Part shown: in pieces, positions 1 through 64,000 of the stretch | Position numbering within the stretch: the first letter of the stretch is position 1 | Layout: each line of letters opens with the position of its first letter | Assembly (NCBI GenBank): GCA_023136775.1 | Contig: JAGLQO010000011.1 | Span: 34,528 to 98,527, forward strand | Direction: 5' to 3' | From: Candidatus Pacearchaeota archaeon | GTDB taxonomy: Archaea > Nanobdellota > Nanobdellia > Pacearchaeales > GW2011-AR1 | DNA length: 64,000 bases | Made by a program: the position numbers and the translations under genes | The notes under the pieces: model-generated | The model's input: only the letters and a program-made list of their open reading frames with translations | Databases searched by the model: none | What the model was told of the DNA's origin: nothing

Positions 1-1920
1 TTAAGCCTGATAGATAATGCCGTGAAACTTTACGGAAAAATGGAGAATTCTTGGAGAATTCAACAAATGTCGGTTGTCGGTAAAAATTTTGGGTTTGATG
101 TTATAACTCCTATTGAGAAATTAACTAAGGAGCAATATGAAATTTTAATGCATGGAAGTAATAAGCCTATTTATGGGAAGTGGTCTTCGGGAGCTCAAAT
201 GAAAATGGAAGATGGATGGGAAGGACTAATTCCTCAAAGCGAAAGATTATACAAACAAACTGAATCAGATTATAGAAGACGACAACTTGAAAAATTTATG
301 CGAAGTCAGATTTGCCCAAGCTGTGGAGGGAAAAGACTTAGAAAAAAGATTTTAGCAATTACTGTCAATAAAAAAAATATTTCTGAAGTTACGGACATGT
401 CAATTGTGAAATGTATTGAATTTTTTGATAAGTTAAAATTAACCGACAAAGAAATGGAGATTGCAAAATTAATTTTAAAAGAAATAAAAGAGCGATTGAG
501 TTTTTTACAAAGTGTAGGTTTATCATATTTGACTTTGTCTAGAAAAGCCGGGACCTTATCTGGCGGAGAAGCTCAAAGGATTAGACTCGCAACTCAGATT
601 GGTGCGAATCTTATGGGAGTTATGTATATTTTAGACGAGCCTTCAATTGGCCTTCATCAAAGAGATAATCGAAAATTAATTGATACGCTTCATAAACTTA
701 GAGATTTGGGAAATACTTTGATTGTTGTTGAGCATGATGAGGATACGATTCGTGAGGCTGATTATGTTGTTGATATGGGACCTGGTGCTGGGATTCATGG
801 TGGAGAAATAATTGCAAAGGGAACACCAAAACAAATTGAAAAAAACAAAAATTCTTTGACTGGGCAATATTTGTCTGGAGAAATGAAAATTGAAACTCCT
901 AATCGTAGAAAGCAAAGTAATAAATATATTAATATAACAGGATGTAAAGAAAATAATTTGAAAAACATCGATGTGAAAATTCCAATAGGAATTATGACTT
1001 GCGTTACTGGGGTTTCAGGTTCTGGAAAATCAACCTTAATTAATAGTATTTTAAGTAAGGGAATGGAAAAGAAATTGGCTAAAGATTCTAAGGTTCGTCC
1101 TGGGAAGCATAAAGAAATTACTTTGGATTCAAAAATTGATAAAGTGATTGTTATTGATCAGTCTCCAATTGGGAAAACTCCGCGAAGTAATCCTGCAACT
1201 TATATTAAAGTTTTTGATGAAATTAGAACTTTATTTGCTAGTACTCGTGAAGCTAAAATTCGGGGATATAAACCTGGACGATTTTCGTTTAATGTTCCTG
1301 GCGGGAGATGTGAGAAATGTCAGGGAGACGGAACAATAAAAATAGAAATGAATTTTTTACCTGATGTTTATGTCGAATGTGAAGAATGCAAGGGGAAGCG
1401 ATATAATAAAGAGACTTTGCAGGTTTTGTATAAGGGGAAAAATATTGCACAAATTTTGGACATGAGCGTTGAAGAAGCTTTGGAAACTTTTGAAAATGTA
1501 TCTTCTATTTATACAAAACTTGAAACTTTAAATCGTGTGGGCTTGGGATATATTAAACTTGGACAAAGCTCAACAACTCTTTCTGGCGGGGAATCTCAAA
1601 GGATTAAGTTAACGAAGGAGCTAGCAAAAAGAGGAACTGGGCAAACTCTTTATTTATTGGATGAACCGACGACTGGGCTTCATTTCCACGACGTTAGAAA
1701 ACTTCTTCGAGTAATTGAGGGATTGGTTGATAAAGGAAATACGATGGTTATAATTGAACATAATTTAGATGTAATAAAATACGCCGACCATATAATTGAC
1801 CTCGGACCCGAAGGTGGAGAGGGTGGAGGAACTGTTTTAGCAACTGGTGCACCTGAAGATATTGTTAAAGTTAAAGAATCTTATACTGGAAAATTTCTTA
1901 AGGAAGTATTAAAAAATTGA
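1..1920 (+). CDS. uvrA: Excinuclease ABC subunit A (UvrA), 5' end cut by window edge
   Basis: Frame is open from nt 1. Two ABC signatures ([24 protein letters not shown]), Walker [10 protein letters not shown], Walker [13 protein letters not shown], zinc-finger cysteines CPSCGG and [16 protein letters not shown]. Confidence 0.95.
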
Positions 1921-2040
1921 CATTTTTCCGTGGTCGGAAAAATCGTCAGGGAAAACCCACACAGGATTTTAAGTCCAGACCCCTTACCGTCAACGCCGCA
2001 GATGGTCTGATACAATGAGGGAATTTATTCTAAATTCCCG
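1921..2040 (+). repeat. Family C element, copy 1: three-hairpin unit starting right after the uvrA stop codon; candidate 3'-UTR or small RNA
   Basis: Hairpins tttttccg-tggt-cggaaaaa (1923-1942), cagacc..ggtctg (1976-2009) and gggaattta-ttc-taaattccc (2019-2039). Homologous copies at 26463-26590 (-) and 34470-34606 (+). Confidence 0.7.
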
Positions 2041-2174
2041 TTATTCAGAATTCTCTTCCATGGAAAATCACATCGTCTTCGACGCTGCATTTCCCATGGA
2101 GTATTTTATTTTAAATGAGTTATTTAGGGCTCTACCCAGAATAACTTTTTATATTATGTTATTCTAATAATTAT

Positions 2175-2576
2175 ATGGAAAGAAAAAATGTTTGGATATT
2201 AGAAGATACTAAAGAATATCGTGAAGACCTTGAGAAAATTGTTGTTTCATATGGATTTAATCCTATTAGTTTTGTGGCGCGAAATCCTTTTTTGAAAGCG
2301 TATTCTGAATTAGAAAATAAAGATAATGTTTATGGGATAATTTTGGATAATAGAGTTCCTATTTATGACGAACCAGGTTGCCTTCCGGATGAAGATATTG
2401 GGGTTGATATTGCTTATGAATTGTATTACGATGACTTGATGGATAATGTAAGAGTTGCATTATATACTAGTGATGATAAGAATTCCGTAATACAAAAAGT
2501 TTGTGATATGGGAGTGATGTATCACAATAAAAAAAATGGGACTAGTTGGGTTAAAGATTTTTTGAGCAAGAGCTAG
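2175..2576 (+). CDS. Hypothetical protein, possibly a stand-alone receiver (CheY-like) domain
   Basis: 133 aa. N-terminal VWILED acidic pocket-like motif and a later IILDNRVP, resembling REC domain beta1/beta3 motifs. Weak, read by eye only. Confidence 0.3.
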   Translation: MERKNVWILEDTKEYREDLEKIVVSYGFNPISFVARNPFLKAYSELENKDNVYGIILDNRVPIYDEPGCLPDEDIGVDIAYELYYDDLMDNVRVALYTSDDKNSVIQKVCDMGVMYHNKKNGTSWVKDFLSKS

Positions 2577-2672
2577 GTTGGAGCGTCGGCTTGGTTGGGC
2601 GTTTTTAGCAGGTGCGTGACGAATGAAATGAAGAGCGAACTATAATATATACGAGAACGGAACGTTCTCTAA
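2577..2672 (+). repeat. Family B element, copy B1: ttggagcg head, GAGCGA-type purine-rich body, TATA-like box and terminal hairpin
   Basis: ggttggagcg at 2577. tataatatata at 2641-2651, then hairpin gagaacg-gaa-cgttctc at 2653-2669. Same architecture as six other copies. Confidence 0.7.
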
Positions 2673-2745
2673 TTGACGCGAATAAATTATAAAGTGAACT
2701 TTAAGAATTAATAAAATATTTATACTCCCTTATCTTAGGTTTCTT

Positions 2746-3099
2746 ATGGTAGATAAACTCAGTAAAGAAAAACTTGCTAGAATTCTTGGATTTACTGGTG
2801 ATGTAATTAAGTATAATGATTATCTTACTGGAGAGAGTAAAGAATATGCAATCGGCAAAGGAGAAACTATATCAGAATACAGGTGTCCAATAGATCAAAC
2901 ACCTCTTCTATATGCGGAAGTAAGTCAGGTTTGGTCTGGGCATTATTGTCCCAATTGCGAAAACACATTTGAAGATATTTCCGAAGAGGGATTAATAACT
3001 ACCTGTAAAAACATAATTAAAACAAAGAAAGATGAGCTCAAAGAAATTAGGGAACAAAAGAGTTTATTGATTAAGATTATTGAAATATTAGAGAAATAG
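2746..3099 (+). CDS. Hypothetical protein with a CP..CPNC zinc-ribbon-like motif
   Basis: 117-aa ORF with ATG start. Cysteine pairs RCP and CPNC, coiled C-terminus. Confidence 0.45.
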   Translation: MVDKLSKEKLARILGFTGDVIKYNDYLTGESKEYAIGKGETISEYRCPIDQTPLLYAEVSQVWSGHYCPNCENTFEDISEEGLITTCKNIIKTKKDELKEIREQKSLLIKIIEILEK

Positions 3100-3106
3100 A
3101 TAAATT

Positions 3107-3394
3107 TTAATCATTGGTATACTTCATGGCTATGTGGGAATATCCATTCTTCGAGAGAATTTTTATATCTTCCTTTATTTGTTTATTAAAATATTCCACC
3201 ATAAAATTAGAAGTATATATTTCTCTTTGTTTTATTAATCTTTGAATATTCCTTTCGTGAAACTTTGCTGACTCTTTACTCATTTTCGTTTCCATAGGAG
3301 TTTGGGATATCAGTTCTACTAAATCCGTTTTCATATATCCTTTAGGATTTTTTAGTATAAATATTTTTCTGATTAATATACCTGCCAACAACAA
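3107..3394 (-). CDS. Hypothetical protein
   Basis: 95-aa ORF with no recognisable motif. The true start may be the internal Met (MKTDLVEL). Confidence 0.3.
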   Translation of the reverse strand: MLLAGILIRKIFILKNPKGYMKTDLVELISQTPMETKMSKESAKFHERNIQRLIKQREIYTSNFMVEYFNKQIKEDIKILSKNGYSHIAMKYTND

Positions 3395-3461
3395 ATATAT
3401 ATTTTTATTATTAATAGTTTAAGTTTGTTATTTTTAAAGAATCAAGTGCAAATTATATTAT

Positions 3462-3700
3462 TAAGTATTGGGAAGACAAAGGCAGTTTTTGCTCACGGAT
3501 TAACACGGATGTCTGACGGCATTCACGGATTCAAGGCAGAACTTAATAAAAAAATTACAATCTAGTGTTTTGGATCTGTGAACGCGATAGCGTTTGTGTA
3601 ATCCGTGAGCCATTTTGTCTTGGAGTTTTATTCAACATTTATACTCAACAATTCACTAATTTAAAAATTGGTTAGCAGATACTGATTAATATTATAAAGT
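3462..3700. repeat. Family A element A1: foldback pair of CACGGAT hairpin units plus a conserved TATA-like tail
   Basis: gctcacggattaacacggatg..cattcacggatt at about 3490-3530. Its reverse complement ggatctgtgaacgcgatagcgtttgtgtaatccgtgagcc lies at about 3573-3612. Tail ..caacatttatactcaaca..ctaatttaaaaattggttagc is shared with 5825-5893. Confidence 0.75.
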
Positions 3701-3719
3701 AATTTCTCTTCTATAAACT

Positions 3720-5270
3720 ATGGTAAATCTGACTAAAATTCCGAACAATCCTGGATGTTATTTACATAAAGACAAATTTGGAAAAATTATTTATGTTGGG
3801 AAGGCTAAGAATTTGAAGAAACGGGTTAATAGCTACTTCAACAAAATCCATGAAGACGCAAAAACAAATGCTTTAGTTTCTCATATTGTAAAAACAGATT
3901 TTATTATAACAGATTCAGAAGTCGAAGCTTTGATTTTGGAAAATAATTTAATTAAGAAAAATAAACCAAAATATAATATAGATTTGAAAGATTCCAAAAG
4001 ATATGCGTTTATTCAAATTACTTCTGAAGAATTCCCAAGACTTATTATTGCAAGAAAACGAGAGGGTAAAGGTAAATTTTTTGGACCGTTTGTTTCTGGA
4101 ATGAGTCGAGATTATGTTCTTGAAGCTTTGAAGAAAATTTTTAAAATTAGAACTTGTAGAAAACTTCCAAAAAGAAAATGTATTAGATATGATATTGGGC
4201 TTTGCTCTGCCCCTTGTATAAAGAAGATTTCTAAAGAAGATTATTTGGAAAGTATCAAGGGATGTGAAATGGTTCTTCGAGGGAAAACTTCGCAATTAGT
4301 AAAAACTTTGACGTTTAAAATGAAAGAGTTTTCTCGCAATCAAGATTTTGAAAGAGCATTATCTACTCGTAACCAAATTAGAGCAATAAAAGAATTAGGG
4401 GATAAACAAAAAATGGAAAGACAAAAAGATTATGATGAAGATATAATTAATTGGATTATCCACGATGGGATTGTTCATTTAATGTTATTTAATTCCAGAA
4501 AGGGGATTTTAGAAAACAAACAAGATTTTGAATTTGATTTTAAAGATGATTTTTTAGAAGAATTTTTAGTCCAATATTATTCAGAAAATGAAATTCCTCA
4601 AGAGATTATTTTGCTAGAAAAAGTTGACGCAGTTGTCAAGGAATTTTTAGAGAAAACTTCAAAACACAAAGTAAAAATTACTATGCCGCAAAAAGGTGAC
4701 AAGAAAAACTTATTGGATTTAGTTAAGAAAAATATTGAAATAAATTTATTTGGGGATTCTGAAAAAGTAGAAGATTTGAGAATTAAATTAAAACTTCAAG
4801 AAGTACCTGCCGTGATTGAGTGTTTTGATATTTCGCATTTATCTGGAACCTCCACTGTTGCTTCAATGGTTCAATTTAGAAATGGAAAAGCAGATAAATC
4901 AAATTATAGAAAATATAAAATTCGAACTGTTTCTGGAATTGATGATTTTGCCTCAATGGAAGAAGTTGTCCATCGTAGATATTCAAAATTAAAAAACGAA
5001 AATCTTCCAATGCCAAATTTAATTGTTGTTGATGGCGGGAAGGGGCAGCTTAGTTCAAGTATGCAAGTTTTAGAAAATCTTGATTTGAAAGTTCCGTTAA
5101 TATCTTTAGCAAAACGAGAAGAAGAAGTTTTTGTTCCAGGAAAATCAGAACCAATTATTTTGAGTAAAAAAAGTAAGGCTTTAAAGTTACTACAGGAAAT
5201 TCGAAATGAAGCTCATCGATTTGCAATTACTTATAATCGATTATTAAGGATTAAGAAAGTTAGGGCGTAA
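3720..5270 (+). CDS. uvrC: Excinuclease ABC subunit C (UvrC), short form without the C-terminal (HhH)2 domain
   Basis: GIY-YIG N-terminus (GCYLHKDKFGKIIYVGKAKNLKKRVNSYF), UVR-like QDFERALSTRNQIRAIKEL, endonuclease domain IECFDISHLSG. ORF ends at ..EAHRFAITYNRLLRIKKVRA. Confidence 0.9.
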   Translation: MVNLTKIPNNPGCYLHKDKFGKIIYVGKAKNLKKRVNSYFNKIHEDAKTNALVSHIVKTDFIITDSEVEALILENNLIKKNKPKYNIDLKDSKRYAFIQITSEEFPRLIIARKREGKGKFFGPFVSGMSRDYVLEALKKIFKIRTCRKLPKRKCIRYDIGLCSAPCIKKISKEDYLESIKGCEMVLRGKTSQLVKTLTFKMKEFSRNQDFERALSTRNQIRAIKELGDKQKMERQKDYDEDIINWIIHDGIVHLMLFNSRKGILENKQDFEFDFKDDFLEEFLVQYYSENEIPQEIILLEKVDAVVKEFLEKTSKHKVKITMPQKGDKKNLLDLVKKNIEINLFGDSEKVEDLRIKLKLQEVPAVIECFDISHLSGTSTVASMVQFRNGKADKSNYRKYKIRTVSGIDDFASMEEVVHRRYSKLKNENLPMPNLIVVDGGKGQLSSSMQVLENLDLKVPLISLAKREEEVFVPGKSEPIILSKKSKALKLLQEIRNEAHRFAITYNRLLRIKKVRA

Positions 5271-5579
5271 TTATTTCGGTGGTTCATAAATTAACTGATA
5301 TTTGCCGCTCATTCTTACAAAACTCGTTGGTGTATTTCCATTTTTACATGAATGAGATACTGTTACCAGAGTTGAAGTTTCTCCGGGAAGTTCAATTAGT
5401 TTGTCACAAAAAGAACATTTGACTATTATTATTTTTTCATCTTGTTTTGGGCATTCATGTTCACATATCATATATTTAGTACTTGCGAAAAAAAGTTTGC
5501 AATCTTTGTCTGGGCAAAGAATATAGTTAACATTAGAATCCATATCTGATTTAAGAATTGTTCCTTCTAGATTTTCCAT
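5271..5579 (-). CDS. Hypothetical cysteine-rich protein (zinc-ribbon-like)
   Basis: 102 aa with several C-x2-C-like pairs (CPDKDC, CEHEC, CSFC). Its stop abuts the uvrC stop. Confidence 0.4.
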   Translation of the reverse strand: MENLEGTILKSDMDSNVNYILCPDKDCKLFFASTKYMICEHECPKQDEKIIIVKCSFCDKLIELPGETSTLVTVSHSCKNGNTPTSFVRMSGKYQLIYEPPK

Positions 5580-5640
5580 GATACTATATGATTATTAATG
5601 TATTAATATTTTTCGTAGTTGTATATCTGTTAAACTAAAA

Positions 5641-5893
5641 TTAGAATAGCTCGCGGATTTTGGAGATTATGTGGATTAAGACAGGAAGACAATTTTTGCT
5701 CACGGATTTTCACAGATGATTTCATCATTCACGGATTTAATACAGAAATTAATAGACAAATAATATACAAGCTAGTGGCTTGAATCCGTGAATGCCGCTC
5801 GGCATCTGTGTAAATCCGCGAGCCAAATTGCTTTGGAATTTTATTTGACATTTATGTTCGAACTAATTTAAAAATTGGTTAGCGGGTACAGAA
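5641..5893. repeat. Family A element A2: foldback pair plus a conserved TATA-like tail
   Basis: gctcacggattttcacagatgatttcatcattcacggattt (5697-5747). Inverted copy cttgaatccgtgaatgccgctcggcatctgtgtaaatccgcgagcc (5779-5824). Tail ..gacatttatgttcgaactaatttaaaaattggttagcgggtacag ends 1 nt before the ATG at 5895. Confidence 0.75.
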
Positions 5894-5894
5894 A

Positions 5895-6476
5895 ATGGAT
5901 GTAATTATTGAGTTGAATATATTCGTATTACTTATTATAATGATTTTAATCTTCTTAATTATAGGCAATATGGAAGAAAAAGAAACACCAAGAATAAAGA
6001 CTAATCATAAACCAATGAAATTTGAATATTCTCAAATTACTAAATATATTTATATTGGGACCAATATGTGTTGCCAAGCTCATCTTGAACCCGAATTGAA
6101 AAAAAGAAAAATTAGGGCTGTCGTTAGCTTAGAAAAACGTAAAGTTGATAGACCTATCGGAGTTGATTATTATTTATGGCTACCTACAAAAGATCGTCAA
6201 CCGCTGACTATTACAAAACTCAGAATAGGTGTTGCACTCCTAAAGGAGGCTACAAAAGATAAAACAAAATGCTATGTTCATTGTCAACATGGTAACGGCA
6301 GAGCCCCAACTTTAGTTGCTGCTTTTTTGGTAAGTAGCGGAATGGATACTGAGGATGCATTTGCTCTAATAAAAGAAAAAAGACCAAACATTCATCCGAA
6401 TAGAAAACAAGTTGCTATGGTAAAGAAATTTGAAGTAATGTATAGAAAATATATGGCTGAATTATTGTTTGCATAA
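5895..6476 (+). CDS. Membrane-anchored dual-specificity or tyrosine protein phosphatase
   Basis: N-terminal hydrophobic segment. Cys-X5-Arg active site VHCQHGNGRAPT. Confidence 0.7.
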   Translation: MDVIIELNIFVLLIIMILIFLIIGNMEEKETPRIKTNHKPMKFEYSQITKYIYIGTNMCCQAHLEPELKKRKIRAVVSLEKRKVDRPIGVDYYLWLPTKDRQPLTITKLRIGVALLKEATKDKTKCYVHCQHGNGRAPTLVAAFLVSSGMDTEDAFALIKEKRPNIHPNRKQVAMVKKFEVMYRKYMAELLFA

Positions 6477-6627
6477 AATTGGGACTTAGAAAGGTTCGGT
6501 TTTGAGACAACCCACAAAACTGAATTTGGATAGAGAAGTCTGCAAGACTTTGGAATCTCTTAATCGCTATTATATTCCCCGAAACTCTAAAATTTAATGC
6601 AACATTCCGAAAGAAAATTTCAGAGTT
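6477..6627 (+). repeat. Family D mosaic repeat D1
   Basis: The 3' block ttatattcccc-gaaactctaaaatttaatgcaacattccgaaagaaaatttcagagtttt matches 8195-8262. In this copy it contains a long imperfect stem aaactctaaaattt / aaaatttcagagttt. Confidence 0.6.
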
Positions 6628-6837
6628 TTATTTTTGTCTTTTTTTTCTTGAAACTAAGAAACTTATAAAAATGCCAGTACCTAATCCTATTAATGTAAAT
6701 GCAGGAACGGCTGTAGAAAATTCATTTACTAAAGATAATCCAATTCCAATACCTATAAATAAACAGGCAGGAATGGGCCATTTGTTGATATCCTGTGGTA
6801 ATTTGTCAATATAATGTTTTTTCATTTTTGTTCCCAT
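6628..6837 (-). CDS. Small membrane protein (two predicted TM helices)
   Basis: 69-aa ORF with hydrophobic stretches PIPACLFIGIGIGLSLV and AFTLIGLGTGIFISFLV and a basic C-terminus. Confidence 0.4.
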   Translation of the reverse strand: MGTKMKKHYIDKLPQDINKWPIPACLFIGIGIGLSLVNEFSTAVPAFTLIGLGTGIFISFLVSRKKRQK

Positions 6838-6993
6838 TAAATATTAATAAATAAATATGGTATTTAAAACTTCTGTAATGAGCAAAAATAAAATTGAATA
6901 TAACGTTTGGGATATACGAAGTTTTTCTGGAACAGGCGGAAGAAATCCGCGGAGTTGTGTTTAAGTTCCAATTAATGCTTGACGAAGTTAAGA

Positions 6994-7980
6994 CTATATG
7001 TGCGTAACACTGGGGGAGTTCATTTTCTTCTTTTTATTTTGATTTATTATTATAACCACATTCCCTTTTTTGTGACCTTTGTCAACATATCTATGGGCTT
7101 CAATAATTTGTTCAAGAGGATAGCGCTTATCAATAACTGATTTTAACTTCCCCTTTTCAATAAGTTCTTTTAAGAATATTAAGTTTTCAACTTTTAACTT
7201 AACAGATGATGTAAGGGAGTTAAGATAAATTCCAGTCTTTTTTAGGGATTTTTTTCTTTTTGAGGGTTCTATTTTACCTACTGTATCAAAAATAATATCA
7301 TAAGTTTCACCACTTTTGATAAAATCTTCTTTAGTATAATCAATAACTTTGTCTGCGCCTAAAGATTTTACTAGCTCCAAATTTGATGTGCTACATACCC
7401 CTGTAATAACTGCTCCAAAATATTGGGCAATTTGTATTGCAAAAGTACCCAAACTTCCTGAAGCACCATGGATAAGAATTTTTTGACCTTGTTGGATATT
7501 CGCTTTTCTAAGAATACCTAGTGCAGTTAATCCACCATTAGGAATTGGGGCAGCCTCTTCATAAGTCATATTACTAGGTTTTATTGCAATCATTCCATTT
7601 TCAGACATGCATTTGTATTCAGCATAAGCACCAAACTTAAATCCCTCAAAAGTAGATGCAAACACTTGATCTCCTTTTCTAAACTTAGTTACATCTTTTC
7701 CTACTGCTTCAATTTCTCCAGCTAGATCCATTCCCAGTATCATTCTTGGTTTTCTAAAACCTATTAATATTCTCATGATAGGCTTGGAAAAGAAATCCTT
7801 CACAGGACCTAAGCCAGGTTTGAAAGCCCTAAGTTTAGTATCTCCTACATGTACAGTTGTAGCATGTATTTTTATTAAAACTTCATTATCTTTAGGAATA
7901 GGTTTGTCTATTTCTGTCAATTTAAGAACTTCTGGAGGTCCATACTTTGTACATATGATTGCTTTCATTTTTTCATTCAT
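6994..7980 (-). CDS. NAD(P)-dependent medium-chain dehydrogenase/reductase (quinone oxidoreductase or alcohol dehydrogenase family)
   Basis: MDR layout: N-terminal GroES-like region ([14 protein letters not shown]), Rossmann motif [18 protein letters not shown]. The start may be the internal [10 protein letters not shown]. Confidence 0.75.
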
Positions 7981-8094
7981 TATAATTTATATTAATTGAC
8001 CTTATTAATAAAGTCTCCTTTTTAAATTAATTTCTGCAAAGCAGACTATACATCCTAAGAATGAATTCCCCCATTTTTTCTTTTTAGAATTTAA

Positions 8095-8262
8095 ATACAA
8101 TTGAATATAACATCGGAATTTAACGAAGTCGCACGAAGTGCGATTTAGGTGGAGAAACCTGTAAAGTTTCGGAACCGTTAAATTTTTGTTATATTCCCTT
8201 AAGAGTTGAATTTTAATGCAATGTTTCGAAAGAAAATTTTAGAGCTTTGAAACCCGAGCGTT
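8095..8262 (+). repeat. Family D mosaic repeat D2
   Basis: The 5' block aattgaatataac..acgaagt with hairpin tcgcac-gaa-gtgcga matches 6886-6990, where the hairpin is gcgga-agaaa-tccgc. The 3' block matches 6570-6627. Confidence 0.6.
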
Positions 8263-8382
8263 ATCAACTTCTGTAAATCGGACTATTTTTTAAAAGGAAG
8301 TGTCTCCTTAAAATCAAGAGTGTGACTTAAAAGTAATTAAATATCGAAAAAATTTATAAATCACCTATTTATTTATTATTCT

Positions 8383-9231
8383 ATGAATGAGCAAACAATT
8401 AGAAGTGAGTATATTGAAAGGCCCGATGATCAAATCAAACTTCTCTGCTCATATACTACAAGAAGGGAAGGTTTTTTAGATATTTTGTTGTCGAAAACAC
8501 TTCTGTCATCTAAAGAAACAAAAAGACTATTTGGAAAAACTAGAACACACCGTGGTAGTTCAATGACCTGTGGCGGTAGAGAATCATCGTTTAAGGCAAA
8601 TCACGAAATTAGTTTTTCAACGGGTTTTGTTTCATTCAAATATTCAGATCCATCAATAAAAATACGTGAAGATTATATTGGTGGATTTGGAGTTTTTGTT
8701 CCACTTGATACAATTTTAGAACATTCATATTTGGGATTTAGTCATTGCAGTGGCAAGGGGGGAATTAAAGACTATAGATTGAACAAAGACAATATTAGAG
8801 CTGCTGTTCATCAAACAAGAAGAGCTGGAGAATTGTATGATGATGGATATGGTAATGTATTTGAAGTGGGAATTTGGCCAGAGTTTGATGAGAATGAATC
8901 ATCTGATTTATTCAGGAAAGTTGTTACGTATCCAAGATTGGCGTTATCTGGAGATGTTGTTGTAGCAATTCCAGAAAATGAACGGAAAAGTATTGTTACA
9001 GATGTTCATAAAAAACAAGAAGAATATGCAAAATTCCTTGACAAAATTAAAGGAGAAGATCCTGGACAATTAAAATGGAAATCAATTGATGGAAGGGATT
9101 TATATTATCCAGAAGAATCTATTTCTTTCATGGAAAAAATGCTTGAACCATTAAAAATTGATGAGTTGCCTATTTTTTGGTATCCGCAAAGAAATCTTGA
9201 CATTGCTTTACAACGTTTAGCAATCTTGTAA
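8383..9231 (+). CDS. Hypothetical protein
   Basis: 282-aa ORF with ATG start and ordinary composition. No motif recognised. Confidence 0.5.
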   Translation: MNEQTIRSEYIERPDDQIKLLCSYTTRREGFLDILLSKTLLSSKETKRLFGKTRTHRGSSMTCGGRESSFKANHEISFSTGFVSFKYSDPSIKIREDYIGGFGVFVPLDTILEHSYLGFSHCSGKGGIKDYRLNKDNIRAAVHQTRRAGELYDDGYGNVFEVGIWPEFDENESSDLFRKVVTYPRLALSGDVVVAIPENERKSIVTDVHKKQEEYAKFLDKIKGEDPGQLKWKSIDGRDLYYPEESISFMEKMLEPLKIDELPIFWYPQRNLDIALQRLAIL

Positions 9232-9384
9232 AATGATTAGGGGTACTTCCTTTTTCTGATTAGCTCTGATTCCAAAATTGAAACTAACATTTTAGAATAA
9301 AAGAAGTTTTTCTCGAAGAGAAAAATTTAAGTGGAGAAATCTATAAAGCGTGGCAAGAAATTATGGAATAATTTCGCAGAGTTT

Positions 9385-9451
9385 CAATTTCTCTTTTCAG
9401 GTTGGAGGGGACGACCAAAGTATTGGAGAGGTAAGTCCACTTTTTGTTTTT
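9385..9451 (+). repeat. Family E, left direct repeat flanking the AlbA_2/ATPase gene and the iteron array
   Basis: caatttctcttttcaggttggaggggacgaccaaagtattggagaggtaagtccactttttgttttt. About 85 percent identical by eye to 11342-11412. Confidence 0.75.
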
Positions 9452-9546
9452 CTAAAAAAGAAAATTAGGCTCTCTTTTGTCTTCTTTTTTGAAAAGAAGA
9501 TGTTATTTAACTTAAACTATAAAAGGCATACTTTCCTGATTCCTGC

Positions 9547-10983
9547 ATGGAAGAAAAAGAATTTGAGGAATTATTAAATGAATTACTTTCTTATGGGCAA
9601 GAAACAGAATGGATTGAATTTAAGAAAAATAATTCTAGTCCTGAAGAAATTGGAGAATATGTTTCTGCATTATCCAACTCTGCTTGTCTTTCAAAAAGAA
9701 ATCATGGCTATTTGGTTTATGGTATTGATAACGATTCTTTGGAGATAATCGGAACCAAAGTAAGCTTCAAAAATATGAAAAAAGGTGGACAGGAAATTAA
9801 TCATTGGTTAACTATGAGCTTAGATCCTAAAATAGATTTTAGAATAATTGAAAACATGATTGATGATAAAAGGATTGTTATAATTGAAATAGACTGTGCA
9901 AATTCTAGACCAATAAGATTTAAGGGTGTTGCATATATAAGAATCGGGAGTTCAAAAGATAGGTTAGACAAACATCCTCAAAAAGAAAAGAAACTTTGGG
10001 ATATTCTTAATCATAAGAATTTCGAGGATGGAATTACACTTGAAAAAGTTGATGAGAATAAAGTAATTGAACTTTTAGATTACCCCGCATACTTTAATTT
10101 AATGAAATTAGAATTGCCAACAAACAAATCAGCTATTTTAGAAAAGCTAGAACAAGAATGTTTGATTTTGAAAAAAGGTAAAAAATATTCTATAACAAAT
10201 TTAGGAGGAATATTATTTGCAAAAGATTTATCTCAATTTCCAAATCTTGCAAGAAAAATCATTAGGATAATAATTTATAGAGGGAACAATAAATTAGAAA
10301 CTATAAGAGAAGAATCAAGTAATAAGGGATATGCAATTGCCTATCAAGAGTTAGTAAAATTTATTATGGATCAGTTGCCAACAAATGAAGTAATTGATAA
10401 TGCCTTAAGAAAAAAAGTTGAGATGTTTCCAGAGATTGCGATAAGGGAATTGTTGGCGAACACAATTATTCATCAAGATTTTACAGAAAAAGGAATGAAT
10501 CCTATGATTGAAGTTTATTCAAACAGGATTGAATTTATCAATGCGGGGAGACCTCTAATTAAGCCAAGTAGATTTATTGATTATCCTCCAAAATCCAGAA
10601 ATGAAAAATTAGCGGACTTTATGAGGAGAATAAATATTTGTGAAAGGCGTGGAAGTGGAATTGATAAGGTTATTAATTCTGTAGAAATTTTTCAACTCCC
10701 TGCTCCAGAATTTATTGATGGAGAAGATTTTATGCAAGTGATTTTGTATTCTCATAGGAGGTTTAGGGAGATGGATAAAAAAGATAGGATCCGGGCATGT
10801 TATCAGCATTGTGTTTTGAAATATATTTTTAAAGAGTTTATGACTAATGAGAGTTTGAGGGAGAGGTTCAGTATTAGTAAGAAAAATTACCCAATGGTTT
10901 CGAGGGTTATTCGAGATGCTATTGGAGCAGAGGTTATTCGAAAGGATAAAGAAACTAAAAAGTATGTTCCGTTTTGGGCTTGA
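9547..10983 (+). CDS. AlbA_2 (Schlafen-like divergent AAA) plus HATPase_c_4-type ATP-binding protein, often annotated RecG-like transcriptional regulator
   Basis: N-terminus ETEWIEFKKNN..EIGEYVSALSNS..GYLVYGI is typical of the AlbA_2 domain. C-terminal IRELLANTIIHQDF..RGSGIDKV is HATPase-like. Terminal wHTH-like tail. Confidence 0.6.
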   Translation: MEEKEFEELLNELLSYGQETEWIEFKKNNSSPEEIGEYVSALSNSACLSKRNHGYLVYGIDNDSLEIIGTKVSFKNMKKGGQEINHWLTMSLDPKIDFRIIENMIDDKRIVIIEIDCANSRPIRFKGVAYIRIGSSKDRLDKHPQKEKKLWDILNHKNFEDGITLEKVDENKVIELLDYPAYFNLMKLELPTNKSAILEKLEQECLILKKGKKYSITNLGGILFAKDLSQFPNLARKIIRIIIYRGNNKLETIREESSNKGYAIAYQELVKFIMDQLPTNEVIDNALRKKVEMFPEIAIRELLANTIIHQDFTEKGMNPMIEVYSNRIEFINAGRPLIKPSRFIDYPPKSRNEKLADFMRRINICERRGSGIDKVINSVEIFQLPAPEFIDGEDFMQVILYSHRRFREMDKKDRIRACYQHCVLKYIFKEFMTNESLRERFSISKKNYPMVSRVIRDAIGAEVIRKDKETKKYVPFWA

Positions 10984-11337
10984 TTTTAATGTAACTGGGA
11001 TGTAACTGGAATTACCTTTTTTCTCTAAAAGTGCGAAATTTAGCCTTTTCAGGCTAGTTTTTGGCTAATTTAATGTAACTGGGATGTGACTGAAGTGGAA
11101 TTTTTTGGTAAAAACGTTGAATTTAAGCTATTTTAGGCTTGATTTATTGTGACTGAAGTTTGAGATGTGATAAATATTATAGTGAGGATAAAGGGGCTAA
11201 AAGATATCTGCCAATTTGGGCTTAAAATCAATGTAAGTGGAATGTAACTGAAACGACGTTTTTTTAGAAAAATGCTAACCCTAGGCTTTGTAGGCTATTT
11301 CGGACTAATTTTGATGTAAGTAGAATGTAACTCATGA
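10984..11337 (+). repeat. Iteron-like tandem array: about 4 units of 78-85 nt, each headed by the doubled motif aatgtaactgggatgtaactg
   Basis: Units start near 10984, 11069, 11229 and 11312, with a degenerate one near 11147. Each has atgtaac(t/g)..atgt(a/g)actg, a T-run and A-run, and a small hairpin such as tagcct-tttc-aggcta. Confidence 0.7.
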
Positions 11338-11341
11338 GTTT

Positions 11342-11412
11342 TAATTTTTCTTTTCAGGTTAGGGGAGGGGGACGACCAATGTATTGGAGAGATAAGCCCG
11401 CTTTTTGTTTTT
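11342..11412 (+). repeat. Family E, right direct repeat
   Basis: taatttttcttttcaggttaggggagggggacgaccaatgtattggagagataagcccgctttttgttttt. Matches 9385-9451. Confidence 0.75.
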
Positions 11413-11460
11413 ATTTGCTTAATCAGATTATCCGTAATTTAACTCAATATTAATAATAGC

Positions 11461-11829
11461 TTAGAGAATACCTTCTTTGTATCTACGTTTATAAAAAATA
11501 TTTTGTTGATATCGGTTTCTATCTTTAAGTTTAAATTTTAAGATGGAATTTTCTCTCACAGATTTCATTAAATCGCAATGAACATCTCGGACATACTTTC
11601 CATCTAACTTATTAAAATGAATCAAGATGATAAAAGATACAAATGCTAAAATCAAAATAAATATTCCCAGCGAATTAATTTTTAAAATTTTCAATTGAAA
11701 TAAAAACAATATTAATGCGCCGAAGATACCCAGCCTTGTATAAAACTTAGTTGTTATATTATTATGTATTAATTCTAATTTATCCTTCCATATTTCTAAT
11801 ACTGCTTTTTCTATTTCCAACTTTTTCAT
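11461..11829 (-). CDS. Hypothetical membrane protein
   Basis: 122 aa with two central hydrophobic helices (LGIFGALILFLFQL, LGIFILILAFVSFIILI). Confidence 0.45.
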   Translation of the reverse strand: MKKLEIEKAVLEIWKDKLELIHNNITTKFYTRLGIFGALILFLFQLKILKINSLGIFILILAFVSFIILIHFNKLDGKYVRDVHCDLMKSVRENSILKFKLKDRNRYQQNIFYKRRYKEGIL

Positions 11830-11921
11830 GTTAAATTTAAAGTAATTACCTTTATTAATATATTTTTATTTTAAAGAGGCAGAGCCTTGTTGATTTATAT
11901 TTAGAAAAATAGAAAATAAAC

Positions 11922-12401
11922 CTAAAACAATCGATTAATCTTCTTACAATAAATTAAATAGATTACTCCAACTATTGGGACTAACCATATCCCTATTCCC
12001 ATACCCATATGTGACATTTCAAACCCAAATAATTTTTGTGCGTTTTCTCGATTAAATATGGCTATAGACAAAACTCCTAAAAAGAAATAAACAAATGTCA
12101 GAATAGACGCATATTTTGCCCATTTATATTTTAGCAAAGATACTCCACTTAGAAAATATAAAATTAAAATTATACAAAAAGAAAGAAACATTAAATAAAA
12201 AACATTATTAAAATTTGTATAAGTTAAACTTTCAGAACCAAAGATGTCTAAAATTACATTAAACCAAGTGTCTGTGGAAGTTGAAATCTTTTCTCCCATA
12301 ATATTTGAATAATAAATTGGGGAGACAAACCCAATAATTAATAATAAGAGCAATGCAAGTAATCCGGCATAATTCAAATTTCTTTTATGTCTTTTTGTCA
12401 T
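11922..12401 (-). CDS. Hypothetical polytopic membrane protein
   Basis: 159 aa with 4-5 hydrophobic segments. Its start abuts the stop of the upstream ORF 12402..12695. Confidence 0.5.
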   Translation of the reverse strand: MTKRHKRNLNYAGLLALLLLLIIGFVSPIYYSNIMGEKISTSTDTWFNVILDIFGSESLTYTNFNNVFYLMFLSFCIILILYFLSGVSLLKYKWAKYASILTFVYFFLGVLSIAIFNRENAQKLFGFEMSHMGMGIGIWLVPIVGVIYLIYCKKINRLF

Positions 12402-12695
12402 CTAATGATTCCCTTTTATCCAATTTAAAATTCTCTTGGTAATACTTTTATTTGAAAAATTTAATTCTTCCGCTGTTTCTTCAATTTGAGTTATAGCTTC
12501 AGCCCTTACTCGAAGAATTAAAAGCAATGCAGACATGTCCTTATCAATACCTTCATCTTTAGCAGAATTGCAAATATCTTTTTCCAATTCTTTTTTATTT
12601 ATATTATAGTATGCCGATAAGGCTTCAAGTTTCTTTTTAAAAGTAACTTTTTTTGGGTCTTCTTTATAGATTATTTTTAAGTACTCGGGCTTCAT
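12402..12695 (-). CDS. Hypothetical protein
   Basis: 97-aa helical, charged ORF contiguous with 11922..12401 (operon-like). Confidence 0.4.
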   Translation of the reverse strand: MKPEYLKIIYKEDPKKVTFKKKLEALSAYYNINKKELEKDICNSAKDEGIDKDMSALLLILRVRAEAITQIEETAEELNFSNKSITKRILNWIKGNH

Positions 12696-12728
12696 CTTAT
12701 TATTTTTTACGAAAGATATTACTTAAGT

Positions 12729-12917
12729 TTATTCTTTTCCGTAGCATATCCATTTGAAAACTCTAAAACTAATTATACCTTTGCAGTTTAGTTTCCAACA
12801 AAATTCTCTTAGTTTTTCATATTTGTGATTTCTTATGTAGCGATTTTTTCTTTGTTTTATAATTCTAAATGTTGCTTCGTCGTATTTTAATGATAGATGC
12901 TTTTGTTTTGAATTCAT
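12729..12917 (-). CDS. Small basic hypothetical protein, possibly ribbon-helix-helix-like
   Basis: 62 aa. KHLSLKYDEATFRIIKQ resembles an RHH strand-helix. First gene of the minus-strand cluster, next to the palindromic operator. Confidence 0.3.
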   Translation of the reverse strand: MNSKQKHLSLKYDEATFRIIKQRKNRYIRNHKYEKLREFCWKLNCKGIISFRVFKWICYGKE

Positions 12918-12920
12918 TTT

Positions 12921-12978
12921 AATACATTAATTAATGCTATGTATTGTATTTAAATCTTACTACACTAATTAATGTATT
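12921..12978. promoter_or_regulatory. Divergent promoter region with a perfect 13-bp inverted repeat (operator-like)
   Basis: aatacattaatta (12921-12933) and taattaatgtatt (12966-12978) are exact reverse complements. They lie between the divergent ORFs 12729..12917 (-) and 12979..13152 (+). Confidence 0.55.
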
Positions 12979-13152
12979 ATGGTAGAAGTAAAATTACAGG
13001 AAAGAGTTTCAAAGCAAGGGAAAAATGAGTACAAAACTTATGTTGTGACTTTGCCGAAGATTATAATTGAAGCTATTCCTAATTTGGCTAAAACGAAGAA
13101 ATTTGATGTTGAAGTTAATGATGGGAAGATTGTTTTGATTCCTAAAAAATAG
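12979..13152 (+). CDS. AbrB/SpoVT-like small DNA-binding protein (57 aa), missing from the supplied ORF track
   Basis: ATG at 12979 and TAG at 13150-13152, translated by hand: MVEVKLQERVSKQGKNEYKTYVVTLPKIIIEAIPNLAKTKKFDVEVNDGKIVLIPKK. The pattern ..V.LPK.I.. plus a terminal G.IVL.P is typical of swapped-hairpin AbrB/MazE folds. Confidence 0.5.
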   Translation: MVEVKLQERVSKQGKNEYKTYVVTLPKIIIEAIPNLAKTKKFDVEVNDGKIVLIPKK

Positions 13153-13166
13153 AAATTCTAAAGAAC

Positions 13167-14543
13167 TTATTCTATTTTAGAACTTTCTAAATACTCTCTT
13201 AAATCGTGTTGATTTCTAAGCATTCTCATATGAAAGCGTTCGTAATATTCTGGATTAATATCTGCATATTTTATTAATCTACGATAAAGATGTATGCTTT
13301 CATCAAGGTATCTAAATAATTCATGTGTTGCTCTTTTGCTTATTTTTTCTGACCTAAAATACCTTAATAATCTTGATTGCAGTCTGTCTTCCAAATGAAA
13401 TAGTTCCTCTAACATAGCTGGATGGAAATTATCTTCTTCAGAAATCATATCTAAAAAATGCATTAATCTTTCTTGATGATTTCTAATGTCATACATCACA
13501 TCTTTATTTAACTTTAAATCTTCTGCAATATACATTAAACGATGATTTAGTCTTTCTTGCCTCATTATAAATTCTCTAAAGAAAGGATGCCTGAAACTTT
13601 TTTTATCTTTAAATTTTTTATGCATAAGATAATTTCTTTCTTCAGCTAAGAGTCTCATTCTTTTAATTTCTTTTATTGATTCCTCTCCAACATTTTCTTT
13701 AAAATGAATTGAGGCAAATTTCAGAAAATTGTCAGAAGTATACATTTCAAAATCTATTTCCCCTATATCAAAAATTTCTTTTTTTAATTCATATCTTGGA
13801 GAAAAGGGTTTTTCATATTCTATTATCCACCAATCTTCTTTAGTGTCGTCAGTTACAAAGATAACAGGTTTATCTATTGTTTTACTAAAATTCAAAATCT
13901 GCTTCCATATTATTAAATCTCCAAATTTTTCCTCTCCTTCTTTTTCTCCTCCATTTGCTTTATCGTCTGCATACCCTGGAGGAATTTTATCTTTAAACCT
14001 TTTTTCTCCTTCTTTAAAGACTTCTTTTAATTCTTTATTAGAGAACTTCTCCCCAAAATTATCAAATATTTGTTCTATTTGTTCTAAAATAGTATCACTA
14101 TTTTTCCACTTTGGATGTGAAGATTTTATTTTTGTTATTTCTTCTGTTATTGAATTTAAACTACTTTCAACTTTACCATAAACTTCATCTGTATTTAACA
14201 AAGGATGATTTTCACAAGCAGTTTTTAATTTGCCCTGAAATTTATTAGAAAATGTGGTGGAAAAACTAGTAATTGTATTAATAGCATCTTGATAATTTTT
14301 TTCCAAACCTATTATAACAGAACGTCTATTTTTATGATATTCTTTTAGCACTTGATGAGGAGTCCATAGTCTATCATCTTTTTTTAAAATTTTTAAAATT
14401 TTTAAAAAATCATTTCTAGCTTTTTTATTCATTCTATAAAGTCCTTGTAAAATATTTGTGTCAAATATAAAAATTGCTTCATTCCATATTTTTTTAAGCT
14501 GTGGTTTTGAATATTGATAATACTCTTTGAATTCTTTTTGCAT
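13167..14543 (-). CDS. PIN-like nuclease domain protein with a C-terminal His/Arg-rich helical repeat region
   Basis: N-terminus IFIFDTNILQGLY, WTPHQVLKEY, and GDLIIWKQIL..PVIFVTDDTKEDWW, the hallmark of PIN-like (PIN_8-type) domains. C-terminal repeats of H..RL/ERL motifs. Confidence 0.5.
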   Translation of the reverse strand: MQKEFKEYYQYSKPQLKKIWNEAIFIFDTNILQGLYRMNKKARNDFLKILKILKKDDRLWTPHQVLKEYHKNRRSVIIGLEKNYQDAINTITSFSTTFSNKFQGKLKTACENHPLLNTDEVYGKVESSLNSITEEITKIKSSHPKWKNSDTILEQIEQIFDNFGEKFSNKELKEVFKEGEKRFKDKIPPGYADDKANGGEKEGEEKFGDLIIWKQILNFSKTIDKPVIFVTDDTKEDWWIIEYEKPFSPRYELKKEIFDIGEIDFEMYTSDNFLKFASIHFKENVGEESIKEIKRMRLLAEERNYLMHKKFKDKKSFRHPFFREFIMRQERLNHRLMYIAEDLKLNKDVMYDIRNHQERLMHFLDMISEEDNFHPAMLEELFHLEDRLQSRLLRYFRSEKISKRATHELFRYLDESIHLYRRLIKYADINPEYYERFHMRMLRNQHDLREYLESSKIE

Positions 14544-14977
14544 AACCTATTAATCTGTTTGTAGTATAAAAGTTTTATTGCAATTCTCGACGTAAGCCGA
14601 ACTATCTATCCAAAGGATTAGGAACCCCCTATCAATGAAAAATTTGTGTGAAACGAAGTGGAACCTTTTATCCTTGGTTATGCGAAATTTTAATTTCGTG
14701 GTTTGGTTTTTGTTAGTCGGATAAGTGGCGGATTGGCACTGCTCAGTATACCCCTTGGTATTTGGGGCAAAATCCTTACGTTTTTCTCGACGCTCGAAAA
14801 TAAGTAGTTTTTTATTTTGTCAAAGACAAAAAGCAATAATCCGAAGGACTGTGGGCTTATCTCTCTTAGTTTAGTGCGAGAAGAAAAGAAAAATTTAAAT
14901 TTGGGCGAAGATTATACCTAATAATTCACTAATACCTTATTCACAAAACTTATAATTCTAATTTAGATTACACTATC

Positions 14978-17173
14978 ATGGAAAAACAAAATAATAAATT
15001 CAAATTGGCTAGTCGATATAAGCCTAAAGGTGACCAACCGAAAGCTATTAAAAATTTAATTGAAGGAATAAAGACTGGTAAAAAAATGCAGACATTGCTT
15101 GGGGTAACTGGAAGTGGGAAAACTTTTACAATGGCTAATGTAATTTCTAAAATTAATAAACCAACTTTAATTGTTGCTCATAATAAAACTTTGGCGGCTC
15201 AATTATATGAAGAAATGAGGGAATTTTTTCCGAATAATCGAGTTGAATATTTTATTTCTTATTATGATTATTATCAACCTGAAAGTTATATGCCTGTGCG
15301 TGACCAATATATCGAGAAGGATTCTGCTATTAATCCGAGGATTGAACAAATGCGTCATGCAACAACGGCTTCGTTATTATCTAGAAATGATGTTATTGTA
15401 GTGGCTAGTGTTTCTTGTATTTACGGAATGGGAGACCCTAAAGTTTACAAGATGATGGGATTAGATCTCGAGGTTGGTAAACCTCTTGAGGTAACAGGTG
15501 ACGGGTCTGGGGTAACAGGTGACGGGTCTGGGGTAACAGGTGACGGGTCTGGGGTAACGGGTAACGGGTCTGGGGTAACGGGTAACGGGTCTGGGGTAAC
15601 GGGTAACGGGTCTAGGGTAACGGGTGACGGGTCTAGGGTAACGGGTGACGGGTCTAGGGTGACGGGTGACGGGTCTGGAGTAACGGGTGACGGGTCTAGG
15701 GTGACGGGTGACAGGTCTAGGGTGACGGGGCGGAAGGCGCTTATTACTAAACTTGTTGCGATGACTTTTGAGAGAAATGATTTGGATTTAAGTTCGGGTC
15801 GGTTTAGAGTTAAGGGCGACACGATTGATTTAGTTCCTGGATATTCTAATAATATAATTCGTGTAGAATTTTTTGGGGATGAGATTGATCGCATTACTGA
15901 GATTGATAAAAATACTGGAGAGGCTCTCGAAAAAATGAAATATTTTTATATTTGGCCTGCTCGAAATTATGTTGTTCCTGAGGCTGTTTTTGATGGGGCA
16001 ATTGCGGATATACAGGCTCAACTTAAAATTGATTTGAAGGAAATAGCTGATCCTTTGATTAATCATCGGTTGAAACAAAGAACGACTTTCGATATTGAGA
16101 TGATGCGGGAGACTGGAACTTGTAAGGGAATTGAGAATTACTCTCGGCATTTTGATAATCGAAAAGAGGGCGAGAAGGCTTATTGTTTATTGGATTATTT
16201 TGGAGATGATTTTTTAATGATTATTGACGAGTCGCATAGGACTGTTCCGCAAGTTGGGGGGATGTTTAATGGGGATAGGGCTCGGAAGAAAAATTTAATT
16301 GATTATGGATTTAGGTTGACTTCGGCGTTTGATAATCGTCCCTTGAGGTTTAAGGAATTTGAGAAATATATGAAAGATAGTCAAGTTGTTTTTGTTTCGG
16401 CGACGCCTGGTGAATATGAACTTAGGGAATCTAAAACTATTGTTGAGCAAATTATTCGGCCAACTGGTTTGACGGACCCTGAGATTGAGATACGGGGAGT
16501 TGAGAAACAAATTCCAGATGCGCTTTCGGAAATTAAGAAGACTGTTGCGAATGGGGATAGGGTTTTGCTTACAACTTTGACTAAGAGGATGGCTGAAGAA
16601 TTAACTGACTTCTTAGCGGAGAATGGGATTAAAACTCGATATTTGCATTCAGAAATTGACACATTTGAAAGAACGGAAATAATTCGGGAACTTCGTGTTG
16701 GGACTTTTGATGTTTTGGTTGGGATTAATTTGCTTCGTGAGGGAATTGATATTCCTGAGGTTGGATTTGTCGGAGTTCTTGACGCTGATAAAGAGGGATT
16801 CCTTCGAGATGAGAGAAGTCTTATTCAAATTATTGGACGAGCTGCTAGGAACTCATCAGCTAAAGTTGTTCTTTATGCTGATAAAATGACTAAATCAATT
16901 CGTGGGGCGGTTAGAGAAACTTCGAGAAGACGAAAAATTCAGATGGCGTATAATTTGAAGAATAATATTAAGCCTCAAACTATTGTTAAACCAATTCGAG
17001 AAAGCCGAGTTGAAATTAAGGACACTAAGCATATTCCAAAAGCAGATATTCCGAATATTATTATTCAGCTGGAGGCTGAGATGAGAGAGGCTGCTGAGTT
17101 GTTGGATTTCGAGACTGCGATTGCTCTTCGGAATAAGATGAAAGGATTAAGTAAGAGGATAGAGAGAAAATAA
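14978..17173 (+). CDS. uvrB: Excinuclease ABC subunit B (UvrB) carrying an internal heptad-repeat insertion
   Basis: GVTGSGKTFT, YYDYYQPESY beta-hairpin region, IIDESH, helicase motifs VLVGINLLREGIDIPEV and GRAARN, C-terminal UVR motif LDFETAIALRNKM. Confidence 0.95.
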   Translation: MEKQNNKFKLASRYKPKGDQPKAIKNLIEGIKTGKKMQTLLGVTGSGKTFTMANVISKINKPTLIVAHNKTLAAQLYEEMREFFPNNRVEYFISYYDYYQPESYMPVRDQYIEKDSAINPRIEQMRHATTASLLSRNDVIVVASVSCIYGMGDPKVYKMMGLDLEVGKPLEVTGDGSGVTGDGSGVTGDGSGVTGNGSGVTGNGSGVTGNGSRVTGDGSRVTGDGSRVTGDGSGVTGDGSRVTGDRSRVTGRKALITKLVAMTFERNDLDLSSGRFRVKGDTIDLVPGYSNNIIRVEFFGDEIDRITEIDKNTGEALEKMKYFYIWPARNYVVPEAVFDGAIADIQAQLKIDLKEIADPLINHRLKQRTTFDIEMMRETGTCKGIENYSRHFDNRKEGEKAYCLLDYFGDDFLMIIDESHRTVPQVGGMFNGDRARKKNLIDYGFRLTSAFDNRPLRFKEFEKYMKDSQVVFVSATPGEYELRESKTIVEQIIRPTGLTDPEIEIRGVEKQIPDALSEIKKTVANGDRVLLTTLTKRMAEELTDFLAENGIKTRYLHSEIDTFERTEIIRELRVGTFDVLVGINLLREGIDIPEVGFVGVLDADKEGFLRDERSLIQIIGRAARNSSAKVVLYADKMTKSIRGAVRETSRRRKIQMAYNLKNNIKPQTIVKPIRESRVEIKDTKHIPKADIPNIIIQLEAEMREAAELLDFETAIALRNKMKGLSKRIERK
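15491..15730 (+). repeat. In-frame 21-nt tandem repeat, 11.4 copies, encoding (VTG[DN]GS[GR])n inside uvrB
   Basis: Counted directly: gtaacaggtgacgggtctggg x3, then gtaacgggtaacgggtct(g/a)gg variants, then gtgacgggtgacgggtctagg variants. G-rich in an AT-rich gene. Confidence 0.9.
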
Positions 17174-17215
17174 TTATTAAGAGATTGGTTTCTATTTGTT
17201 CTCTCTGGGAATGAA

Positions 17216-17275
17216 TGTTATTTTATTGCTCACGGATTTGCACAGATGTCTTCGACATTCACGGATTTTTTATTT
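17216..17275 (+). repeat. Family A unit A3
   Basis: ttgctcacggatttgcacagatgtcttcgacattcacggatt. Hairpin gatgtc-ttc-gacatt. Confidence 0.7.
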
Positions 17276-17282
17276 TGGGAAT

Positions 17283-17388
17283 ATTAAAGTTTTTGGAGCG
17301 AGGGGTCGTCTCGAGCGATACTAGATAAGATTGGTTGGATCGCAGAATGGCGCTATAGATAATTGAGTGAAGTTCAACAAATGAATGA
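17283..17388 (+). repeat. Family B element B2
   Basis: tttttggagcgagg head, ..ggcgctatagataat TATA-like box, small hairpin ttgag-tgaag-ttcaa, tail aatgaatgatt. Closest to B3. Confidence 0.65.
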
Positions 17389-19095
17389 TTATCTATCTTT
17401 TTCTGGCTTTGGATGTTCGTGGCCTGCTTCTTTTTTATCTTTAAGATATTTGATATGCCTATCTTTTTCTTTTAAGAATTTGTTTAAATCTAATTTGTAA
17501 TTATCTATCATTTTTGAGGCATGACTTCCACCTAGGAAATGTGGCATAATTACGTATGTTGCCCCTAAATCATATAGCTGATTTGTTTCATTTATACTAT
17601 GAGATATCACTATGACTATCGCATCTTTATTTTCTTGTTTAATTCTACTTACCAATAATAAATTTGTTTCAAATTCTGGAATTGTTGAAACTGCCATTTC
17701 CACACTTTCTAAATTCAATTCGTTTAGGAATTCTTCGTCATCAGCGTCACCGTATCTGCAGTCAATCCCCATTTCTGTTAATTTTGATATTGTATCTGGA
17801 TTATAATCTACAACAAGCACCTTCTTGTTTAATTTCTTAAAAGACTCTAGTAAATCGTGACCAATTCTGTTATATCCAAATAAAATAAGATTGTAATTTT
17901 TAAAATCTTTACTTGTTTTTAATAATTTTTTTCTTTCGAATATTTTTAAATATTTTGAAAGGTGTGGATATATTTTATCTGAATAAGTGATTAAGTAAGT
18001 TGACCCTGAAATTGTTATTAGTCCGACAATTGTAACTAATGATAATATCTCGGCAGATATGTGTCCAACGCTGTAGCCCAAAGTTATCAAGATTAAAGAG
18101 AATTCACTTATTTGCGCAACGGTAAATCCTGCTTGGAATCCGACTTTCTTTTTGTAGCCCATAGCTCCCATTAAAACCATGACTACCAAAGGGTTTCCAA
18201 TTAAAACGAACAGTGAAAAGATTATTGCTGGAATTATTAATTGCCCAATATTTCCGAATTGCATTTGAGAACCCAGAAGTATGAAAAACAAGATTATGAA
18301 AAAATCTCTTAATGGTCTTAACTTTGAACTTATCTCGTAATGGAATGGGGAAACTGATAAAGCTACTCCAGCAATTAAAGCTCCGACTTCCATAGAAAAA
18401 CCAATGTAATGAAATAATGCAGCTAGGCCAAGTCCCCATCCTATTGAAAATAAAAATAAAAATTCCTGAGATTGTGCGAAAAATTTGGAAAGTTTTGGCA
18501 ATACGAAAATGCTAGCTAATACAACTCCCACGATTACTGCCAATATCAAAATTACAGATTGAATAGAAAATCCGCCCGCACCTGTATTGCTTGCAAAAGA
18601 CGAAATTATCATTAAAAATATTATTGCAAAAATATCTTGAACTAATAAAAATCCAATAGAAATTTTTCCGTATAACTTTTCTGTGTCTTTTTTATCAGAC
18701 AGTAATTTCATAATTATGATTGTACTACTAAAAGTTAAAGCTACAGCGATGTATCCTGAGACTATCAAAGAAAATCCTAACAAGTTGCTAATAAGAAATC
18801 CAATTAAAGAAGTAAAAACAATCTGTCCAATCCCAGTTACTAAAGAAACTTTCCCTACATCTTTTATAACTTTTGGGCTAAGTGATATTCCGACCATGAA
18901 AAGTAAAAATGTTACTCCTATTTGAGAAAAGATTGATATTGTCTCGGTTGATTTTACTATGTTCAAAAAATAAGGACTTACTATTATTCCTGAAAATATA
19001 TATCCTATAATTAAAGGCTGCTTTAAAAGTCTCATTAGTCCAGAAACTAAAACCGTCACTGCAATAATCAAACTCAGCTCTATAAATACGTCCAT
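17389..19095 (-). CDS. Kef-type cation:proton antiporter (CPA2) with a C-terminal TrkA-N/RCK domain
   Basis: About 12 TM segments. C-terminal Rossmann-like NLILFGYNRIGHDL..VVDYNPD. Confidence 0.8.
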   Translation of the reverse strand: MDVFIELSLIIAVTVLVSGLMRLLKQPLIIGYIFSGIIVSPYFLNIVKSTETISIFSQIGVTFLLFMVGISLSPKVIKDVGKVSLVTGIGQIVFTSLIGFLISNLLGFSLIVSGYIAVALTFSSTIIIMKLLSDKKDTEKLYGKISIGFLLVQDIFAIIFLMIISSFASNTGAGGFSIQSVILILAVIVGVVLASIFVLPKLSKFFAQSQEFLFLFSIGWGLGLAALFHYIGFSMEVGALIAGVALSVSPFHYEISSKLRPLRDFFIILFFILLGSQMQFGNIGQLIIPAIIFSLFVLIGNPLVVMVLMGAMGYKKKVGFQAGFTVAQISEFSLILITLGYSVGHISAEILSLVTIVGLITISGSTYLITYSDKIYPHLSKYLKIFERKKLLKTSKDFKNYNLILFGYNRIGHDLLESFKKLNKKVLVVDYNPDTISKLTEMGIDCRYGDADDEEFLNELNLESVEMAVSTIPEFETNLLLVSRIKQENKDAIVIVISHSINETNQLYDLGATYVIMPHFLGGSHASKMIDNYKLDLNKFLKEKDRHIKYLKDKKEAGHEHPKPEKDR

Positions 19096-19096
19096 T

Positions 19097-19558
19097 CTAT
19101 TGCTCTATTTGTAGAAAATTAATTAGGCTACTAGGCGTTATTACTCCTACAACTTTTTTATCATTATTCAAAACTGGGATATAATTAAAACCCTCTTTAT
19201 AAATTAATTCTATTACTTTATTTATTGGAGCGTCATCCCTTACTGTAGAACTATGCTTATTGGTTAAACTGATTGCTGTCTTGTATAAAAATTCTCTGCT
19301 ATACCCTATATTTAGTTCTTTTACTAATGGTTCATTTTTTACTTGATGCAAAAAAAGTTTTATCAAATCTTCTACGCTAATTTCTCCTAAGAATTTTTTA
19401 TCTTTTGAAACTACTATGCAAACATTCGCATCCTCTCTTCTTAATTTCTTTACAATTGTATTGGCGTCATCTTTTGGATAAAGGTAAATTGGTTTGATCA
19501 TTGCGCTTCTTGCAAATTTCATAGTACCCGTTTCGCCTACTTTTTTCTTCAATCTCAT
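19097..19558 (-). CDS. CBS domain pair protein
   Basis: 153 aa. Two CBS-like units (..VCIVVSKDKKFLGEISVEDLI.., ..YIPVLNNDKKVVGVITPSSLI..). Lies 1 nt upstream of the antiporter start. Confidence 0.7.
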   Translation of the reverse strand: MRLKKKVGETGTMKFARSAMIKPIYLYPKDDANTIVKKLRREDANVCIVVSKDKKFLGEISVEDLIKLFLHQVKNEPLVKELNIGYSREFLYKTAISLTNKHSSTVRDDAPINKVIELIYKEGFNYIPVLNNDKKVVGVITPSSLINFLQIEQ

Positions 19559-19631
19559 AATTAAACTTTGATTATTTTATATTTAAGAAAGGGGAAAGAA
19601 TGGGTAAAATGTAGGGAAAAAGAAAGTAAAA

Positions 19632-20048
19632 TTATCTAAGAATTGAATTTCCTGTCGGCGTTAATTTTAAATATTTATTATTCCCTTTTGTTTCAAAAGT
19701 TATATATTTTAGTTCTAATAAATTGCCTACTCTTTTCTTGATGGTTGGTTTTGTAATTTTTAAAAGTTTTGTAATTTTTATTTGATTGATTAGAATGCCT
19801 TTTTCTTCTGAATGTTTTACTGTTTTTAATATTTCTAAAAGTTCTTCTGAAATTAATTTACTTATTTGTTTTTTGTGATAACCTATAAATATTTTATATG
19901 CTGTAAAAAATAATCCTAAGAAAAGAAACAGCTGTAAGATAGAATGAATTATTGAATTTCCAAGAACATGATCAAAGAAATCGTCGACCAATTCTGTTAA
20001 AACAAATATTACAAAAAGCAATACGAATGTTAATTTTTCTTTTTCCAT
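19632..20048 (-). CDS. Membrane-tethered winged-helix (MarR/ArsR-like) protein
   Basis: Two N-terminal TM helices, then ..INQIKITKLLKITKPTIKKRVGNLLELKYITFETKGNNKYLKLTPTG (HTH plus wing). Confidence 0.5.
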   Translation of the reverse strand: MEKEKLTFVLLFVIFVLTELVDDFFDHVLGNSIIHSILQLFLFLGLFFTAYKIFIGYHKKQISKLISEELLEILKTVKHSEEKGILINQIKITKLLKITKPTIKKRVGNLLELKYITFETKGNNKYLKLTPTGNSILR

Positions 20049-20095
20049 ATATTCTATTGTATTACTTGTTTAATAAAAGTTGTTAATATAAAAAT

Positions 20096-20200
20096 TCTTG
20101 GAGCGAAGTGAAACTGAACGGTAGTGGATAAAATTGATTGGAGCGGGATGGCGCGTTATAGATAATCGAAACTTTAGTTTCGACTAATGAATGATTAAAA
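20096..20200 (+). repeat. Family B element B3
   Basis: cttggagcgaagtgaaactgaacgg head, gcgcgttatagataat box, hairpin tcgaaac-ttta-gtttcga (20166-20183), tail ctaatgaatgatt. Confidence 0.7.
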
Positions 20201-20250
20201 CTTGATTAATGAATAAAAACATCGTCGACCCAAACACTTTTAAATGAAAA

Positions 20251-23200
20251 TTGCGTTTTACAAAAATCGCAAAAGTAAACAAATCTGATATAAAAAAGAA
20301 ATTAATTAAACTAGGAGTCAAAGAAGAACTGGTTCCCGTTTTTGACAGTTTCGTAAACAATAAATTTCAGGCTGAAGCATTGGATATTTTCAAAAAGTTA
20401 GAGATTTCTAAAGAAAGGATTAACACAAAAAACGAAAGTAATATTTTAATTCGGTGGAGAAATAGAAGTTATGATGTAAGTATTGAGATTATCAACGACG
20501 AAATGTTTCATTACTGCACTTGTCCTCATAGAAGCGAAGCTAAAGCTTGTTCTCATGCGGGAGCTACGCTGATTTACAAGATGCTAAGAAACGAAAAAAA
20601 TGAATTTAATTCTAAACCAAAAACTTTAATGAAAGCTCAAGAGACCAATAAGAAAAATCAGGGTGGAATTACTTATTTTAAAGAATTATTTCCAACAGTA
20701 AAAAAAGAAGCTCAGAAAAATGTCATTTATTTTAACTTTGAAGACTTCGATGAAAATGGGCAAAATTTAGCTTTACAGCGAGGAATTATCAAGAAAGATG
20801 GTGAACATTCCCTCCCAATGAAACTTACTGGAAAAGATTTTAGTTTTAGTAAATTAAAAGTTAATAAAAAAGTAAAAGAGGTTTTGAGCTTTATTATAAC
20901 TGGTGACAATCTCCGGGAAGGTTATAGCACTGGTGGATTTTCCAAAAGTAGATTTTATGATGTTAATACTGATATGATGATGCCGCTTTTGAAAGAAATT
21001 TATTTTGACGAGCAAGAATTAATTCTTGGGGCAACTTTTGCTGAAGATAATTTTCATGTAGCATGGGAAACCAAATTGAATGATGACGGAGATTATACCG
21101 TTAAGCCTTATTTTGTTTCTGGAAAAAGAAAAGTTGATTTATTAAAAATGCAAATTACAGAACTCGGATTAAACAGTCTTTGGGTTTTTGACAACAAGAC
21201 TAGGTGCTTTTACCAACATAAAGAATCTTTGAATTTGGAAGCTGTTAAAAATATCATTAGATTTCCAAAAGAATTAACTTTGTCAGAAAGTGAGCTTCGA
21301 GAATTTTTTGAAAGATATTACCAACAAATGCTTGATAGTTTCGAATTTAATGTTGGTGACGATTTTAAAAGAGAAGAAAAATCAGTTATTCCAAAACCTA
21401 AGTTATATATGGAGCGAGATGGGAAGAATGTTAGAATCGCTTTGAGATTTGATTACGCTGGTCGAGAGATTGATTATTTTTCTGCTAATAAAGAATTGGT
21501 AATTGTCGAGACTGATATTATTTATGATGTATCTAGAGACTTAGAAGAGGAAGACAGAATTGCCGAACTCTTAAATGAACATGATGTTGTTACGCACGGA
21601 AGATATGACGAATTTAAAATAAAGGGGGACCTTGTAGATTTTGTTGTTTATGAAATTCCCGCGATTAATGAAATGGGAATTGAAATACTTGGAGAAGAAA
21701 ATTTGTTTAATTTTAAGATTGCAAAAGGAAAAGTTGGAATGATGATGGAAGTCAGAAACGATGTCGATTGGTTTGATATTAAAGGTGAAGTTAGATTTGG
21801 AAAAGATAAAATTGGAATGGGAAAAGTTTTAGAATCAGTTTTTCAGAATAAAAGATTTGTTGATTTAGGGGACGGCAAAAAAGGAGTTATTCCTAAAAAT
21901 TGGATTAACGAGCTTAGAGCTTATCGCGGATTTTTTACTGCTGGCAAAGAAGGTGGAGTCAAATTAAACAAATATCATATGCCAGTACTGGAAAGTTTAA
22001 TTAGCCTTTCAAAGAAAAGCGAACTTGATCTGGCTGTTAAAAAAATTGTGTCGAAGTTTAAAAACTTTGAAAAAATTAAATCAACTAAACTATCTCCAAA
22101 TTTAAATGCTACACTTCGTGAATATCAAAAAGATGGCTATGATTGGTTGAACTTCCTTCGAGACTTTGAGTTTAACGGAATTTTAGCAGACGATATGGGA
22201 CTTGGTAAAACTGTGCAAACTTTAAGTATTTTGCAAAAAATTAAGGATGAAGAGAAGAATAAAAAGTTCTTAGTTATTGTTCCAACTTCCTTGGTTTTTA
22301 ATTGGAGAAATGAAATTGAGAAATTTACTCCTGGGATTAAACCTTATTTACATCATGGAGTATCGCGAGCTAAGGGCGAGAAGAAATTTGATAAAATGAT
22401 TGAGGACCACGATTTGATTATTACAACTTATGGTGTTTTGAAAAATGATTTGGCACTTTTTGTGAATAGAGAGTTTGAATACATTATATTAGATGAAGCT
22501 CATACAATTAAGAATCCCTTGAGTGTAAATGCAAGAACTGTTGGGGCACTTAATGGAAAAAGAAAGTTAGCAATTAGTGGAACACCAATTCAAAATAATT
22601 TAATTGAACTTTGGAGTTTATTTGAATTCTTGAGTCCTGGATATTTAGGAACTTATGATGGGTTTAAAGAAAACTTTGTTATCCCAATTGAAAAAGATAA
22701 AGATAAAAATGCAACGGCTAATTTGAAAAAAATGATTGATCCATTCCTACTTCGTAGAAACAAATCCAACATTGCGACAGAACTTCCCGACAAAACTGAA
22801 ATTGTATTAAAGAGTGATTTCAACGACGATGAAGCTGTTATTTATCAAACTTGGAAAGATCATTATAGCTCGGAAATTAACCGAAGTATTAAAGATAAAG
22901 GGATTAACAAATCTCGTTTGAAGATTTTAGAAGGATTAACTAAGCTTCGTCAAGTTTGTTTGCATCCGAAAATGGTTGATCCAGAATATATGGGAAGCAG
23001 TGCTAAGTTTGATTTGTTGATGATGGAAGTTGAAAAAGTTCTAAAGGAAGGTCATAAGGTTTTGATTTTCTCTTCATTTGTTAAAATGTTAAATATTGTT
23101 AAAGAGGAATTTGAACATAAGGGAATTAAGTATTCTTATCTTGACGGCTCTTCTATTAATCGTGAAAGAATTGTAGGGGAATTCCAAAATAGCAAGGAAG

Positions 23201-23505
23201 CAAGACCTTTCTTGATTTCAATTAAAGCTGGCGGAGTTGGAATTAATTTGACTAGTGCTGATTATGTTTTCATTATTGATCCATGGTGGAATCCAGCTGT
23301 AGAAATGCAGGCAATGGATAGGGCTCACAGAATCGGTCAAAAAAACCCAGTATTCGTTTACAAAATGATTGCTAACAAGTCTATTGAAGAAAAGATTTTA
23401 GAGTTACAGAGATCGAAGAAAAAACTAGTTGAAGATGTAATTTCTGTTGAAGAGGGCGGAGTTAAGGCAATTGATGCTAAGGCAATAAAGGAAATATTCG
23501 GGTAG
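20251..23505 (+). CDS. SNF2-family helicase with an N-terminal SWIM zinc finger
   Basis: SWIM CxCx(n)CxH (YCTCPHRSEAKACSHAGA), DDMGLGKTVQ, DEAHTIKN, QAMDRAHRIGQ. There is no in-frame ATG upstream of the SWIM finger, so the start is TTG at 20251 or uncertain. Confidence 0.85.
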   Translation: MRFTKIAKVNKSDIKKKLIKLGVKEELVPVFDSFVNNKFQAEALDIFKKLEISKERINTKNESNILIRWRNRSYDVSIEIINDEMFHYCTCPHRSEAKACSHAGATLIYKMLRNEKNEFNSKPKTLMKAQETNKKNQGGITYFKELFPTVKKEAQKNVIYFNFEDFDENGQNLALQRGIIKKDGEHSLPMKLTGKDFSFSKLKVNKKVKEVLSFIITGDNLREGYSTGGFSKSRFYDVNTDMMMPLLKEIYFDEQELILGATFAEDNFHVAWETKLNDDGDYTVKPYFVSGKRKVDLLKMQITELGLNSLWVFDNKTRCFYQHKESLNLEAVKNIIRFPKELTLSESELREFFERYYQQMLDSFEFNVGDDFKREEKSVIPKPKLYMERDGKNVRIALRFDYAGREIDYFSANKELVIVETDIIYDVSRDLEEEDRIAELLNEHDVVTHGRYDEFKIKGDLVDFVVYEIPAINEMGIEILGEENLFNFKIAKGKVGMMMEVRNDVDWFDIKGEVRFGKDKIGMGKVLESVFQNKRFVDLGDGKKGVIPKNWINELRAYRGFFTAGKEGGVKLNKYHMPVLESLISLSKKSELDLAVKKIVSKFKNFEKIKSTKLSPNLNATLREYQKDGYDWLNFLRDFEFNGILADDMGLGKTVQTLSILQKIKDEEKNKKFLVIVPTSLVFNWRNEIEKFTPGIKPYLHHGVSRAKGEKKFDKMIEDHDLIITTYGVLKNDLALFVNREFEYIILDEAHTIKNPLSVNARTVGALNGKRKLAISGTPIQNNLIELWSLFEFLSPGYLGTYDGFKENFVIPIEKDKDKNATANLKKMIDPFLLRRNKSNIATELPDKTEIVLKSDFNDDEAVIYQTWKDHYSSEINRSIKDKGINKSRLKILEGLTKLRQVCLHPKMVDPEYMGSSAKFDLLMMEVEKVLKEGHKVLIFSSFVKMLNIVKEEFEHKGIKYSYLDGSSINRERIVGEFQNSKEARPFLISIKAGGVGINLTSADYVFIIDPWWNPAVEMQAMDRAHRIGQKNPVFVYKMIANKSIEEKILELQRSKKKLVEDVISVEEGGVKAIDAKAIKEIFG

Positions 23506-23696
23506 ACCCCTTTTTTAGAAAAAGGCCTCTTGGAGAAAAATCAAGTAGTTTTAATTTCAATTCAATTCGCTAATAACAAATTGAAATTAAATTAAACAAT
23601 ATATGGCGAAATTAAATTTCTTTACGCGCCTGTCCAGAGGACAACCTGTCGCTAAAATTTTATTTTACATGCTTGACTGCTTTTATTATTTTGTTT

Positions 23697-23780
23697 CGGG
23701 AGCGAGATTTATCGAGCGAAAAGCAGCCGTGCCGAGCGGATTGCTCGGTACAATTATATAATTGAGCGAAGCTCAATAAA
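23697..23780 (+). repeat. Family B element B4
   Basis: cgggagcgagatttatcgagcgaaaagc, inner hairpin ccgagc-ggatt-gctcgg, tatataat (23755-23762), hairpin ttgagc-gaa-gctcaa (23762-23776), tail taaataac. Confidence 0.7.
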
Positions 23781-23813
23781 TAACTTTTTAATATTCATAT
23801 AATTTAATTACTA

Positions 23814-24722
23814 ATGGGATATCCAAAATTTTTAAATCAAATACAAAATGAAGAACAGGACTTTTTGAAAGCTCCAATTTACCTTTATGGAACTGAAGCT
23901 ATTGGGGTATATTATAAAAAATTTGATTTAAAAAATAAGTCTGTATTAACAGTTAATGGTTCCGGGGATCAAGTTTTAGATGCTTATTATTTTGGAGCAA
24001 AAAGAGTTGTTGGTTTTGATTTGGTTAAGAATACTAAATATATGCTTGATTTGAAAGTCGCCGCACTAAAGGAACTTGATTATAAGGGATTTTTAGATTT
24101 CTTCGGAGATAAAAGCAAACTTGGAAATTTTAATCGTGAAACATATTCTTCTCTCGAAAAACATCTCGAAAATGAAACCTCTAAATTTTTTGATAATTTG
24201 TTTGAAAAATATAATAGAGACGGAAAGAGATTGCTAGAATCCGATAATTTTAGAAAAAGGAAGGAATTTTATGAAAAGCTTGAGGTTATTAATCCATTTC
24301 TAGCAAATGAAGAAAATTATCTTAAAATGAAAAAGATAATTTCTAATAAAAAAATAGAATTTATTGAATCAGATATAAAAGATATTTATAAAAAAGTTGA
24401 TGATAAATTTGACTTAATTAATTTGTCTAATGTTTTAAATTATGTCTCCAAAGATTACGAAAAAAGGGGGATAAAAAATCCTTTAGAAATAATATATAGA
24501 GAATCAATATTTAATCTTAAAGAAACTTTAAGTAAAGATGGGAAAATTATTTTTTATGCATATTATAGAGCACCAGAAGATATATCAAAAATGCCATTAA
24601 TTAATAGGGACTCTAGTTCTAAATGGATAAACTCAAAAAGGGATTTTGAAGTTTCTAAGATTGAGTTTGATGGTATATTATCTGGAAGGGATTTTATAAC
24701 TGTTTTAAAAAATAATAAATAA
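23814..24722 (+). CDS. Hypothetical protein, possibly a DUF3419/BtaA-like SAM-dependent transferase
   Basis: LTVNGSGDQVLDAYYFGAKRVVGFDL..LDLKVAALKELDYKGFLDFFG resembles the N-terminal region of DUF3419 proteins, from memory. Confidence 0.35.
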   Translation: MGYPKFLNQIQNEEQDFLKAPIYLYGTEAIGVYYKKFDLKNKSVLTVNGSGDQVLDAYYFGAKRVVGFDLVKNTKYMLDLKVAALKELDYKGFLDFFGDKSKLGNFNRETYSSLEKHLENETSKFFDNLFEKYNRDGKRLLESDNFRKRKEFYEKLEVINPFLANEENYLKMKKIISNKKIEFIESDIKDIYKKVDDKFDLINLSNVLNYVSKDYEKRGIKNPLEIIYRESIFNLKETLSKDGKIIFYAYYRAPEDISKMPLINRDSSSKWINSKRDFEVSKIEFDGILSGRDFITVLKNNK

Positions 24723-24752
24723 CTACTTATAGCAACTTTTCATTTTTTATTT

Positions 24753-25493
24753 ATGGTTAAAGTTAAACGTATTAACAAATATATTAGTGATTCTGGGCTT
24801 TGTTCTCGTCGGGAGGCTGATAAATTAGTTGAGGCTGGTAAAGTTTTGATTAATGGGGAATTGGCTGTTACTGGGTCTAAGGTTGATGCTGGGGATGAGG
24901 TTTTTGTAAATGGTAAATTAATTGAGATTAAAAGTGAAAGGATTTACATGGCTTTTAATAAGCCTACTGGGGTTACTTGTACGACTGATTCAAAAGACCC
25001 AGATAACATAATTGATTTTATTGGGTATAATGAAAGAATTTTTCCGATTGGTAGGCTTGATAAGATGAGCGAGGGTTTGATTTTTTTGACGAATGATGGG
25101 GATATTGTGAATAAGATTCTTAGGGCTGGAAATTCTCATGAGAAAGAATATGTTGTAAAAATAGATAAACCTGTGACTGAAGAATTCGTGAAGAAGATGT
25201 CAAATGGTGTTGAGATTTTAGGAACGGTGACTCAAAAGTGTCAAGTTGAAAAGAAAAGTAATTATTCGTTTCGTATTGTTTTGACTCAGGGGATGAATCG
25301 GCAGATTAGAAGAATGTGTGAGAAGCTCGGATGTAATGTCGTAAAATTAAAAAGAGTTAGAATAATGAATATTAAACTTCATGGAATTTTATGTGGGCAA
25401 TGGAGATATTTAAGCGACGATGAAATGAAAGGAATTTTAGAGATGGTTGAAACGAGTAGTGGGACTGAAGAGATGTCTGTTGTTGAAGAATGA
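24753..25493 (+). CDS. RsuA/RluF-family pseudouridine synthase with an S4 domain
   Basis: S4 motif RINKYISDSGLCSRREADKLV, catalytic GRLDKMSEGLIFLTNDG, and QGMNRQIRRM. Confidence 0.85.
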   Translation: MVKVKRINKYISDSGLCSRREADKLVEAGKVLINGELAVTGSKVDAGDEVFVNGKLIEIKSERIYMAFNKPTGVTCTTDSKDPDNIIDFIGYNERIFPIGRLDKMSEGLIFLTNDGDIVNKILRAGNSHEKEYVVKIDKPVTEEFVKKMSNGVEILGTVTQKCQVEKKSNYSFRIVLTQGMNRQIRRMCEKLGCNVVKLKRVRIMNIKLHGILCGQWRYLSDDEMKGILEMVETSSGTEEMSVVEE

Positions 25494-26086
25494 AATTAAG
25501 ACTTGGAATTGATTTGGATGACACTGTTTGGAAGTCTGTTGAAAGTGTTATTGATTATTATAATTTAAGAAATAAAACTGAATATAATATAGATGATTGT
25601 GCTAGTTGTTCTGTGAAAAAACTACTTAATATAACCGAAGAAAAAAAGCGAGACTTGTATGATAAATATGACAATGAAGTTTTTAGCAAGGAAGTTATTT
25701 TGTTAGATGGGTTTTTGGAAATTTTTAATAAAATTCAAAATGATTTTGAAATATTTTTTATTACTGCTAGACCAAAAAATACGGAGGAATTAGTTATGTG
25801 GAGAATGGAAAATATTTTTGGGGAAGAAAATAAAAATAAATTTCCTTTATATTTTTGTGGAGACAGGGAGGATGATACTTTTATTTCTAAAGTCGATATT
25901 TGTAAAGAGTTAAAAATTGATATAATGATTGACGATGGGCTACATCATTTAATAGAATGTTCTAATGACGGAATAAAATGTCTACTCTTGGATTATCCAT
26001 GGAATAGGGATGACACTTTGGGTAAAAATATTATTAGAGTTAACACTTGGAAAGATATTTTAAAAGAATTAAAAGGTGAGAAATAA
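25490..26086 (+). CDS. HAD-superfamily 5'(3')-deoxyribonucleotidase-like hydrolase
   Basis: DxDxT motif GIDLDDTVW, ITARP, C-terminal IDD. 4-nt ATGA overlap with the upstream gene. Confidence 0.5.
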   Translation: MKLRLGIDLDDTVWKSVESVIDYYNLRNKTEYNIDDCASCSVKKLLNITEEKKRDLYDKYDNEVFSKEVILLDGFLEIFNKIQNDFEIFFITARPKNTEELVMWRMENIFGEENKNKFPLYFCGDREDDTFISKVDICKELKIDIMIDDGLHHLIECSNDGIKCLLLDYPWNRDDTLGKNIIRVNTWKDILKELKGEK

Positions 26087-26096
26087 GAAATTGGGG

Positions 26097-26408
26097 CTAT
26101 TTATTTTCTGATCCAGCAGAACCTTTCATTAATCTTTTTTTGTATTTTTCAAGGACTTGATTCAATGCGTCTTCTAAATCTACATCAAAAGTATTTGCAA
26201 CTGTTATCAAGGAATATAGCACATCCCCCAATTCAGATTTTAATTCTTCTCTGTATTTTGCTGGTTCTCTTCCGTAATTACTCATCTTAAGAACCTCTTT
26301 TGAAACTTCACCTAGTTCCGACATAAGATCCAAAACTCTATGTTCTATTGGAGACTCCATATCATTATCCTTGCAAAAGTTTTTTATTTTTTCCTGAATT
26401 TCTTTCAT
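26097..26408 (-). CDS. MazG-like nucleotide pyrophosphohydrolase
   Basis: 103 aa. LMSELGEVSKEV..ELGDVLYSLITVAN fits the EExxE/D helical MazG pattern. Confidence 0.6.
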   Translation of the reverse strand: MKEIQEKIKNFCKDNDMESPIEHRVLDLMSELGEVSKEVLKMSNYGREPAKYREELKSELGDVLYSLITVANTFDVDLEDALNQVLEKYKKRLMKGSAGSENK

Positions 26409-26462
26409 AATATTTCCTAAACGACATTATTAATAAATCTTGCCTAGATAAGGTTGCTCAAG

Positions 26463-26590
26463 CCGGGAATTTAGAATAAATTCCCTTACAATATCAAATC
26501 GTCTGCGGCCTTGACGGTAAGTGATTTGGAAATAAAATTCTGTGTGAATTTTCTCTGACGATTTTTTTCACCAGAAAAAAATGTCAATTA
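26463..26590 (-). repeat. Family C element, copy 2, starting just after the SPFH gene stop on the minus strand
   Basis: The reverse complement reads tttttttc-tggt-gaaaaaaa, ..cacacagaatttta.., caaatc..gatttg, gggaattta-ttc-taaattccc. Confidence 0.7.
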
Positions 26591-26594
26591 TTTT

Positions 26595-27425
26595 TTATTT
26601 CTTAGCATGAAGTGGCAACTCGCCGATTAATAATTGCGGGGAGATTCCTTTTTCTGTTAGAATAATTTTTGAATTATGTTTTAGAGAATTTTCTGTAACT
26701 TCTAATTTTTTCAATACTTGTGCATTTCCAGTGAATGATTTATTAATTAGATCAAATGCTTGAGATTCTCCTTCAGCTTCTAGAATACTTGCTTGTCGTC
26801 GACCTTCAGCTTTCTTAATTTCGGCTCGCCTCATCCCGTCTGCCTCAATTTCTAAAGCTTCTGCTGTATCTCTTGACGCTATTTTCTTTTGCTCAGCTTT
26901 TACCACGTTATTCATGGCTTCCTGAACATCTTGTGGCGGTTCGATTCTTTGAACCTCAACTCGAAGAACTGCTACTCCGTAAGAGTCAGTTTCTTTGTCA
27001 AGTACTTTTTCGACTTCTTGATTAATCTTGTCTCTACTTTGAATACATTGAGTTAAAGACATATTTCCCATTACGGCTCTTAAAGTTGTTCTAGCTAAAG
27101 ATGTTAATTGTCTTCGGTGATCATCAACATTGTATTCTGAAGCTCTTGCGTCTCGTACTTGATAGTAAACCATTGCGTCAACTAATGTATTTAACTTGTC
27201 TGAAGTTTGAACTGTTTGCTCTGGAACGTCGACCATTTGCTCGGTTATGTTAACTTTTCTAGCTGTTTGAATTATCGGGATAATCCAATTAAGTCCTTGC
27301 TCTCCTGTCTTTGTATATTTTCCTAGAGTCTCGATAAGTAATTTGTGGGTTGGTCTGACTATTCTTATTCCTGAAAAAATAAACGTACCTATTGCGATTC
27401 CGCCGAATATCATTCCTATTCCCAT
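26595..27425 (-). CDS. SPFH/band 7 (stomatin/prohibitin-like) membrane protein
   Basis: N-terminal TM segment, SPFH core (VRPTHKLLIETLGKY.., DAMVYYQV), C-terminal coiled coil rich in A/E/K. Confidence 0.8.
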   Translation of the reverse strand: MGIGMIFGGIAIGTFIFSGIRIVRPTHKLLIETLGKYTKTGEQGLNWIIPIIQTARKVNITEQMVDVPEQTVQTSDKLNTLVDAMVYYQVRDARASEYNVDDHRRQLTSLARTTLRAVMGNMSLTQCIQSRDKINQEVEKVLDKETDSYGVAVLRVEVQRIEPPQDVQEAMNNVVKAEQKKIASRDTAEALEIEADGMRRAEIKKAEGRRQASILEAEGESQAFDLINKSFTGNAQVLKKLEVTENSLKHNSKIILTEKGISPQLLIGELPLHAKK

Positions 27426-27462
27426 GGTTGGATTAAGGTGATTGTGTTAATAAGTCTATTGG

Positions 27463-27606
27463 AGAAATTGGCTCGCGGATTTATAAGATTTCATGGATTC
27501 AAGACAGGAGGCAATTTTTTGGCTCACGGATTACACGGATGCTCCGCATTCACGGCACCCTCACTAATATATAACTAAACAGGCTGGGGCATGCTAATTC
27601 AAGACA
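27463..27606 (+). repeat. Family A element A4 plus a gcaccctcac/ggggcatgctaatt module
   Basis: ggctcgcggattt.., ggctcacggattacacggatgctccgcattcacgg, caccctcactaatatata, ggctggggcatgctaattcaagaca. Confidence 0.7.
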
Positions 27607-27608
27607 TT

Positions 27609-27756
27609 AGATTGTTGGAGCGAATGAAATGAGCGATTGAGTAGCCAAGTCGTGGCAGGGGAATGAGACGGAGTCGAATGTAGTGGTCGGTCGAACGAGT
27701 GAAGTGAAACGGAGCGAGGGAGACTTACATAATACGAGAACTGATGAGTTCTCTAA
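27609..27756 (+). repeat. Family B element B5
   Basis: ttgttggagcgaatgaaatgagcgattgag.., cataatac box, hairpin gagaact-gatg-agttctc (27736-27753), followed by taaa. Confidence 0.7.
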
Positions 27757-27870
27757 AGGGCATAAACGATACACTTGAAAAACGAACAATAAAATAATGA
27801 ATCCCCTAAATTCCCTTGTTTAAGGGATTCATTGAGTATGATAAATTAAAAAAATAATAATGTCGAAGAT

Positions 27871-28098
27871 TTACTTCTTCTTTTTAGCAGCTACCTTCTT
27901 CTTAGCAGGTGCTTTTTTTGCTGCTGGCTTCTTAGCTGCTTTCTTAGCAGCAGGCTTTTTGGCAGCTACTTTTTTAGTAGTTTTCTTCTTCTTTCCACCT
28001 CTAGCCATTTTAGCTTCACAAACGTTACCTTGACCATCTACATAATATAGAAATCCAGATTTTCGTTCAACAACATTTTTTGCGATAATTTTTCCCAT
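27871..28098 (-). CDS. Small basic protein with a lysine/alanine/proline-rich (histone H1-like) tail; candidate chromatin or nucleic-acid binding protein
   Basis: 75 aa. A 33-aa N-terminal module (GFLYYVDGQGNVCEAKMARG), then KKKKTTKKVAAKKPAAKKAAKKPAAKKAPAKKKVAAKKKK. Confidence 0.6.
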   Translation of the reverse strand: MGKIIAKNVVERKSGFLYYVDGQGNVCEAKMARGGKKKKTTKKVAAKKPAAKKAAKKPAAKKAPAKKKVAAKKKK

Positions 28099-28203
28099 TT
28101 TATAACCTCCTTTTTACCTCTTGCTTAAATCTAATACTTTGAACTCGATTTTATATTTAAATGTTTCTATTCTCGACGACAAGATTTTCTCGACGACAAT
28201 TCT

Positions 28204-28515
28204 TCATTTTTTAGTAACAAAAGGGACTTCTAATAAATATTTTCCTCTCCCAGTTATGCTTGGTTTCCATGTTTTCACGTCGATAACTCTAGTTGAATGC
28301 ATTTTATCGTCGAGCCATATGGCTTTGAATGGTTTACAAAAAAATGAATGGATTGATAATTTTATAACTTTGTTAAAATCAAAAAATAAAGGAGGAGAAT
28401 TTTTTCTAAACATTAATCCCCTGAATTTCTTCCAAGGAGTATTGCAAAGTTCAACCTCTATAGTTTCCTTTTTCCCATCGATATAATAAGTGATTTTCTT
28501 ATTTTCTAATGTCAT
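28204..28515 (-). CDS. DUF192-family protein
   Basis: RGLMFR..PLFF.F......IHSFFC..P..AIWLD pattern typical of DUF192 (COG1430). Confidence 0.5.
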   Translation of the reverse strand: MTLENKKITYYIDGKKETIEVELCNTPWKKFRGLMFRKNSPPLFFDFNKVIKLSIHSFFCKPFKAIWLDDKMHSTRVIDVKTWKPSITGRGKYLLEVPFVTKK

Positions 28516-28723
28516 CCTTTACCTCTATTACTTTATTCTTGGACGTAAAGCCTTTTATAACTTTCATCTTAGATTTAAAATGTTTAGTTAATAATTTTTC
28601 TAACTCAATATTCGCTTTATTATTCTCTGGAGATTTCTTTAAAAATACTTTATAACTAGAATCACTAATTTTTATAATTTCTTGTCTTCCTGAATTTGGT
28701 TGGACTTTAATATTTAATTTCAT
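28499..28723 (-). CDS. DUF167/YggU-family protein
   Basis: IKVQPNSGRQEI....YKVFLKKSPENNKANIEL..LL pattern of the UPF0235 family. Confidence 0.55.
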   Translation of the reverse strand: MKLNIKVQPNSGRQEIIKISDSSYKVFLKKSPENNKANIELEKLLTKHFKSKMKVIKGFTSKNKVIEVKDDIRK

Positions 28724-29901
28724 GAAGTCATTATTTCAATTCCGTCTCTGTGTTTTAGAGCATGGTCTTTTCCTACTGGCTGCTTTGTTCTAACATCGAT
28801 TGCTTTGATAAATTTATCTCCGATATCTGTATGTAAACTATAGGCAAAGTCCAAGGCTGTTGAACCATTTTTTAGCAAGAAACAATCGGGCAAAACATTT
28901 CCTTTTGAGTCTGCGAGCTTTGAACCTGCTGGGAAAATTGCTATGTAATCTAACAAATCAAAAACTGATTTATCTAAAACATTTTGAACTCCTGTGCTCC
29001 CAAATTTTTCCAAAACATTTTTTTTAATAGAATCTAAAGCTTCTTTTTGCTCTTTGTTAACTTTGTCCTCGTTAATTGTAAAATTTGAACTTCCCTGAAT
29101 GTATTCTATCATCCCTGCGTTCGCAGCTTGCCTCAAAGATAATTCAGAATCAGCCGAACATGGGATTATTTGCATATTCGGAAATTCTATTTTTAATTTT
29201 TCTAAATTTTCTGCTGCTCCAGGCTTGTCAATTTTATTCGCTGCGATTAACATTGGTTTTGTCATATGACGAAGTTCTGAGGTAAAATTAGATAAATCTT
29301 CATCTGTCCAAGAAAGAGGATTTTCAGGATCAAGTTTTAATTTTGATAAAACTGTTGTTACGTCGTGCTCTTTAACTCGAAGTCCTGAAAATTGTTTTGA
29401 AACTGCCAATGGGAAATTCTGCTTGGTACTCTGAATCGTCCGTGTCATCTTGTCCCAAACTTTTTCAAAGATTGCCCTATACCATTTGTTAAGTTCATTC
29501 TCTAACATCTTAACATCTTCTATTGGATTTCCAATTCCTTCTTTTCCTTCGATGTCTGTTGTTCCTGAAATGTCAACAATTTGCATGAACATATCTGCTT
29601 GCCTTAAATCGTCGAGGAATTTATTACCGAGACCTTTTCCTTCACTTGCACCTTCAACTAAACCTGCTACGTCCATTAATTCTACTGGAACAAATCTTGT
29701 GTCGCCCGTGCAAAATCCAGTTCTAGGATTACACTTAACGTTTAATTCTTTACATAAGGCATCTACTCTAACATAGCCCATTCCATGATTTGGTTCGATT
29801 GTTGCGAATGGGTAAGAGGCTATTAAAACGTCTGAAAGCGTCGCTGCTTTGAAAAATGTTGACTTTCCGCATGATGGTTTTCCGACTAATCCTAGTAACA
29901 T
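28720..29901 (-). CDS. YchF/OLA1-like P-loop GTPase/ATPase with a TGS-like C-terminus
   Basis: G1 GLVGKPSCGKST, G3 DVAGLVEGAS, G4-like AANKID, C-terminal ..KHRDGIEI. Confidence 0.8.
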   Translation of the reverse strand: MLLGLVGKPSCGKSTFFKAATLSDVLIASYPFATIEPNHGMGYVRVDALCKELNVKCNPRTGFCTGDTRFVPVELMDVAGLVEGASEGKGLGNKFLDDLRQADMFMQIVDISGTTDIEGKEGIGNPIEDVKMLENELNKWYRAIFEKVWDKMTRTIQSTKQNFPLAVSKQFSGLRVKEHDVTTVLSKLKLDPENPLSWTDEDLSNFTSELRHMTKPMLIAANKIDKPGAAENLEKLKIEFPNMQIIPCSADSELSLRQAANAGMIEYIQGSSNFTINEDKVNKEQKEALDSIKKNVLEKFGSTGVQNVLDKSVFDLLDYIAIFPAGSKLADSKGNVLPDCFLLKNGSTALDFAYSLHTDIGDKFIKAIDVRTKQPVGKDHALKHRDGIEIMTS

Positions 29902-29968
29902 AATTCAAGAAGAAAATCAAGGATTAAAAAGATTTGGGAAAATAAAATTACATAACAGCTCTAATATA

Positions 29969-30070
29969 GGAGCCGGGAAATGCCGAGGAAAATCAAAGAT
30001 TTTCCAAAGGTAGTCCTTTTAGGATGAACCAGTTCAAGACCGGCGTCCTCGGATTATTTTTTCCAAAGGA
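29969..30070 (+). repeat. Family F repeat F1
   Basis: Shares cgggaaatgccgag and the 20-nt block atgaaccagttcaagaccgg with 63243-63325. Internal pairing ccgagga (29983-29989) / tcctcgg (30046-30052). Confidence 0.55.
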
Positions 30071-30075
30071 CAAAA

Positions 30076-30201
30076 TGATCCCGCCGGGATTTGAACCCGG
30101 GACCTCTAGCTTTCTTCGACGAAGCTATTTTAGAGAGCTTCAATTCCGTAGAATTGATGTCATATAAGACTAGCGCTCTGACCAGGCTGAGCTACGGGAT
30201 C
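30076..30201 (-). tRNA. tRNA-Ile, anticodon UAU, with a 51-nt intron at position 37/38
   Basis: Hand-folded. Acceptor gatcccg/cgggatc plus discriminator A, D arm gctc-agcctggtca-gagc, anticodon stem ctagt/gctag, loop ct-TAT-aa, T arm ccggg-ttcaaat-cccgg. No encoded CCA. Confidence 0.75.
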
Positions 30202-30253
30202 ATAGCTTGTCCAATAGAATAACTGAATAATTTAGATATAAAAAGGTTTGGAG

Positions 30254-31210
30254 TTATTTTTTACAAAGAGCTAGAACGTAAGAACCATCTTCAGAAACCC
30301 TAGGCATGACTTCATCAAAGTATAAATTCAAAAAACTTAGAAAATCCGACTTATTATACTTATAAGAAACAGAAACTAAAATTTGATCACCCTTGTTAAA
30401 AATGACTTCTTTATCATTAAAATTGATTTTCTTTTCATTCTGGATGGTATAATAAAGTTCAACTCTAGAATTTGCAAATCTTGCACCCAACTTTAAATCT
30501 TCTCTTAAAAGTCCTAACTGCAATGGAATATAAATCAAAAATTCGTTAACTTTATCAGTTTTATAAGACTTCAATATCTCTTCTGGATTTTTATTATCTA
30601 ACCCGTTTCCTATCAATAATAAATCCCCACCTTTCATAGAACTCCTAATTTCATATAGTAATTCATTAATTTCAAAGTTACCTAAGGTATTCCCAAGTAA
30701 TAGTGTCAATGTTTTTTTGAATTCACCTTGTCTCAATAATGTTGAAATATTTTCTATATTTTCAAAGTCACTAATATTCCATTGGAATTCTACAACTTCT
30801 CCAGCATCAGTTTTTCGTATATTTTCTATTGCCTTATTGACCATATAGCTGCTAATATCAACTGGACAATATCTAAGTTTGACTTTTCCTTTCAAGTATT
30901 TAATAAAAAGTACTGCCTTTTTCCCATCTCCACATCCAAGATCCAGAATATTTAAGTTGTCTTTTTTTATTTTTTCAATAATTTCTTCAATATTTTCTTC
31001 AATTAAATTAATTTCTTTTTGGATAATTTCTTTTTTGTATATTTCAGAATTCTCTAGATCTAAAAATGCTTGTGCCTGTTCTGGCTTAAGATACCATAAT
31101 TTGGAATCAGCAATATTCCAAATCCGCGTATTTCCTTCTAAAGAATACCCTCGTTTAATCAATTCTTTAAAAATTAAATCGTTAAACTTTTGTGCATCTT
31201 TGTCTGCCAT
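30254..31210 (-). CDS. SAM-dependent methyltransferase, EgtD-like (Methyltransf_33-type) fold
   Basis: ILDLGCGDGKK SAM motif, ..YCPVDIS.., LLLGNTLGNFE. ATG (MADKDAQ) taken as the start; the track's longer GTG start is 31222. Confidence 0.5.
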   Translation of the reverse strand: MADKDAQKFNDLIFKELIKRGYSLEGNTRIWNIADSKLWYLKPEQAQAFLDLENSEIYKKEIIQKEINLIEENIEEIIEKIKKDNLNILDLGCGDGKKAVLFIKYLKGKVKLRYCPVDISSYMVNKAIENIRKTDAGEVVEFQWNISDFENIENISTLLRQGEFKKTLTLLLGNTLGNFEINELLYEIRSSMKGGDLLLIGNGLDNKNPEEILKSYKTDKVNEFLIYIPLQLGLLREDLKLGARFANSRVELYYTIQNEKKINFNDKEVIFNKGDQILVSVSYKYNKSDFLSFLNLYFDEVMPRVSEDGSYVLALCKK

Positions 31211-31313
31211 GAAGTTTACCACAAAAACTAGTTTTTATTTCTTTGCATTATCTAAAAATAATGACAAATGATGCCCTGCATAATTATATAAATATAATTT
31301 GGCTTTCTTAAAT

Positions 31314-31994
31314 ATGGTGAAAACGTGGGTGATTAGTCTTGGCGGAAGTAGAATTGTGCCTGGGCAAGTTGATGTTAAATTTCTTAGAGAATTTAAGAGT
31401 TTAATTAATTCGCATAAATCTTATAAATTTGTAGTGGTAACTGGTGGGGGGATTACTGCTAGAAAATATATTGTGGCTCTTAGAAAAATGGGGAAGGGAC
31501 CAAGTGTCCAAGCTCGTGAGGGGATTGCTATTACTCGACATCATGCTAAATTTATGACTCGGTATTTTGGAAAGAATACTAATGATGAAATTCCAATGAC
31601 GATGAAGCAAGTGAAAAATATGCTTGTAAAAAATCAGGTTGTGTTTAGTGGTTCTCTTCGATATAAGCCAAATAATACGACTGATGGAACTGCGGCAACA
31701 TTAGCTGGATATTTGGGGTGTCCATTTATTAATTTGACAAATGTAAAGGGGCTTTATACGTCTGACCCGACTAAGAATAAAAATGCTAAATTTGTCCCAA
31801 AAATAAGTTGGATAGATTTTGATAAAATAGTTAGTAAGATTAAATTTCAAAATGGTCAGCATTTTGTTTTGGATCAGCGAGCATCTAAGACGATTAAGAA
31901 AAAGAAAATTTCTACTTATATTGTTGGAACGTTGATGAGCATTGATAATATTATAAAAAATAAAAAGTTTGTTGGAACGTTGATTGAAGGATGA
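31314..31994 (+). CDS. pyrH: UMP kinase, archaeal type
   Basis: VISLGGSRI, VVVTGGGITARKYI, amino-acid kinase fold length of about 226 aa. ATG at 31314 is preferred over TTG at 31299. Confidence 0.75.
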   Translation: MVKTWVISLGGSRIVPGQVDVKFLREFKSLINSHKSYKFVVVTGGGITARKYIVALRKMGKGPSVQAREGIAITRHHAKFMTRYFGKNTNDEIPMTMKQVKNMLVKNQVVFSGSLRYKPNNTTDGTAATLAGYLGCPFINLTNVKGLYTSDPTKNKNAKFVPKISWIDFDKIVSKIKFQNGQHFVLDQRASKTIKKKKISTYIVGTLMSIDNIIKNKKFVGTLIEG

Positions 31995-32551
31995 AGGATA
32001 TAAATTTATTCAAAGTTAATGACTCGGTATTTCTGAAAAAAATTAAATCTAAATCTGAAATCTCGGAAACAAGTGACCAAGATGGTTATCTAATTGAGTC
32101 TTCGGAAAAGGAAGCTCGGCGAATTATTGAATCTGTAAAAAGTTCTGGGAAAGTTATTGCCTTAGTTGGGGGCGACGATGCGTTTAATCGACGGGCGATT
32201 GAAACTTTGAGGATTAATTATTTAGTTTCTCCGGAGGGGGGCTATAAAAAAGATACTTTGAAGCAGCGAGATTCTGGGCTTAATCATGTCTTGGCAAAAG
32301 AAGCTGTGAAAAAAAATATTTCTATCGTTGTGGATTTGTCGGGGATTTCTAAATTGAAGGGTAAGGAAAAAGCTTTGAGGCTTGAGAAAATAATTCAGAA
32401 TATTAAGATTTGTAGAAAGGTAAATTGTAAAATTAAGATTGCTAATTTGGCTAATGACAAGAAAAATATTGTTGATGAGAAAGGTAGAATTTCATTTGGG
32501 GTAAGCTTGGGAATGGATTCTGTGCAATCGAGCGAAGCGATTAAGTTTTAA
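31991..32551 (+). CDS. Probable RNase P protein component 3 (Rpp30-like)
   Basis: 186 aa. ..GLNHVLAKEAVKKNISIVVDL..L...R......I..NIKICRKVNCKIKIAN resembles the Rpp30 TIM-barrel C-terminal half. ATGA overlap with pyrH. Confidence 0.4.
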   Translation: MKDINLFKVNDSVFLKKIKSKSEISETSDQDGYLIESSEKEARRIIESVKSSGKVIALVGGDDAFNRRAIETLRINYLVSPEGGYKKDTLKQRDSGLNHVLAKEAVKKNISIVVDLSGISKLKGKEKALRLEKIIQNIKICRKVNCKIKIANLANDKKNIVDEKGRISFGVSLGMDSVQSSEAIKF

Positions 32552-32552
32552 A

Positions 32553-32672
32553 GTTTGGAGCGAAGGTTACCTGAGCGATTGCATCGCGACACTCGTTTTT
32601 TTTATGTAGCGTAGCGAAATAAAAAAAGGAAAGAGGTCGCAACTATATAATTGAATTCGCAGAATTCAATAA
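32553..32672 (+). repeat. Family B element B6
   Basis: gtttggagcgaaggttacctgagcgatt head, tatataat (32644-32651), hairpin ttgaattc-gca-gaattcaa (32651-32669), tail taaataaaaa. Confidence 0.7.
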
Positions 32673-32726
32673 ATAAAAATCAAAATTTTCTAAAAAGTTT
32701 ATAAAAGATAATTGCCCTATATTATA

Positions 32727-34469
32727 ATGGGAATAACAGGACTTGTAACAGAGGCGGTGAACGGGCTAGGGAACCATCTTTCTCATTTGCCTGCAAGCGA
32801 GGCAATTATTTTTGACATCGCAATTATCTTAATTTTATCGGCTATGTTCGCGTTCGTAGCTAAACTCCTGAAGCAACCACTTATTCCAGCTTACGTAGTA
32901 ACAGGACTTATTATCGGACCAATAGTTTTTGGATTCGTAAAAAACATGGATTTAATTCATGCATTTTCCGAAATCGGAGTTGCCTTCTTATTATTTACAG
33001 CTGGATTAGAAATTTCATTCAAAAAAATCAAAGAAGCCAACCTAAAGAAAATCGCAATTATTGGACTCTTGCAGGTCGCTGCTATTTTCGGAATAGTTTT
33101 CGCACTATCTGGATTCTTAGATTTAACTTCACTTCAAGCTGCCTACATTGGAATTATTTTAGCGTTTGGTTCTACTATGGTTGATATTAAATTATTGGCG
33201 GATAAAAATGAATTAGTAACTTTACATGGAAGATTAGTTCTAGGAATTTTACTTCTACAAGATTTAATCGCCATCATAGCGATTGTAGTATTTACGGCTG
33301 GCGGGTTCGAAATGGGAGCTCTTGGAATGGCATTCCTAAAACTCCTTGTAATTTTTTCTATAGCGATTGTATTACAAAAATTTGTACTGAAAAAAATCTT
33401 CAAGTTTGCGGCAAAATCAAACGAATTATTATTCTTAACCTCTTTAGCTATATTATTCTTGTTCGTAATTTTATCTTACGCCCTTGAGCTATCCATCGCA
33501 ATCGGGGCGTTTATCGCTGGAGTTTCTCTGGCAAATTCGCAATTCAAATTAGAATTAGAATCTAGAATTTCTCCTATGAGAGATTTTTTCGCTATCCTAT
33601 TTTTCGTTGCGCTCGGTATGCAAATAGTGTTTAGTGGCGTTGGACAAAATTTATTGCTATTTGGATTCTTACTTATTGGAGCTTTTATTTTGAAACCAAT
33701 AATCACTTTGATATTACTTAGATTGACTGGATATCATCCTCGAACAAGTTTCCTAACGTCAATATCCTTGGCACAACTTTCTGAATTCTCATTAATAATC
33801 GGAGCTATCGGAGTTACAACTGGCGTCATAGATAACGGAGTCTTCTCAACAGTCATACTAGCGACCATTATAACAATGTCAATTACGCCTTACCTAATTG
33901 GATACAAAAAATCATTTTACAAAATATTTAAACATCCCATGTCTTTATTGAAATTTTTACCGATTCACGAAACAACACACTATAAAGACGAAAAAGATAA
34001 AAAAATATTAATAGTGGGATTCCACAGAATCGGGGGAGTAATGCTAGACGAGCTTCTAGAGAAAAAAGATGAACTTTTAGTTATCGATTATAATCCAGAT
34101 GTTATTTCAATGTTGGTAGAAAAGAAAATTTCATGTATTTATGGCGACATTACAAGTCCAGAATTATTAGATAAAATAAAATTAAATAAGTTAAAAACTG
34201 TTATTTCTACTATTCCTGAATATGAGAGTAATGTGTATTTGCTGAAAAAAATTAAAGGAATAAATCCTAAGATCAAAGTTATTCTTACTGGAAATCGAAT
34301 TAGCGAAGCTTTGAAGCTTTATGAAAAGGGAGCTGATTTTGTTATAACTCCGAAAGTTGTAGCTGGGCAAAAATTAGCTAGTATAATTCATAATGGAAAT
34401 TCTAAGATAAAAGATGTAAAAAGAGACCACATCAGACACTTGAAAGATGTTCACAACTCATTATATTGA
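32727..34469 (+). CDS. Kef-type cation:proton antiporter (CPA2) with a TrkA-N/RCK domain, second paralog
   Basis: Polytopic N-terminal region similar to 17389..19095. KILIVGFHRIGGVM..VIDYNPD Rossmann motif. ATG at 32727 preferred. Confidence 0.8.
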   Translation: MGITGLVTEAVNGLGNHLSHLPASEAIIFDIAIILILSAMFAFVAKLLKQPLIPAYVVTGLIIGPIVFGFVKNMDLIHAFSEIGVAFLLFTAGLEISFKKIKEANLKKIAIIGLLQVAAIFGIVFALSGFLDLTSLQAAYIGIILAFGSTMVDIKLLADKNELVTLHGRLVLGILLLQDLIAIIAIVVFTAGGFEMGALGMAFLKLLVIFSIAIVLQKFVLKKIFKFAAKSNELLFLTSLAILFLFVILSYALELSIAIGAFIAGVSLANSQFKLELESRISPMRDFFAILFFVALGMQIVFSGVGQNLLLFGFLLIGAFILKPIITLILLRLTGYHPRTSFLTSISLAQLSEFSLIIGAIGVTTGVIDNGVFSTVILATIITMSITPYLIGYKKSFYKIFKHPMSLLKFLPIHETTHYKDEKDKKILIVGFHRIGGVMLDELLEKKDELLVIDYNPDVISMLVEKKISCIYGDITSPELLDKIKLNKLKTVISTIPEYESNVYLLKKIKGINPKIKVILTGNRISEALKLYEKGADFVITPKVVAGQKLASIIHNGNSKIKDVKRDHIRHLKDVHNSLY

Positions 34470-34606
34470 AAATATCGAAAAAATTTCTGGTGAAATTTTC
34501 TTCGTAAAAATCCACACAGGATTTTAGATTCCAGACCACTTACCGACTTTGTCGCAGATGGTCTGATATAATTAGGCGAAACATTTGTTTCGCCGTGATT
34601 CGGAGT
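34470..34606 (+). repeat. Family C element, copy 3, starting directly after the antiporter stop codon
   Basis: aaaatttc-tggt-gaaatttt, ..cacacaggatttta.., cagacc..ggtctg, ggcgaaac-attt-gtttcgcc. Confidence 0.7.
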
Positions 34607-34691
34607 GGATGCTATTAGTTTTTGAATGAACCTATGGATGTGTTAGAGGATTGATTAAACTTAAAAAAGCTTTAAGCTATTGTTATTTATC

Positions 34692-36233
34692 ATGGATGAA
34701 AAATTAATTGTAGAATCTTTGTCTCCAATGGAGCGAAGTGTTTTGCCGAAATTGACTACAGAATTTGTAAATGTCGACGAAGTTTCTACTTTGTCATCTT
34801 TAGACAAAACAACAGTTCTTAGGGCAATTGGATTTTTGAAAAATAAAGGATTAGTAGAAGTTTCGACTTCTGAAAGACGGGTTGTAATCCTTGGAATTTT
34901 AGGTGTTAATTATTTAAAAAAGGAATTACCTGAGCGAGCTTTACTTAATAAGTTAGCTGAAAAAAAAGTTATTCCTATTGGAGAAATAAAAAATGTTTGT
35001 GGGTTAAATGATAACGAGGCCAAAAGTGCTCTTGGAGCTTTGAAGAAAAAAGCTTTGATTGCCATTAAGACTGGTAAATTAGAGCTTAGTGCAAAACCCG
35101 AAGAAATTCAAAACAAAATGATTGAAGAGCTTTTAATGGAAAAACTTCCAATGGAGTTTAGTTCTATTCAAGATTTAGATAAACTTGCATTTGCGACTTT
35201 GAAAAACAGAAAAGATATTATCCAAGTTGAAGATCAAAAAACCACTTCTGTTATGTTGACCGAAGACGGAAAAAAGATTTCGAAGATGGGACTTGAGGAC
35301 GATTTAATCGAAGCTTTAACTCCTAAAATTTTAAAACAAAATACATGGAAGGGCAAGAAATTTAGACGATATGATTTATCGACTCCAGTTCCAAGAATTT
35401 ATGGTGGAAAACGACACTTTGTGAATCAAGCTAAAGATTATGCTAAATCTATTTGGTTAGAGATGGGATTTAAAGAAATGAGCGGGAATAATATTGAAAC
35501 GGGATTTTGGATATTTGATAGTTTATTTACGGCACAAGATCATCCTGTTCGGGAGATGCAAGATACTTTTTACTTGAAGGGCGTAACTGGGAAACTTCCT
35601 GAAAGAAATAAGAAGAAGGAAGACTGTATGTTATATAATGTTCAAAAAGCTCACGAGGGTGGGGTTGATGGGAGTAAGGGTTGGCAATATAAATGGGACG
35701 AAAACGACGCTAAAAAAGTTTTGATGAGAACTCATACAACTTCATTATCTATAAGGAAACTTAGGGAAATTGGAAAATCAAAAGAATTTCCAGCTAAATA
35801 TTTCGCACTTGGAAAATGTTTTAGAAATGAGACTGTGGATTGGTCACATGGATTTGAGTTTAATCAAACAGAGGGAATTGTAATTGATGAAGATGCTAAC
35901 TTTAGACAACTACTTGGATATTTAACTCAATTTTACAAAAAAATGGGATATGAAAAAATTAGAATTAGACCTGCGTATTTCGCGTATACTGAACCATCTT
36001 TAGAAATTGATGTTTTTCATCCTGTCCATAAAAAATGGGTTGAACTTGGCGGAGCTGGAATGTTTAGACCAGAAGTTACAATTCCAATGTTCGGAAAACA
36101 TATTCCTGTTCTTGCATGGGGACAAGGATTTGATAGAATCATTACTGAATTTTTTGGGATAAATGATTTAAGAGATGTTTACAAAAATGATATAAACAAA
36201 CTTCGAGAGATGAAGTTTTGGAGGAAACACTAA
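34692..36233 (+). CDS. pheS: Phenylalanine--tRNA ligase alpha subunit, archaeal/eukaryal type
   Basis: N-terminal wHTH repeats. Class II motifs FRNETVDWSHGFEFNQTEG, GAGMFRPEV and AWGQGFDRI. Confidence 0.9.
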   Translation: MDEKLIVESLSPMERSVLPKLTTEFVNVDEVSTLSSLDKTTVLRAIGFLKNKGLVEVSTSERRVVILGILGVNYLKKELPERALLNKLAEKKVIPIGEIKNVCGLNDNEAKSALGALKKKALIAIKTGKLELSAKPEEIQNKMIEELLMEKLPMEFSSIQDLDKLAFATLKNRKDIIQVEDQKTTSVMLTEDGKKISKMGLEDDLIEALTPKILKQNTWKGKKFRRYDLSTPVPRIYGGKRHFVNQAKDYAKSIWLEMGFKEMSGNNIETGFWIFDSLFTAQDHPVREMQDTFYLKGVTGKLPERNKKKEDCMLYNVQKAHEGGVDGSKGWQYKWDENDAKKVLMRTHTTSLSIRKLREIGKSKEFPAKYFALGKCFRNETVDWSHGFEFNQTEGIVIDEDANFRQLLGYLTQFYKKMGYEKIRIRPAYFAYTEPSLEIDVFHPVHKKWVELGGAGMFRPEVTIPMFGKHIPVLAWGQGFDRIITEFFGINDLRDVYKNDINKLREMKFWRKH

Positions 36234-37891
36234 TGACAATATTGACGGTTGATAAAAAGAAATTAGAAAAAATTGTTGGGAAGATTACGCCAGAATTAGA
36301 AAACAAAATTACAGAAATGGGAACGCCAATCGAAGAAGTGACTGATGATGAATTGTCTGTTGAAGTTTTTCCAAACAGACCAGATCTGCTATCTTTAGAA
36401 AATTTTGCGAGGGCTATTAACCAATTCATGGGCAAGCGTGGTCTAGTTAACTTCAAAGTAAATAAACCAGAAAAAGATTATATTGTTACAATTAATAAAG
36501 CTGTAAAGGAAGTTCGTCCATTCACTGCATGTGCTGTAATTAAAGGACTTAAATTTAGCGATGCTAGAATTAAAAGCGTTATCGAACTTCAAGAAAAATT
36601 GCATGGAAGCTACGGAAGAAACAGACGAAAATTGGCTCTTGGAATTTATCCTATAGAAGAAATAATTTTTCCATTAACTTATACTGCTGAAAAACCAAAT
36701 GATATTAAATTTCAGCCATTGGAATTTCCACGAGTTATAACTGGACGTCAAATTTTAAGTCAACATCCAACTGGACGAGACTATGGTGAGTTATTGAAAG
36801 GACAAGAATTATTCCCAATTTACAAAGATGCCGCAGGAGAAATTATGTCAATGCCACCAATTATTAATTCTCATAAGACTGGAAGAATTACCGAAAAGAC
36901 GAAGGCTGTATTTATAGAATGTTCTGGATTCAATAAAGAATATTTAAAGAAAACTATTGATTTAGTTGTATCTTCATTTTCTGAAATGGGCGGGAAAATT
37001 TATGCCGTTGAGATAAAAGACAATGCTGATGGGAATTTTATTACTCCTGACATGGCTCCAGAAAAAATGAAATTTAAAATTAAAGATATTGAAAAAACTT
37101 TAGGTATTGAATTAACTGAAAAAAATGTTAAAAATTATTTATCTCGAATGGGAATTGGTTATGAAAATGACAAGGGTAAATCTGTTGCAATAATTCCATG
37201 TTATAGGACTGACATTTTACACTGGATTGATTTGGCCGAAGAGGTTGCGATTGCTTATGGTTATGAAAATTTTGTACCAGAGATTCCTGATATTTCTACA
37301 ATTGCCTACGAGGACCCAATGGATGTTGCTAAAAAGACTATTGGGAATGTATTAGCCGGACTTGGGCTTTTGGAAACGTCGTCGTTTCATTTAGTAACAA
37401 AGAAGAATGTTAAAAAAATGCATTACGATTTTAATGACTTTATAGAATTAGAAGATTCCAAGACTGAAAGAGATGTTCTTCGAATTGATATGTTAACTAA
37501 TCTTTTACAAATTGCTTCGGAAAATTCTAACGCTGCTTATCCTCAGAAAACTTTTGAGATGGGACGAATTTTTTCGAGAAGCGTAAATGAAAATTCTGAG
37601 ACAGGGATTGATGAAAAGGAAAGATTGGCAATTAGCTTAATTGATGAAAAAATAAATTTCACTGAACTTAAACAAGTTTTAGATTATTTATTTAAGATGT
37701 TAAATATTGAATATTTAATTGAAAACGTTGAAAATAATAATTACATTATTGGGCGGTGTGGGAAGATAATAGTAGATGGGAAAGATATCGGATTTATTGG
37801 AGAGGTTGCTCCGAGAGTTTTAAAGAATTGGAAGATTAAACTTCCAATGGTAGCCTTGGAAATTGGATTAGATTTTCTTGGTACATGCTAG
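36233..37891 (+). CDS. pheT: Phenylalanine--tRNA ligase beta subunit, archaeal type
   Basis: TAATG stop/start overlap with pheS. B3_4-like region (PPIINSHKTG) and B5-like region (YRTDILHWIDLAEEVAIAYGY). Confidence 0.85.
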   Translation: MTILTVDKKKLEKIVGKITPELENKITEMGTPIEEVTDDELSVEVFPNRPDLLSLENFARAINQFMGKRGLVNFKVNKPEKDYIVTINKAVKEVRPFTACAVIKGLKFSDARIKSVIELQEKLHGSYGRNRRKLALGIYPIEEIIFPLTYTAEKPNDIKFQPLEFPRVITGRQILSQHPTGRDYGELLKGQELFPIYKDAAGEIMSMPPIINSHKTGRITEKTKAVFIECSGFNKEYLKKTIDLVVSSFSEMGGKIYAVEIKDNADGNFITPDMAPEKMKFKIKDIEKTLGIELTEKNVKNYLSRMGIGYENDKGKSVAIIPCYRTDILHWIDLAEEVAIAYGYENFVPEIPDISTIAYEDPMDVAKKTIGNVLAGLGLLETSSFHLVTKKNVKKMHYDFNDFIELEDSKTERDVLRIDMLTNLLQIASENSNAAYPQKTFEMGRIFSRSVNENSETGIDEKERLAISLIDEKINFTELKQVLDYLFKMLNIEYLIENVENNNYIIGRCGKIIVDGKDIGFIGEVAPRVLKNWKIKLPMVALEIGLDFLGTC

Positions 37892-37920
37892 CAGATTTTT
37901 AAATTAATGAATTATCTAGG

Positions 37921-38075
37921 ATTAGTATCCAATAAAATTCCAAGGCAACTTGCTCGCGGATTATAGGGATTATGTAGATTCAAGGCAGGAAAGCAGAAGA
38001 CAAATTTGGCTCACAGATTTACACGGACGTCTTCGACGTTCACGGATTAGAGGCAATGATTTTGGGAGTGAGAAT
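37921..38075 (+). repeat. Family A element A5
   Basis: ttgctcgcggatt.., ggctcacagatttacacggacgtcttcgacgttcacggatt (hairpin gacgtc-ttc-gacgtt), ..gattttgggagtg. Confidence 0.7.
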
Positions 38076-38134
38076 TTTTTATAGCGAATGTATTTACAGA
38101 ATAAACTTATAAAGTTTTGAAGCTGTTCTTTTAT

Positions 38135-38758
38135 ATGAATGTGGTGATGATTGTTCTTGTGTTTTTGACCGTTTCTTCTGTAGTTGTTGGGGGAGTAATT
38201 TTAGTAAATAATTATTTGGATAATCTAGAAGAAACTCTAAAGACAGGCGAAAATACTGTGCTTACTGATGATAATAATTTAAAAGAATCAAATACTAATG
38301 AAGAAGTAATTAATGGTGAAATTGTTACAAAAGAACTTTCCACAAGTGAATCAGGTGGAGGTGGATCGGGGGGATCTAGTGACGGAGAAACAACTCTAGA
38401 AGTTACTATTCCAGTTGTATGCAAAGATGAATATATTCAATATTCTTTAAAAAATTTCAAAGAGCAAACTGAATGCCTAGAGGATTTTGAGGGGAAATGT
38501 ATAAAATTTGTCGCAGACTGTTCTGTTGATGTTCATAATTTAGATGTGAATGTAGAAGATAATTTTGAAATAGAATATTCCTTAACTGACACTTCCAATA
38601 AAAAATTGGATTTAACACTCTTATCAAACAATGTAAAAATCAATTCTCCAGTAATCTTCAAAACAAATTTTACGATAGAAGATCCGTCTGGAATAGATCC
38701 TTTATCAACTTGTAAAATAAAAATGATAACTATTCCTCAAAAAGAAGTTTGTGCTTAA
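38135..38758 (+). CDS. Hypothetical membrane-anchored or secreted protein
   Basis: N-terminal TM/signal segment (MNVVMIVLVFLTVSSVVVGGVILV), GGGGSGGSS linker, Cys-containing C-terminal domain. Confidence 0.5.
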   Translation: MNVVMIVLVFLTVSSVVVGGVILVNNYLDNLEETLKTGENTVLTDDNNLKESNTNEEVINGEIVTKELSTSESGGGGSGGSSDGETTLEVTIPVVCKDEYIQYSLKNFKEQTECLEDFEGKCIKFVADCSVDVHNLDVNVEDNFEIEYSLTDTSNKKLDLTLLSNNVKINSPVIFKTNFTIEDPSGIDPLSTCKIKMITIPQKEVCA

Positions 38759-38765
38759 ATATCAA

Positions 38766-38788
38766 CATTTTTTCTGGTAAAAAATCGT
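38766..38788 (+). repeat. Family C partial copy: only the first hairpin (T-run stem, TGGT loop)
   Basis: cattttttctggtaaaaaatcgt begins 8 nt after the stop at 38758. Compare catttttttctggtgaaaaaaatcgt in copy 2. Confidence 0.5.
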
Positions 38789-38909
38789 TGGAAGAATTCT
38801 AATAGGTAACTCCCAAGAGCAAGTATTGCACGTTACCCGACTTATAAGATTCGCTTCACTCACCGACTTGTTCAACTTTGCTATGTAACTTTATATTTCT
38901 AATAATTAC

Positions 38910-39452
38910 TCAATCAAAATAACTTGATTTTTTAGAAGAATCATCTTTTTCAAAATTTGCTTCGAATCCTTTTATTATTTCTAGAATTTGTGGTTTTAGC
39001 TCTTGCCAAAGATTGAAGGTATCTGTTATAAATTTCGCTTCACTTTGTTCGTCATACATTGTATCCAATCTCATTATTGCTAATTGGGTTTTAGATAGTG
39101 CTTTATATATATTTTTCATTTGTTCTTTATCATCGTTTGACATTCCTCTGAGAATTGAAAATACGAAAATTGGAGGGGAGGTTGGATTTATTAGGGTTTC
39201 AAAGAGATGTAAATATGCTGCTACTTTTTCATTTATTATTCTTCTTATTTCACGAAGCAAGTAACTAGATTCTTTATCTGCTACTTTTTCTACATCAAAG
39301 TCTTCGCATATTTTTTCAAAATTTGGTAAGATGTATTTATCTTTTAGTTCGTTGTATTTTGTTTCTAAATCGTCTTCGTCTATTAATTTTATAACTTCGG
39401 AAAGTTTTTTGGATTTGTCTTCTGTTGAGTCTGTGGGTTTTTCTTCTTTCAT
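38910..39452 (-). CDS. Hypothetical acidic helical protein
   Basis: 180-aa ORF with no recognised motif. Confidence 0.45.
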   Translation of the reverse strand: MKEEKPTDSTEDKSKKLSEVIKLIDEDDLETKYNELKDKYILPNFEKICEDFDVEKVADKESSYLLREIRRIINEKVAAYLHLFETLINPTSPPIFVFSILRGMSNDDKEQMKNIYKALSKTQLAIMRLDTMYDEQSEAKFITDTFNLWQELKPQILEIIKGFEANFEKDDSSKKSSYFD

Positions 39453-39542
39453 AAATAATCTGCGGATATAACGTTTATAAAATTAGGGGTTGATGATTTT
39501 TTGTGTTGGAATGGAGCGAGTGATTAAAACTGTGTTATCAAA

Positions 39543-39582
39543 AGTCACATCTGGGACTCAAACCCAGGACCTCGTCATTACC
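39543..39582 (-). pseudogene. tRNA-Thr(GGU)-like 3' fragment, from the anticodon loop to the acceptor end
   Basis: The reverse complement reads ggtaa-tgacg-aggtc-ctggg-tttgagt-cccag-atgtgac-t. It aligns with the 3' half of the tRNA at 40381-40471. Confidence 0.65.
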
Positions 39583-39647
39583 GGTGTGCGATTTAATGTT
39601 AAATTAAATACAATAATATTAAAAAAGATATCTTTCTATTCCAGGAT

Positions 39648-40280
39648 ATGATAAACAACATTCCTTTTTATAAAAATGACGAAGACGGAAATCAATGCTT
39701 ACAAGTTGCTACCAGAAGTGCTATAAAACATTTTTTAAATAAGGATTATTCCTTAGAGGAATTAGATAGGCTGACTGGAAAAAAAGCAAATTTTTGGACA
39801 TATACTTCCCAAATTGCTTCTGTGCTGCACGATGTTGGGTTAAAAATTAAATATTATTCAAAAGAAGCACTTGAGCCTTTTTTGGAAGGAGAATCTTATC
39901 TCAGGAAACATTATGGTAAAAATGCAGATAAAATATTAAAATTCACTAATGTTCCCACAGTTGTAGAATCTATTGAAAATCTATTAACATATGATATATT
40001 CAAACAAAGGAAAATTTCACTTTCATCCATTGAAGAAGAAGTAAAAAAAGGACATGTTCCAATAGTTCTAATTGACAATAATATAATTACAAAAAAAGAT
40101 GGTTATTATCAAGGACATGCTGTAGTTATAACTGGATTCGATAATGAATTTATTTATTATCATGATTCAGGTCCAAGTAATCCAACCTCTAATAAGCGAA
40201 TAGATAAAAAGATATTCATTAAAGCCATGGATGCAAATGGTACAGATAATGATTGTATCATAGTATTTGGGGAAAGATAG
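39648..40280 (+). CDS. Papain-like cysteine peptidase, C39-like family
   Basis: Nucleophile context GNQCLQVATRSA and downstream YQGHAVVITGFD (His), as in C39-like/BtrH-like peptidases. Confidence 0.55.
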   Translation: MINNIPFYKNDEDGNQCLQVATRSAIKHFLNKDYSLEELDRLTGKKANFWTYTSQIASVLHDVGLKIKYYSKEALEPFLEGESYLRKHYGKNADKILKFTNVPTVVESIENLLTYDIFKQRKISLSSIEEEVKKGHVPIVLIDNNIITKKDGYYQGHAVVITGFDNEFIYYHDSGPSNPTSNKRIDKKIFIKAMDANGTDNDCIIVFGER

Positions 40281-40291
40281 CAAAAAACAAA

Positions 40292-40330
40292 AGCCACATC
40301 TGGGGCTCAAACCCGACTCACAATCATGTC
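40292..40330 (-). pseudogene. Degenerate tRNA 3' fragment (T arm plus acceptor strand)
   Basis: The reverse complement reads gacatgattgtgagtc-gggtttgagcccc-agatgtggc-t. It aligns with fragment 39543-39582 but the T stem is damaged. Confidence 0.5.
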
Positions 40331-40380
40331 TTCAAAAATATAATTTTTTATGCAACTTAAGTATAATAAATAATAATTCA

Positions 40381-40471
40381 AGCCTGGCATGGGGATCAAA
40401 CCCACGACCTCCGCATAATTGGAACCCTAAGGCTTACCAATGCGACGCTCTATCAACTGAGCTAACCAGGC
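40381..40471 (-). tRNA. tRNA-Thr, anticodon GGU, with an 18-nt intron at 37/38
   Basis: Hand-folded. Acceptor gcctggt/gccaggc, D arm gctc-agttgata-gagc, anticodon stem tcgca/tgcgg, loop tt-GGT-a[intron agccttagggttccaatt]a, T arm gtggg-tttgatc-cccat. Intron ccaat pairs with attgg of the anticodon region. Confidence 0.8.
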
Positions 40472-40477
40472 ATTTTT

Positions 40478-40538
40478 ACCGCATCATCATTTAATCATTA
40501 CCAATGACGCGCTCTATCAAGAGCTTAATTTATGCGGC
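40478..40538 (-). pseudogene. tRNA-Thr-like 5' fragment (D arm plus anticodon arm) closed by its own 7-bp stem
   Basis: The reverse complement reads gccgcat-aaattaa-gctc-ttgata-gagc-g-cgtca-ttggtaa-tgattaaatgatg-atgcggt. There is no T arm. gccgcat pairs with atgcggt (including one G-U). Confidence 0.5.
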
Positions 40539-40578
40539 ATAATCAATTCTAAGAAATTTAGTTTATAATTCTTTTCTC

Positions 40579-40902
40579 TTATCTTCTCGGCTGAACTCCG
40601 CCATCTGTTACATTGAGTTTTACTGCGTTTCCAACCAATGCTGTTGTATCTTTTCCTATGTCCCAAAGTTTCGCACTCGTCTCGCCAATCCATCCAAAAT
40701 AAGTATAGACTGCATTTACAATTTCTTTTGGGGAGTCTATACTAACTTCATTGGAGGACAACATTCCCACTAATGAAAAATAAAGAACTAAACCCAATAT
40801 TGCAAAGACTAAAGCTTTCAGTTTTCTTGTATGATGTTCCATTTGCAAGAAGAATAAAGCTATCATTACAAAAACACCAATTATAATCCAGTTAAGTATC
40901 AT
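40579..40902 (-). CDS. Hypothetical membrane protein
   Basis: 107 aa with two N-terminal TM helices. Confidence 0.45.
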   Translation of the reverse strand: MILNWIIIGVFVMIALFFLQMEHHTRKLKALVFAILGLVLYFSLVGMLSSNEVSIDSPKEIVNAVYTYFGWIGETSAKLWDIGKDTTALVGNAVKLNVTDGGVQPRR

Positions 40903-40932
40903 ATTGTAATAAATACTTGAAGATATAAAAAT

Positions 40933-42441
40933 CTATCTTTTTAGAAGCGAACTGCCAGTCATTTCGCGAGGTTTTTTTACTTCCAATAAATCAATAAGTG
41001 TTGGAGCTACATCCTGAAGACCTTTATTTTTCTTTAAATTTATCCTGTCCTTAGAAATTAAAATACATGGAACTTGATTTGTGGTATGTGAAGTTTCCCA
41101 TCCCTTTCTTTGATCTTCTGCGTTTCCATGATCTGCTAAAATTAAAATATTATAATTTTTTTTCAATCCCATTTCAACAATTTTCTTTAAAGCTATATCT
41201 ACTGAGTTACAAGCTTTTTTTATTGCTGGGACATTGGCAGTATGCCCAACCATGTCTGCATTTACTAAATTTGTTATAATAAGATTATACTTGTCTTTTT
41301 TTATTTCTCTAACAAGATTTGTAGCTATTTTATTTACGCTCATTTCAGGTTTTAGATCGTAAGTTTTAACTCTTGGAGACTGAATAATTATCCTATCTTC
41401 CCCTTTGTTTGGTTTTTCAATTTGAGAATTAAAAAAAAATGTAACATGTGCATATTTTTCCGTTTCGCTAATTCTTAATTGTTTTAAATTATTTTTTGAT
41501 ACAACTTCTCCAAGATTATTTTTTAGAGTTGGCTCTCTAAAAGCTACTGCGGTTTTTATAGGAAAATAATATTCTGACATCGAAACATAATGCGCATTAA
41601 TTTTTTTTCTTGTAAAATGAGTAAATTTAATATCCGATAATGCCCTGGTTAATTGTCTGGCTCTGTCAGTTCTGTAATTAAAGAATATCACAGAATCTTT
41701 GGGAGAAATGCCACAATATCCTTTTTTTGTTCTTGGAACTACAAATTCATCTGTAATTTTGTTTTTGTAACTATTTTTTAGACTGTTCTTTGGATTAATA
41801 AATTTTATATTCGATTCTCCAAGGGCGATTGCAGCGTAAGCCACTTTTGTTCTGTTCCATCTTTTATCTCTGTCCATTGCATAAAATCTTCCAGAGATGG
41901 AAACAATTTCACCAAAACCTAAACTCTTTATTTTCTCTTCAATTTTATTCAAATATTTCATTCCTTTATTTACCGGAGAATCTCTTCCATCTGTAATCAA
42001 ATGGAGTTTTACATTGTAAAAATTTTTTTTATTGCATAAATTCAATAATGCAAATAAATGGTCAATATGGGAATGAACTCCTTCTTCTTGAATGAGCCCT
42101 ATTAAATGAACTGCTCCCAAATTTTTTTTAGCTTTATGGATTGCATCTAAGAATTCTTTTTTCTTAAAAAACGCGCCTGAATTAATTGATTTATTTATAC
42201 GGACTAAAGACTGATCAATAATTCTTCCACTCCCAAGTGTCATATGTCCAACTTCGGAATTTCCCATATATTTTTGGGGTAACCCTACAGCTCCATCATG
42301 TGCCGTTAATAACACATTTGGATAATCTCTCATTAGTCCGTCTGTAAATGGAGTCTTAGAATTTACTAAGGCATTATTTTTTTTTGATTTACGGTAGCCC
42401 CAACCATCTCGAATAATTAGCATCACCTTTTTCATGGTCAA
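40933..42441 (-). CDS. gpmI: 2,3-bisphosphoglycerate-independent phosphoglycerate mutase
   Basis: LIIRDGWG, NSEVGHMTLGSGR, ITDGRDS, ADMVGHT, LADHGNAE. Confidence 0.9.
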   Translation of the reverse strand: MTMKKVMLIIRDGWGYRKSKKNNALVNSKTPFTDGLMRDYPNVLLTAHDGAVGLPQKYMGNSEVGHMTLGSGRIIDQSLVRINKSINSGAFFKKKEFLDAIHKAKKNLGAVHLIGLIQEEGVHSHIDHLFALLNLCNKKNFYNVKLHLITDGRDSPVNKGMKYLNKIEEKIKSLGFGEIVSISGRFYAMDRDKRWNRTKVAYAAIALGESNIKFINPKNSLKNSYKNKITDEFVVPRTKKGYCGISPKDSVIFFNYRTDRARQLTRALSDIKFTHFTRKKINAHYVSMSEYYFPIKTAVAFREPTLKNNLGEVVSKNNLKQLRISETEKYAHVTFFFNSQIEKPNKGEDRIIIQSPRVKTYDLKPEMSVNKIATNLVREIKKDKYNLIITNLVNADMVGHTANVPAIKKACNSVDIALKKIVEMGLKKNYNILILADHGNAEDQRKGWETSHTTNQVPCILISKDRINLKKNKGLQDVAPTLIDLLEVKKPREMTGSSLLKR

Positions 42442-42500
42442 TAAAATACATTTTAATTAATAAACCTAATGTTTAAATAATTCAATTTATACATCATACT

Positions 42501-43316
42501 ATGAGGGGGATAGGAATAGTATTTTGTCTTATAATTTTTTTTATGAGCTTTGTCGCTAGTGCTACAGAGATGACTTGTGCTATATTTGAAGACGAAACTT
42601 TTGTAACAATTAATTCCGAAAATGACGAGGTTATTATGTTGCCTGAGAAATATTCTCAGCTAATTTCTCACGATGATTTTGAAGTACGGGATAATGAAAT
42701 TCTCATTAGCAATGGTATCATTAAATTTACTACTAAAGATTATGTAAAAAAAGTGAACGACGAACAATTGTTTGTTTTGCCAAAAATAACAAAGTCTAAT
42801 TCCGATATAAAAGTTATCCTTCCTCAAAACTATATTTTATCAAACAATTTAGTCTATCCAAAAAATTATGAATTGTCAACGAATGGGAAAAACATGATTT
42901 TAACTTGGAAAAATAATTCCGAAGAAATAATTATTTTTTATAAGGGAACAATGGATTCTAATCTTCTCTATTATATTATAATAATATTCTCATTGACGGC
43001 TGCCATATTTATTTTATTTATACAGCAAAAAAGATTTACCGAAAAATTAAAAGAAATGAAATTGAGACAAAAAAAGAAAATAGAAAAGATAAAGGAAACT
43101 AAAGTTATTCAAATGACAAAAAATCTTTTTGGTGACGAAAAGAAAATAATTGAGTTCTTATTGACGACAGAAAATAAATCTTGCTGGACTAAGGAATTAG
43201 TTAAAGTACTTGGAATTTCAAAAGTTAAACTTAGTAGAAAAATTAGAGCGTTGATAGAAAAAGAATTAATCAGGAAAGAAAAATTCGGAAATGAAAATAA
43301 AATAACTTTAAACTAG
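42501..43316 (+). CDS. Membrane protein: extracytoplasmic N-terminal domain, one TM helix, cytoplasmic winged-helix domain
   Basis: Signal/TM segment at the N-terminus, TM helix LLYYIIIIFSLTAAIFILFI, then ..KKIIEFLLTTENKSCWTKELVKVLGISKVKLSRKIRALIEKELIRKEKFGNENKITL. Confidence 0.5.
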   Translation: MRGIGIVFCLIIFFMSFVASATEMTCAIFEDETFVTINSENDEVIMLPEKYSQLISHDDFEVRDNEILISNGIIKFTTKDYVKKVNDEQLFVLPKITKSNSDIKVILPQNYILSNNLVYPKNYELSTNGKNMILTWKNNSEEIIIFYKGTMDSNLLYYIIIIFSLTAAIFILFIQQKRFTEKLKEMKLRQKKKIEKIKETKVIQMTKNLFGDEKKIIEFLLTTENKSCWTKELVKVLGISKVKLSRKIRALIEKELIRKEKFGNENKITLN

Positions 43317-43459
43317 TTTCATCTTGTTTCACGTACCAATTATATATACTTTTTTGTTAAATAAATTATGAAACCATACTATATTCAAAGAAATTGGGAT
43401 GAACTCGGGAGAGTAATATGCAATTTTTTGATAAATATTAATGAAAGGAGGTTTACAAA

Positions 43460-44560
43460 ATGAAAAAAATAATTACACTATTTTTGACAGTATTCTTATT
43501 AGTTGGAACTTTAGGCTTTGCTTTTGCCGAAGAAAATATCACAAATGATAATTCCACTGAAACTGGGGATGACGCTGAAAATGTAACTGATGATACTGAA
43601 GAGGACGAATTTGAAGAGGAAGCTGAGGAGGAATTTGAAGAAGTTGAAATTCCAGAAGCTAAAAGAACTGGATTCTTTAAAAGAATGAGATTTGCTTTTA
43701 CTTTTAATAAAGAAAGAAAAATCGAAAGAGCTTTAGAGATTGCAGAAGAAAAACTAGCTTACGCTGATTTAATAGCTGAAGAAGATCTGGAAAAAGCTGA
43801 AAAGATTTACGCGGAATATGAAGAGTTTGTTAAAAGGGCTGAAGAAGTTTTGGAGAACATAGAATCTAGATCCAATGATGAGAATAAATCTTCTGAAGAT
43901 ATCGAGAAATTAGCTAGACTTCAAAATAAGTTCGAGAGACATGTAGAACATACTAATGCTATCTATACTAGAGCAATGAAAAGATTTGAGGCGAATAATG
44001 CTAGTCCTGAGAAGATTGCAAAATTCGAAAGTTTTCATATAAGAGCTAATAAGAAAAATAATGAATCTTTAGAAAAAGCCGTTGAAAAAATTGATGATGC
44101 TTTAAAGAAACATAAAGCTTTGACTGAAATGTCTGATGACGAACTTAAGGGTTTGATGAGTGACATAGAAGAAAAAGAAGGTATTGCTGAAGAAAGAGAG
44201 CTAAGGGAAGAAAGAACTGTAAAAAGAGTTGCGAATATTGTAAGAGCTAAGATTAAAGATTCTGACATGACTAATGACGAGAAAATTCAAATGAAAAAAA
44301 GGATTGAAAGCCAATTCAGGATTACTAATCAAATCAGAAAAGATTCTGATAGTAAAGAAGAATTTGAAAAAAAGGTAGAAGAGCGAATTGAGAATTCTGA
44401 CATGACTGATGAAGAAAAAAAATTAATTCTTAAGAAATTAGAGGATTTTAAAGAACTTGAAAGAGTTTCAACTGATCCCGAATCTCTTAATAATAAATTA
44501 GTAATTGCAAGAGATGCTATCGAAGATGAGCTGAGCAACAGAGCACCTAGTATAAATTAA
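43460..44560 (+). CDS. Secreted acidic coiled-coil protein
   Basis: Signal peptide MKKIITLFLTVFLLVGTLGFAFA. D/E-rich region and long heptad-like helical segments. Confidence 0.55.
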   Translation: MKKIITLFLTVFLLVGTLGFAFAEENITNDNSTETGDDAENVTDDTEEDEFEEEAEEEFEEVEIPEAKRTGFFKRMRFAFTFNKERKIERALEIAEEKLAYADLIAEEDLEKAEKIYAEYEEFVKRAEEVLENIESRSNDENKSSEDIEKLARLQNKFERHVEHTNAIYTRAMKRFEANNASPEKIAKFESFHIRANKKNNESLEKAVEKIDDALKKHKALTEMSDDELKGLMSDIEEKEGIAEERELREERTVKRVANIVRAKIKDSDMTNDEKIQMKKRIESQFRITNQIRKDSDSKEEFEKKVEERIENSDMTDEEKKLILKKLEDFKELERVSTDPESLNNKLVIARDAIEDELSNRAPSIN

Positions 44561-44589
44561 TTTAAAACAATTTTTTATTTTATTTTTTA

Positions 44590-44609
44590 TTGGGACCTTC
44601 GGGTCCCAA
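44590..44609. terminator. Bidirectional hairpin between convergent genes
   Basis: ttgggacc-ttcg-ggtcccaa, a perfect 8-bp GC-rich stem flanked by T-runs on both strands (tattttttat / caatttttta). Confidence 0.55.
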
Positions 44610-44617
44610 ACAATTTT

Positions 44618-45799
44618 TTAAGGAATTATTTCTGGACCAAAATATTTTTCATAATCAAAATCTGATTCTTTAATTACTTCTTTTTCTATTGCCTCATTTA
44701 TTCTAGGCATTATTTTTTGTATTTCTTTAATATAATATTTTATTGAATCACAAATTAAATCATCACCTTCTTTTGGCCAAAGTCCTGCTTTTCTCCAATA
44801 CATACAACGACCTCCACATAAATCCACAATTTCACAATTTTCACATTCATTCATATCTATTTTTTTTAATTCGCTTGGATTAATATCTAGGGTTCCTGTC
44901 TTAAAATCTTCTATGCTATTCATTATTGGACAAGCAACAACTTTTCCTGAAGTGGATATCGCATAACCAGAATGACCTGCTCCACATCTTATTTTTGTTG
45001 GCTCATTTTTTAAAATTGATTCTACAATTCCAACAAAGGGATAAAGCATTAAAACATTTCCTTGTTCAATTTCCTTGACCCAATATTCTAATAACTTTGA
45101 AATTGATTTATTGTATTCATCAAAGAATTTTTTTATTTTCTCTATTTCGAAATCTTCCTTGTAAAAACCCACGTCTAATTGCCAATGGACAGAATCGAAG
45201 ATTTTATCTTCGATTAGTGGGTAGTTTGTAGTTGGTAGCGGGGATAGGTTATTGCGCTCTTCTTTCACGCTTTTTGTTTTGAGGTTTATCAGATGTATGA
45301 CTTGCTCGTATAGGTCTGGGAATTCTTGGGCTATTGCCATTCTTGCAATTAATTCTCCTTCGTAACCGTTATTTTTTATTAGCTCTATATTTTTTATTAC
45401 TTTTTCGTATGTGCCTTTTCCTCTGTTATAATCTGTTCTTTCTTTATCTCCATCTAGAGAAATTAAAATTTTATCAATTCTATTCAAATATTTTGGTTCT
45501 AATGAGTTCAATAAAATTCCATTAGTTTGCATTCTGAATGGGACATCTATTTCATTCATGATTGTTTTAATTTTATCAATTTGTAAAAGAGGCTCTCCTC
45601 CGTAGAAAATAGTTACTGCGTCTTTGTCTTTTTCTATGAAAGATTTTAGTTTTTCTATTTTTATCTGTGAAACGCACGGCTCATTAAAATCAAAGCTGAA
45701 CTTTTCTTCCAAGCCATTGTCGAATTCGTCCATTGATTTTTCGTAACAATAACGACATTGAAGATTGCATTTTTCTGTTAGGATGATGTGGTAGTGCAT
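44618..45799 (-). CDS. Radical SAM/SPASM-domain enzyme (AF0577-like putative peptide- or protein-modifying maturase)
   Basis: CNLQCRYCY radical SAM cluster motif at residues 11-19. C-terminal cysteine cluster (CGAG.., CENCEIVDLCGGRC) typical of SPASM/twitch domains. Confidence 0.75.
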   Translation of the reverse strand: MHYHIILTEKCNLQCRYCYEKSMDEFDNGLEEKFSFDFNEPCVSQIKIEKLKSFIEKDKDAVTIFYGGEPLLQIDKIKTIMNEIDVPFRMQTNGILLNSLEPKYLNRIDKILISLDGDKERTDYNRGKGTYEKVIKNIELIKNNGYEGELIARMAIAQEFPDLYEQVIHLINLKTKSVKEERNNLSPLPTTNYPLIEDKIFDSVHWQLDVGFYKEDFEIEKIKKFFDEYNKSISKLLEYWVKEIEQGNVLMLYPFVGIVESILKNEPTKIRCGAGHSGYAISTSGKVVACPIMNSIEDFKTGTLDINPSELKKIDMNECENCEIVDLCGGRCMYWRKAGLWPKEGDDLICDSIKYYIKEIQKIMPRINEAIEKEVIKESDFDYEKYFGPEIIP

Positions 45800-45823
45800 A
45801 AAACAGATAAAAGGCGTTGCCTT

Positions 45824-46255
45824 TTAGGGCTTTTGGTTATCTATAAATTTGTTATAAGCTAATATTCCGCCATCTAAATCGTAAGCTGATTTAAGTCCTA
45901 ACTCTTTCATTATTTCTAAATTTAACCCACTTCTTCTTCCTGATCTGCAATATGTAAGATATGTTCTACTTTTATCCAGCTTATCTAAGTCTTCTCTATA
46001 AGACTCGTTATAAAAATCTAAATTAATTGCTCCATCCAAATGAAACTTTTCGAATTCTTCTTGTGTTCTAATATCTAAAAATATCACACCTTCACTTCTT
46101 GATAAATCCAACCAATCTTTCACATTGATAATTTTTAAATTTGTCTCTTCTATATCGCAATTCTGACATTTACCAAAAGGCAAAAAAGAAATAGCCAAAA
46201 TAATAATAATTAAAGCTAAAGTTACAAAACTAATTTCTACATGTTTCTTTCTCAT
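45824..46255 (-). CDS. Membrane-anchored rhodanese-domain sulfurtransferase
   Basis: N-terminal TM helix. FLDIRTQEEF.. and active-site loop YCRSGRRS. Confidence 0.7.
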   Translation of the reverse strand: MRKKHVEISFVTLALIIIILAISFLPFGKCQNCDIEETNLKIINVKDWLDLSRSEGVIFLDIRTQEEFEKFHLDGAINLDFYNESYREDLDKLDKSRTYLTYCRSGRRSGLNLEIMKELGLKSAYDLDGGILAYNKFIDNQKP

Positions 46256-46303
46256 AATAGAAATACAAAAACAGTTATTATAAATATTGCCGAATATTAT
46301 TAA

Positions 46304-46420
46304 TTACAACTCATCCGCAAATGTGAAACTGTCATTCGTCTTCGGCTTACCTGTCTCTATTAATTCCAAGAAATGAGAAGGTTGCTCATATATCAAAAAA
46401 TTTTCTGGTTCAGTTACAAC
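46304..46420 (-). pseudogene. 3' remnant of a UvrD-like helicase gene, paralogous to the end of 48837..50768
   Basis: Minus-strand translation ..ENFLIYEQPSHFLELIETGKPKTNDSFTFADEL* compared with the helicase C-terminus ..SFRMEQPSHFLELIETGKSKMNEGFMSADELEGC*. No start codon or upstream helicase motifs. Confidence 0.65.
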
Positions 46421-46533
46421 ACACTCATTTTCGAATGAGTGAATTTCTTTGGGGAAATTCTGCAAGGCGGAATCTCTAAATCCTTGTTAAATTCTTTTCT
46501 CATACGCAGTGTGGGAAAATTTCATCCGAAACG

Positions 46534-46593
46534 TTTTTTCAGAGGGCGTTCTATCAAGCGAGCAATCAAGAACAAGAATTAAGGGGCACATTA
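46534..46593 (+). repeat. Left arm of the inverted repeat bracketing the metallophosphoesterase gene
   Basis: ttttttcagagggc (46534-46547) and aaggggcacatta (46581-46593) are exact reverse complements of 47176-47189 and 47156-47168. Confidence 0.8.
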
Positions 46594-47106
46594 TTCAAAC
46601 TTAATAATTTCAGCTTTATTGTTATTTGTATCATATAAAGCAATAGTTAATTCATGATTAATATCTTCATTTTTAATTCCACAAGTAGAACCAGGATTTA
46701 TGTGAATGGTTTTTTCAATATTTTCTATTTTAGCTAAATGACTATCTCCAGATAAAACCAAGTCATATTTTTCTGATGAGATTGCAGAATTAATTTCTTT
46801 TTTGTTTTTTCCATGGCAAAGGAAAAATTTTTGATTATCAAATTTCAATTCTGCTGTTTCACCTACAAATTCAACATTTACCCCAAAAAGTTTAACTTTT
46901 TCAGGATATCTATATCTATCATGTTCATTATTTCCAAATATTGATATGATCTTTGAATTTGAATGTTTACAAAATCGAAGCATAAAAGGAGAAACCCAAT
47001 CACCAAGATGAAGAATTAAATCAACTTTTTTCTTATTAAAAATATTGAAAGCTTTAATCATGTTGTTTGCGCTATCATGAGTATCTGAAATTATTCCAAT
47101 TAACAT
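46591..47106 (-). CDS. YfcE/MJ0936-family metallophosphoesterase
   Basis: IGIISDTHD, HLGDW, GNNEHD, CHGK, GDSH motifs in canonical order. Confidence 0.8.
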   Translation of the reverse strand: MLIGIISDTHDSANNMIKAFNIFNKKKVDLILHLGDWVSPFMLRFCKHSNSKIISIFGNNEHDRYRYPEKVKLFGVNVEFVGETAELKFDNQKFFLCHGKNKKEINSAISSEKYDLVLSGDSHLAKIENIEKTIHINPGSTCGIKNEDINHELTIALYDTNNNKAEIIKFE

Positions 47107-47155
47107 ATAATTAATAAGTAATGTGAAAGATATAAAAAAGTATCGTTAATGTGCC

Positions 47156-47189
47156 CCTTCTCTTTTGCCCTCTGAAAAAATGGAATTTA
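47156..47189 (+). repeat. Right arm of the inverted repeat bracketing the metallophosphoesterase gene
   Basis: taatgtgcccctt and gccctctgaaaaaa. See the left arm. Confidence 0.8.
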
Positions 47190-47424
47190 ACATTCGCATT
47201 ATGAGAAGTTCGCGAAGCGAAGCCGAGAGCCTGCAAGGCGTGGCAAGGAGCAAAGCGACGCAGAGTTTACAATCTTCGAAAATTCTTTGATATCGTAGTT
47301 GCTGAAAATTGTCTTTAAAATTGTCGTTAGTGGTGGAAAGAGCGCGCTTTTTTGCCTTCTTTTTTTTAAAAAAGAAGTTGGGCACTTTCGTTAATTTATT
47401 AAACGATTAGGAATAACTTAAACT

Positions 47425-48078
47425 ATGTTTAATATATTTTTTTGTGGGAGTAGAAAAAAGAAAAGAATTGCAATAACTTTTGATGATGGTCCATCAAAGG
47501 AAACAGAAAAAGTTTTAGACTTTTTGAAAAAATATGATGCGAAAGCAACTTTTTTTATTTGGGGAGAAAGAATTAAAGGGAGAGAGAAAACAATTGAGAG
47601 AATAAAAAAAGAGGGATATGAATTTGGAAATCATACTTTTTCACATAAAAGAATGTGGTTTAAATCAAGGAAATTTATGATAGAAGATATTCAAAAATGT
47701 GATGACGAATTAAATAAATTCGGAATTAAAACAAATTTATTTAGATTTCCAGGATTTAAGTTTGGATTAAATTCTTTAATCGTTTGCTGGAAATTAAAAA
47801 AGAAAATGATTTTTGCAAATATGGTTTCAAACGATTGGCTAAATCCTTGGTTAAAAATGAAATACAATAAAAAGGAACCAGTGAAAATCGATAAACCTAT
47901 TAAGAAAACTTTATCAAAAACAAAAAATGGTTCAATTTTGAATTTTCATGATTATTTAGAAGGAATTGGGAATCATGAAGAAATAATCCCAATCATGGAA
48001 AAAATTCTTCCAAAATTAAAAGAAAAAGGATTTGAATTCGTGACAATTTCTGATTTGTTGTTTGAAAGTGCCAAATAA
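47425..48078 (+). CDS. Polysaccharide deacetylase (NodB homology domain)
   Basis: ITFDDGPS, FFIWGE, GNHTFSH motifs. Confidence 0.8.
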   Translation: MFNIFFCGSRKKKRIAITFDDGPSKETEKVLDFLKKYDAKATFFIWGERIKGREKTIERIKKEGYEFGNHTFSHKRMWFKSRKFMIEDIQKCDDELNKFGIKTNLFRFPGFKFGLNSLIVCWKLKKKMIFANMVSNDWLNPWLKMKYNKKEPVKIDKPIKKTLSKTKNGSILNFHDYLEGIGNHEEIIPIMEKILPKLKEKGFEFVTISDLLFESAK

Positions 48079-48264
48079 ATAATTTCGGCGAAGCCGACTA
48101 TCTGTTTTCGTAGAAAACTCGCGCGCTCTTTCCGTGGGAGTTAGGTAGACAATTTTGGTTTTTTATTTTCAGCAATTTCGTTTAACGCTCCAATGCGAAA
48201 TTATAAAAACGAATAAACGAAAGCAAAGACTTAAATAATTCTTACTATTCTTACTATTAAGAAA

Positions 48265-48519
48265 ATGGAAGTACAAGAAATTAAAACAGCAACAATAACA
48301 AGTAAAGGACAAATTTGTATTCCAAGCACTGCAAGGAATTTGCCAGGATTTAGAGAAGGATCAAAAATCATTATTACAGTCTATTCAGATAGGGTCGAGC
48401 TAAAACCACTTAAGCAAAAAGGAATGAGTGATTCTCTTATGTGTACGCTAGCGAGTGAAGAAGCTCTGTCTAGAAATTGGTTGTCGCCAGAGGATGAAGA
48501 AGCATGGAAAGACTTGTAA
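48265..48519 (+). CDS. mazE: AbrB/MazE-family antitoxin
   Basis: ATITSKGQICIPSTAR swapped-hairpin motif. 16-nt overlap with the downstream toxin ORF. Confidence 0.7.
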   Translation: MEVQEIKTATITSKGQICIPSTARNLPGFREGSKIIITVYSDRVELKPLKQKGMSDSLMCTLASEEALSRNWLSPEDEEAWKDL

Positions 48520-48836
48520 AAGGAGACGTTGTGGTTCTCCCATTTCCATATACTGATTTATCTGGAGCAAAAAAAAGACCTGCGGTTGTAATAGCTGCAC
48601 TAAAAGAAAATAATGTCATACTGGCACAAATTACCACAGTACACAGGAGAGATAAAGATTCAATCAGCTTAACAAAAAGAGATTTTGCCACGGGTTCTTT
48701 AAGTCATGATAGCCTAATAACCACATCTCTTATTTTTACATCAGACTCCTCTAGAATAAGTTACAAAGTTGGAGCCTTAACTAATTTAAAAATAAAACAG
48801 ATAGAACAAAAACTTTGTGAAATATTTACCAGATAA
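48504..48836 (+). CDS. mazF: PemK/MazF-family endoribonuclease toxin
   Basis: KGDVVVLPFPYTDLSGAKKRPAVVI N-terminal signature of MazF/PemK. Confidence 0.75.
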   Translation: MERLVKGDVVVLPFPYTDLSGAKKRPAVVIAALKENNVILAQITTVHRRDKDSISLTKRDFATGSLSHDSLITTSLIFTSDSSRISYKVGALTNLKIKQIEQKLCEIFTR

Positions 48837-50768
48837 TCAACAACCCTCCAACTCATCAGCACTCATAAAACCTTCATTCATCTTCGACTTACCTGTCTCG
48901 ATTAACTCTAGGAAATGCGAAGGCTGTTCCATTCTAAAAGACTTACTACAAGTAATATGTAAATTATCTTTAGCTCTGGAAACTGCAACATAAAATAATC
49001 TTAATTCACTATCTCGTTTTGCGTCTGATAATTCCATTTTATAAAACGGCAAAGTTCTTTCGTTTACTGAGGCTATAAAAACATGCTTCCATTCTAATCC
49101 TTTTGCTCCATGGATTGTTGTTAGGACAACTTTTCCAGAAGTAACTTCACGTTTATCTGTTTCCATTATCGAATCTAAAAATCCAATTATATCTTCATTC
49201 CCATTCATGTCCTGAAATAATTTTTGAAATACTCTTAAATTTTCAAACTTATCAGAAAGTTTTGATTCTTGTTTTGCATATTTGTTAGCCAGAATATCCA
49301 AATAACCGAATTTATTTATGAATAAATCTACTGCATTTGAATTATCATCCATCAAGCATTCTTTTAGAATTTGAATTCTTTCTAACGACTCTGGTCTAAC
49401 TTTTAGTTCTGTTGCAAAATCCAAACATTCCACTAAAGACATATCATTTTTGTTAGCTAGATAAATAAATTTCTCAATTTTAATTTTGCCAATCCCCTCT
49501 ATTAGTCCTACAATTCTTTCAAAATCTATAGCAGAAAATGCGTTAACTTTTAATTTTAAAAATGATATCATGTCTTTAATTTCTTCCCTATCGAAAAAGT
49601 CAACCGACCTTGACAGATGACAAGGGATTTGTCTTTTTAGCAATTCTCGCTGAATCATTTTCCCAACAAAGTTCGTTCTAAAAAGAACAGCCATGTCTTC
49701 AAATTTTTCTCCATATTCAACTCTCGATTCAATCTTATCGGCGATTCTTTCTATTTCATCAAATTGCCCTCCACAAATATCTATCGTAACCCGATTTCCT
49801 TCTGCTCTTGTCAAGACCAATTCTTTATCAATTTTATTTTTCATTGAATCAATAATGTTATTTACTGATTTTATTATGTGAGAAGTTGAACGGTAATTTT
49901 CTTTCAAGGTAATTTCGTTTTCGTTTTCTCTAAATTTGAAAACTAAGTCATTACTTGAACCTCGCCATTCATAAATATTTTGACAATCGTCGCCTATAAG
50001 GCATAAATTATTATTCTCCAAAAGTTCTAGAATTTTCATTTGTACTACATTTAAATCTTGAGCTTCATCGACCATGATTGATTTGAAATTATTTTTATAC
50101 TCATTTCTAATTTCATCATTATCATTAAATAATTTATAAGTCAGCATCAAAACTTCGTCAAAATCCATTAGATTTTTTTCTTCCAAATATTTTTGATACA
50201 TTTTGTAAACATGATTAACTTTACTTCTCCAAGATGCATCAATCACAACTAATTCATCATCCATTAATTCACTTATTTGCCCAGAACTTTTTAACTCATC
50301 AATTCCACCTTCCCATGAAAGCGAATCTGCAAAAATACATCTACTTTTAAATTTTGAAATCCATCCAGAAAAATAACGAACCGCATTTGCATTTGGATTA
50401 ATTCCAATATTTTTTATTATACCTTTTAAAATTTGATTTGTTTCTTTTCTGTCGGTCATCAGTGTTGCTTCAATTTCTCCAAAAACTAGCTTTTTATTAT
50501 CTCTTAAAATTCTTAAAAAAATGGAATGCATTGTTCCGACAAATGGAGAAATTTTATTTGTTCTTTTTGAGATTTTGTTAATCATATCTTTCGCCGCTTT
50601 ATTTGTAAAAGTTGTCATTATAATCTCATCTGGTCGAACACCCGAATCCAAAAGTCGCAAATATCTTTCAACTATCGTTGTCGTTTTCCCTGTTCCAGCA
50701 CTTGCTATAATTAATAAATTTCCAGTTAGGATATTTGCAGCCTTTTGTTGCTCTTGATTAAGTTCCAT
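48837..50768 (-). CDS. UvrD/Rep/PcrA-family superfamily 1 DNA helicase
   Basis: IASAGTGKTT (motif I), MVDEAQDLN (II), YRSTSHI (IV), TIHGAKGLEW (V), FYVAVSRAK (VI). Confidence 0.85.
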   Translation of the reverse strand: MELNQEQQKAANILTGNLLIIASAGTGKTTTIVERYLRLLDSGVRPDEIIMTTFTNKAAKDMINKISKRTNKISPFVGTMHSIFLRILRDNKKLVFGEIEATLMTDRKETNQILKGIIKNIGINPNANAVRYFSGWISKFKSRCIFADSLSWEGGIDELKSSGQISELMDDELVVIDASWRSKVNHVYKMYQKYLEEKNLMDFDEVLMLTYKLFNDNDEIRNEYKNNFKSIMVDEAQDLNVVQMKILELLENNNLCLIGDDCQNIYEWRGSSNDLVFKFRENENEITLKENYRSTSHIIKSVNNIIDSMKNKIDKELVLTRAEGNRVTIDICGGQFDEIERIADKIESRVEYGEKFEDMAVLFRTNFVGKMIQRELLKRQIPCHLSRSVDFFDREEIKDMISFLKLKVNAFSAIDFERIVGLIEGIGKIKIEKFIYLANKNDMSLVECLDFATELKVRPESLERIQILKECLMDDNSNAVDLFINKFGYLDILANKYAKQESKLSDKFENLRVFQKLFQDMNGNEDIIGFLDSIMETDKREVTSGKVVLTTIHGAKGLEWKHVFIASVNERTLPFYKMELSDAKRDSELRLFYVAVSRAKDNLHITCSKSFRMEQPSHFLELIETGKSKMNEGFMSADELEGC

Positions 50769-50824
50769 TTATTGAAAAATTCAGTGAAGTATATAAGTCT
50801 TCATAGCAACTTATTAGTGAAATG

Positions 50825-50965
50825 AGAATTTAGAACAGGAGACAATTTTGCTCGCAGATTTTGGGGATTTAACGGATTCAAGACAGGAAAAAAGGGCAAT
50901 TTTTTAGCTCACGGATTTTCACGGATGCTTTCAGCATTCACGGATTAAAGGCAGAAAACAGGAAA
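50825..50965 (+). repeat. Family A element A6
   Basis: ttgctcgcagatt.., agctcacggattttcacggatgctttcagcattcacggatt (50907-50946; hairpin ggatgct-ttc-agcattc). Confidence 0.7.
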
Positions 50966-51097
50966 GCAGATTGATCTCAAACGGTATAAACCTCAGGTGA
51001 ACTCGTTCATGAATCCGAAACAGAGAAGAAGAGTTTTTATGTAATTGAATGTTGGGGCTTTAGTCAATTATATAAGTGAGATTTTCTATTTTTAGTT

Positions 51098-51670
51098 ATG
51101 AAGATTTGTGAAGATGTTTATAAAATTCCTGGGGACTCAAATGTTTATTTAATTTTAAGGCCAGAGCCTACTTTGATTGATACTAGTGATTCAGCTGATT
51201 CTGTTTATATTAAATCTGAGATTGAAAAGATAATTCCTGTTGAGAAAATAAAAAACGTAATGCTAACTCACTTGCATTATGACCATGCTGGAAATGTTGA
51301 ACTTTTTCCTAATGCTAAATTTTATGCTGACGAAAAAGAAATTGAGAATTATAAAAATTCATCTAAAGATTTTTTCTTTCATGATATTTCTGTAAAGACT
51401 GATGAAATATTGAGAGAGAAATTGATTCCTTTAAATGATGAAATAATTGGATTAAAAGTTATTGAATGTCCTGGGCATACTCGTGGCAGCGTTGCATTTT
51501 TAGACGAGAAAAGAAAATTATTATTTTCTGGGGATACAATTTTTACAAATGGGATTGGTCGTACCGATTTTGATAACTCCTTGCCTGAAGAGATGCGGAC
51601 GAGCGTTGAGAAGTTAGTTAAAGAGGTTCGGGAAGGTAAATTGACTTTGTTGTCTGGGCATGATTATTGA
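51098..51670 (+). CDS. MBL-fold metallo-hydrolase
   Basis: THLHYDHAGN (HxHxDH), CPGHTRGS, GDTIF. Confidence 0.8.
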   Translation: MKICEDVYKIPGDSNVYLILRPEPTLIDTSDSADSVYIKSEIEKIIPVEKIKNVMLTHLHYDHAGNVELFPNAKFYADEKEIENYKNSSKDFFFHDISVKTDEILREKLIPLNDEIIGLKVIECPGHTRGSVAFLDEKRKLLFSGDTIFTNGIGRTDFDNSLPEEMRTSVEKLVKEVREGKLTLLSGHDY

Positions 51671-51748
51671 AATAATATTTAGAAAATTATGAGTTATGCA
51701 TTTTCTATTTAGATTATTTTGCAGAAAACTTTATATACATATTGATAG

Positions 51749-52066
51749 ATGTCAATATGTATGGAGAATGAAACATTAAAAATAATGAAGGCTTTGTCTG
51801 ATAAAACCAGATTAAATATAGTTGAATTTCTTTTAGATGGAGAAAAATGTGTATGCGAAATCTTTCCACATATTAAAAGAACTCAATCAACAACATCAAT
51901 ACAATTAGGTAAACTAGAGAAATCTGGAATTTTAAAATCGCGAAGGAACGGTAAAAAAATATTTTATTCAATTAATGATTTGAGAGTCTGTAATATATTT
52001 AAGGAACTAGGAAACGGGGATGGCAGGGAAATAAATAAATGTTGTTGCTTAAGTGAGTGTAAATGA
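51749..52066 (+). CDS. ArsR/SmtB-family transcriptional regulator
   Basis: IMKALSDKTRLNIVEFLLDGEKCVCEI..STTSIQLGKLEKSGILKSRRNGKKIFY. Confidence 0.8.
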   Translation: MSICMENETLKIMKALSDKTRLNIVEFLLDGEKCVCEIFPHIKRTQSTTSIQLGKLEKSGILKSRRNGKKIFYSINDLRVCNIFKELGNGDGREINKCCCLSECK

Positions 52067-52293
52067 AAATCGAAATATTAGGGTCAGGTTGTCCGAATTG
52101 TAAGAGGTTGGAGGAAAATGTGAAAATAGCATTAGGGGAAATGGGAAGAAAAATAGAGATTGATAAAGTAACTGAAATTGATAAAATTATTAATTATGGA
52201 GTTATGTCTACTCCTGCGATAGTTGTAAATGGAGAAGTAAAAAGTTATGGAGAAGTAAAAAGTGTTGAAGAAATTAAGGAGATATTAAAATGA
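52063..52293 (+). CDS. Thioredoxin-fold redox-active disulfide protein 2 family
   Basis: 76 aa. MKIEILGSGCPNCKRL..VMSTPAIVVNGE. ATGA overlap with the arsR-like gene. Confidence 0.8.
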   Translation: MKIEILGSGCPNCKRLEENVKIALGEMGRKIEIDKVTEIDKIINYGVMSTPAIVVNGEVKSYGEVKSVEEIKEILK

Positions 52294-52916
52294 ATAAAAA
52301 ATATTTTTGCCTAGGAGCATTCGTTTTAGCTCTGTTAATTTTATTGTTTTTTCCTTCGGGGAAGGCTGACTTAACTGGATATCTTATTTTTCAAGATGAA
52401 GAATTTAAGTTGGGGCATTGTCCGACGATGAAGGAGGCTGCGGAGTTTATTGGGAATCAAAACCCTTCTATAACTTTAGTTGAGTTCGGGAGCACGTCTG
52501 CAACCTTAGCGAATCTTAATTCGGAAAATATTAACATAGCATTGGTTGGGAGAAAAGCAAAATCCTATGAAGTGGGTGACGCCCATGAAAGAGTGCTCGG
52601 GGAAGGTGTTACCTTAATTACACAATCAAAACAATTAATTTCTTATGACCAACTAGAGGATTTAAGAATTTTTACTTATTTGGACAAAGAGATTTTTGAA
52701 GAACAATTTCCTAATTTGAATATTGAGGTTAGTGGGGACAAAGAAGAACTATTACAATCTAATTATAATATTGTTTTGATTTCTTGGGAAGATTATGAAG
52801 ACTACATGGAATTATTAGTTCCGCTGAATCAAGATGGTGGTAAAGTAAAAGAATTTAGAATACCTGTTTTATATTCGAGAGATAAAAAATTATTGGAGGA
52901 AATTATATATGAATAA
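52290..52916 (+). CDS. Hypothetical exported protein
   Basis: N-terminal signal/TM segment, no recognised motif. Translationally coupled on both sides. Confidence 0.5.
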   Translation: MNKKYFCLGAFVLALLILLFFPSGKADLTGYLIFQDEEFKLGHCPTMKEAAEFIGNQNPSITLVEFGSTSATLANLNSENINIALVGRKAKSYEVGDAHERVLGEGVTLITQSKQLISYDQLEDLRIFTYLDKEIFEEQFPNLNIEVSGDKEELLQSNYNIVLISWEDYEDYMELLVPLNQDGGKVKEFRIPVLYSRDKKLLEEIIYE

Positions 52917-54105
52917 AAAATTATTTATTTATTTATTTATGGGGTTGTTGTTATCCTCATTTGTTGTTGCTCAAGAGAATATTTCTAGTGAAGAAAAAAA
53001 TATTTATTTTTTCTGGGCACACGGTTGTCCACATTGTCAGGCAGAGAAAGATTTTCTTACTACCTTAGAGGAGAAGTATGACTATATCGTTATTAATAGT
53101 TTTGAGGTAACTCAGAGCAAGGAAAATGTCGAATTACTTAAGAAGGTGGGCAAAGAATTGGGTGCCGATGTTTCCGGAGTTCCATTTACTGTCGTTGGTG
53201 AACAGTATTTTATTGGATGGTACAATAAAGAAACAACCGGGAAGGCAATTGAGGAGGCTGTTAACTGTCTTATAGAGAATCATTGTCCGGATGTTATTGG
53301 GCAGTTAACCACCCCGATATCGGAAACATCCCACACTAAGGAGGGTAAAGTAATTCCTGAAAAACTTAGATTACCTCTTATTGGAGAAGTTGAAACTAAG
53401 AATCTTTCTCTTCTAGTATTGACAATAATTATCGCTGCCTTGGACGGGTTTAATCCTTGCGCGATGTGGGTTTTGTTATTTTTGATAAGTCTTCTTTTGG
53501 GGATGCAGAGTAAAAAAAGAATGTGGATTTTTGGGAGTGTATTTATTTTCGCTTCGGCATTTGTTTATTTTCTTTTTATGTCAGCTTGGCTTAGTTTATT
53601 CTTATTCCTTGGATTTGTCTTCTGGATTAGGATTATAATTGGATTAGTAGCCTTAGGGGTAGGAATATATAGTATTCGGGAATATTTTACCAATCCTGCA
53701 GGGACATGTAAAGTTACAGGAAATCAAAAAAGACAAAAAGTTTTTGAAAAATTAAAAAATATTATTCAGGAGAGGCATATTTTCTTGGCACTCCTCGCAT
53801 TGATAGCTTTGGCTTTTGCCGTTAATTTAGTTGAATTGATTTGTTCAGCTGGGCTCCCTGCCATTTACACTCAAATACTTACATTAACTAATCTTACCGT
53901 ATTACAATATTATTCCTATTTAATTTTGTACATATTTATTTTCATGCTTGATGATCTACTCGTCTTCTTTGTTGCAATGTGGACCTTACAAGCGGTAGGG
54001 GTAACTGATAAATACAGCAGGATTTCGCATATTGTTGGTGGAGTGATAATGTTGATACTCGGTATTTTGTTAATATTTAAACCGGAGTTGTTGATGTTTG
54101 GATGA
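52909..54105 (+). CDS. Fusion of an exported thioredoxin/glutaredoxin-like CxxC domain with a polytopic membrane domain (CcdA/DsbD-like features)
   Basis: Signal peptide, FFWAHGCPHCQAEK, then 6 or more TM helices with a LDGFNPCAMW motif. Confidence 0.5.
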   Translation: MNKKLFIYLFMGLLLSSFVVAQENISSEEKNIYFFWAHGCPHCQAEKDFLTTLEEKYDYIVINSFEVTQSKENVELLKKVGKELGADVSGVPFTVVGEQYFIGWYNKETTGKAIEEAVNCLIENHCPDVIGQLTTPISETSHTKEGKVIPEKLRLPLIGEVETKNLSLLVLTIIIAALDGFNPCAMWVLLFLISLLLGMQSKKRMWIFGSVFIFASAFVYFLFMSAWLSLFLFLGFVFWIRIIIGLVALGVGIYSIREYFTNPAGTCKVTGNQKRQKVFEKLKNIIQERHIFLALLALIALAFAVNLVELICSAGLPAIYTQILTLTNLTVLQYYSYLILYIFIFMLDDLLVFFVAMWTLQAVGVTDKYSRISHIVGGVIMLILGILLIFKPELLMFG

Positions 54106-54118
54106 TGGAGATGTTGAA

Positions 54119-54562
54119 ATGAAAAGGAGATATTATGTTGGGGCTGTTGTTTTGATTTTGTTGGTTTTTATTGTTCCGAAATATTTTATGGAGGATGTCA
54201 TTAGTGATAGTTCTGTCGGGACGCATGTGGATAAGTTAGAGGTATATCATTTTCATGCAACTAATCAATGCTACTCATGCATAACCATGGGGGATTATGC
54301 AGAGGAAACTGTAAACACCTATTTTGCAGATGAATTGGAATCTGGAAAAATAATCTTTGATCATATTAATGGTGATTTACCTGAGAATAGAGATTTGGTT
54401 GTCAAGTATGGGGTAACTGGTTCTTCATTATGGTTGGGAACTCACAATGGAGATGAATTTAACGCTGAACAAAATACTAATGTTTGGTACAAGATAAATA
54501 ACAAGCAAGATTATATGAATTATCTAAAAGAAATTATTGAGCAAAAATTGGCAGGAAATTAA
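54119..54562 (+). CDS. Membrane-anchored CxxC protein (thioredoxin-like fold suspected)
   Basis: TM anchor VGAVVLILLVFIV. HATNQCYSCITMG motif. ATG at 54119 preferred over 54098. Confidence 0.4.
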   Translation: MKRRYYVGAVVLILLVFIVPKYFMEDVISDSSVGTHVDKLEVYHFHATNQCYSCITMGDYAEETVNTYFADELESGKIIFDHINGDLPENRDLVVKYGVTGSSLWLGTHNGDEFNAEQNTNVWYKINNKQDYMNYLKEIIEQKLAGN

Positions 54563-54563
54563 A

Positions 54564-55271
54564 ATGAGTTTTATGGCTTTTATGGAAACAATGGGAACAA
54601 GCAGTTTTCCAATAGTCGCGGCTTTCTTTATCGGATTAATGACTGCAATAAGCCCCTGCCCATTAGCAACAAACATAACCGCCATTGCTTACGTTAGCAA
54701 AAAGATGAGCAATAGTAAACATACTCTCTTGATTGGATTTCTTTATACTCTAGGGAAAATGTTTACTTATGTTGGACTTGCTTCTTTAATCGTATTTTTT
54801 GGCATGCAAACGCAAGCCATCTCGTTGTTTTTACAAAAATATGGGGAGAAAATTCTTGGTCCGCTGCTTCTAATTATTGGGATTTTGATGTTAGATATAT
54901 TAAAATTACATTTTTTTAAATCTAGTAATAAATTGAATAAACTCAAAGAAAAACTAGCGGAAAAAGGATTCTTGGGAGCATTTTTACTTGGAGTTATATT
55001 TGCTCTTGCATTTTGTCCATTTAGTGCGATGTTATTTTTTGGAATGCTTATTCCTTTAGCATTAAGAATGGGGGATGGTTTAATTATTCCGGGAGTTTTC
55101 GCACTTGCAACGGGATTGCCGGTAATAATATCTTCAATAATCTTAACAAAAAGCGTTTCGAAACTGGGGTTAATAATAAATAAAGTACAGAAACTCGAAT
55201 TATGGATGAGAAGAATCGTTGCAGTTATTTTCATTCTTGTGGGATTGTATTATACATTGAGGGTGTTTTAA
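54564..55271 (+). CDS. CcdA/DsbD_2-like thiol-disulfide transporter membrane protein
   Basis: AISPCPLATNITAIAYV and ALAFCPFSAMLFF, one cysteine-containing TM helix in each half. ATG lies 1 nt after the upstream stop. Confidence 0.55.
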   Translation: MSFMAFMETMGTSSFPIVAAFFIGLMTAISPCPLATNITAIAYVSKKMSNSKHTLLIGFLYTLGKMFTYVGLASLIVFFGMQTQAISLFLQKYGEKILGPLLLIIGILMLDILKLHFFKSSNKLNKLKEKLAEKGFLGAFLLGVIFALAFCPFSAMLFFGMLIPLALRMGDGLIIPGVFALATGLPVIISSIILTKSVSKLGLIINKVQKLELWMRRIVAVIFILVGLYYTLRVF

Positions 55272-55272
55272 A

Positions 55273-56388
55273 ATGGAGAAAAAAGATTGGAATATATTAA
55301 TATGGATTGTGGTTGTGTTTTGTGTACTCTATTTTATTCCATCACAAGCAGGGTGGTTTAAGACATCAATTTTTTCTGCTTTAGATTTATTGCATGAATA
55401 TGCAAGAGAACATGTGTTAACTTGTCTAATCCCCGCCTTATTTATTGCTGGAGCAATTGCTGTTTTTATTCAGAAAGAAAAAATTATAAAATATTTGGGG
55501 CATGAGGCAAAAAAGTATGTTTCCTATAGTGTCGCCTCTGTATCTGGGGCAATATTAGCTGTTTGTTCTTGTACAATTTTACCATTATTTGCAGGCATCA
55601 GAAAGAGAGGTGCGGGGCTGGGACCAGCAATAACATTCTTGTTTTCGGGTCCTGCAATAAATATTGCAGCTATATTTTTAACTATGAATGTTCTAGGATT
55701 TGAAATTGGATTAGCAAGAATTATTTCTGCAATTCCACTTTCAATATTAGTTGGTCTGACAATGTCTTTAATTTTTAGAGAAAAGAATGAGGAAGAAAAA
55801 ATGTTAATTAAAGAAGCTGGGGAATCTCAATTATCAAATAAGGTGATGATGAGTTTTTTTATTTTGATGATTGGAGTTTTAATTATCAATGGTTTACAAA
55901 TTGATAAGATCATAAAATATTCATTGATGGGTCTTTTTACATTTGGAGTTGTTGGATTAGTTATCTGGAAATTTAAAAATGGACTAGCTCAAAAATGGTT
56001 AAATGAAACATGGAATTTTTCAAAAATGCTTCTTCCGTTATTATTTATCGGGGTTTTTATTGCTGGGTTTATTATGCCTTTGTTGCCTCAAACGCTTATT
56101 GAAAATCTAGTTGGACAAAATACAATTGTAGGTAATCTCGTAGCTTCTGTATTTGGAGCATTTATGTATTTTTCAACGCTAACGGAAATTCCAATTTTGC
56201 AGGCATTACTCGCTAAGGGTATGCATTCGGGACCAGCTTTGGCTTTACTTTTAGCGGGACCTAGTTTGAGTTTGCCCAATATGTTAGTTATTAGAAAAGT
56301 GCTTGGAACAAAAAAAACAGTGGTTTATGTCGGATTAGTTATTATTTATTCAACAATTGCAGGATTGATTTTTGGCTCAATGTTATAA
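55273..56388 (+). CDS. COG0701-type permease (ArsP-like)
   Basis: Polytopic. GAILAVCSCTILPLFAG cysteine pair motif characteristic of this permease family. Confidence 0.65.
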   Translation: MEKKDWNILIWIVVVFCVLYFIPSQAGWFKTSIFSALDLLHEYAREHVLTCLIPALFIAGAIAVFIQKEKIIKYLGHEAKKYVSYSVASVSGAILAVCSCTILPLFAGIRKRGAGLGPAITFLFSGPAINIAAIFLTMNVLGFEIGLARIISAIPLSILVGLTMSLIFREKNEEEKMLIKEAGESQLSNKVMMSFFILMIGVLIINGLQIDKIIKYSLMGLFTFGVVGLVIWKFKNGLAQKWLNETWNFSKMLLPLLFIGVFIAGFIMPLLPQTLIENLVGQNTIVGNLVASVFGAFMYFSTLTEIPILQALLAKGMHSGPALALLLAGPSLSLPNMLVIRKVLGTKKTVVYVGLVIIYSTIAGLIFGSML

Positions 56389-56538
56389 ATTTTTGTAAAA
56401 CAAAAGATGATTATTACTATCTTAAATTACACAAAATTTTGGGAATGAAAAACGATTTAAATAAAAAATAAGATTCAAAAACATTGGATTCTTGATATAA
56501 TTCTTTAAGCATTTAGATGTATTAATTAAAAAATAAAA

Positions 56539-56799
56539 TTACTTTCTTCCAAAAATATTCTTGCTAATAGCCAAAATCCAATTCCAATGTAAAGCTAAAT
56601 GGACTAAAACTAATAACCCCATAATCAGCCCACTCCAATCATGCCACATAGAAATACTACTAAAACTTAAAATCTTATATGCGGATACTCCAATTAGTTT
56701 TATCAATCCGGGCCACTTAATTAATCCAGTGATAAAACAAGTAAAAAAAGAAATCGCTAATCCAATATCAATCCAATAATTTAAAATTGCCTTATTCAT
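56539..56799 (-). CDS. DUF4405-like small membrane protein
   Basis: 86 aa, three TM helices, conserved His pattern (WHDWSG..LVLVHLALHW). Confidence 0.45.
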   Translation of the reverse strand: MNKAILNYWIDIGLAISFFTCFITGLIKWPGLIKLIGVSAYKILSFSSISMWHDWSGLIMGLLVLVHLALHWNWILAISKNIFGRK

Positions 56800-57145
56800 T
56801 TTGAATGCCTTGTTTTATTTCTTCGGCCATATCTTTTATCAACGCGGGAGAAAATGCGTATTCTTCTCGGATATCCTCCAAAACACTATCTGCAGTATAG
56901 CTTTCCTTTAAATCGAATTGAGAAATCATTTTAGATAAAAGAACTTCTGAATCAATTTCCCATAAATCCGCAACTTCTTGCACGGTCAAAATTTTCATTT
57001 CACTTCCTTCAATTTCAACCGAATGATCATGTTCGTCTTCATGTTCATGTTCTTCATTCCCAGAATAAGACAAATATGCAAAAGCTCCAATTAAGATTAT
57101 AGAAATTGCTGCCAAGCCAAAAATTGCTATTTTATTCATAAGCAC
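56792..57145 (-). CDS. Membrane-anchored protein with a His/Glu-rich stretch
   Basis: TM anchor, then EEHEHEDEHDH (possibly metal binding). 8-nt overlap with the downstream ORF. Confidence 0.4.
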   Translation of the reverse strand: MLMNKIAIFGLAAISIILIGAFAYLSYSGNEEHEHEDEHDHSVEIEGSEMKILTVQEVADLWEIDSEVLLSKMISQFDLKESYTADSVLEDIREEYAFSPALIKDMAEEIKQGIQNE

Positions 57146-57298
57146 GTTAAGAAAATAATCTTTATAAATTAAATGGATTTGACGTCCCTGTTTTAAAAAT
57201 GGATTTAGACTTATAACTTGTTATAATTAAAATGATAATGACTGGATGAGAAACTTGCTTTTAATTAAAATTATAAAGTGGTTTTCATTTTTCATTTT

Positions 57299-58147
57299 AT
57301 GGAATACAAAATAGGAAATCTAAAATTAAAGAATAGATTTTTATTAGCTCCGATGCTAGAACCAAATGATATTGTATTTAGATTGCTTTGCAAAAAAACT
57401 GGATGTGGATTGACATATACTGGAATGTTTTCTCCATTATCTAAACAAAAATTAATTCTTGATGATAAACCTGCGATTCAACTTTTTGGAAATAGTGAAA
57501 AGGGGATTGAATCTTTTATTAAAAAATATGATTCTGAAGTTAGACTTTGGGATTTTAATTTGGGATGCCCATCCAAATTGTCGAGAAAATTGGGGCATGG
57601 TGCGTTTATGCATAAGGATTTTGAAACGATTGTAAAAATTGTAAAAACAATGAAGAGGTCAACAAAAAAACCAGTAACAATAAAATTGAGAAAATCTCCG
57701 CAGGCAATTGAACTGGCGAAACTTTGCGAACCATATGTTGACGCTATTGGTATCCATGCTCGAACAATTGAACAAGGATATTCTGGGGAGCCTGATTATG
57801 ATTTTGCTTTGAAGTTGAAAAAATTTGTAAAAGTTCCTGTAATTTATTCTGGGGATGTAAACGAAAAGAATGCTAAGAAAATTTTGAAAGATTTCGATTT
57901 TGTATTTGTTGGTCGAGACGCTATTGGGAATCCTAATATTTTTTCAGAATTAACTGGAACGAAATCTAAAGTTTCTTTTAGGGATTATTTAAAACTGGCA
58001 AAGAAATATAAATTATTTTTTAGGCAGATAAAATTTCAGGGTATGAATTTTACTAAGGGGATGGATAATGCTAAGGGTGTTCGGAGAGAATTGATTAATG
58101 CTAAAACTTTAGAAGATGTTGAGGAATTAGTCAAAACAAATAAATAG
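57299..58147 (+). CDS. tRNA-dihydrouridine synthase (Dus) family flavoenzyme
   Basis: FLLAPMLEPND, QLFG, DFNLGCPS, IKLR, HART motifs of the Dus TIM barrel. Confidence 0.65.
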   Translation: MEYKIGNLKLKNRFLLAPMLEPNDIVFRLLCKKTGCGLTYTGMFSPLSKQKLILDDKPAIQLFGNSEKGIESFIKKYDSEVRLWDFNLGCPSKLSRKLGHGAFMHKDFETIVKIVKTMKRSTKKPVTIKLRKSPQAIELAKLCEPYVDAIGIHARTIEQGYSGEPDYDFALKLKKFVKVPVIYSGDVNEKNAKKILKDFDFVFVGRDAIGNPNIFSELTGTKSKVSFRDYLKLAKKYKLFFRQIKFQGMNFTKGMDNAKGVRRELINAKTLEDVEELVKTNK

Positions 58148-58167
58148 GTATTTTTGTAAAGAATGTT

Positions 58168-59091
58168 ATGATAAAGAAGGTGATTGCTGCTGTGGCTATG
58201 ATTAGCATATTGACATTTTATTTAATTACTTTATATGAATATATTCCTCAAGATCCTGTTTCTTTGAGTGCCGAAAATATAATGCCAGACCCAGTTGCGG
58301 CTATTCATTATGGAGTAACTCCTGTGTTTGCCGAGAACCTTAGATTTAATCATAATAATATTTCTTATTTTATTAAAGGTGAATGTTCTGCGACTCGAAG
58401 AAAATCCATGGAAGAAGCTTTTGGAATATTTGAAGAAGAGATGAGATTAATTTCTTTTTACGAAACTAATTTTGACCCAGATATTCTAGTGGAATGTAGC
58501 GACGAAGATATTCCTTTTGGAAATAATTTATTTGCGGCGGGAGAAGGGGGTCCAAGTAGAATAATTAATACTAGTTTTTTTAAGACTATTGAGAAGGGGA
58601 AGATTGCTCTTTATGAAGATCAGCGGTGTGACTACCCTGTTGTTGAGCTTCACGAGTTGCTTCATGTTTTTGGGTTTGACCATATTGAAAATCCTAATAG
58701 TATTATGTATTATATTTCTAAATGTAATCAGAGAATGACCTCTGATATGGTTAAGACTATTAATGATTTATATTCTATTGAACCTTTGCCCGATGCTTCT
58801 ATTGGAAATTTGACTGCCACGAAGAGAGGGAAATATTTGGATTTTAATATTACTATTTTGAATGAGGGTTTGCTTGATATTAATGATATTAATTTGAGCA
58901 TAGTTGTTGAAGGTGAGATTATTCAGGTGATTAATATGGAGCGGCTCGAAATTGGGTATGGGAGAAATCTTGAGGCTAAGAATGTTATGCTTCCGAGTAT
59001 TAGGATTACGAATATAATTTTTGAATTGGATAAAGAGAATTCTGTTCGGGAAATGAGAGAGGGAAATAATATTCGTAATATGTCGGCTTGA
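58168..59091 (+). CDS. Membrane-anchored metzincin zinc metalloprotease
   Basis: N-terminal TM helix. HELLHVFGFDH (HExxHxxGxxH), then a Met-turn-like NSIMYY. Confidence 0.65.
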   Translation: MIKKVIAAVAMISILTFYLITLYEYIPQDPVSLSAENIMPDPVAAIHYGVTPVFAENLRFNHNNISYFIKGECSATRRKSMEEAFGIFEEEMRLISFYETNFDPDILVECSDEDIPFGNNLFAAGEGGPSRIINTSFFKTIEKGKIALYEDQRCDYPVVELHELLHVFGFDHIENPNSIMYYISKCNQRMTSDMVKTINDLYSIEPLPDASIGNLTATKRGKYLDFNITILNEGLLDINDINLSIVVEGEIIQVINMERLEIGYGRNLEAKNVMLPSIRITNIIFELDKENSVREMREGNNIRNMSA

Positions 59092-59100
59092 TTATTTGAG

Positions 59101-59505
59101 AGAAGATAATTCAAGACAAGGGGAAATTGGCTCGCGGATTTAATGGATTTTTGGGATTTAAGGCAATGATTTTGGGAGTGTTTTTCTATTTTTAATAGCT
59201 CACGGATTTACACGGATGGGCTTGCCCATTCACGGATTGGGAGCAGGGGGAAATTTGCTCGTGAGTTTTGGGGATTTGATGGCACCCTCACAAATATATT
59301 TTGTTATTGGTTGGTCTTAAACGACATGAACCTGGTGGTCCCGGGCATGCTAATTTAAGGCAGGGGAAATTGGCTCACGGATTTACACGGATGCTTTCAG
59401 CATTCACGGATTCAAGACAATTATTTTGGGAGTTTTTATCTTGATTTGGTATATGTAGAAATTTTTAGCCACGGATTACTCAGGACTTCTCACGGATTTT
59501 GTTTT
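59101..59505 (+). repeat. Family A composite A7: several units plus the gcaccctcac/gggcatgctaatt module
   Basis: Units at about 59120, 59198-59238 (hairpin ggatggg-cttg-cccattc), 59255 and 59373-59411 (ggatgct-ttc-agcattc). Module gcaccctcacaaatatat..cccgggcatgctaattt. Confidence 0.75.
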
Positions 59506-59710
59506 GGGAATTTTTGCTTGTTGGAGTGAATGTAATGAACGATTGGTTGAATCAAGTTACTGGAGTGGAATGGATACGGAGCGAATTGAGCACGTAAAAG
59601 TGTACCCTCTAAGTAAGCGATTCTCTGAATCGCATTTTAATCGGGCAAGCCGAGTGTGGGAGCGAATAGCGGGCGAGGCGAATAAATATGAGAACGGGCG
59701 AGTTCTCTAA
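59506..59710 (+). repeat. Family B element B7
   Basis: ttgttggagtgaatgtaatgaacgatt head, many GAGCGA-like motifs, aataaatat box, hairpin gagaac-gggcga-gttctc (59690-59707), followed by taaa. Confidence 0.7.
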
Positions 59711-59766
59711 ATAAAATGCACATTTACTTCAATAAAACTTAAAAAGTTGTTGAGGATTTCCTAGTA

Positions 59767-61953
59767 ATGAAAGAGAATAAGGTTGACAGTTCGTTAGATT
59801 ATATTAAAATTCTTAAAGCTTTGATGGAATTACCGTTTCAGGTTGGAAAGGGTTTGTTGTCAGATTTTTTGAATGGGAATTATTCTAATAAATCTATAAT
59901 TAAAAATCGGTTGGATGAATTAGATAATTTTGATACGCTTTCTTGGAGTAAGGATAAAATATATCATGAAATTGATAAATTGACAGCGAACGGAATGATT
60001 AATTTGGCAACTAGTGATTATAATAAATTTATTAAAATTTTGGAGCTTACGATTAAAGGACGAAATGAAATTAATAATCCGACTTTGCTTGAAAAAAAAT
60101 TAGCTAATAAAATTGATTTTAAGAAAACTGAAATTACTGAGACCGACAGAGAAATATTCAAAGCGTTGGATAGTTTTCTTGGGAATTTTAATGACGAGCA
60201 GAAGAAGGCGATTATTTCGGGAAGTAAAAATTTGCTTTGTGTTGCTGGAGCTGGTTCGGGGAAAACAACGGTTCTTACTAAGCGAATAGAATTTTTGGTT
60301 AAATATAAATCCGTTGACCCTTCTAAAATTTTAGCAATTACTTTTACTAAGAAAGCTCGGGAAGAAATGGAAAAACGGCTTTATGCTCTCGGTGTTAACA
60401 GCGTAAGAGTCCATACTTTTAATTCGTTTTGTGAGGGAATTTTGAGAAATCATGAAACCGAAATTTATGGAAGACCAATTAGAGTTCAATCTTATGGAGA
60501 TAAAATTTTAGCTATGAATATGGCGCTTGGGAATATGGGACTTGATATGCAGGATGCAATTAATGATTACTTTACTGTTGCTCAGAGGAAATTTAAAACA
60601 GGAAGTCAGTTATCTAATTCTTTTATGAATGACTGTTTCTCGGTTATGGATTATTTTAAAGTGACTGGTGAGACTGAATACAATTGGAGTAAAGACGCCG
60701 ACGCTAAGAATAAAAATAATGCTGAAAGAATTTTTAAGATTACAAAATATTTGAAAGAGCATATGATGATTCAGGGACTTCGAGATTATACTGACCAACT
60801 TATTGATGCGATTAAATTTCTGAAATCTTCACCAGAAAATATTCCTCAATTTGATTATGTTTTGGTTGACGAATATCAGGATGTTAATGCGATGCAAATT
60901 GAGTTGATTGGACTACTTAATCCAGGGAATTTATTTGCTGTGGGCGACCCTCGTCAATCTATTTTTGGATGGAGAGGTTCAGACATAAATTATATTTTAA
61001 AATTCGAAGAGACTTATGGGGAATGTGAAGTTGTTCATCTGACTAAGAATTATCGAAGTTCTAAAGAGATTGTTGAATTTATGAATCATTCTATAACTGA
61101 GATGGGACTTCCTGACATCCAAGCTTCGCTTGGGGTGAGGGGTGAGGGGTCTGAGGTGAGGGGTCAAGAAAATGCGAGGATTAAGATTCTTGATTTTGGG
61201 AGCGAAGAAAGTGAGCGAGCTTTTGTTATTAAAAATATAATTGATAATGATACTCCGAATAGTGAAATTTTTGTCTTGGCTAGAACTAATCGGCAACTTA
61301 TGGAACTTTCTAGATTGATGAAGATGCGTGGGATTTCTCATGTTGTTAAAACTGATGAGGTGAAAAATCCTAAGGATATGAAAGAGGGCGATGTTACTCT
61401 TGCGACGATTCATGCGATTAAGGGGCTTGAGGCTAAGAAGGTTTTTGTTATTGGAAGTAATGAGCAAAATTTTCCATGTAAGGCTAGCGATCATCCAGCT
61501 ATTGAAATGGTAAAGACTGATAATTACGATAAGGAAGAAGAAGAGCGTCGGTTGTTTTATGTTGCGATTTCTAGGGCTAAGGAAATTTTGTATGTTACTT
61601 ATTCGGGGAAGAAACCTACTTATTTTTTGAATGACGAGATGATGGGGATTGGGAGCGATAAGATTAGTTCGTTTTCTAAAGCAAAACCTAAGGGTGCTGA
61701 GAAAATTTTTGACGAGGATTTGGATGATGATTTGATTGGGGAGTTGAAGAGTTGGCGGTTGACTGTGGCTGAGGAGCAAAATGTTCCGGCTTATGTTGTT
61801 TTGACTAATAAGACGATTGATGATATTGCTCGTAAGATGCCAAAGGATGCTATTGAACTTTCTGGGGTTAGTGGGATTGGTCCTAATAAGTTGGTTAATT
61901 ATGGGAATAGGATTTTGGAGATAGTTAGGGAAATCACTCTGAAGAGTGATTAG
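59767..61953 (+). CDS. UvrD-like superfamily 1 helicase with an N-terminal wHTH-like domain and a C-terminal HRDC-like domain
   Basis: VAGAGSGKTT, LVDEYQDVN, NYRSSKEI, TIHAIKGLEA, FYVAISRAK. C-terminus VPAYVVLTNKTIDDIARKMP..LSGVSGIGPNKL. Confidence 0.85.
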   Translation: MKENKVDSSLDYIKILKALMELPFQVGKGLLSDFLNGNYSNKSIIKNRLDELDNFDTLSWSKDKIYHEIDKLTANGMINLATSDYNKFIKILELTIKGRNEINNPTLLEKKLANKIDFKKTEITETDREIFKALDSFLGNFNDEQKKAIISGSKNLLCVAGAGSGKTTVLTKRIEFLVKYKSVDPSKILAITFTKKAREEMEKRLYALGVNSVRVHTFNSFCEGILRNHETEIYGRPIRVQSYGDKILAMNMALGNMGLDMQDAINDYFTVAQRKFKTGSQLSNSFMNDCFSVMDYFKVTGETEYNWSKDADAKNKNNAERIFKITKYLKEHMMIQGLRDYTDQLIDAIKFLKSSPENIPQFDYVLVDEYQDVNAMQIELIGLLNPGNLFAVGDPRQSIFGWRGSDINYILKFEETYGECEVVHLTKNYRSSKEIVEFMNHSITEMGLPDIQASLGVRGEGSEVRGQENARIKILDFGSEESERAFVIKNIIDNDTPNSEIFVLARTNRQLMELSRLMKMRGISHVVKTDEVKNPKDMKEGDVTLATIHAIKGLEAKKVFVIGSNEQNFPCKASDHPAIEMVKTDNYDKEEEERRLFYVAISRAKEILYVTYSGKKPTYFLNDEMMGIGSDKISSFSKAKPKGAEKIFDEDLDDDLIGELKSWRLTVAEEQNVPAYVVLTNKTIDDIARKMPKDAIELSGVSGIGPNKLVNYGNRILEIVREITLKSD
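61135..61167 (+). repeat. About 1.6 copies of a 21-nt G-rich unit related to the uvrB repeat, in-frame in the helicase
   Basis: gtgaggggtgaggggtctgag gtgaggggtcaa encodes VRGEGSE VRGQ. 17 of 21 nt match the uvrB unit gtgacgggtgacgggtctagg. Confidence 0.6.
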
Positions 61954-61974
61954 TTGGTGGTGGTTAGTTGGTAG

Positions 61975-62170
61975 TTGCTTTGGGAATGGTTGTTAATTTT
62001 TTGCTCACGGCACCCTCACGAATATATAATAGATATTGGTTGGGGCATGCCAATTCTGGAGATTTAATGGATTCAAGGCAATAATTTTGGGAGTGTTTTG
62101 TTATTTTTAATTGCTCACGGATAAACACGGATGGGCTTGCCCATTCACGGATTTTTTGTTTTGGGAATGT
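61975..62170 (+). repeat. Family A composite A8
   Basis: ttgctcacggcaccctcacgaatatata..ttggggcatgccaattc.. and aaggcaataattttgggagtgttttgttatttttaattgctcacggataaacacggatgggcttgcccattcacggatt. The latter is nearly identical to 59150-59238. Confidence 0.75.
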
Positions 62171-62184
62171 TGGGGTGACGGAAA

Positions 62185-63084
62185 TTAGAATCTGATTTTT
62201 TCATCTTTTAATAAATCAAATAAAAATTCGATTAGAGGTCTTAAATTACCCTTTACTTGCGACTCTTCTAGCCCCTTATAGTATTTGTATTTTTTCTTAT
62301 TTGGGATATTTATCATGGGATATTTATTCTTCCTTAAAATAAAATTCATCAATAATCTTCCCACTCTCCCATTTCCATCAACAAAGGGATGAATTGTCTC
62401 AAAGGCAGAATGAAAATATGTTGCGAGAATTAATGGATGAAGCTTATTTTTATTTTTTGTGTACCATGATAGCAAATAAGCCATTTCTTTCGGAACATCA
62501 AGTGGTTTTGGGGGCATCCATTCAGTTCCCCTAATATATACCTGCAATGTCCTGTATTTTCCTATTTGATTCTCTAACTCTTTTTTTAATGTATTTTTTA
62601 TAACTAATTTATGCAATTTAAGGATAATTTCTCTGCTTAAGTCTCCTTTATAATTTAATAGATAGTCAAAACCCTCCTTATGATTTGTAATTTCATTTAT
62701 TTCCCTTAGTGATTTCCGAGGAGTTATTTGTTCAAATAATAGTTGAGAAGTTTCTTGTAGTGTAAGAGTATTCCCTTCGATACTCGTAGAATCATATATA
62801 AAAAGAGAAACAAAAGATTCGTATCTATTTTCTTCTGTTGCCTTTGGTTGTTTTGTGTATTCTTCTTTTATTTTTTTTAATTGCTTTTCTTCATTACTAG
62901 TGATTAGTGTAGAAAGCAAGGATAGCTCTTTGTCTGCTACTTTTTCTTTTTCCGAAAGTTCATCTTTATCTAAATCTACCCCAAGATACACTCTTTTTTT
63001 CCCTACCTTTTCCCCTTTTCTAATAGATTTTACTCTATAGAAATATCTCCTGCCATTTTTTTCTTTTATTTCAGTATAAGCCAT
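62185..63084 (-). CDS. Fic-family protein (AMPylase-type motif)
   Basis: HPFVDGNGRVGRLL, the canonical HxFx(D/E)GNGRxxR motif. Confidence 0.85.
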   Translation of the reverse strand: MAYTEIKEKNGRRYFYRVKSIRKGEKVGKKRVYLGVDLDKDELSEKEKVADKELSLLSTLITSNEEKQLKKIKEEYTKQPKATEENRYESFVSLFIYDSTSIEGNTLTLQETSQLLFEQITPRKSLREINEITNHKEGFDYLLNYKGDLSREIILKLHKLVIKNTLKKELENQIGKYRTLQVYIRGTEWMPPKPLDVPKEMAYLLSWYTKNKNKLHPLILATYFHSAFETIHPFVDGNGRVGRLLMNFILRKNKYPMINIPNKKKYKYYKGLEESQVKGNLRPLIEFLFDLLKDEKIRF

Positions 63085-63090
63085 AGTTTT

Positions 63091-63195
63091 TATACGTCTA
63101 CAGCATTTAAATATCTTTCTGTGATGTGGACGTAAGTTTTAAAGATATTTATACGTCTACGCCAAATTCAAAAATCTCATTAGAGTAGACGTATA
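63091..63195. promoter_or_regulatory. Operator-like cluster upstream of the Fic gene
   Basis: tatacgtctac at 63091-63101 and 63150-63160 (direct), gtagacgtata at 63185-63195 (inverted), and the palindrome atatcttt..aaagatat (63111-63148). Confidence 0.45.
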
Positions 63196-63242
63196 GTAAC
63201 TAATATCTTCGAACATGACGTTGCGGTTTTGTATTCCCATTC

Positions 63243-63325
63243 CAACCAGGAAATGCCGAGCCGAAGCGAATGTAATCCCGCGAATGAACCAGTTCAAGAC
63301 CGGTTCGTTTAATTTTTTCGAAGAA
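63243..63325 (+). repeat. Family F repeat F2
   Basis: caggaaatgccgag and atgaaccagttcaagaccgg are shared with 29969-30070. Confidence 0.55.
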
Positions 63326-63596
63326 AAATTTAAACGCTCCAACCTTGGCTGCGGCATATCATTCTGTTGGATTCTAATTTGAACTCTTTTCGCTAATGTC
63401 TGGAATTCCGTTAGCGGTCCTTTCTTTCCACCTATTCCACCTCTCTTCATGTTTGTATGGGTCAATCTTTGCCATAAAAACCTTAGATAAAAATTCTTTA
63501 TAATAAATTGGTAGCAGTGTTGTAGCACTACAAGAGTTGTGGTAGGTTTTAGGATTACAGATAAATATTTAATAAGTTAGTTCTACAATTATAGAT

Positions 63597-64000
63597 ATGG
63601 CATTAGACATAAAATTCAATTACCCACACACTTTCTTTTTATCTATAGGCTTGGCGTTATTTATTTTTGGGGTAACTCCTTTCTACCTAGGAAGTTTTGA
63701 TTATACCACTTCCCAAGATGTTGTTAAAATTATAACGCATATAGTATCTGTTATTATAAGCTTAGTCTGTTTAGGTAAAGGAATATCTTTATGGGAGGCT
63801 AGAGAGCGTGAACAAGAGGGATTTCGTAATATTCGAAAAGAAACAATGCAACAAGAATTGGAAATAATCACTCGAAAGAATGAAATGGGTAATTCAATCT
63901 TAAAATTAGAGTCTCTAAAAAAGGATGAAGAAAAAACAGGTGAGGAACTAAAAAAGAAAAATGAAGAGATAAAAAAATTAGATAAAAAAATTGATTCTCA
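63597..64000 (+). CDS. Hypothetical membrane plus coiled-coil protein, 3' end beyond the window
   Basis: ATG at 63597, and I read no stop codon through nt 64000. Two TM helices (FFLSIGLALFIFGV, ITHIVSVIISLVCLG), then a K/E-rich coiled coil. Not in the ORF track because it has no stop. Confidence 0.5.
   Translation, partial: MALDIKFNYPHTFFLSIGLALFIFGVTPFYLGSFDYTTSQDVVKIITHIVSVIISLVCLGKGISLWEAREREQEGFRNIRKETMQQELEIITRKNEMGNSILKLESLKKDEEKTGEELKKKNEEIKKLDKKIDS

Follow-up and report, generated by a model that had tools for sequence, protein, structure and literature searches.

The DNA analysed here, a stretch of 64,000 nt from a Candidatus Pacearchaeota archaeon (the window), contains a folded repeat, family C, that sits at the stop codons of three unrelated genes: uvrA, a gene of the SPFH family and a gene for a CPA2 antiporter. 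What is the same element doing at the end of genes that have nothing else in common? From inspection of the sequence it had been read as a transcribed 3'-UTR element, a terminator or a small RNA tied to the gene upstream of it. Our results point in another direction. We find it probable, at roughly 0.8, that family C is a mobile DNA element, lineage-specific, non-coding and non-autonomous, which is about 147 bp long and is carried by a Candidatus Pacearchaeota (DPANN) genome. One of its copies is present in some strains and absent in another, and the sites of other copies are empty in the relatives.

Copies of the element and their surroundings

The window has a G+C content of 31.9%, and its promoters are archaeal: (C)TTTWTAWA comes after an A-rich tract, at positions of roughly -35 to -22 relative to the ATG. 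Its PheRS-alpha and UvrA share 100% identity with NCBI proteins assigned to 'Candidatus Pacearchaeota archaeon'. It was placed on contig DAOWHN010000012.1 of the MAG GCA_030641395.1 (Candidatus Pacearchaeota), and 17.5 kb were added at its left end and 0.9 kb at its right end, which gave a total of 82.4 kb. The contigs L018 and L028 are ZHAN22-2 assemblies of the same organism and have 0 mismatches to the window. The three full copies seen by inspection of the 64 kb, c1 to c3, were used to build a covariance model (CM), which returned them from the same places with 144–170 bits: c1 at 1908-2053 (plus strand, 169.5 bits, E 3e-41), c2 at 26451-26596 (minus strand, 163.1 bits, E 1.3e-39) and c3 at 34465-34608 (plus strand, 144.3 bits, E 8e-35), the last being listed to 34625. 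A further full copy, c5, was found about 4.5 kb to the left of the window, at 3154-3300 of L018 (plus strand, 131 bits). Together with a remnant, c4, at 38759-38797 (plus strand), the 82.4 kb thus hold four full copies and one remnant. The pairs among c1-c3 are 63–80% identical, and the extra sequence that flanks c1-c5 is unique and free of other repeats. The repeat is structured and not a product of chance, as had been claimed. The motif CTTACCG-N7-CGCAGA occurs three times in the window where 0.23 are expected.

The copies in the window all lie at a stop codon. c1 overlaps the last two codons of uvrA and its stop TGA (1918-1920), which falls within the TTGACA of the element; its parts are P0 at 1919-1947 (loop TGGT at 1931-1934), P0' at 1952-1970, P1 at 1976-2009, P2 at 2019-2039 and a tail to about 2053. 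c2 starts directly 3' of the TAA stop of the SPFH/Band_7 gene (26595-27425, minus strand) and ends about 40 nt upstream of a MazG-like gene (26097-26408, minus strand). It is 100% identical in the strain contig L034, and the contigs L005, L033 and L035 break within it. c3 starts at the TGA stop of the CPA2 antiporter gene (34467-34469). The remnant c4 adjoins the TAA stop of the ORF 38117-38758, between convergent genes, and keeps P0 (acattttttc-tggt-aaaaaatcgtt) with its TGGT loop, bulged C and TCGT. A copy consisting of P0 only had been noted after this stop, and it is present, although statistically weak when taken alone (CM 12.8 bits, E ~0.3; nhmmer E 0.22). It may be a decayed full copy, with CACTCACCGACTT at 38856-38868 similar to the interior of P1, a match that was equalled by 14 of 1000 shuffles.

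The copy outside the window is placed otherwise. c5 is antisense to both its neighbours, the genes for an M48 peptidase and LemA (both on the minus strand). A distance of 125 nt separates it from the stop codon of LemA, the nearest one, and it lies upstream of M48, 41 nt from the start of that gene. The rule that the element directly follows a stop codon, always in the orientation of the upstream gene, therefore holds for the copies in the window and breaks down for c5. With the remnant included, four of five copies start at a stop codon in sense, which could be a sign of function but is not significant.

Structure of the element

The consensus fold consists of four hairpins, P0, P0', P1 and P2, and not of three as first described. 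P0 has a stem of 12 bp, an invariant TGGT loop and, on the 3' arm, a conserved bulged C; the two arms are GACAtttttccg / cggaaaaaTcGTC in c1 and CGAAaaaatttc / gaaattttCttcg in c3. The stem and the loop had been recognised correctly, but not the length of the stem or the bulge. P0' is a 7-bp stem, aaaaYYC-ACACA-GRATTTT, with ACACA as its loop, and the block cacacagRatttta, which had been taken to be single-stranded, makes up the loop and 3' arm of this hairpin. P1 has a stem of 6-7 bp around a loop with invariant CTTACCG and CGCAGA, and P2 a stem of 9 bp. The conserved loops and junctions are TGGT, TCGTCAG, CACAC, CTTACCG, CGCAGA and TGATA. An A-rich leader of 8 nt (AAAAAATT, AAATAATT, GAAAATAT) precedes P0, and the sequence runs at least 12 nt past P2, so the copies were in the right places in the earlier note but their limits were too narrow, the start lying about 8 nt earlier than given. 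The leader brings this start to or inside the stop codon. The ends of the element read ACAAAGTTGACA... and ...AATTGTTTTTGT, and the T-rich end of c3, attagtttttga, is similar to that of c5, aattgtttttgt (T-rich 3' ends ttgtttttgt and ttagtttttga in c5 and c3).

The compensatory changes reported for P0, P1 and P2 are real. In the four distinct full copies 98% of the 150 pair cells are standard pairs, and 17 of the 38 pairs are changed on both sides, a number reached by 0 of 500 shuffles; sliding the pair partners abolishes the signal. The stems are almost purely Watson-Crick, with a single C-A mismatch, in P0' of c1. True G-U pairs are absent, the lone 'GU' cell being a misalignment by the CM of the c3 P0, which folds perfectly. 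Both strands fold with z-scores of -3 to -5, and in the full copies neither the fold energy nor the G-U pairs favoured one strand.

The variation between the copies has the form of a block-wise mosaic, not of gradual drift. In c3 both the divergent P0 and P2, which is replaced by ggcgaaac-attt-gtttcgcc, are swapped as whole hairpins, and the outer variants of P1 (cagacc; caaatY) occur with the inner variants (gtcaaSgc; gactttgt) in all four combinations among c1, c2, c3 and c5. The T-run of P0 is T5-T7 in c1, c2 and c4 and T3-T4 in c3 and c5, and its A-run yields a T-run on the opposite strand.

Six-frame translation gave no open frame conserved across the copies, only short non-conserved ones. 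Terminal inverted repeats were not found in any of the four full copies, where the left end matches the reverse-complemented right end no better than shuffles do; the ends of c5 have 5 nt in common (ACAAA/TTTGT), which is not significant. The statement that this is no named RNA family agrees with Rfam 15, which at gathering thresholds gave two tRNAs in the window and nothing on family C, while in E-value mode the best matches on c1 had 16.5 and 10.3 bits (E 3 to 6). No TATA-like motif, judged against the genome's own promoter consensus, is common to all four full copies; none of the TATA-like stretches ATTTTAAG, GATATAAT and AATTTATT (the last in P2) is present in both c3 and c5. C/D-box, H/ACA and K-turn motifs were rejected by eye, as CTGA and ANA are not conserved in c2. 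The two tRNA genes found by Rfam, at 30076-30201 and 40381-40471 (both minus strand), bear long introns, one of them of 52 nt at the canonical position, and were missed by ARAGORN in bacterial mode, an early sign that the window is archaeal.

Insertion and strain polymorphism at c5

On either side of c5 stands the same 14-nt sequence, TATATAACCTATAT, as an exact direct repeat, and 72 kb contain no further occurrence of it. In the strain contig L031, which is from another sample of the same site and has an identical PadR protein, the site is empty: the 14-nt sequence is present once, without the element, and the junction reads ...gtttttatatataacctatat|tctgcg.... The flanks of the empty site are 99.5% and 98.2% identical to the reference, and the filled allele is found in the contigs L028 and L030. 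c5 is thus a filled/empty allele pair with a target-site duplication. The duplicated 14-bp segment is part of the M48 TATA box, and a TATA box is accordingly also a possible landing site if the duplication restores it. The candidate target sequence, GTTTTTATATATAACCTATATTCT, is palindromic (T-ATATA-ACC-TATAT), and the repeat extends to about 25 nt with imperfect microhomology. In a relative, L023, a 160-aa gene lies between M48 and LemA; no remnant of it was found in the c5 spacer.

Both the target-site duplication and the strain polymorphism come from this one site. At c1-c3 no flanking duplication above chance was found, and c3 has a possible decayed 13-nt repeat ending in ATTGA, with 8 of 13 matches, which is not significant. 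A duplication can therefore be detected in one of the four full copies, and this counts against a mobile element.

Six short metagenome contigs begin or end within family C copies, a pattern that is typical of multi-copy repeats. c5 has been inserted recently but is only 65–78% identical to c1-c3, which implies that a closer source copy exists elsewhere in the genome. The contig breaks and the low identity of c5 both suggest that there are probably further, closer copies outside the 82.4 kb.

Orthologous sites in relatives

The site of c3 is empty in L026 and L027, which are from the same sampling site and have 82–83% PheRS identity. Their CPA2-pheS junction reads TAA-acc-ttaaaaaagct...ATG, a spacer of 31 nt in which the promoter begins 3 nt after the stop, and the gene coordinates of a third relative agree with such a short spacer. 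Between the CPA2 stop and the same conserved promoter, the window contains an additional 187 nt (34470-34656). Since the C-terminus of CPA2 and its stop codon are at the orthologous position in L015, the insertion of c3 took place exactly at the stop-promoter junction. L015 (82% PheRS identity) has an unrelated GC-rich hairpin repeat, GGAGGGCTCG..., in the same CPA2-pheS spacer (9846-9950), where it has been miscalled as a 44-aa ORF. The same stop-promoter junction is thus filled by different elements in different lineages.

The uvrA relatives L023 and L025 (86–87% identity) are also without the element. In L025 uvrA overlaps uvrC, and other gene pairs in L025 and L026/L027 overlap outright. 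The C-terminus of UvrA is ...EVLKN* in the window, as compared to ...EVL* in L023 and ...EVLKKG* in L025.

In the relatives L014, L015, L023, L025 and L026/L027, with 80–92% marker-protein identity, the CM and nhmmer found no family C copy within about 64 kb of non-redundant sequence, and it is to these fetched loci that the lineage restriction of the family applies. A strict pattern, CACACAGNATTTTAN{6,14}CTTACCG, which c5 itself fails, gave only chance matches in high-GC coding DNA when run on GTDB genomes, JGI metagenomes and IMG/VR, and looser patterns gave no match in viral contigs.

Two blocks of the window are absent from the relatives. The first, 1921-3719, separates uvrA and uvrC by 1.8 kb, as compared to the overlap in L025, and contains c1, repeats and the ORFs 2175-2576 and 2746-3099, which have no Pfam matches. 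The second, 37892-38909, lies between pheT and a convergent gene of 159/180 aa, which are 1 kb apart here and overlap in L026/L027, and contains repeats, the ORF 38117-38758 and c4. A family C copy stands at one edge of each block, and the other repeat families of the window stand at the opposite one.

Other repeats in the window

At least two other intergenic repeat families are present in the window: GCTCACGGATT..CACGGATG-loop-CATTCACGGATT, in 8 or more copies, and GCTCGCGGATT..GGATT, in about 6. They are found at 3479-3555, 5643-5830, 17216-17288, 27462-27574, 37943-38069, 50841-50970, 59121-59433 and 62005-62153, often side by side, and in tandem, convergent and divergent spacers alike. 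Dispersed repeats are unusually frequent in this small genome.

A gene for an AlbA_2/Schlafen-like ATPase (9547-10983) lies between the two copies of a direct repeat of 45 nt (GGGGACGACCAAAGTATTGGAGAGGTAAGTCCACTTTTTGTTTTT; 91% identity), at 9407-9451 and 11368-11412, which may mark a mobile or recombining cassette. Just past the stop of this gene there is an 84-nt tandem duplication, 10985-11145, and its second unit has a P0-like hairpin, TTTTT-TGGT-AAAAA, at 11101-11114. The uvrB ORF (14978-17173) contains a 21-nt tandem repeat of about 15 units (15448-15771), which inserts an in-frame 7-residue repeat in UvrB. A stretch of 96 nt upstream of a rhodanese gene (46307-46402) is 75% identical to 48849-48944, the 3' end of a UvrD-like helicase gene (48837-50768), and may be a gene fragment from a rearrangement.

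A probable mobile element in a compact genome

We infer that an enzyme supplied in trans inserts family C at nicks that would be staggered by 14 bp, the length of the duplication. This duplication is longer than in most insertion-sequence families. A Pfam scan of 30 ORFs of the window found no transposase, Cas1 or reverse transcriptase. In a compact genome, where the next TATA/BRE promoter abuts the preceding stop codon, insertions would survive almost only at the junction between the two. The gap of 3 nt between stop and promoter in L026/L027, and the overlapping gene pairs of the relatives, imply that this junction is almost the sole neutral insertion point. The element probably appears to be attached to stop codons because insertions are tolerated almost nowhere else.

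When inserted in sense, the element would join the 3' UTR of the upstream gene, and the three sense copies are likely to be co-transcribed with it. In that position P0, a hairpin of a T-run and an A-run, might end transcription coming from either side, in the manner of archaeal oligo-T terminators; judging from its sequence, such a secondary role is possible, and the survival of P0 alone in c4 hints at selection on this hairpin after insertion.

The complementarity of the stems is probably kept at the level of DNA. The stems may serve as recognition structures for the mobilising enzyme, or, alternatively, template switching from one hairpin arm to the other, together with exchange among the copies, may homogenise them. 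Template switching during replication creates and maintains perfect hairpins (PMC8794818). Because such upkeep of palindromes in the DNA, together with exchange between copies, fits the pattern, the covariation alone is no evidence of a functional RNA.

Comparison with known mobile elements

MITEs and other small repeats (Correia/CREE, RUP, BOX, SPRITE and ERIC, and SM of Sulfolobus) are, like family C, small, non-coding, multi-copy and intergenic; they fold strongly and often lie just downstream of genes with which they are co-transcribed. With its 147 bp, family C is below the limit of about 500 bp for MITEs, and it is non-coding, multi-copy and mostly intergenic. Target-site duplication and strain polymorphism are common to both, in family C at c5 only. 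BOX elements are modular and mosaic, and so are the family C copies (PMC10969869). Unlike MITEs, which form one fold-back from their inverted-repeat ends, family C is without terminal inverted repeats and has four independent perfect hairpins, no parent insertion sequence is known for it, and its host is a DPANN archaeon. Functionally, it belongs with the small mobile repeats of the MITE, REP and BOX-like kind (PMC10969869).

REP/BIME elements and the palindrome-associated elements derived from IS200/IS605 resemble family C in having no terminal inverted repeats and in their perfect Watson-Crick hairpins with co-evolving arms, which are thought to act in single-stranded DNA. They are also extragenic and often found just past stop codons. 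However, elements of the REP and IS200/IS605 types make no duplication and insert beside a fixed tetra- or pentanucleotide, whereas family C has a 14-bp duplication and variable left flanks. REPs are single GC-rich hairpins of 20-40 nt; family C is AT-rich and has four hairpins.

Casposons are archaeal like family C, and their duplications have the length observed here, at the single insertion c5. The MetMaz-C1 casposon of Methanosarcina mazei makes a duplication of 14 nt (PMC10359463), and the casposase of A. boonei one of 15 bp, at a palindromic target beside the 3' end of a gene (PMC5137440). Integration beside gene 3' ends, in a target with a small palindrome, is a casposon trait, and the target of c5 is palindromic too. 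But casposons are about 10 kb long, carry genes for Cas1 and PolB and end in inverted repeats of tens of nt, and such ends are not present in family C; no Cas1 gene was seen within 82 kb, and the copies sit at differing targets. Among the features that define a casposon, the length of the duplication is the only one that family C displays.

SINE-like retroposons, which use target-primed reverse transcription, share with family C the lack of terminal inverted repeats, the long duplication and the high degree of structure, as well as the T/U-rich 3' end (c5, c3) and the microhomology to about 25 nt (c5). They differ in that family C is without an A-tail and an internal promoter, no reverse transcriptase was seen, and its purely Watson-Crick stems do not point to an RNA intermediate. 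SINE-like retroposons are not known from archaea, and we regard an RNA-mediated route as the weaker alternative.

It is a tentative and rather doubtful extension of these comparisons that a Cas1-solo (casposase-like) integrase or, less likely, an RNA intermediate mobilises family C, with P0 co-opted as a two-way terminator. Either route would explain the 14-bp duplication, the palindromic target and the landing beside gene 3' ends. A full-text literature search found no description of small mobile repeats of this kind in Pacearchaeota or DPANN.

Alternative explanations

The reading closest to the earlier one is that family C is a functional 3'-UTR or terminator module, co-transcribed with the gene and ending transcription or protecting the 3' end of the mRNA. 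c1-c4 all begin at or within a stop codon in sense orientation, as it would predict, their stems covary, P0 has a T5-T7 run in c1, c2 and c4 and a second T-run on the other strand by its A-run, and P0 alone has been kept in the decayed c4, between convergent genes. Against this stands foremost c5, antisense and far from a stop codon. The orientation and position of further copies had been named beforehand as the check on the claim, and it was run on this one further copy; we count the outcome as a refutation. Furthermore, relatives lack the element at the orthologous sites and strains are polymorphic for it, which means that the genes function in its absence. The T-run is down to T3-T4 in c3 and c5, and neither G-U pairs nor a strand asymmetry are found. 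A preference for stop codons is expected anyway where the spacer from stop to promoter is 3 nt. We consider a functional module of this kind unlikely, and the earlier claim of a transcribed RNA tied to the upstream gene, which also finds no conserved TATA motif in its favour, is not upheld.

Could the copies instead be genes of a small-RNA family, about 130 nt long, read from either strand and with promoters of their own? The fold z-scores on both strands and the conserved loop and junction motifs would agree with this, and the sole C-A mismatch, in P0' of c1, becomes a G-U pair if the minus strand is read. However, the copies are each preceded by unrelated sequence, either coding or spacer DNA, each of the internal TATA-like stretches is lost in c3 or c5, Rfam gave no match, and presence/absence polymorphism suits a parasite better than a gene, which makes small-RNA genes very improbable.

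That the copies are attC-like recombination sites marking the 3' ends of mobile gene cassettes is hardly credible: they do lie directly after stop codons in the gene's orientation, their structure is more conserved than their sequence, and c1 and c4 border extra-ORF blocks that the relatives lack, but the upstream genes are core genes (uvrA, CPA2 antiporter, SPFH), there are four local hairpins and not one long bulged R''-L''/L'-R' hairpin, GTTRRRY/RYYYAAC cores are absent (the tails GTTATTC, GGCTTGA, GTGATTC and GACTTAA misfit GTTRRRY), and c5, where 147 bp alone were inserted, with a target-site duplication but without a cassette, largely refutes it.

Implications

Perfect compensatory stems and a position in sense next to stop codons mimicked a functional RNA in this case, and mobile DNA that maintains its palindromes explains them better; this calls for caution. 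Family C is demonstrably active, being polymorphic between strains with 98–99.5% identical flanks, and its insertion can rewrite the end of a gene, as in uvrA, where the stop codon now comes from the element. A 14-bp duplication without inverted-repeat ends misfits the usual transposase families and points to another mechanism of integration, possibly a Cas1-like one. If a Cas1-solo integrase or an RNA route were true, this would be the first non-autonomous element of such a kind, and its host would be a DPANN archaeon whose genome has next to no intergenic space. The genomes of DPANN archaea are tiny and tightly packed, and family C shows where insertions are tolerated in them: in the few nucleotides that separate a stop codon from the TATA box after it.

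Follow-up and report, generated by a model that had tools for sequence, protein, structure and literature searches.

We found that family B, a repeat with dozens of copies in a small archaeal genome, has a recognizable modular anatomy, tail hairpins whose stems covary, a defined strand polarity, ends without duplications and a narrow taxonomic range, and that it adjoins promoters but supplies none. With moderate confidence we interpret it as a lineage-specific, non-coding, modular dispersed repeat, selfish or a passenger, of the REP/BIME- or IS200/IS605-derived (PATE) kind, and not as a promoter. Mobility, a single-stranded DNA mode and an enzyme are what we infer for the family; for that enzyme we can name no more than a candidate, a Y1/HUH transposase that would act in trans.

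Anatomy of the repeat and covariation of its stems

The window, that is, the whole stretch of 64,000 nucleotides that was analysed, is C3:34528-98527 of a 1.2-Mb genome in 38 contigs (~32% G+C, estimated to be 87.5% complete). All seven copies listed for it in the preliminary description, and the one layout they were said to share, were found at their places on direct reading (Table 1). The listed tail stems matched exactly, with an AT-rich box (AT box) before each hairpin and TAAAT-like letters after it; the hairpin of copy 2 pairs only with G-T wobbles. The head, TTGGAGCGA, is exact at 17293, 20098, 27615 and 32555 and has one mismatch at 2578 and 59521; position 23698 reads GGGAGCGA. With at most one mismatch allowed, the head pattern matched 21 times (9.6 expected), a number reached in 0 of 100 shuffles. 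The body had been described as built from GAGCGA-like hexamers, which holds for two to six hexamers per body; the remainder is variable. Folding of whole copies was unremarkable in 4 of 6 window copies (z from +0.9 to -2.9).

Table 1. Coordinates of window copies of family B and of related features elsewhere in the genome. Positions without a contig name are those of the window.
Feature	Position	Strand	Head	Tail hairpin	Tail stem	Remarks
Copy 1	2577..2674	+	2578-2586	2653-2669	GAGAACG/CGTTCTC	AT box 2641-2652; GAA loop; R1 42.7 bits
Own promoter of leaderless gene 2746-3099	2713..2724	+				BRE AA 2713-2714; TATA TTTATA 2719-2724
Copy 2	17291..17388	+	17293-17301	17363-17377		wobble-paired; R1 29.3 bits
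Copy 3	20096..20200	+	20098-20106	20166-20183	TCGAAAC/GTTTCGA	upstream of SNF2 helicase gene
Copy 4	23697..23785	+	23698-23705	23761-23777	TTGAGC/GCTCAA	inner GC hairpin ~23729-23751; tail hairpin contains GCGAAGC
Copy 5	27609..27760	+	27615-27623	27736-27753	GAGAACT/AGTTCTC	family A unit ahead
Copy 6	32553..32678	+	32555-32563	32650-32670	TTGAATTC/GAATTCAA	long inner stem
Copy 7	59506..59715	+	59521-59529	59690-59707	GAGAAC/GTTCTC	family A array ahead
CTGCAAAATAT/CAGCTGCAAAATAT subfamily, example	C5:6273-6335
CTGCAAAATAT/CAGCTGCAAAATAT subfamily, example	C23:52030-52092
CTGCAAAATAT/CAGCTGCAAAATAT subfamily, example	C34:73909-73971
IS200-like element, ~560 bp	C24:10756-11318					three copies 95-99% identical
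IS200-like element, ~560 bp	C23:55356-55918
IS200-like element, ~560 bp	C20:15820-16360
Other Y1 gene	C15:24622-25086					intact
Other Y1 gene	C20:23912-24166					broken

We aligned 47 tails from the genome and used them to build R1, a covariance model that spans the AT box, the hairpin and the TAAAT of the tail. A census with R1 found 56 copies in the genome, supporting the earlier view of a dispersed, possibly mobile family. The seven window copies scored at E values from 2e-6 to 3e-3, all on the + strand, and the window held one extra weak match (49155-49218, - strand). In the alignment, an invariant ATA stands two bases ahead of the hairpin and TAAAT-like letters stand behind it. The six core stem pairs covary: 86% of the cells were paired, compared to 64% in shuffles, and both sides had changed in 76 stem cells, compared to 27 after shuffling. 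None of 500 shuffles reached the observed value, and no slid register came close. The 56 census tails have 30 different stems, and only the flanking AT box and TAAAT are conserved. From the variable stems, the preliminary description had judged a shared repressor that binds the palindrome unlikely and a structural role the better fit; our analysis supports this judgement.

GAA is the commonest tail loop, and c-GNA-g loops are present in 21 of the 56 tails. The c-GNA-g loop forms an extra-stable DNA mini-hairpin whose stability needs the C-G closing pair (PMC13037366, PMC3201870). Where tail stems contain wobble mismatches, these are G-T on the top strand only (5 vs 0).

The 5' junction is TT followed by GGAGCGA; 90% of copies have a T at -1 and 80% have one at -2. 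After GGAGCGA the head forms a small covarying hairpin that differs in stem from copy to copy, is closed by Watson-Crick pairs or tandem G-A pairs, and ends in GAGCGATT. The 3' module consists of the AT box, a hairpin of 6-9 bp and TAAAT; tails come in three flavours that have this layout in common. Copies range from 84 to 205 nt because the longer ones repeat head-like units, as does copy 7, the longest in the window, which has several. In a subfamily of ~175 nt, the tail hairpin is preceded by CTGCAAAATAT/CAGCTGCAAAATAT and the element runs ~35 nt past the hairpin. We refer to the census without this CTGCAAAATAT subfamily as the main family. Other repeat families, among them family A (CACGGAT units) and a family made of a hairpin plus a T-run, often lie just upstream of the head; copy 2, for example, is preceded by uvrB and a family A unit. 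Similarity among the copies of this genome is 75-90%, with no nearly identical pair, which gives no indication of a very recent burst.

No Rfam 15 family matched family B in the window at the gathering threshold, and a search of two copies at E values up to 10 returned only chance-level matches (E above 4).

Promoters of the neighbouring genes

The genome was thought to use archaeal BRE/TATA promoters, and a positional signal at gene starts bears this out. In an alignment of 338 gene starts with enough upstream space for a promoter of their own, we found AA at -33/-32 and TTTA(T/A)AAA at -29 to -22, and no leader signal. Because BRE/TATA lies at a fixed -33 to -22 from the ATG, the mRNAs are leaderless, with transcription beginning at the ATG or next to it. 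This signal is one archaeal mark; others, in the window, are the RNase P p30 gene (31991-32551) and two long tRNA genes that probably contain introns. A weight matrix (PWM) built from the 338 promoter sites has a genome background of 2.17 (95th percentile at a single position).

We found that the genes downstream of family B copies keep a canonical promoter between the hairpin and the ATG, contrary to the proposal that the repeat is a dispersed promoter or 5'-leader module. The promoters of these genes had a median PWM score of 5.96, compared to 5.08 for genes in general; the best scores of the tail AT boxes had a median of 2.27. At the window starts 2746, 23814, 32727 and 59767 the scores were 4.0, 5.3, 6.9 and 7.2, the first belonging to the promoter that follows copy 1 at the canonical place, the third to the Na+/H+ exchanger gene downstream of copy 6 and the last to the UvrD-like helicase gene downstream of copy 7, each with its own promoter. 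The tail AT box lies at least 57 nt upstream of the ATG, and the canonical place at -33 to -22 holds the gene's own promoter. Were the tail AT box to act as a TATA box, transcription would be predicted to begin 15-25 nt from the beginning of the hairpin, level with its 3' end or slightly beyond, leaving the hairpin out of any leader or transcript made from that box. Copy ends had been placed 31-66 nt from start codons; measured from the same ends, the distances are actually 34-74 nt.

The preliminary description had also looked to a genome-wide census for a bias of copies in orientation and distance relative to downstream genes. In the census, a start codon lies ahead of 31 of 54 tails and a stop codon ahead of the other 23; a weak bias toward starts remains in the main family, where a co-oriented start follows the tail of 28 of 42 copies (~52% expected). 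Most starts lie 36-89 nt from the tail, as promoter exclusion predicts. The distance to a start is never less than 36 nt, which is the upstream edge of the BRE (copy 4 lies 36 nt ahead of the ATG at 23814), whereas the distance to a stop goes down to between -1 and 13 nt. This is the pattern expected if insertions that break promoters are lost. Copy 2 cannot be a promoter, since 11 nt separate its tail from the stop codon of the convergent gene 17389-19095; no + strand start codon is found downstream of copy 5.

Promoters ahead of the head were equally lacking. The median PWM score there was 1.07, and 1 of 51 sites scored at least 5. We rejected an independent small-RNA gene on this ground and on the unexceptional folding of 4 of 6 copies. 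For annotation, the AT boxes should not be called promoters; the real ones are the proximal BRE/TATA elements of leaderless genes.

Strand polarity and distribution

We found that family B has one polarity per genome, and this result is robust. GC3 skew was split into a part that follows the coding strand and a part, r, that is equal for genes on both strands. In 37 of 42 scorable main-family copies the GAGCGA strand coincides with the strand that r marks as G-rich, a count that overstates the statistics since copies on one contig are not independent; the contig-level count is safer, with 14 contigs in full agreement and 1 in disagreement. In convergent and divergent spacers, where the neighbouring genes have no net direction, 18 of 21 copies follow r, and genes overall are split 528 to 488 with respect to r. 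Gene direction therefore does not account for the polarity of the copies. The head of 31 of 42 main-family copies follows the end of a co-oriented gene, which is above expectation, but this link is weaker than strand polarity. The CTGCAAAATAT subfamily is not strand-locked; 2 of its copies agree and 4 disagree with r, and on several contigs it runs opposite to the main family.

Tail modules in three other genomes of the same genus (G019, G061 and G023) also have a single polarity (9/9 on four contigs). These modules have no GAGCGA body and lie on the C-rich strand (r ~0.7), the opposite of the genome studied here. Because of this reversal, identifying the top strand with the lagging-strand template cannot hold for both. 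The polarity of copies may offer a practical handle on replication direction in uncultured genomes.

The gene-independent skew itself differs widely. It is extreme (~0.7) in G019:C10, G061:C33 and C16, and G023:C6, and varies from ~0.1 to 0.55 between contigs of the present genome, a spread that could reflect different genomic compartments or a mixed bin.

The family has a narrow range. In other species of the genus R1 gave weak matches only (3/48), and in the order it gave a weak match in 1 of 150 sampled genomes. No copy was found at the SNF2 locus of five same-genus species that have the SNF2 gene. One metagenome scan yielded six loci with SNF2 relatives, all from other species (68-77% identical), and the closest of these, L070 (77% protein identity), was the one locus of the six with a family-B-like copy. 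It lies at the same place upstream of SNF2 as copy 3 and has a GGAGCGA body, the same AT box and the same ACTAAT flank; its stem is different and fully paired. R1 missed this copy, so counts based on the model make the family look somewhat younger and less diverged than it is. In a full-text literature search on intergenic hairpin repeats of DPANN archaea we found no description of such elements.

The window and L070 share one arrangement at the apparent start of the SNF2 gene: in the window its ORF opens with TTG at 20251, and an ATG at 20244 is not in frame. In L070, an ORF of the GxxExxY (PDDEXK_3-like) type followed by family A CACGGAT units (L070:9425-9795) separates uvrB from the family B copy. 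We considered a GxxExxY (PDDEXK_3) gene as a carrier and rejected it; the sole copy in the genome (C34:58802-59137, - strand) has inverted CACGGAT arrays on both sides and no family B.

Ends, relation to known elements and possible functions

The longest common substring of the two flanks of a copy averaged 5.12 nt, compared to 5.09 nt for mismatched pairs, and none reached 8 nt, so no target-site duplication was detected. There are no terminal inverted repeats; the two ends are unrelated to each other, and the head and tail hairpins are on the same strand. The lack of both inverted repeats and duplication sets family B apart from DDE-type MITEs. Insertion after an oligo-T terminator was not adopted, the junction being constant only in TT (at least 4 T in the last 5 nt in 14 of 30 copies).

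Strand-polar insertion without duplication is the hallmark of single-strand transposition by IS200/IS605 elements (PMC5027513). Of the five Y1_Tnp genes in the genome, three are intact. Three of the five are in copies of the ~560-bp IS200-like element, which encodes a 150-aa Y1 transposase (with a stop codon in one copy) and has CCCGCAGC-type hairpins at both ends. We rejected this resident element as the partner of family B, whose ends are unlike its own. R1 gave nothing significant beside any of the Y1 genes. Beside one of them, at C15:24622-25086, a tail-like hairpin that R1 does not score lies on the 3' side and on the opposite strand. This gene has no relatives in the species of the genus that carry tail modules and thus fails a test of co-occurrence.

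Family B works like repeats of the REP/BIME, PATE and BOX kinds but differs from each in the features that define membership. REP/BIME elements of enterobacteria and pseudomonads are mobilised by RAYT (TnpA-REP, a Y1 HUH transposase). Like them, family B is a short intergenic hairpin repeat of the tens-to-hundreds-of-copies class, forms modular composites of variable length, often sits just past stop codons where it is co-transcribed, leaves no target duplication, and shares its genome with Y1 HUH genes. In REPs the sequence of the stem is conserved, a GTAG tetranucleotide is present and inverted pairs are the usual arrangement, and we know of no genome-wide single polarity described for them. 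In contrast, family B stems vary freely, and no conserved palindrome of the GTAG type was found among the 56 tails and their 30 stems; a copy has one tail hairpin plus a distinct head, with all copies in one polarity, and we found no Y1 gene with family B units on its flanks. With IS200/IS605 elements and PATEs, family B shares hairpins near both ends on the same strand, the lack of terminal inverted repeats and target duplication, an orientation tied to the chromosome strand (PMC5027513) and the presence of the Y1_Tnp genes. It differs in that the end hairpins of the resident 560-bp element are unrelated to it, its stem sequence is not conserved, and its polarity is opposite in related species.

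BOX of Streptococcus pneumoniae (boxA, a variable number of boxB, boxC) and, with it, RUP, ERIC, Correia and bcr1 resemble family B in having a head, variable internal units and a tail, and in being intergenic, lineage-specific and close to gene ends. However, they are bacterial, and most have the inverted ends or duplications typical of DDE-type MITEs; to our knowledge no element of this type is strand-locked. Integron attC sites are recognised, as the hairpins of family B would be, as folded single-stranded DNA hairpins in which structure is kept and sequence varies, with uniform orientation, but family B has no cassette array and, judged by eye, no R''/R' core motifs, and its flanking genes have their own promoters and mixed orientation.

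That the repeat is a promoter or 5'-leader module, the tail AT box being the TATA of the downstream gene and the hairpin lying in its leader, is very improbable. The box is AT-rich and TATA-like, as in archaeal BRE/TATA core promoters; 31 of 54 tails do face a start codon, mostly 36-89 nt off, and the main family faces a downstream start above expectation (28/42). Yet the box is at the wrong distance from the starts of genes that are leaderless with BRE/TATA at -33 to -22; it is a weak match to the genome's own profile (2.27, against 5.96 for the proximal promoters of the same downstream genes) and is often aimed at stops, with 23 tails facing stop codons, some just 11-13 nt away. The start predicted from it, at or past the 3' end of the hairpin, would leave the hairpin outside the leader, and upstream of the same gene the family is missing in all compared relatives except the closest. 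A cis-acting RNA element in 3' UTRs is unlikely. Its hairpins would be reached by read-through from the upstream gene and would protect the 3' end or aid termination, as REP hairpins do in E. coli mRNAs. Consistent with this, a co-oriented gene ends at the head of 31 of 42 copies, heads lie 0-20 nt past stop codons with no room for a terminator (the head of copy 1 comes directly after the stop codon of ORF 2175-2576 and that of copy 6 is 3 nt past the stop codon of the RNase P p30 gene), the hairpin covaries with its G-T wobbles on the sense strand, and one copy is at the same site in a related species. But the gene upstream is divergent at 11 of 42 copies, making read-through impossible there, and polarity follows the chromosome strand even at such copies and in convergent spacers. 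The family is also almost absent from the genus, and there is no consistent T-run after the tail. A GAA triloop closed by a C-G pair is not a typical stable RNA loop. As DNA, this motif is stable (PMC3201870).

A host function of the polar element itself, either as a strand-specific site for protein binding or single-stranded DNA folding in replication, segregation or recombination (like KOPS, Chi or attC) or as a recombination site for gene blocks, is quite improbable. It would accommodate the one polarity per genome, here and in three relatives, the attC-like combination of kept structure and varying sequence, and a 2.7-kb three-gene block between copies 2 and 3 that is absent from the L070 spacer. 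However, a family missing from nearly all relatives cannot have an essential chromosome function; copies vary greatly in length and body, what lies between them is a set of ordinary housekeeping genes in mixed orientation and not cassettes, and attC core motifs were not seen by eye. The selfish or passenger repeat that we prefer also has evidence against it. Co-oriented neighbours are above expectation on both sides (31/42 upstream, 28/42 downstream), and many heads follow a stop codon so closely (0-20 nt) that many copies are bound to be transcribed in 3' UTRs and could act as RNA. A species with 77% protein identity retains a copy at the SNF2 site, the resident IS200-like element has unrelated ends and polarity is reversed in G019, G061 and G023, and copies are 75-90% alike with none nearly identical.

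In the preferred reading, the hairpins would be read as structure on one strand of the DNA while it is single-stranded. This would account for stems that change freely and stay paired, for the DNA-stable c-GNA-g loops and for the one polarity of all copies in a genome. Copies would persist only where no promoter is broken, and so would accumulate in the gap separating a stop codon from the following BRE/TATA, or where convergent genes meet. The c-GNA-g loops and the G-T wobbles confined to the top strand favour structure read on single-stranded DNA, which we infer from these patterns. Shape that is kept, sequence that is not, and a single polarity point to a single-stranded DNA mechanism not described in these archaea.

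A bolder and distinctly unlikely extension is that family B and its sibling repeats form an undescribed archaeal (DPANN) class of single-strand-folding elements, with hairpins recognised by shape alone and with insertion or survival locked to one strand. If this is true, archaea would have their own equivalent of REP/RAYT or attC-type biology, perhaps served by a new enzyme acting in trans, and the strand-locked elements could double as a marker of replication direction where origins are not known. DPANN genomes are tiny, yet many spacers here are spent on hairpin repeats.

Copies 2 and 3, which belong to one subfamily and are in direct orientation, flank the 2.7-kb block of three minus-strand genes (17389-20048), a Na+/H+ exchanger and two small ORFs. 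The uvrB-SNF2 spacer of L070 has a single copy and lacks the three genes. The block appears to have arisen by insertion or rearrangement at a copy of the repeat.

The window also contains two tRNA genes on the - strand, at 30076-30201 (126 nt) and 40381-40471 (91 nt). Rfam finds both and ARAGORN finds neither; they probably contain introns.

What the first reader, a model, noticed from the sequence alone, without database searches (positions are those of the whole stretch)
15491..15730. uvrB carries an in-frame array of 11.4 copies of a 21-nt G-rich repeat (VTGDGSG heptads) with strong G-quadruplex potential
An exact-period 21-nt repeat is inserted between UvrB residues ..LDLEVGKPLE and RKALITKLVAMTFERND... 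By alignment with E. coli UvrB this is the start of domain 2, the UvrA-interacting domain. It encodes VTGDGSG x3, VTGNGSG x2, VTGNGSR, VTGDGSR x2, VTGDGSG, VTGDGSR, VTGDRSR and VTG.

Unit variants are arranged in blocks, the pattern left by slippage or unequal crossover, so copy number is probably variable. The tract is far more G+C-rich than the rest of the gene. On the coding strand it reads GGG(G)-N3-4 repeated more than a dozen times (for example ggggtaacgggtaacgggtctggggtaacggg), a textbook G4-forming motif, inside a gene whose product scans DNA for distortions. Because the period is a multiple of 3, the reading frame survives expansion and contraction.

Possible meanings are a flexible linker that tunes UvrA-UvrB contact, a contingency-type length-variable locus, or a selfish microsatellite tolerated in a surface loop.
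Basis: partly seen in the sequence, partly recalled or inferred. Interest (0 to 1): 0.72.

Follow-up and report, generated by a model that had tools for sequence, protein, structure and literature searches.

The report
Unstable G-rich repeat inside archaeal uvrB
An otherwise intact DNA-repair gene (uvrB) of an uncultured DPANN archaeon carries a real 21-base G-rich tandem repeat whose copy number differs between two assemblies; it adds an 80-101 residue glycine-rich loop at an insertion-tolerant surface site and is most likely a tolerated passenger, not a new function.

Summary
Window 15491-15730 holds 11.4 in-frame copies of a 21-nt unit inside an intact uvrB (731 aa). The array sits exactly between the residues equivalent to Bacillus caldotenax UvrB E168 and R169, ten residues into the UvrA-interaction domain.

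New findings:
- A second public assembly of the same strain has identical flanks (21.9 kb, no SNPs) but 14.4 copies, a 63-nt difference.
- None of the 59 closest UvrB homologues has the array, though five have 3-10 aa inserts in the same loop.
- The 21-mer is three G-rich heptamers (GGGTRAC-GGGTRAC-GGGTCTR). TCT replaces TGA/TAA in the one phase where a stop would be read.
- A 1.6-unit copy, 19/21 identical and in the same frame, lies in a variable loop of a UvrD-like helicase gene 45 kb away.
- G4 motifs are abundant by sequence rules, but predicted stability is no better than the base composition gives.

Best reading: a young, slippage-prone coding minisatellite tolerated in a permissive loop. 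It is akin to in-frame tandem repeats in archaeal Borg elements and to bacterial G-rich heptamer repeats. Functional tuning of UvrA-UvrB contact, or a contingency switch, is unsupported. Moderate interest; a new member of a known kind.

The parts
14978..17173 (+). uvrB gene (731 aa), intact, carrying the array
   Evidence: NCBIfam UvrB equivalog NF003673 scores 956.9 bits against a cutoff of 743. All Pfam UvrB domains are present. PDB 9gy7_E matches at E=1.4e-226. The gene keeps every invariant column of a 60-sequence alignment, including GSGKT 45-49, DESH 417-420 and R266.
15491..15730 (+). In-frame array of 11.4 copies of a 21-nt unit (aa 172-251). Each unit is three heptamers, GGGTRAC-GGGTRAC-GGGTCTR, read as V-T-G-D/N-G-S-G/R.
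   Evidence: TRF, pattern search, unit table. Lag identities are 7: 0.65, 14: 0.66, 21: 0.95, and all others <=0.36. The other two + frames of the unit contain TGA or TAA, as read directly from the sequence.
15680..15721 (+). Units 10-11. The junction 15700|15701 is where the longer allele has three extra units (3 x GTGACGGGTGACGGGTCTAGG, 63 nt).
   Evidence: Comparison of L123 with the window and k-mer test.
15461..15490 (+). Left anchor of the insert: last strand before it (aa 162-165) plus GKPLE
   Evidence: AF2 model: strand E162-165, block pLDDT 85-90 just before the insert. Pfam UvrB_inter profile positions 1-10 map here once the insert is removed.
15731..15775 (+). Right anchor: helix aa 251-261, then E265-R266 (codon 15773-15775). 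R266 is the equivalent of the UvrA-contacting Arg183.
   Evidence: AF2 helix H251-261, pLDDT 88. R266 is invariant. Arg183's role in UvrA binding is taken from PMC3458569. The numbering offset comes from the 2fdc alignment, 252<->169.
61133..61165 (+). Second, short copy (about 1.6 units) of the same G-rich 21-mer, GGGTGAGGGGTGAGGGGTCTG AGGTGAGGGGTC, read in the same frame (VRGEGSE VRGQ)
   Evidence: It is 19/21 identical to the uvrB unit. It is the only other hit with <=5 mismatches in the window, against 0 in 20 shuffles. Best local alignment is 27/34, score 20, against a maximum of 13 for 3334 other tiles. It is absent from 49 homologues, which read LPDL-EHH-NEFEN at this position.
59767..61953 (+). 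UvrD-like helicase gene (RQC + UvrD + HRDC domains, 728 aa) that hosts the second tract
   Evidence: Pfam; homologues.
22..1920 (+). uvrA, cut by the window start; partner gene of uvrB
   Evidence: Pfam UvrA_DNA-bind and ABC_tran.
3720..5270 (+). uvrC, a single 516-aa ORF; partner gene of uvrB
   Evidence: Pfam GIY-YIG, UVR, UvrC_RNaseH.

Best explanation
The tract is a young, hypermutable, in-frame minisatellite (a coding VNTR) inside a functional uvrB of a DPANN ('Candidatus Pacearchaeota') archaeon.

Its 21-nt unit is a triplet of G-rich heptamers. Only whole 21-nt units are gained or lost, presumably by replication slippage or unequal recombination between adjacent near-identical units, so the reading frame is always kept. 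The one heptamer phase in which TGA or TAA would be read as a codon carries TCT instead.

The encoded 80-aa (or 101-aa) Gly/Val/Thr/Ser/Asp-rich segment leaves and re-enters the protein at a single point. That point is a surface loop between the first strand and the first helix of domain 2, and related UvrB proteins also carry small insertions there. The fold and the UvrA-binding residues are therefore preserved, and the insert is carried as a neutral or mildly costly passenger.

The G-richness, with quadruplex-prone GGG tracts on the non-template strand, probably contributes to the instability.

Shown here: the array, the frame, the site, the intact gene, its absence from relatives, two length alleles, and the related tract in a second gene. 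Inferred: the slippage mechanism, near-neutrality, and any role of G4.
For: - The array is real and periodic.
- The gene is intact, passes the UvrB equivalog cutoff and keeps all invariant residues. uvrA and uvrC are intact in the same window.
- The insertion is clean at E168|R169 with no residues lost. Removing it restores a contiguous UvrB_inter match.
- The 59 closest homologues (65-81% identity) lack it. Five of them (P0007, P0017, P0019, P0022, P0042) have 3-10 aa inserts at the same loop.
- The cluster mate P0121 (752 aa), on ENA contig L123, has 14.4 copies. The 10.5 kb to the left and 11.4 kb to the right are 100% identical to the window. The tract therefore changes faster than point mutations accumulate.
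- Identical units occur in runs (AAA, BB, DD, and GGG in the long allele), as expected from one-unit duplications.
- In the full-length AF2 model the only low-confidence segment is aa 173-248 (block pLDDT 23-38, no secondary structure), between well-modelled flanks.
- Codon usage in the tract is foreign to the gene, so the sequence is shaped by amplification, not by translational selection.
- Known parallels exist: in-frame tandem repeats with units divisible by 3 that create disordered regions in archaeal Borg elements (PMC9879509), G-rich heptamer quadruplex-forming repeats in bacteria (PMC4692102), and idiosyncratic G-rich simple repeats in single archaeal genomes (PMC8044849).
Against: - Raw reads could not be examined. 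For k <= 31 every k-mer of the short allele also occurs in the long allele, so the 11.4-copy form could be an assembler shortcut and not a second allele.
- Neutrality is inferred only from uniqueness and site tolerance. An 80-101 aa appendage 14 residues from the UvrA-contacting arginine could affect complex formation.
- The insert folded alone by AF2 gives a regular one-strand-per-heptad beta model with pLDDT 70-76. This conflicts with the disordered-loop picture.
- Simple local slippage does not explain why a 19/21-identical unit sits in the same frame in a second helicase gene.
Confidence: 0.6

Rival explanations
1. Templated or copied G-rich element. The 21-mer is not home-grown in uvrB. 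It is a small sequence module that has been copied between loci, or from a common G-rich heptamer source elsewhere in the genome, by template switching, ectopic conversion or filler-DNA insertion during break repair. It then amplified in uvrB.
For: The second tract in the UvrD-like helicase is 19/21 identical to a uvrB unit. It is in the same reading frame and has the same TCT stop-avoiding heptamer. It is the only such match in 64 kb. In both genes it is a lineage-specific insert in a variable loop. The tract's composition and codon usage are foreign to both genes. The 21 nt upstream of the array match the unit at only 9/21 positions by my own reading, so no clear local seed is visible.
Against: Only two loci are seen, and the rest of the genome was not available. 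No hits to the shared 25-nt pattern were found in JGI metagenomes or IMG/VR. No mobility gene or terminal structure is associated. Two loci could also arise by a single chance conversion event.
Confidence: 0.2
2. Adaptive, length-tunable appendage of domain 2. The repeat is a flexible linker or a folded beta-roll that modulates UvrA-UvrB or UvrB-UvrB contacts, with copy number tuning repair activity.
For: The insert lies inside the UvrA-interaction domain, 14 residues before the equivalent of Arg183. Domain 2 also takes part in UvrB dimer and DNA contacts (PMC3458569). The frame is maintained. Folded alone, AF2 predicts 12 regular strands with pLDDT 70-76. There is a very weak Pfam similarity to a grass antifreeze beta-roll, E=0.31.
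Against: The array is unique to one strain-level lineage: absent from the 59 closest homologues aligned, and the 90%-identity cluster has only the two alleles. Half of the six variable unit positions change the amino acid (D/N, G/R), so the peptide is not tightly conserved. In the full-length AF2 model the insert is unstructured. Foldseek finds no significant match (best E=0.11, TM<=0.28). From general knowledge, AF2 tends to draw solenoids for perfect repeats.
Confidence: 0.1
3. Contingency or regulatory locus. Copy-number change, 7-nt slippage or G-quadruplex folding in the DNA or mRNA switches or throttles uvrB expression, producing repair-proficient and mutator subpopulations.
For: The tract is hypermutable, with two alleles and zero flanking SNPs. 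There are 20 canonical G4 motifs on the non-template/mRNA strand. Both other frames hold TGA or TAA, so a 7- or 14-nt slip would truncate UvrB. A precedent exists for repeat-mediated switching of a repair gene: the 6-bp repeats in Salmonella mutL (PMC2955026).
Against: The only observed change is 63 nt, which is in frame. Adjacent heptamers differ, so 7-nt slippage is disfavoured, and at most about 2.7 identical heptamers are contiguous. With quadruplexes allowed, the predicted fold is -74.9 kcal/mol against -86 +/- 13 for composition-matched shuffles, so there is no sign of selection for G4. No frameshifted allele is on record.
Confidence: 0.07
4. Assembly artefact: the tract, or its length, does not exist in the organism.
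For: It was assembled from short-read metagenomes. The array (240-303 nt) exceeds typical read length. Two assemblies disagree on copy number, and the short form has no private k-mers up to k=31.
Against: At least two independent assemblies recover the same ordered series of ten variant units at the same position in the gene. The longest internal exact repeats are only 50 and 72 nt, which 150-nt reads can resolve. The long allele has private k-mers from k=17. The frame is preserved and the flanks are perfect.
Confidence: 0.03

Closest known systems
In-frame tandem repeats (aaTRs) of archaeal Borg elements (Schoelmerich et al. 2023, PMC9879509)
   Same: These are nucleotide tandem repeats inside ORFs with unit length divisible by three. 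They are recently formed, fast evolving and absent from homologues. They are flanked by a partial unit, use codons atypical for the host gene, and encode low-complexity, mostly disordered segments.
   Different: Borg repeats are A-rich, nearly perfect, pervasive across the element and enriched in extracellular or membrane proteins. This tract is G-rich (48% G) and 94% perfect. It lies in a chromosomal housekeeping repair gene of a DPANN archaeon, and only two loci were seen in 64 kb.
G-rich heptameric quadruplex-forming simple repeats of bacteria: GGGAATC in Xanthomonas and GGGGA(C/T)T in Nostoc (Rehm et al. 2015, PMC4692102); also the homogeneous GGGTGAC/GGGTAAC/GGGTCTG arrays found here in many bacterial genomes
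   Same: They share a 7-nt period with one G3-4 tract per unit, many consecutive G tracts and variable unit number. Related oligonucleotides form G4 in vitro. The same heptamers occur as simple arrays in Streptomyces, Erwinia, Aliivibrio and others.
   Different: [quoted passage not shown] A pure (GGGTGAC)n cannot be translated, because TGA comes into every frame. Here three different heptamers alternate in fixed order, so the amplifying unit is 21 nt and one frame stays open.
Repeat-mediated allele switching in DNA-repair genes (6-bp repeats in Salmonella mutL; Chen et al. 2010, PMC2955026)
   Same: A small tandem repeat inside a DNA-repair gene changes copy number in frame by slipped-strand mispairing.
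   Different: In mutL the change of one unit lies in the ATP-binding region and converts the protein between functional and defective states. Here the tract is in a surface loop, is 11-14 units long, and no functional consequence is known.
Canonical UvrB domain 2 / UvrA-interaction domain (PDB 3fpn, 3uwx, 2fdc, 3v4r)
   Same: All residues of the domain are present and alignable, including the equivalent of Arg183.
   Different: No solved or closely related UvrB has an insertion of this size at E168|R169. Related DPANN proteins show only 3-10 aa there.

Membership tests
UvrB (excinuclease ABC subunit B) | Full-length match to the curated equivalog model above its cutoff | tested here: met
   NF003673 scores 956.9 bits (cutoff 743) and TIGR00631 scores 927.4 (cutoff 750.1).
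UvrB (excinuclease ABC subunit B) | Helicase motifs, UvrB interaction domain, UvrB signature and C-terminal UVR domain all present | tested here: met
   Pfam ResIII/DEAD, UvrB_inter, Helicase_C, UvrB and UVR all match. GSGKT 45-49, DESH 417-420 and R266 lie in invariant columns.
UvrB (excinuclease ABC subunit B) | Partner genes uvrA and uvrC present in the genome | tested here: met
   uvrA at 22-1920 (cut by the window start) and uvrC at 3720-5270.
In-frame coding tandem repeat (VNTR / aaTR) | Head-to-tail copies with unit length divisible by three and the ORF preserved | tested here: met
   Period 21, 11.4 copies, 0 indels. The 731-aa ORF is uninterrupted.
In-frame coding tandem repeat (VNTR / aaTR) | Copy number differs between otherwise identical genomes | tested here: met
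   11.4 against 14.4 copies with 21.9 kb of identical flanks. Caveat: the short form could be an assembler shortcut at k<=31.
In-frame coding tandem repeat (VNTR / aaTR) | Absent from orthologues (recent origin) | tested here: met
   The 59 closest homologues lack it. The nearest relative's DNA shows a clean 240-nt gap.
In-frame coding tandem repeat (VNTR / aaTR) | Encoded segment intrinsically disordered | tested here: inconclusive
   In the full-length AF2 model, aa 173-248 have block pLDDT 23-38 and are coil. Folded alone, the insert gives 12 strands with pLDDT 70-76. No significant structural match was found.
G-rich heptameric G4-forming simple repeats | 7-nt period with one G3-4 tract per unit and at least four consecutive tracts | tested here: met
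   Lag-7 identity is 0.65 and lag-14 is 0.66. There are 32 overlapping GGGTNNNGGGTNNNGGG matches and 29 G3+ runs.
G-rich heptameric G4-forming simple repeats | Array of one repeated heptamer, so the amplifying unit is 7 nt | tested here: not met
   Three different heptamers occur in fixed order. Lag-21 identity is 0.95 against 0.65 at lag 7, and the allele difference is 3 x 21 nt.
G-rich heptameric G4-forming simple repeats | Predominantly intergenic, with many copies dispersed over the genome | tested here: not met
   Both tracts are inside genes, and only two loci occur in 64 kb. The rest of the genome was not available.
G-rich heptameric G4-forming simple repeats | Quadruplex formation demonstrated | not testable with these tools
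   Only sequence rules and ViennaRNA with quadruplexes allowed were available. The result was 4 G4s in the minimum-energy fold, no better than shuffles.
Phase-variable contingency locus | Repeat-number change shifts the frame or promoter spacing and switches the gene on or off | tested here: not met
   The observed change is 63 nt, which is in frame. No frameshifted allele is in the cluster.
Intein | N-terminal Cys/Ser/Thr, C-terminal His-Asn followed by Cys/Ser/Thr, and splicing blocks | tested here: not met
   The insert starts with Val and ends ...VTG|R. There is no intein Pfam hit in the protein or the insert, unlike the relative P0052.

The most novel reading that the evidence does not exclude
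The 21-nt unit is a specialised, translatable derivative of a G-rich heptamer repeat, with its in-frame stop replaced by TCT. It propagates between genes of this archaeon and has colonised surface loops of at least two DNA-repair helicases, UvrB and a UvrD-like/RQC/HRDC helicase. Its copy number, or a folded beta-roll made of V-x-G-D/E-G-S-x heptads, or its quadruplex-prone DNA/RNA, would modulate repair activity. In effect it would be a self-spreading, length-variable module that tunes genome maintenance in a reduced-genome DPANN lineage.
Probability: 0.08. Interest if true: 0.7.

Novelty: new member of a known kind. Interest (0 to 1): 0.4.

Why it matters
This is a clean natural example of a housekeeping DNA-repair enzyme tolerating a large, unstable low-complexity insertion inside a partner-binding domain. 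It marks the E168|R169 loop of UvrB as permissive, which is useful for protein engineering and tagging.

It also shows how a non-translatable G-rich heptamer repeat can become translatable: it amplifies as a 21-nt triplet in which the stop-generating phase is altered.

If the length polymorphism is confirmed, it gives a strain-level marker for an uncultured DPANN archaeon. It would also be a test case for whether quadruplex-prone coding repeats destabilise archaeal genes.

It does not at present reveal a new mechanism of repair or regulation.

Tried and rejected
- The exact look-up of the 731-aa protein found no contig on record. The allele comparison therefore rests on the 752-aa cluster mate.
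- A protein search with the 80-aa repeat peptide returned nothing, not even the parent protein. It is uninformative, probably because of composition filtering.
No Pacearchaeota record was listed.
- Two metagenome scans (a 34-nt and a 25-nt pattern) and one viral scan found nothing.
- Foldseek on the isolated-insert model found no significant match. The Pfam hit to a grass antifreeze beta-roll has E=0.31, far below threshold.
- Rfam found no RNA family at the tract.
- The antisense ORF 15445-15894 (149 aa, PVTLDPS repeats) was rejected as a shadow of the repeat inside a well-supported gene.
- An intein was rejected from the terminal residues and the absence of intein domains.
- A pseudogene was rejected because all invariant residues and the partner genes are intact.
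- By my own reading, the 21 nt upstream match the unit at only 9/21 positions, so no convincing local seed for the repeat was found.
Full report
**1.

Tandem Repeats Finder reports one outstanding array in the window, at 15490-15729. It has period 21, 11.4 copies, 94% matches, no indels and a score of 368. The consensus unit matches 11 times with at most 3 mismatches, against none in 100 shuffles.

The array lies in ORF 14978-17173 (+), 731 aa.

G+C reaches 0.62 in the tract against 0.30-0.40 in the rest of the gene. GC3 is 0.56 against 0.29. The tract uses codons that are rare elsewhere in the gene: GGG, ACG, GAC, AAC and GTA instead of GGA, ACT, GAT, AAT and GTT.

**2. The host gene is an intact uvrB of a DPANN archaeon.**

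- The protein passes the NCBIfam UvrB equivalog models (956.9 bits against a cutoff of 743).
- It has all Pfam UvrB domains.
- It matches solved UvrB structures at E=1e-226 in two blocks that abut the insert.
- In a 60-sequence alignment it keeps every invariant column, including GSGKT, DESH and R266.
- An identical protein is recorded as coming from 'Candidatus Pacearchaeota archaeon'.
- uvrA (cut by the window start) and uvrC are intact in the same window.

A pseudogene is therefore not a tenable reading.

**3. Where the insert sits.**

The HMMER alignment to B. caldotenax UvrB (2fdc) ends at E168 before the insert and resumes at R169 after it. No residues are lost.

Pfam's UvrB interaction domain matches profile positions 10-91 after the insert. 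When the 80 residues are removed in silico it matches 1-91 as one piece, with a higher score of 100.8 against 92.1 bits. The insert is thus about ten residues inside domain 2, between its first strand and first helix.

The equivalent of Arg183 is R266. Arg183 is reported to mediate crucial contacts with UvrA (PMC3458569). R266 is invariant and lies 14 residues downstream, just past the C-terminal end of that helix.

**4. Comparison with relatives.**

- None of the 59 closest homologues (65-81% identity, 642-1171 aa) has the array.
- The nearest relative's DNA aligns with a clean 240-nt gap.
- Five relatives (P0007, P0017, P0019, P0022, P0042) carry 3-10 residue insertions in exactly this loop. 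The site is a natural indel hotspot.

**5. Length polymorphism.**

The 90%-identity cluster of this protein has one other member, P0121, of 752 aa. Its contig is ENA ERZ23498471, BioSample SAMN18200496, 102,859 bp, fetched as L123. It is 100% identical to the window over 10.5 kb to the left and 11.4 kb to the right of the array.

It differs only by three extra units (3 x GTGACGGGTGACGGGTCTAGG, 63 nt) between the window's units 10 and 11. That gives 14.4 copies.

Units 1-10 and the last units are identical in sequence and order in both assemblies. The tract is therefore independently reproduced, which argues against a chimeric artefact.

A k-mer test refines this:
- The long allele has private k-mers from k=17 and an internal exact repeat of only 72 nt, so it is resolvable with ordinary reads.
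- The short allele has private k-mers only from k=32. It is either a real second allele or a shortcut taken at small k.

Without reads, real polymorphism is probable but not proven. Either way, the tract is the only difference in 21.9 kb.

**6. Anatomy of the unit.**

The 21-mer is three G-rich heptamers: GGGTRAC, GGGTRAC and GGGTCTR. Self-identity is 0.65 at lag 7, 0.66 at lag 14 and 0.95 at lag 21, and at most 0.36 at every other lag.

Because 7 and 3 share no factor, a pure (GGGTGAC)n would bring TGA into every frame. In the 21-mer, the heptamer whose T-N-N falls in the codon register is TCT (Ser). The other two + frames contain TGA or TAA (read). Only one frame is open, and it is the one used.

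All six variable positions among units are G/A transitions. Three are synonymous and three change the residue (D/N, G/R). The peptide sequence is therefore not tightly constrained. Identical units occur in runs, the signature of one-unit duplications.

**7. A second locus.**

The pattern GGGTNNNGGGTNNNGGG, with at most 1 mismatch, occurs 35 times in the window against 0.09 expected. Of these, 32 are in uvrB and 3 are at 61133-61163.

That site reads GGGTGAGGGGTGAGGGGTCTG. It is 19/21 identical to a uvrB unit and is the only other match with at most 5 mismatches (0 in 20 shuffles). The best local alignment is 27/34, score 20, against a maximum of 13 for 3334 other tiles.

It is read in the same frame (VRGEGSE VRGQ) and has the same TCT heptamer. 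It lies in a UvrD-like helicase with RQC and HRDC domains. It replaces the usual EHH-NEFEN of 49 homologues in a loop that is variable across the family.

The helicase protein is recorded on two contigs including the 103,031-bp one, so this short tract does not vary between those assemblies.

Two lineage-specific inserts built from the same 21-mer suggest a shared origin or a shared generating process. This is the main thing that plain local slippage does not explain.

**8. Quadruplex potential.**

By sequence rules the claim is right. The tract has 29 G3+ runs, 20 of the window's 21 canonical motifs, and G4Hunter of 1.25 (peak 1.88), all on the coding (non-template) strand.

ViennaRNA with quadruplexes allowed places four three-layer G4s in the minimum-energy fold, at -74.9 against -50.5 kcal/mol without them. 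Composition-matched shuffles give -86 +/- 13. The potential is thus a by-product of G-richness, not an optimised feature.

Related G-rich heptamer repeats form G4 in vitro (PMC4692102). Formation in this organism is untested.

**9. Structure of the encoded segment.**

The insert is 35% Gly, 15% Val, 15% Thr, 14% Ser, 10% Asp and 7% Arg.

In the full-length AF2 model (mean pLDDT 79.8) the only segment below 50 is 173-248. It has block means of 23-38 and no secondary structure, and sits between a strand (162-165) and a helix (251-261) with pLDDT 85-91.

Folded alone, without an alignment, the insert gives 12 short strands, one per heptad, with pLDDT 70-76. Foldseek finds no significant match (best E=0.11, TM<=0.28), although the list is populated by beta-solenoids. 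Pfam gives only E=0.31 to a grass antifreeze beta-roll.

From general knowledge, AF2 readily draws solenoids for perfect repeats. I therefore lean towards a flexible loop, but the question is open.

**10. Interpretation.**

The best-supported account is a young, hypermutable, in-frame minisatellite tolerated in a permissive loop of a working UvrB (confidence 0.6). The rivals are:
- A copied or templated G-rich module (0.2). It is favoured by the second locus, but there are only two loci and no hits in the metagenome or viral scans.
- An adaptive, length-tunable appendage of domain 2 (0.1). Its restriction to one strain-level lineage and the loose peptide conservation weigh against it.
- A contingency or G4 regulatory switch (0.07). 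The only observed change is in frame, and G4 stability is compositional.
- An assembly artefact (0.03).

**11. Relation to what is known.**

The closest known kind is in-frame tandem repeats that create low-complexity protein segments, best documented in archaea for Borg elements. There, unit length is divisible by three, the repeats are recent and absent from homologues, and codon usage is atypical (PMC9879509).

The DNA motif resembles the G-rich heptamer, quadruplex-forming repeats of Xanthomonas and Nostoc (PMC4692102). It also resembles the homogeneous GGGTGAC, GGGTAAC and GGGTCTG arrays I found in many bacterial genomes. It fails two defining features of that class: a single repeated heptamer, and an intergenic, dispersed distribution.

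Idiosyncratic G-rich simple repeats confined to single archaeal genomes have been noted before (PMC8044849). Repeat-mediated in-frame allele switching in a repair gene is known for Salmonella mutL (PMC2955026), but a functional effect is not shown here.

**12. Verdict.**

It is probably length-variable and is structurally neat: a heptamer triplet that avoids stops. As far as the evidence goes, it is a lineage-private passenger, not a new mechanism. It is a new member of a known kind, with interest 0.4.

Noticed in passing
relatives P0011, P0017, P0019, P0021, P0022, P0033, P0042, P0053 (position equivalent to aa 510 of the window's UvrB, about nt 16507): Several DPANN UvrB proteins (845-952 aa) carry a 191-229 aa alpha/beta-hydrolase domain (PF06821) inserted inside the protein after the position equal to aa 510. 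One source annotates them as 'UvrB/predicted alpha/beta hydrolase family esterase'. This is a repair helicase with an embedded hydrolase domain.
   Followed up: partly
relative P0052 (1171 aa): This UvrB homologue has intein and LAGLIDADG-type domains (PF14528, PF14890) plus HTH domains in a 524-aa N-terminal extension or insertion.
   Followed up: no
window 30076-30201 (-) and 40381-40471 (-): Rfam finds two tRNA genes (58.6 and 45.5 bits) that ARAGORN missed. At 126 and 91 nt they are too long for plain tRNAs, so they are probably intron-containing archaeal tRNAs.
   Followed up: no
window 22-1920, 3720-5270, 9547-10983, 13167-14543, 14978-17173, 20251-23505, 48837-50768, 59767-61953: The window has an unusual density of DNA-repair and helicase genes: uvrA, uvrC, a Schlafen/AlbA_2-HATPase protein, a PIN_8 protein, uvrB, an SNF2 helicase, and two UvrD-like helicases, one of them with RQC and HRDC domains.
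   Followed up: partly
L001 3849-7378 / L002 3-2970 compared with window 3720-5270: In the nearest relative (80% identical UvrB), uvrC is called as two ORFs (204 aa GIY-YIG/UvrC_M and 315 aa RNase H-like) directly upstream of uvrB. In the window, uvrC is one 516-aa ORF 9.7 kb upstream, with unrelated genes in between.
   Followed up: no
window 61102-61190 region of helicase ORF 59767-61953; relatives P0124, P0144, P0161, P0164: The helicase loop that holds the second G-rich tract is also a hotspot for unrelated insertions of 10-45 aa in other DPANN homologues.
   Followed up: partly
window 52229-52272: There is a perfect 18-nt direct repeat (ATGGAGAAGTAAAAAGTT, 1.9-2.4 copies) just upstream of ORF 52290-52916.
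   Followed up: no
L010 5669-5776 (Aliivibrio fischeri ES114 chromosome II) and other loci L003-L122: Long homogeneous G-rich heptamer arrays are widespread in bacterial genomes, for example (GGGTCTA)15 in A. fischeri and (GGGTGAA)17 in L084. Several lie within long stop-free stretches on the opposite strand.
   Followed up: partly
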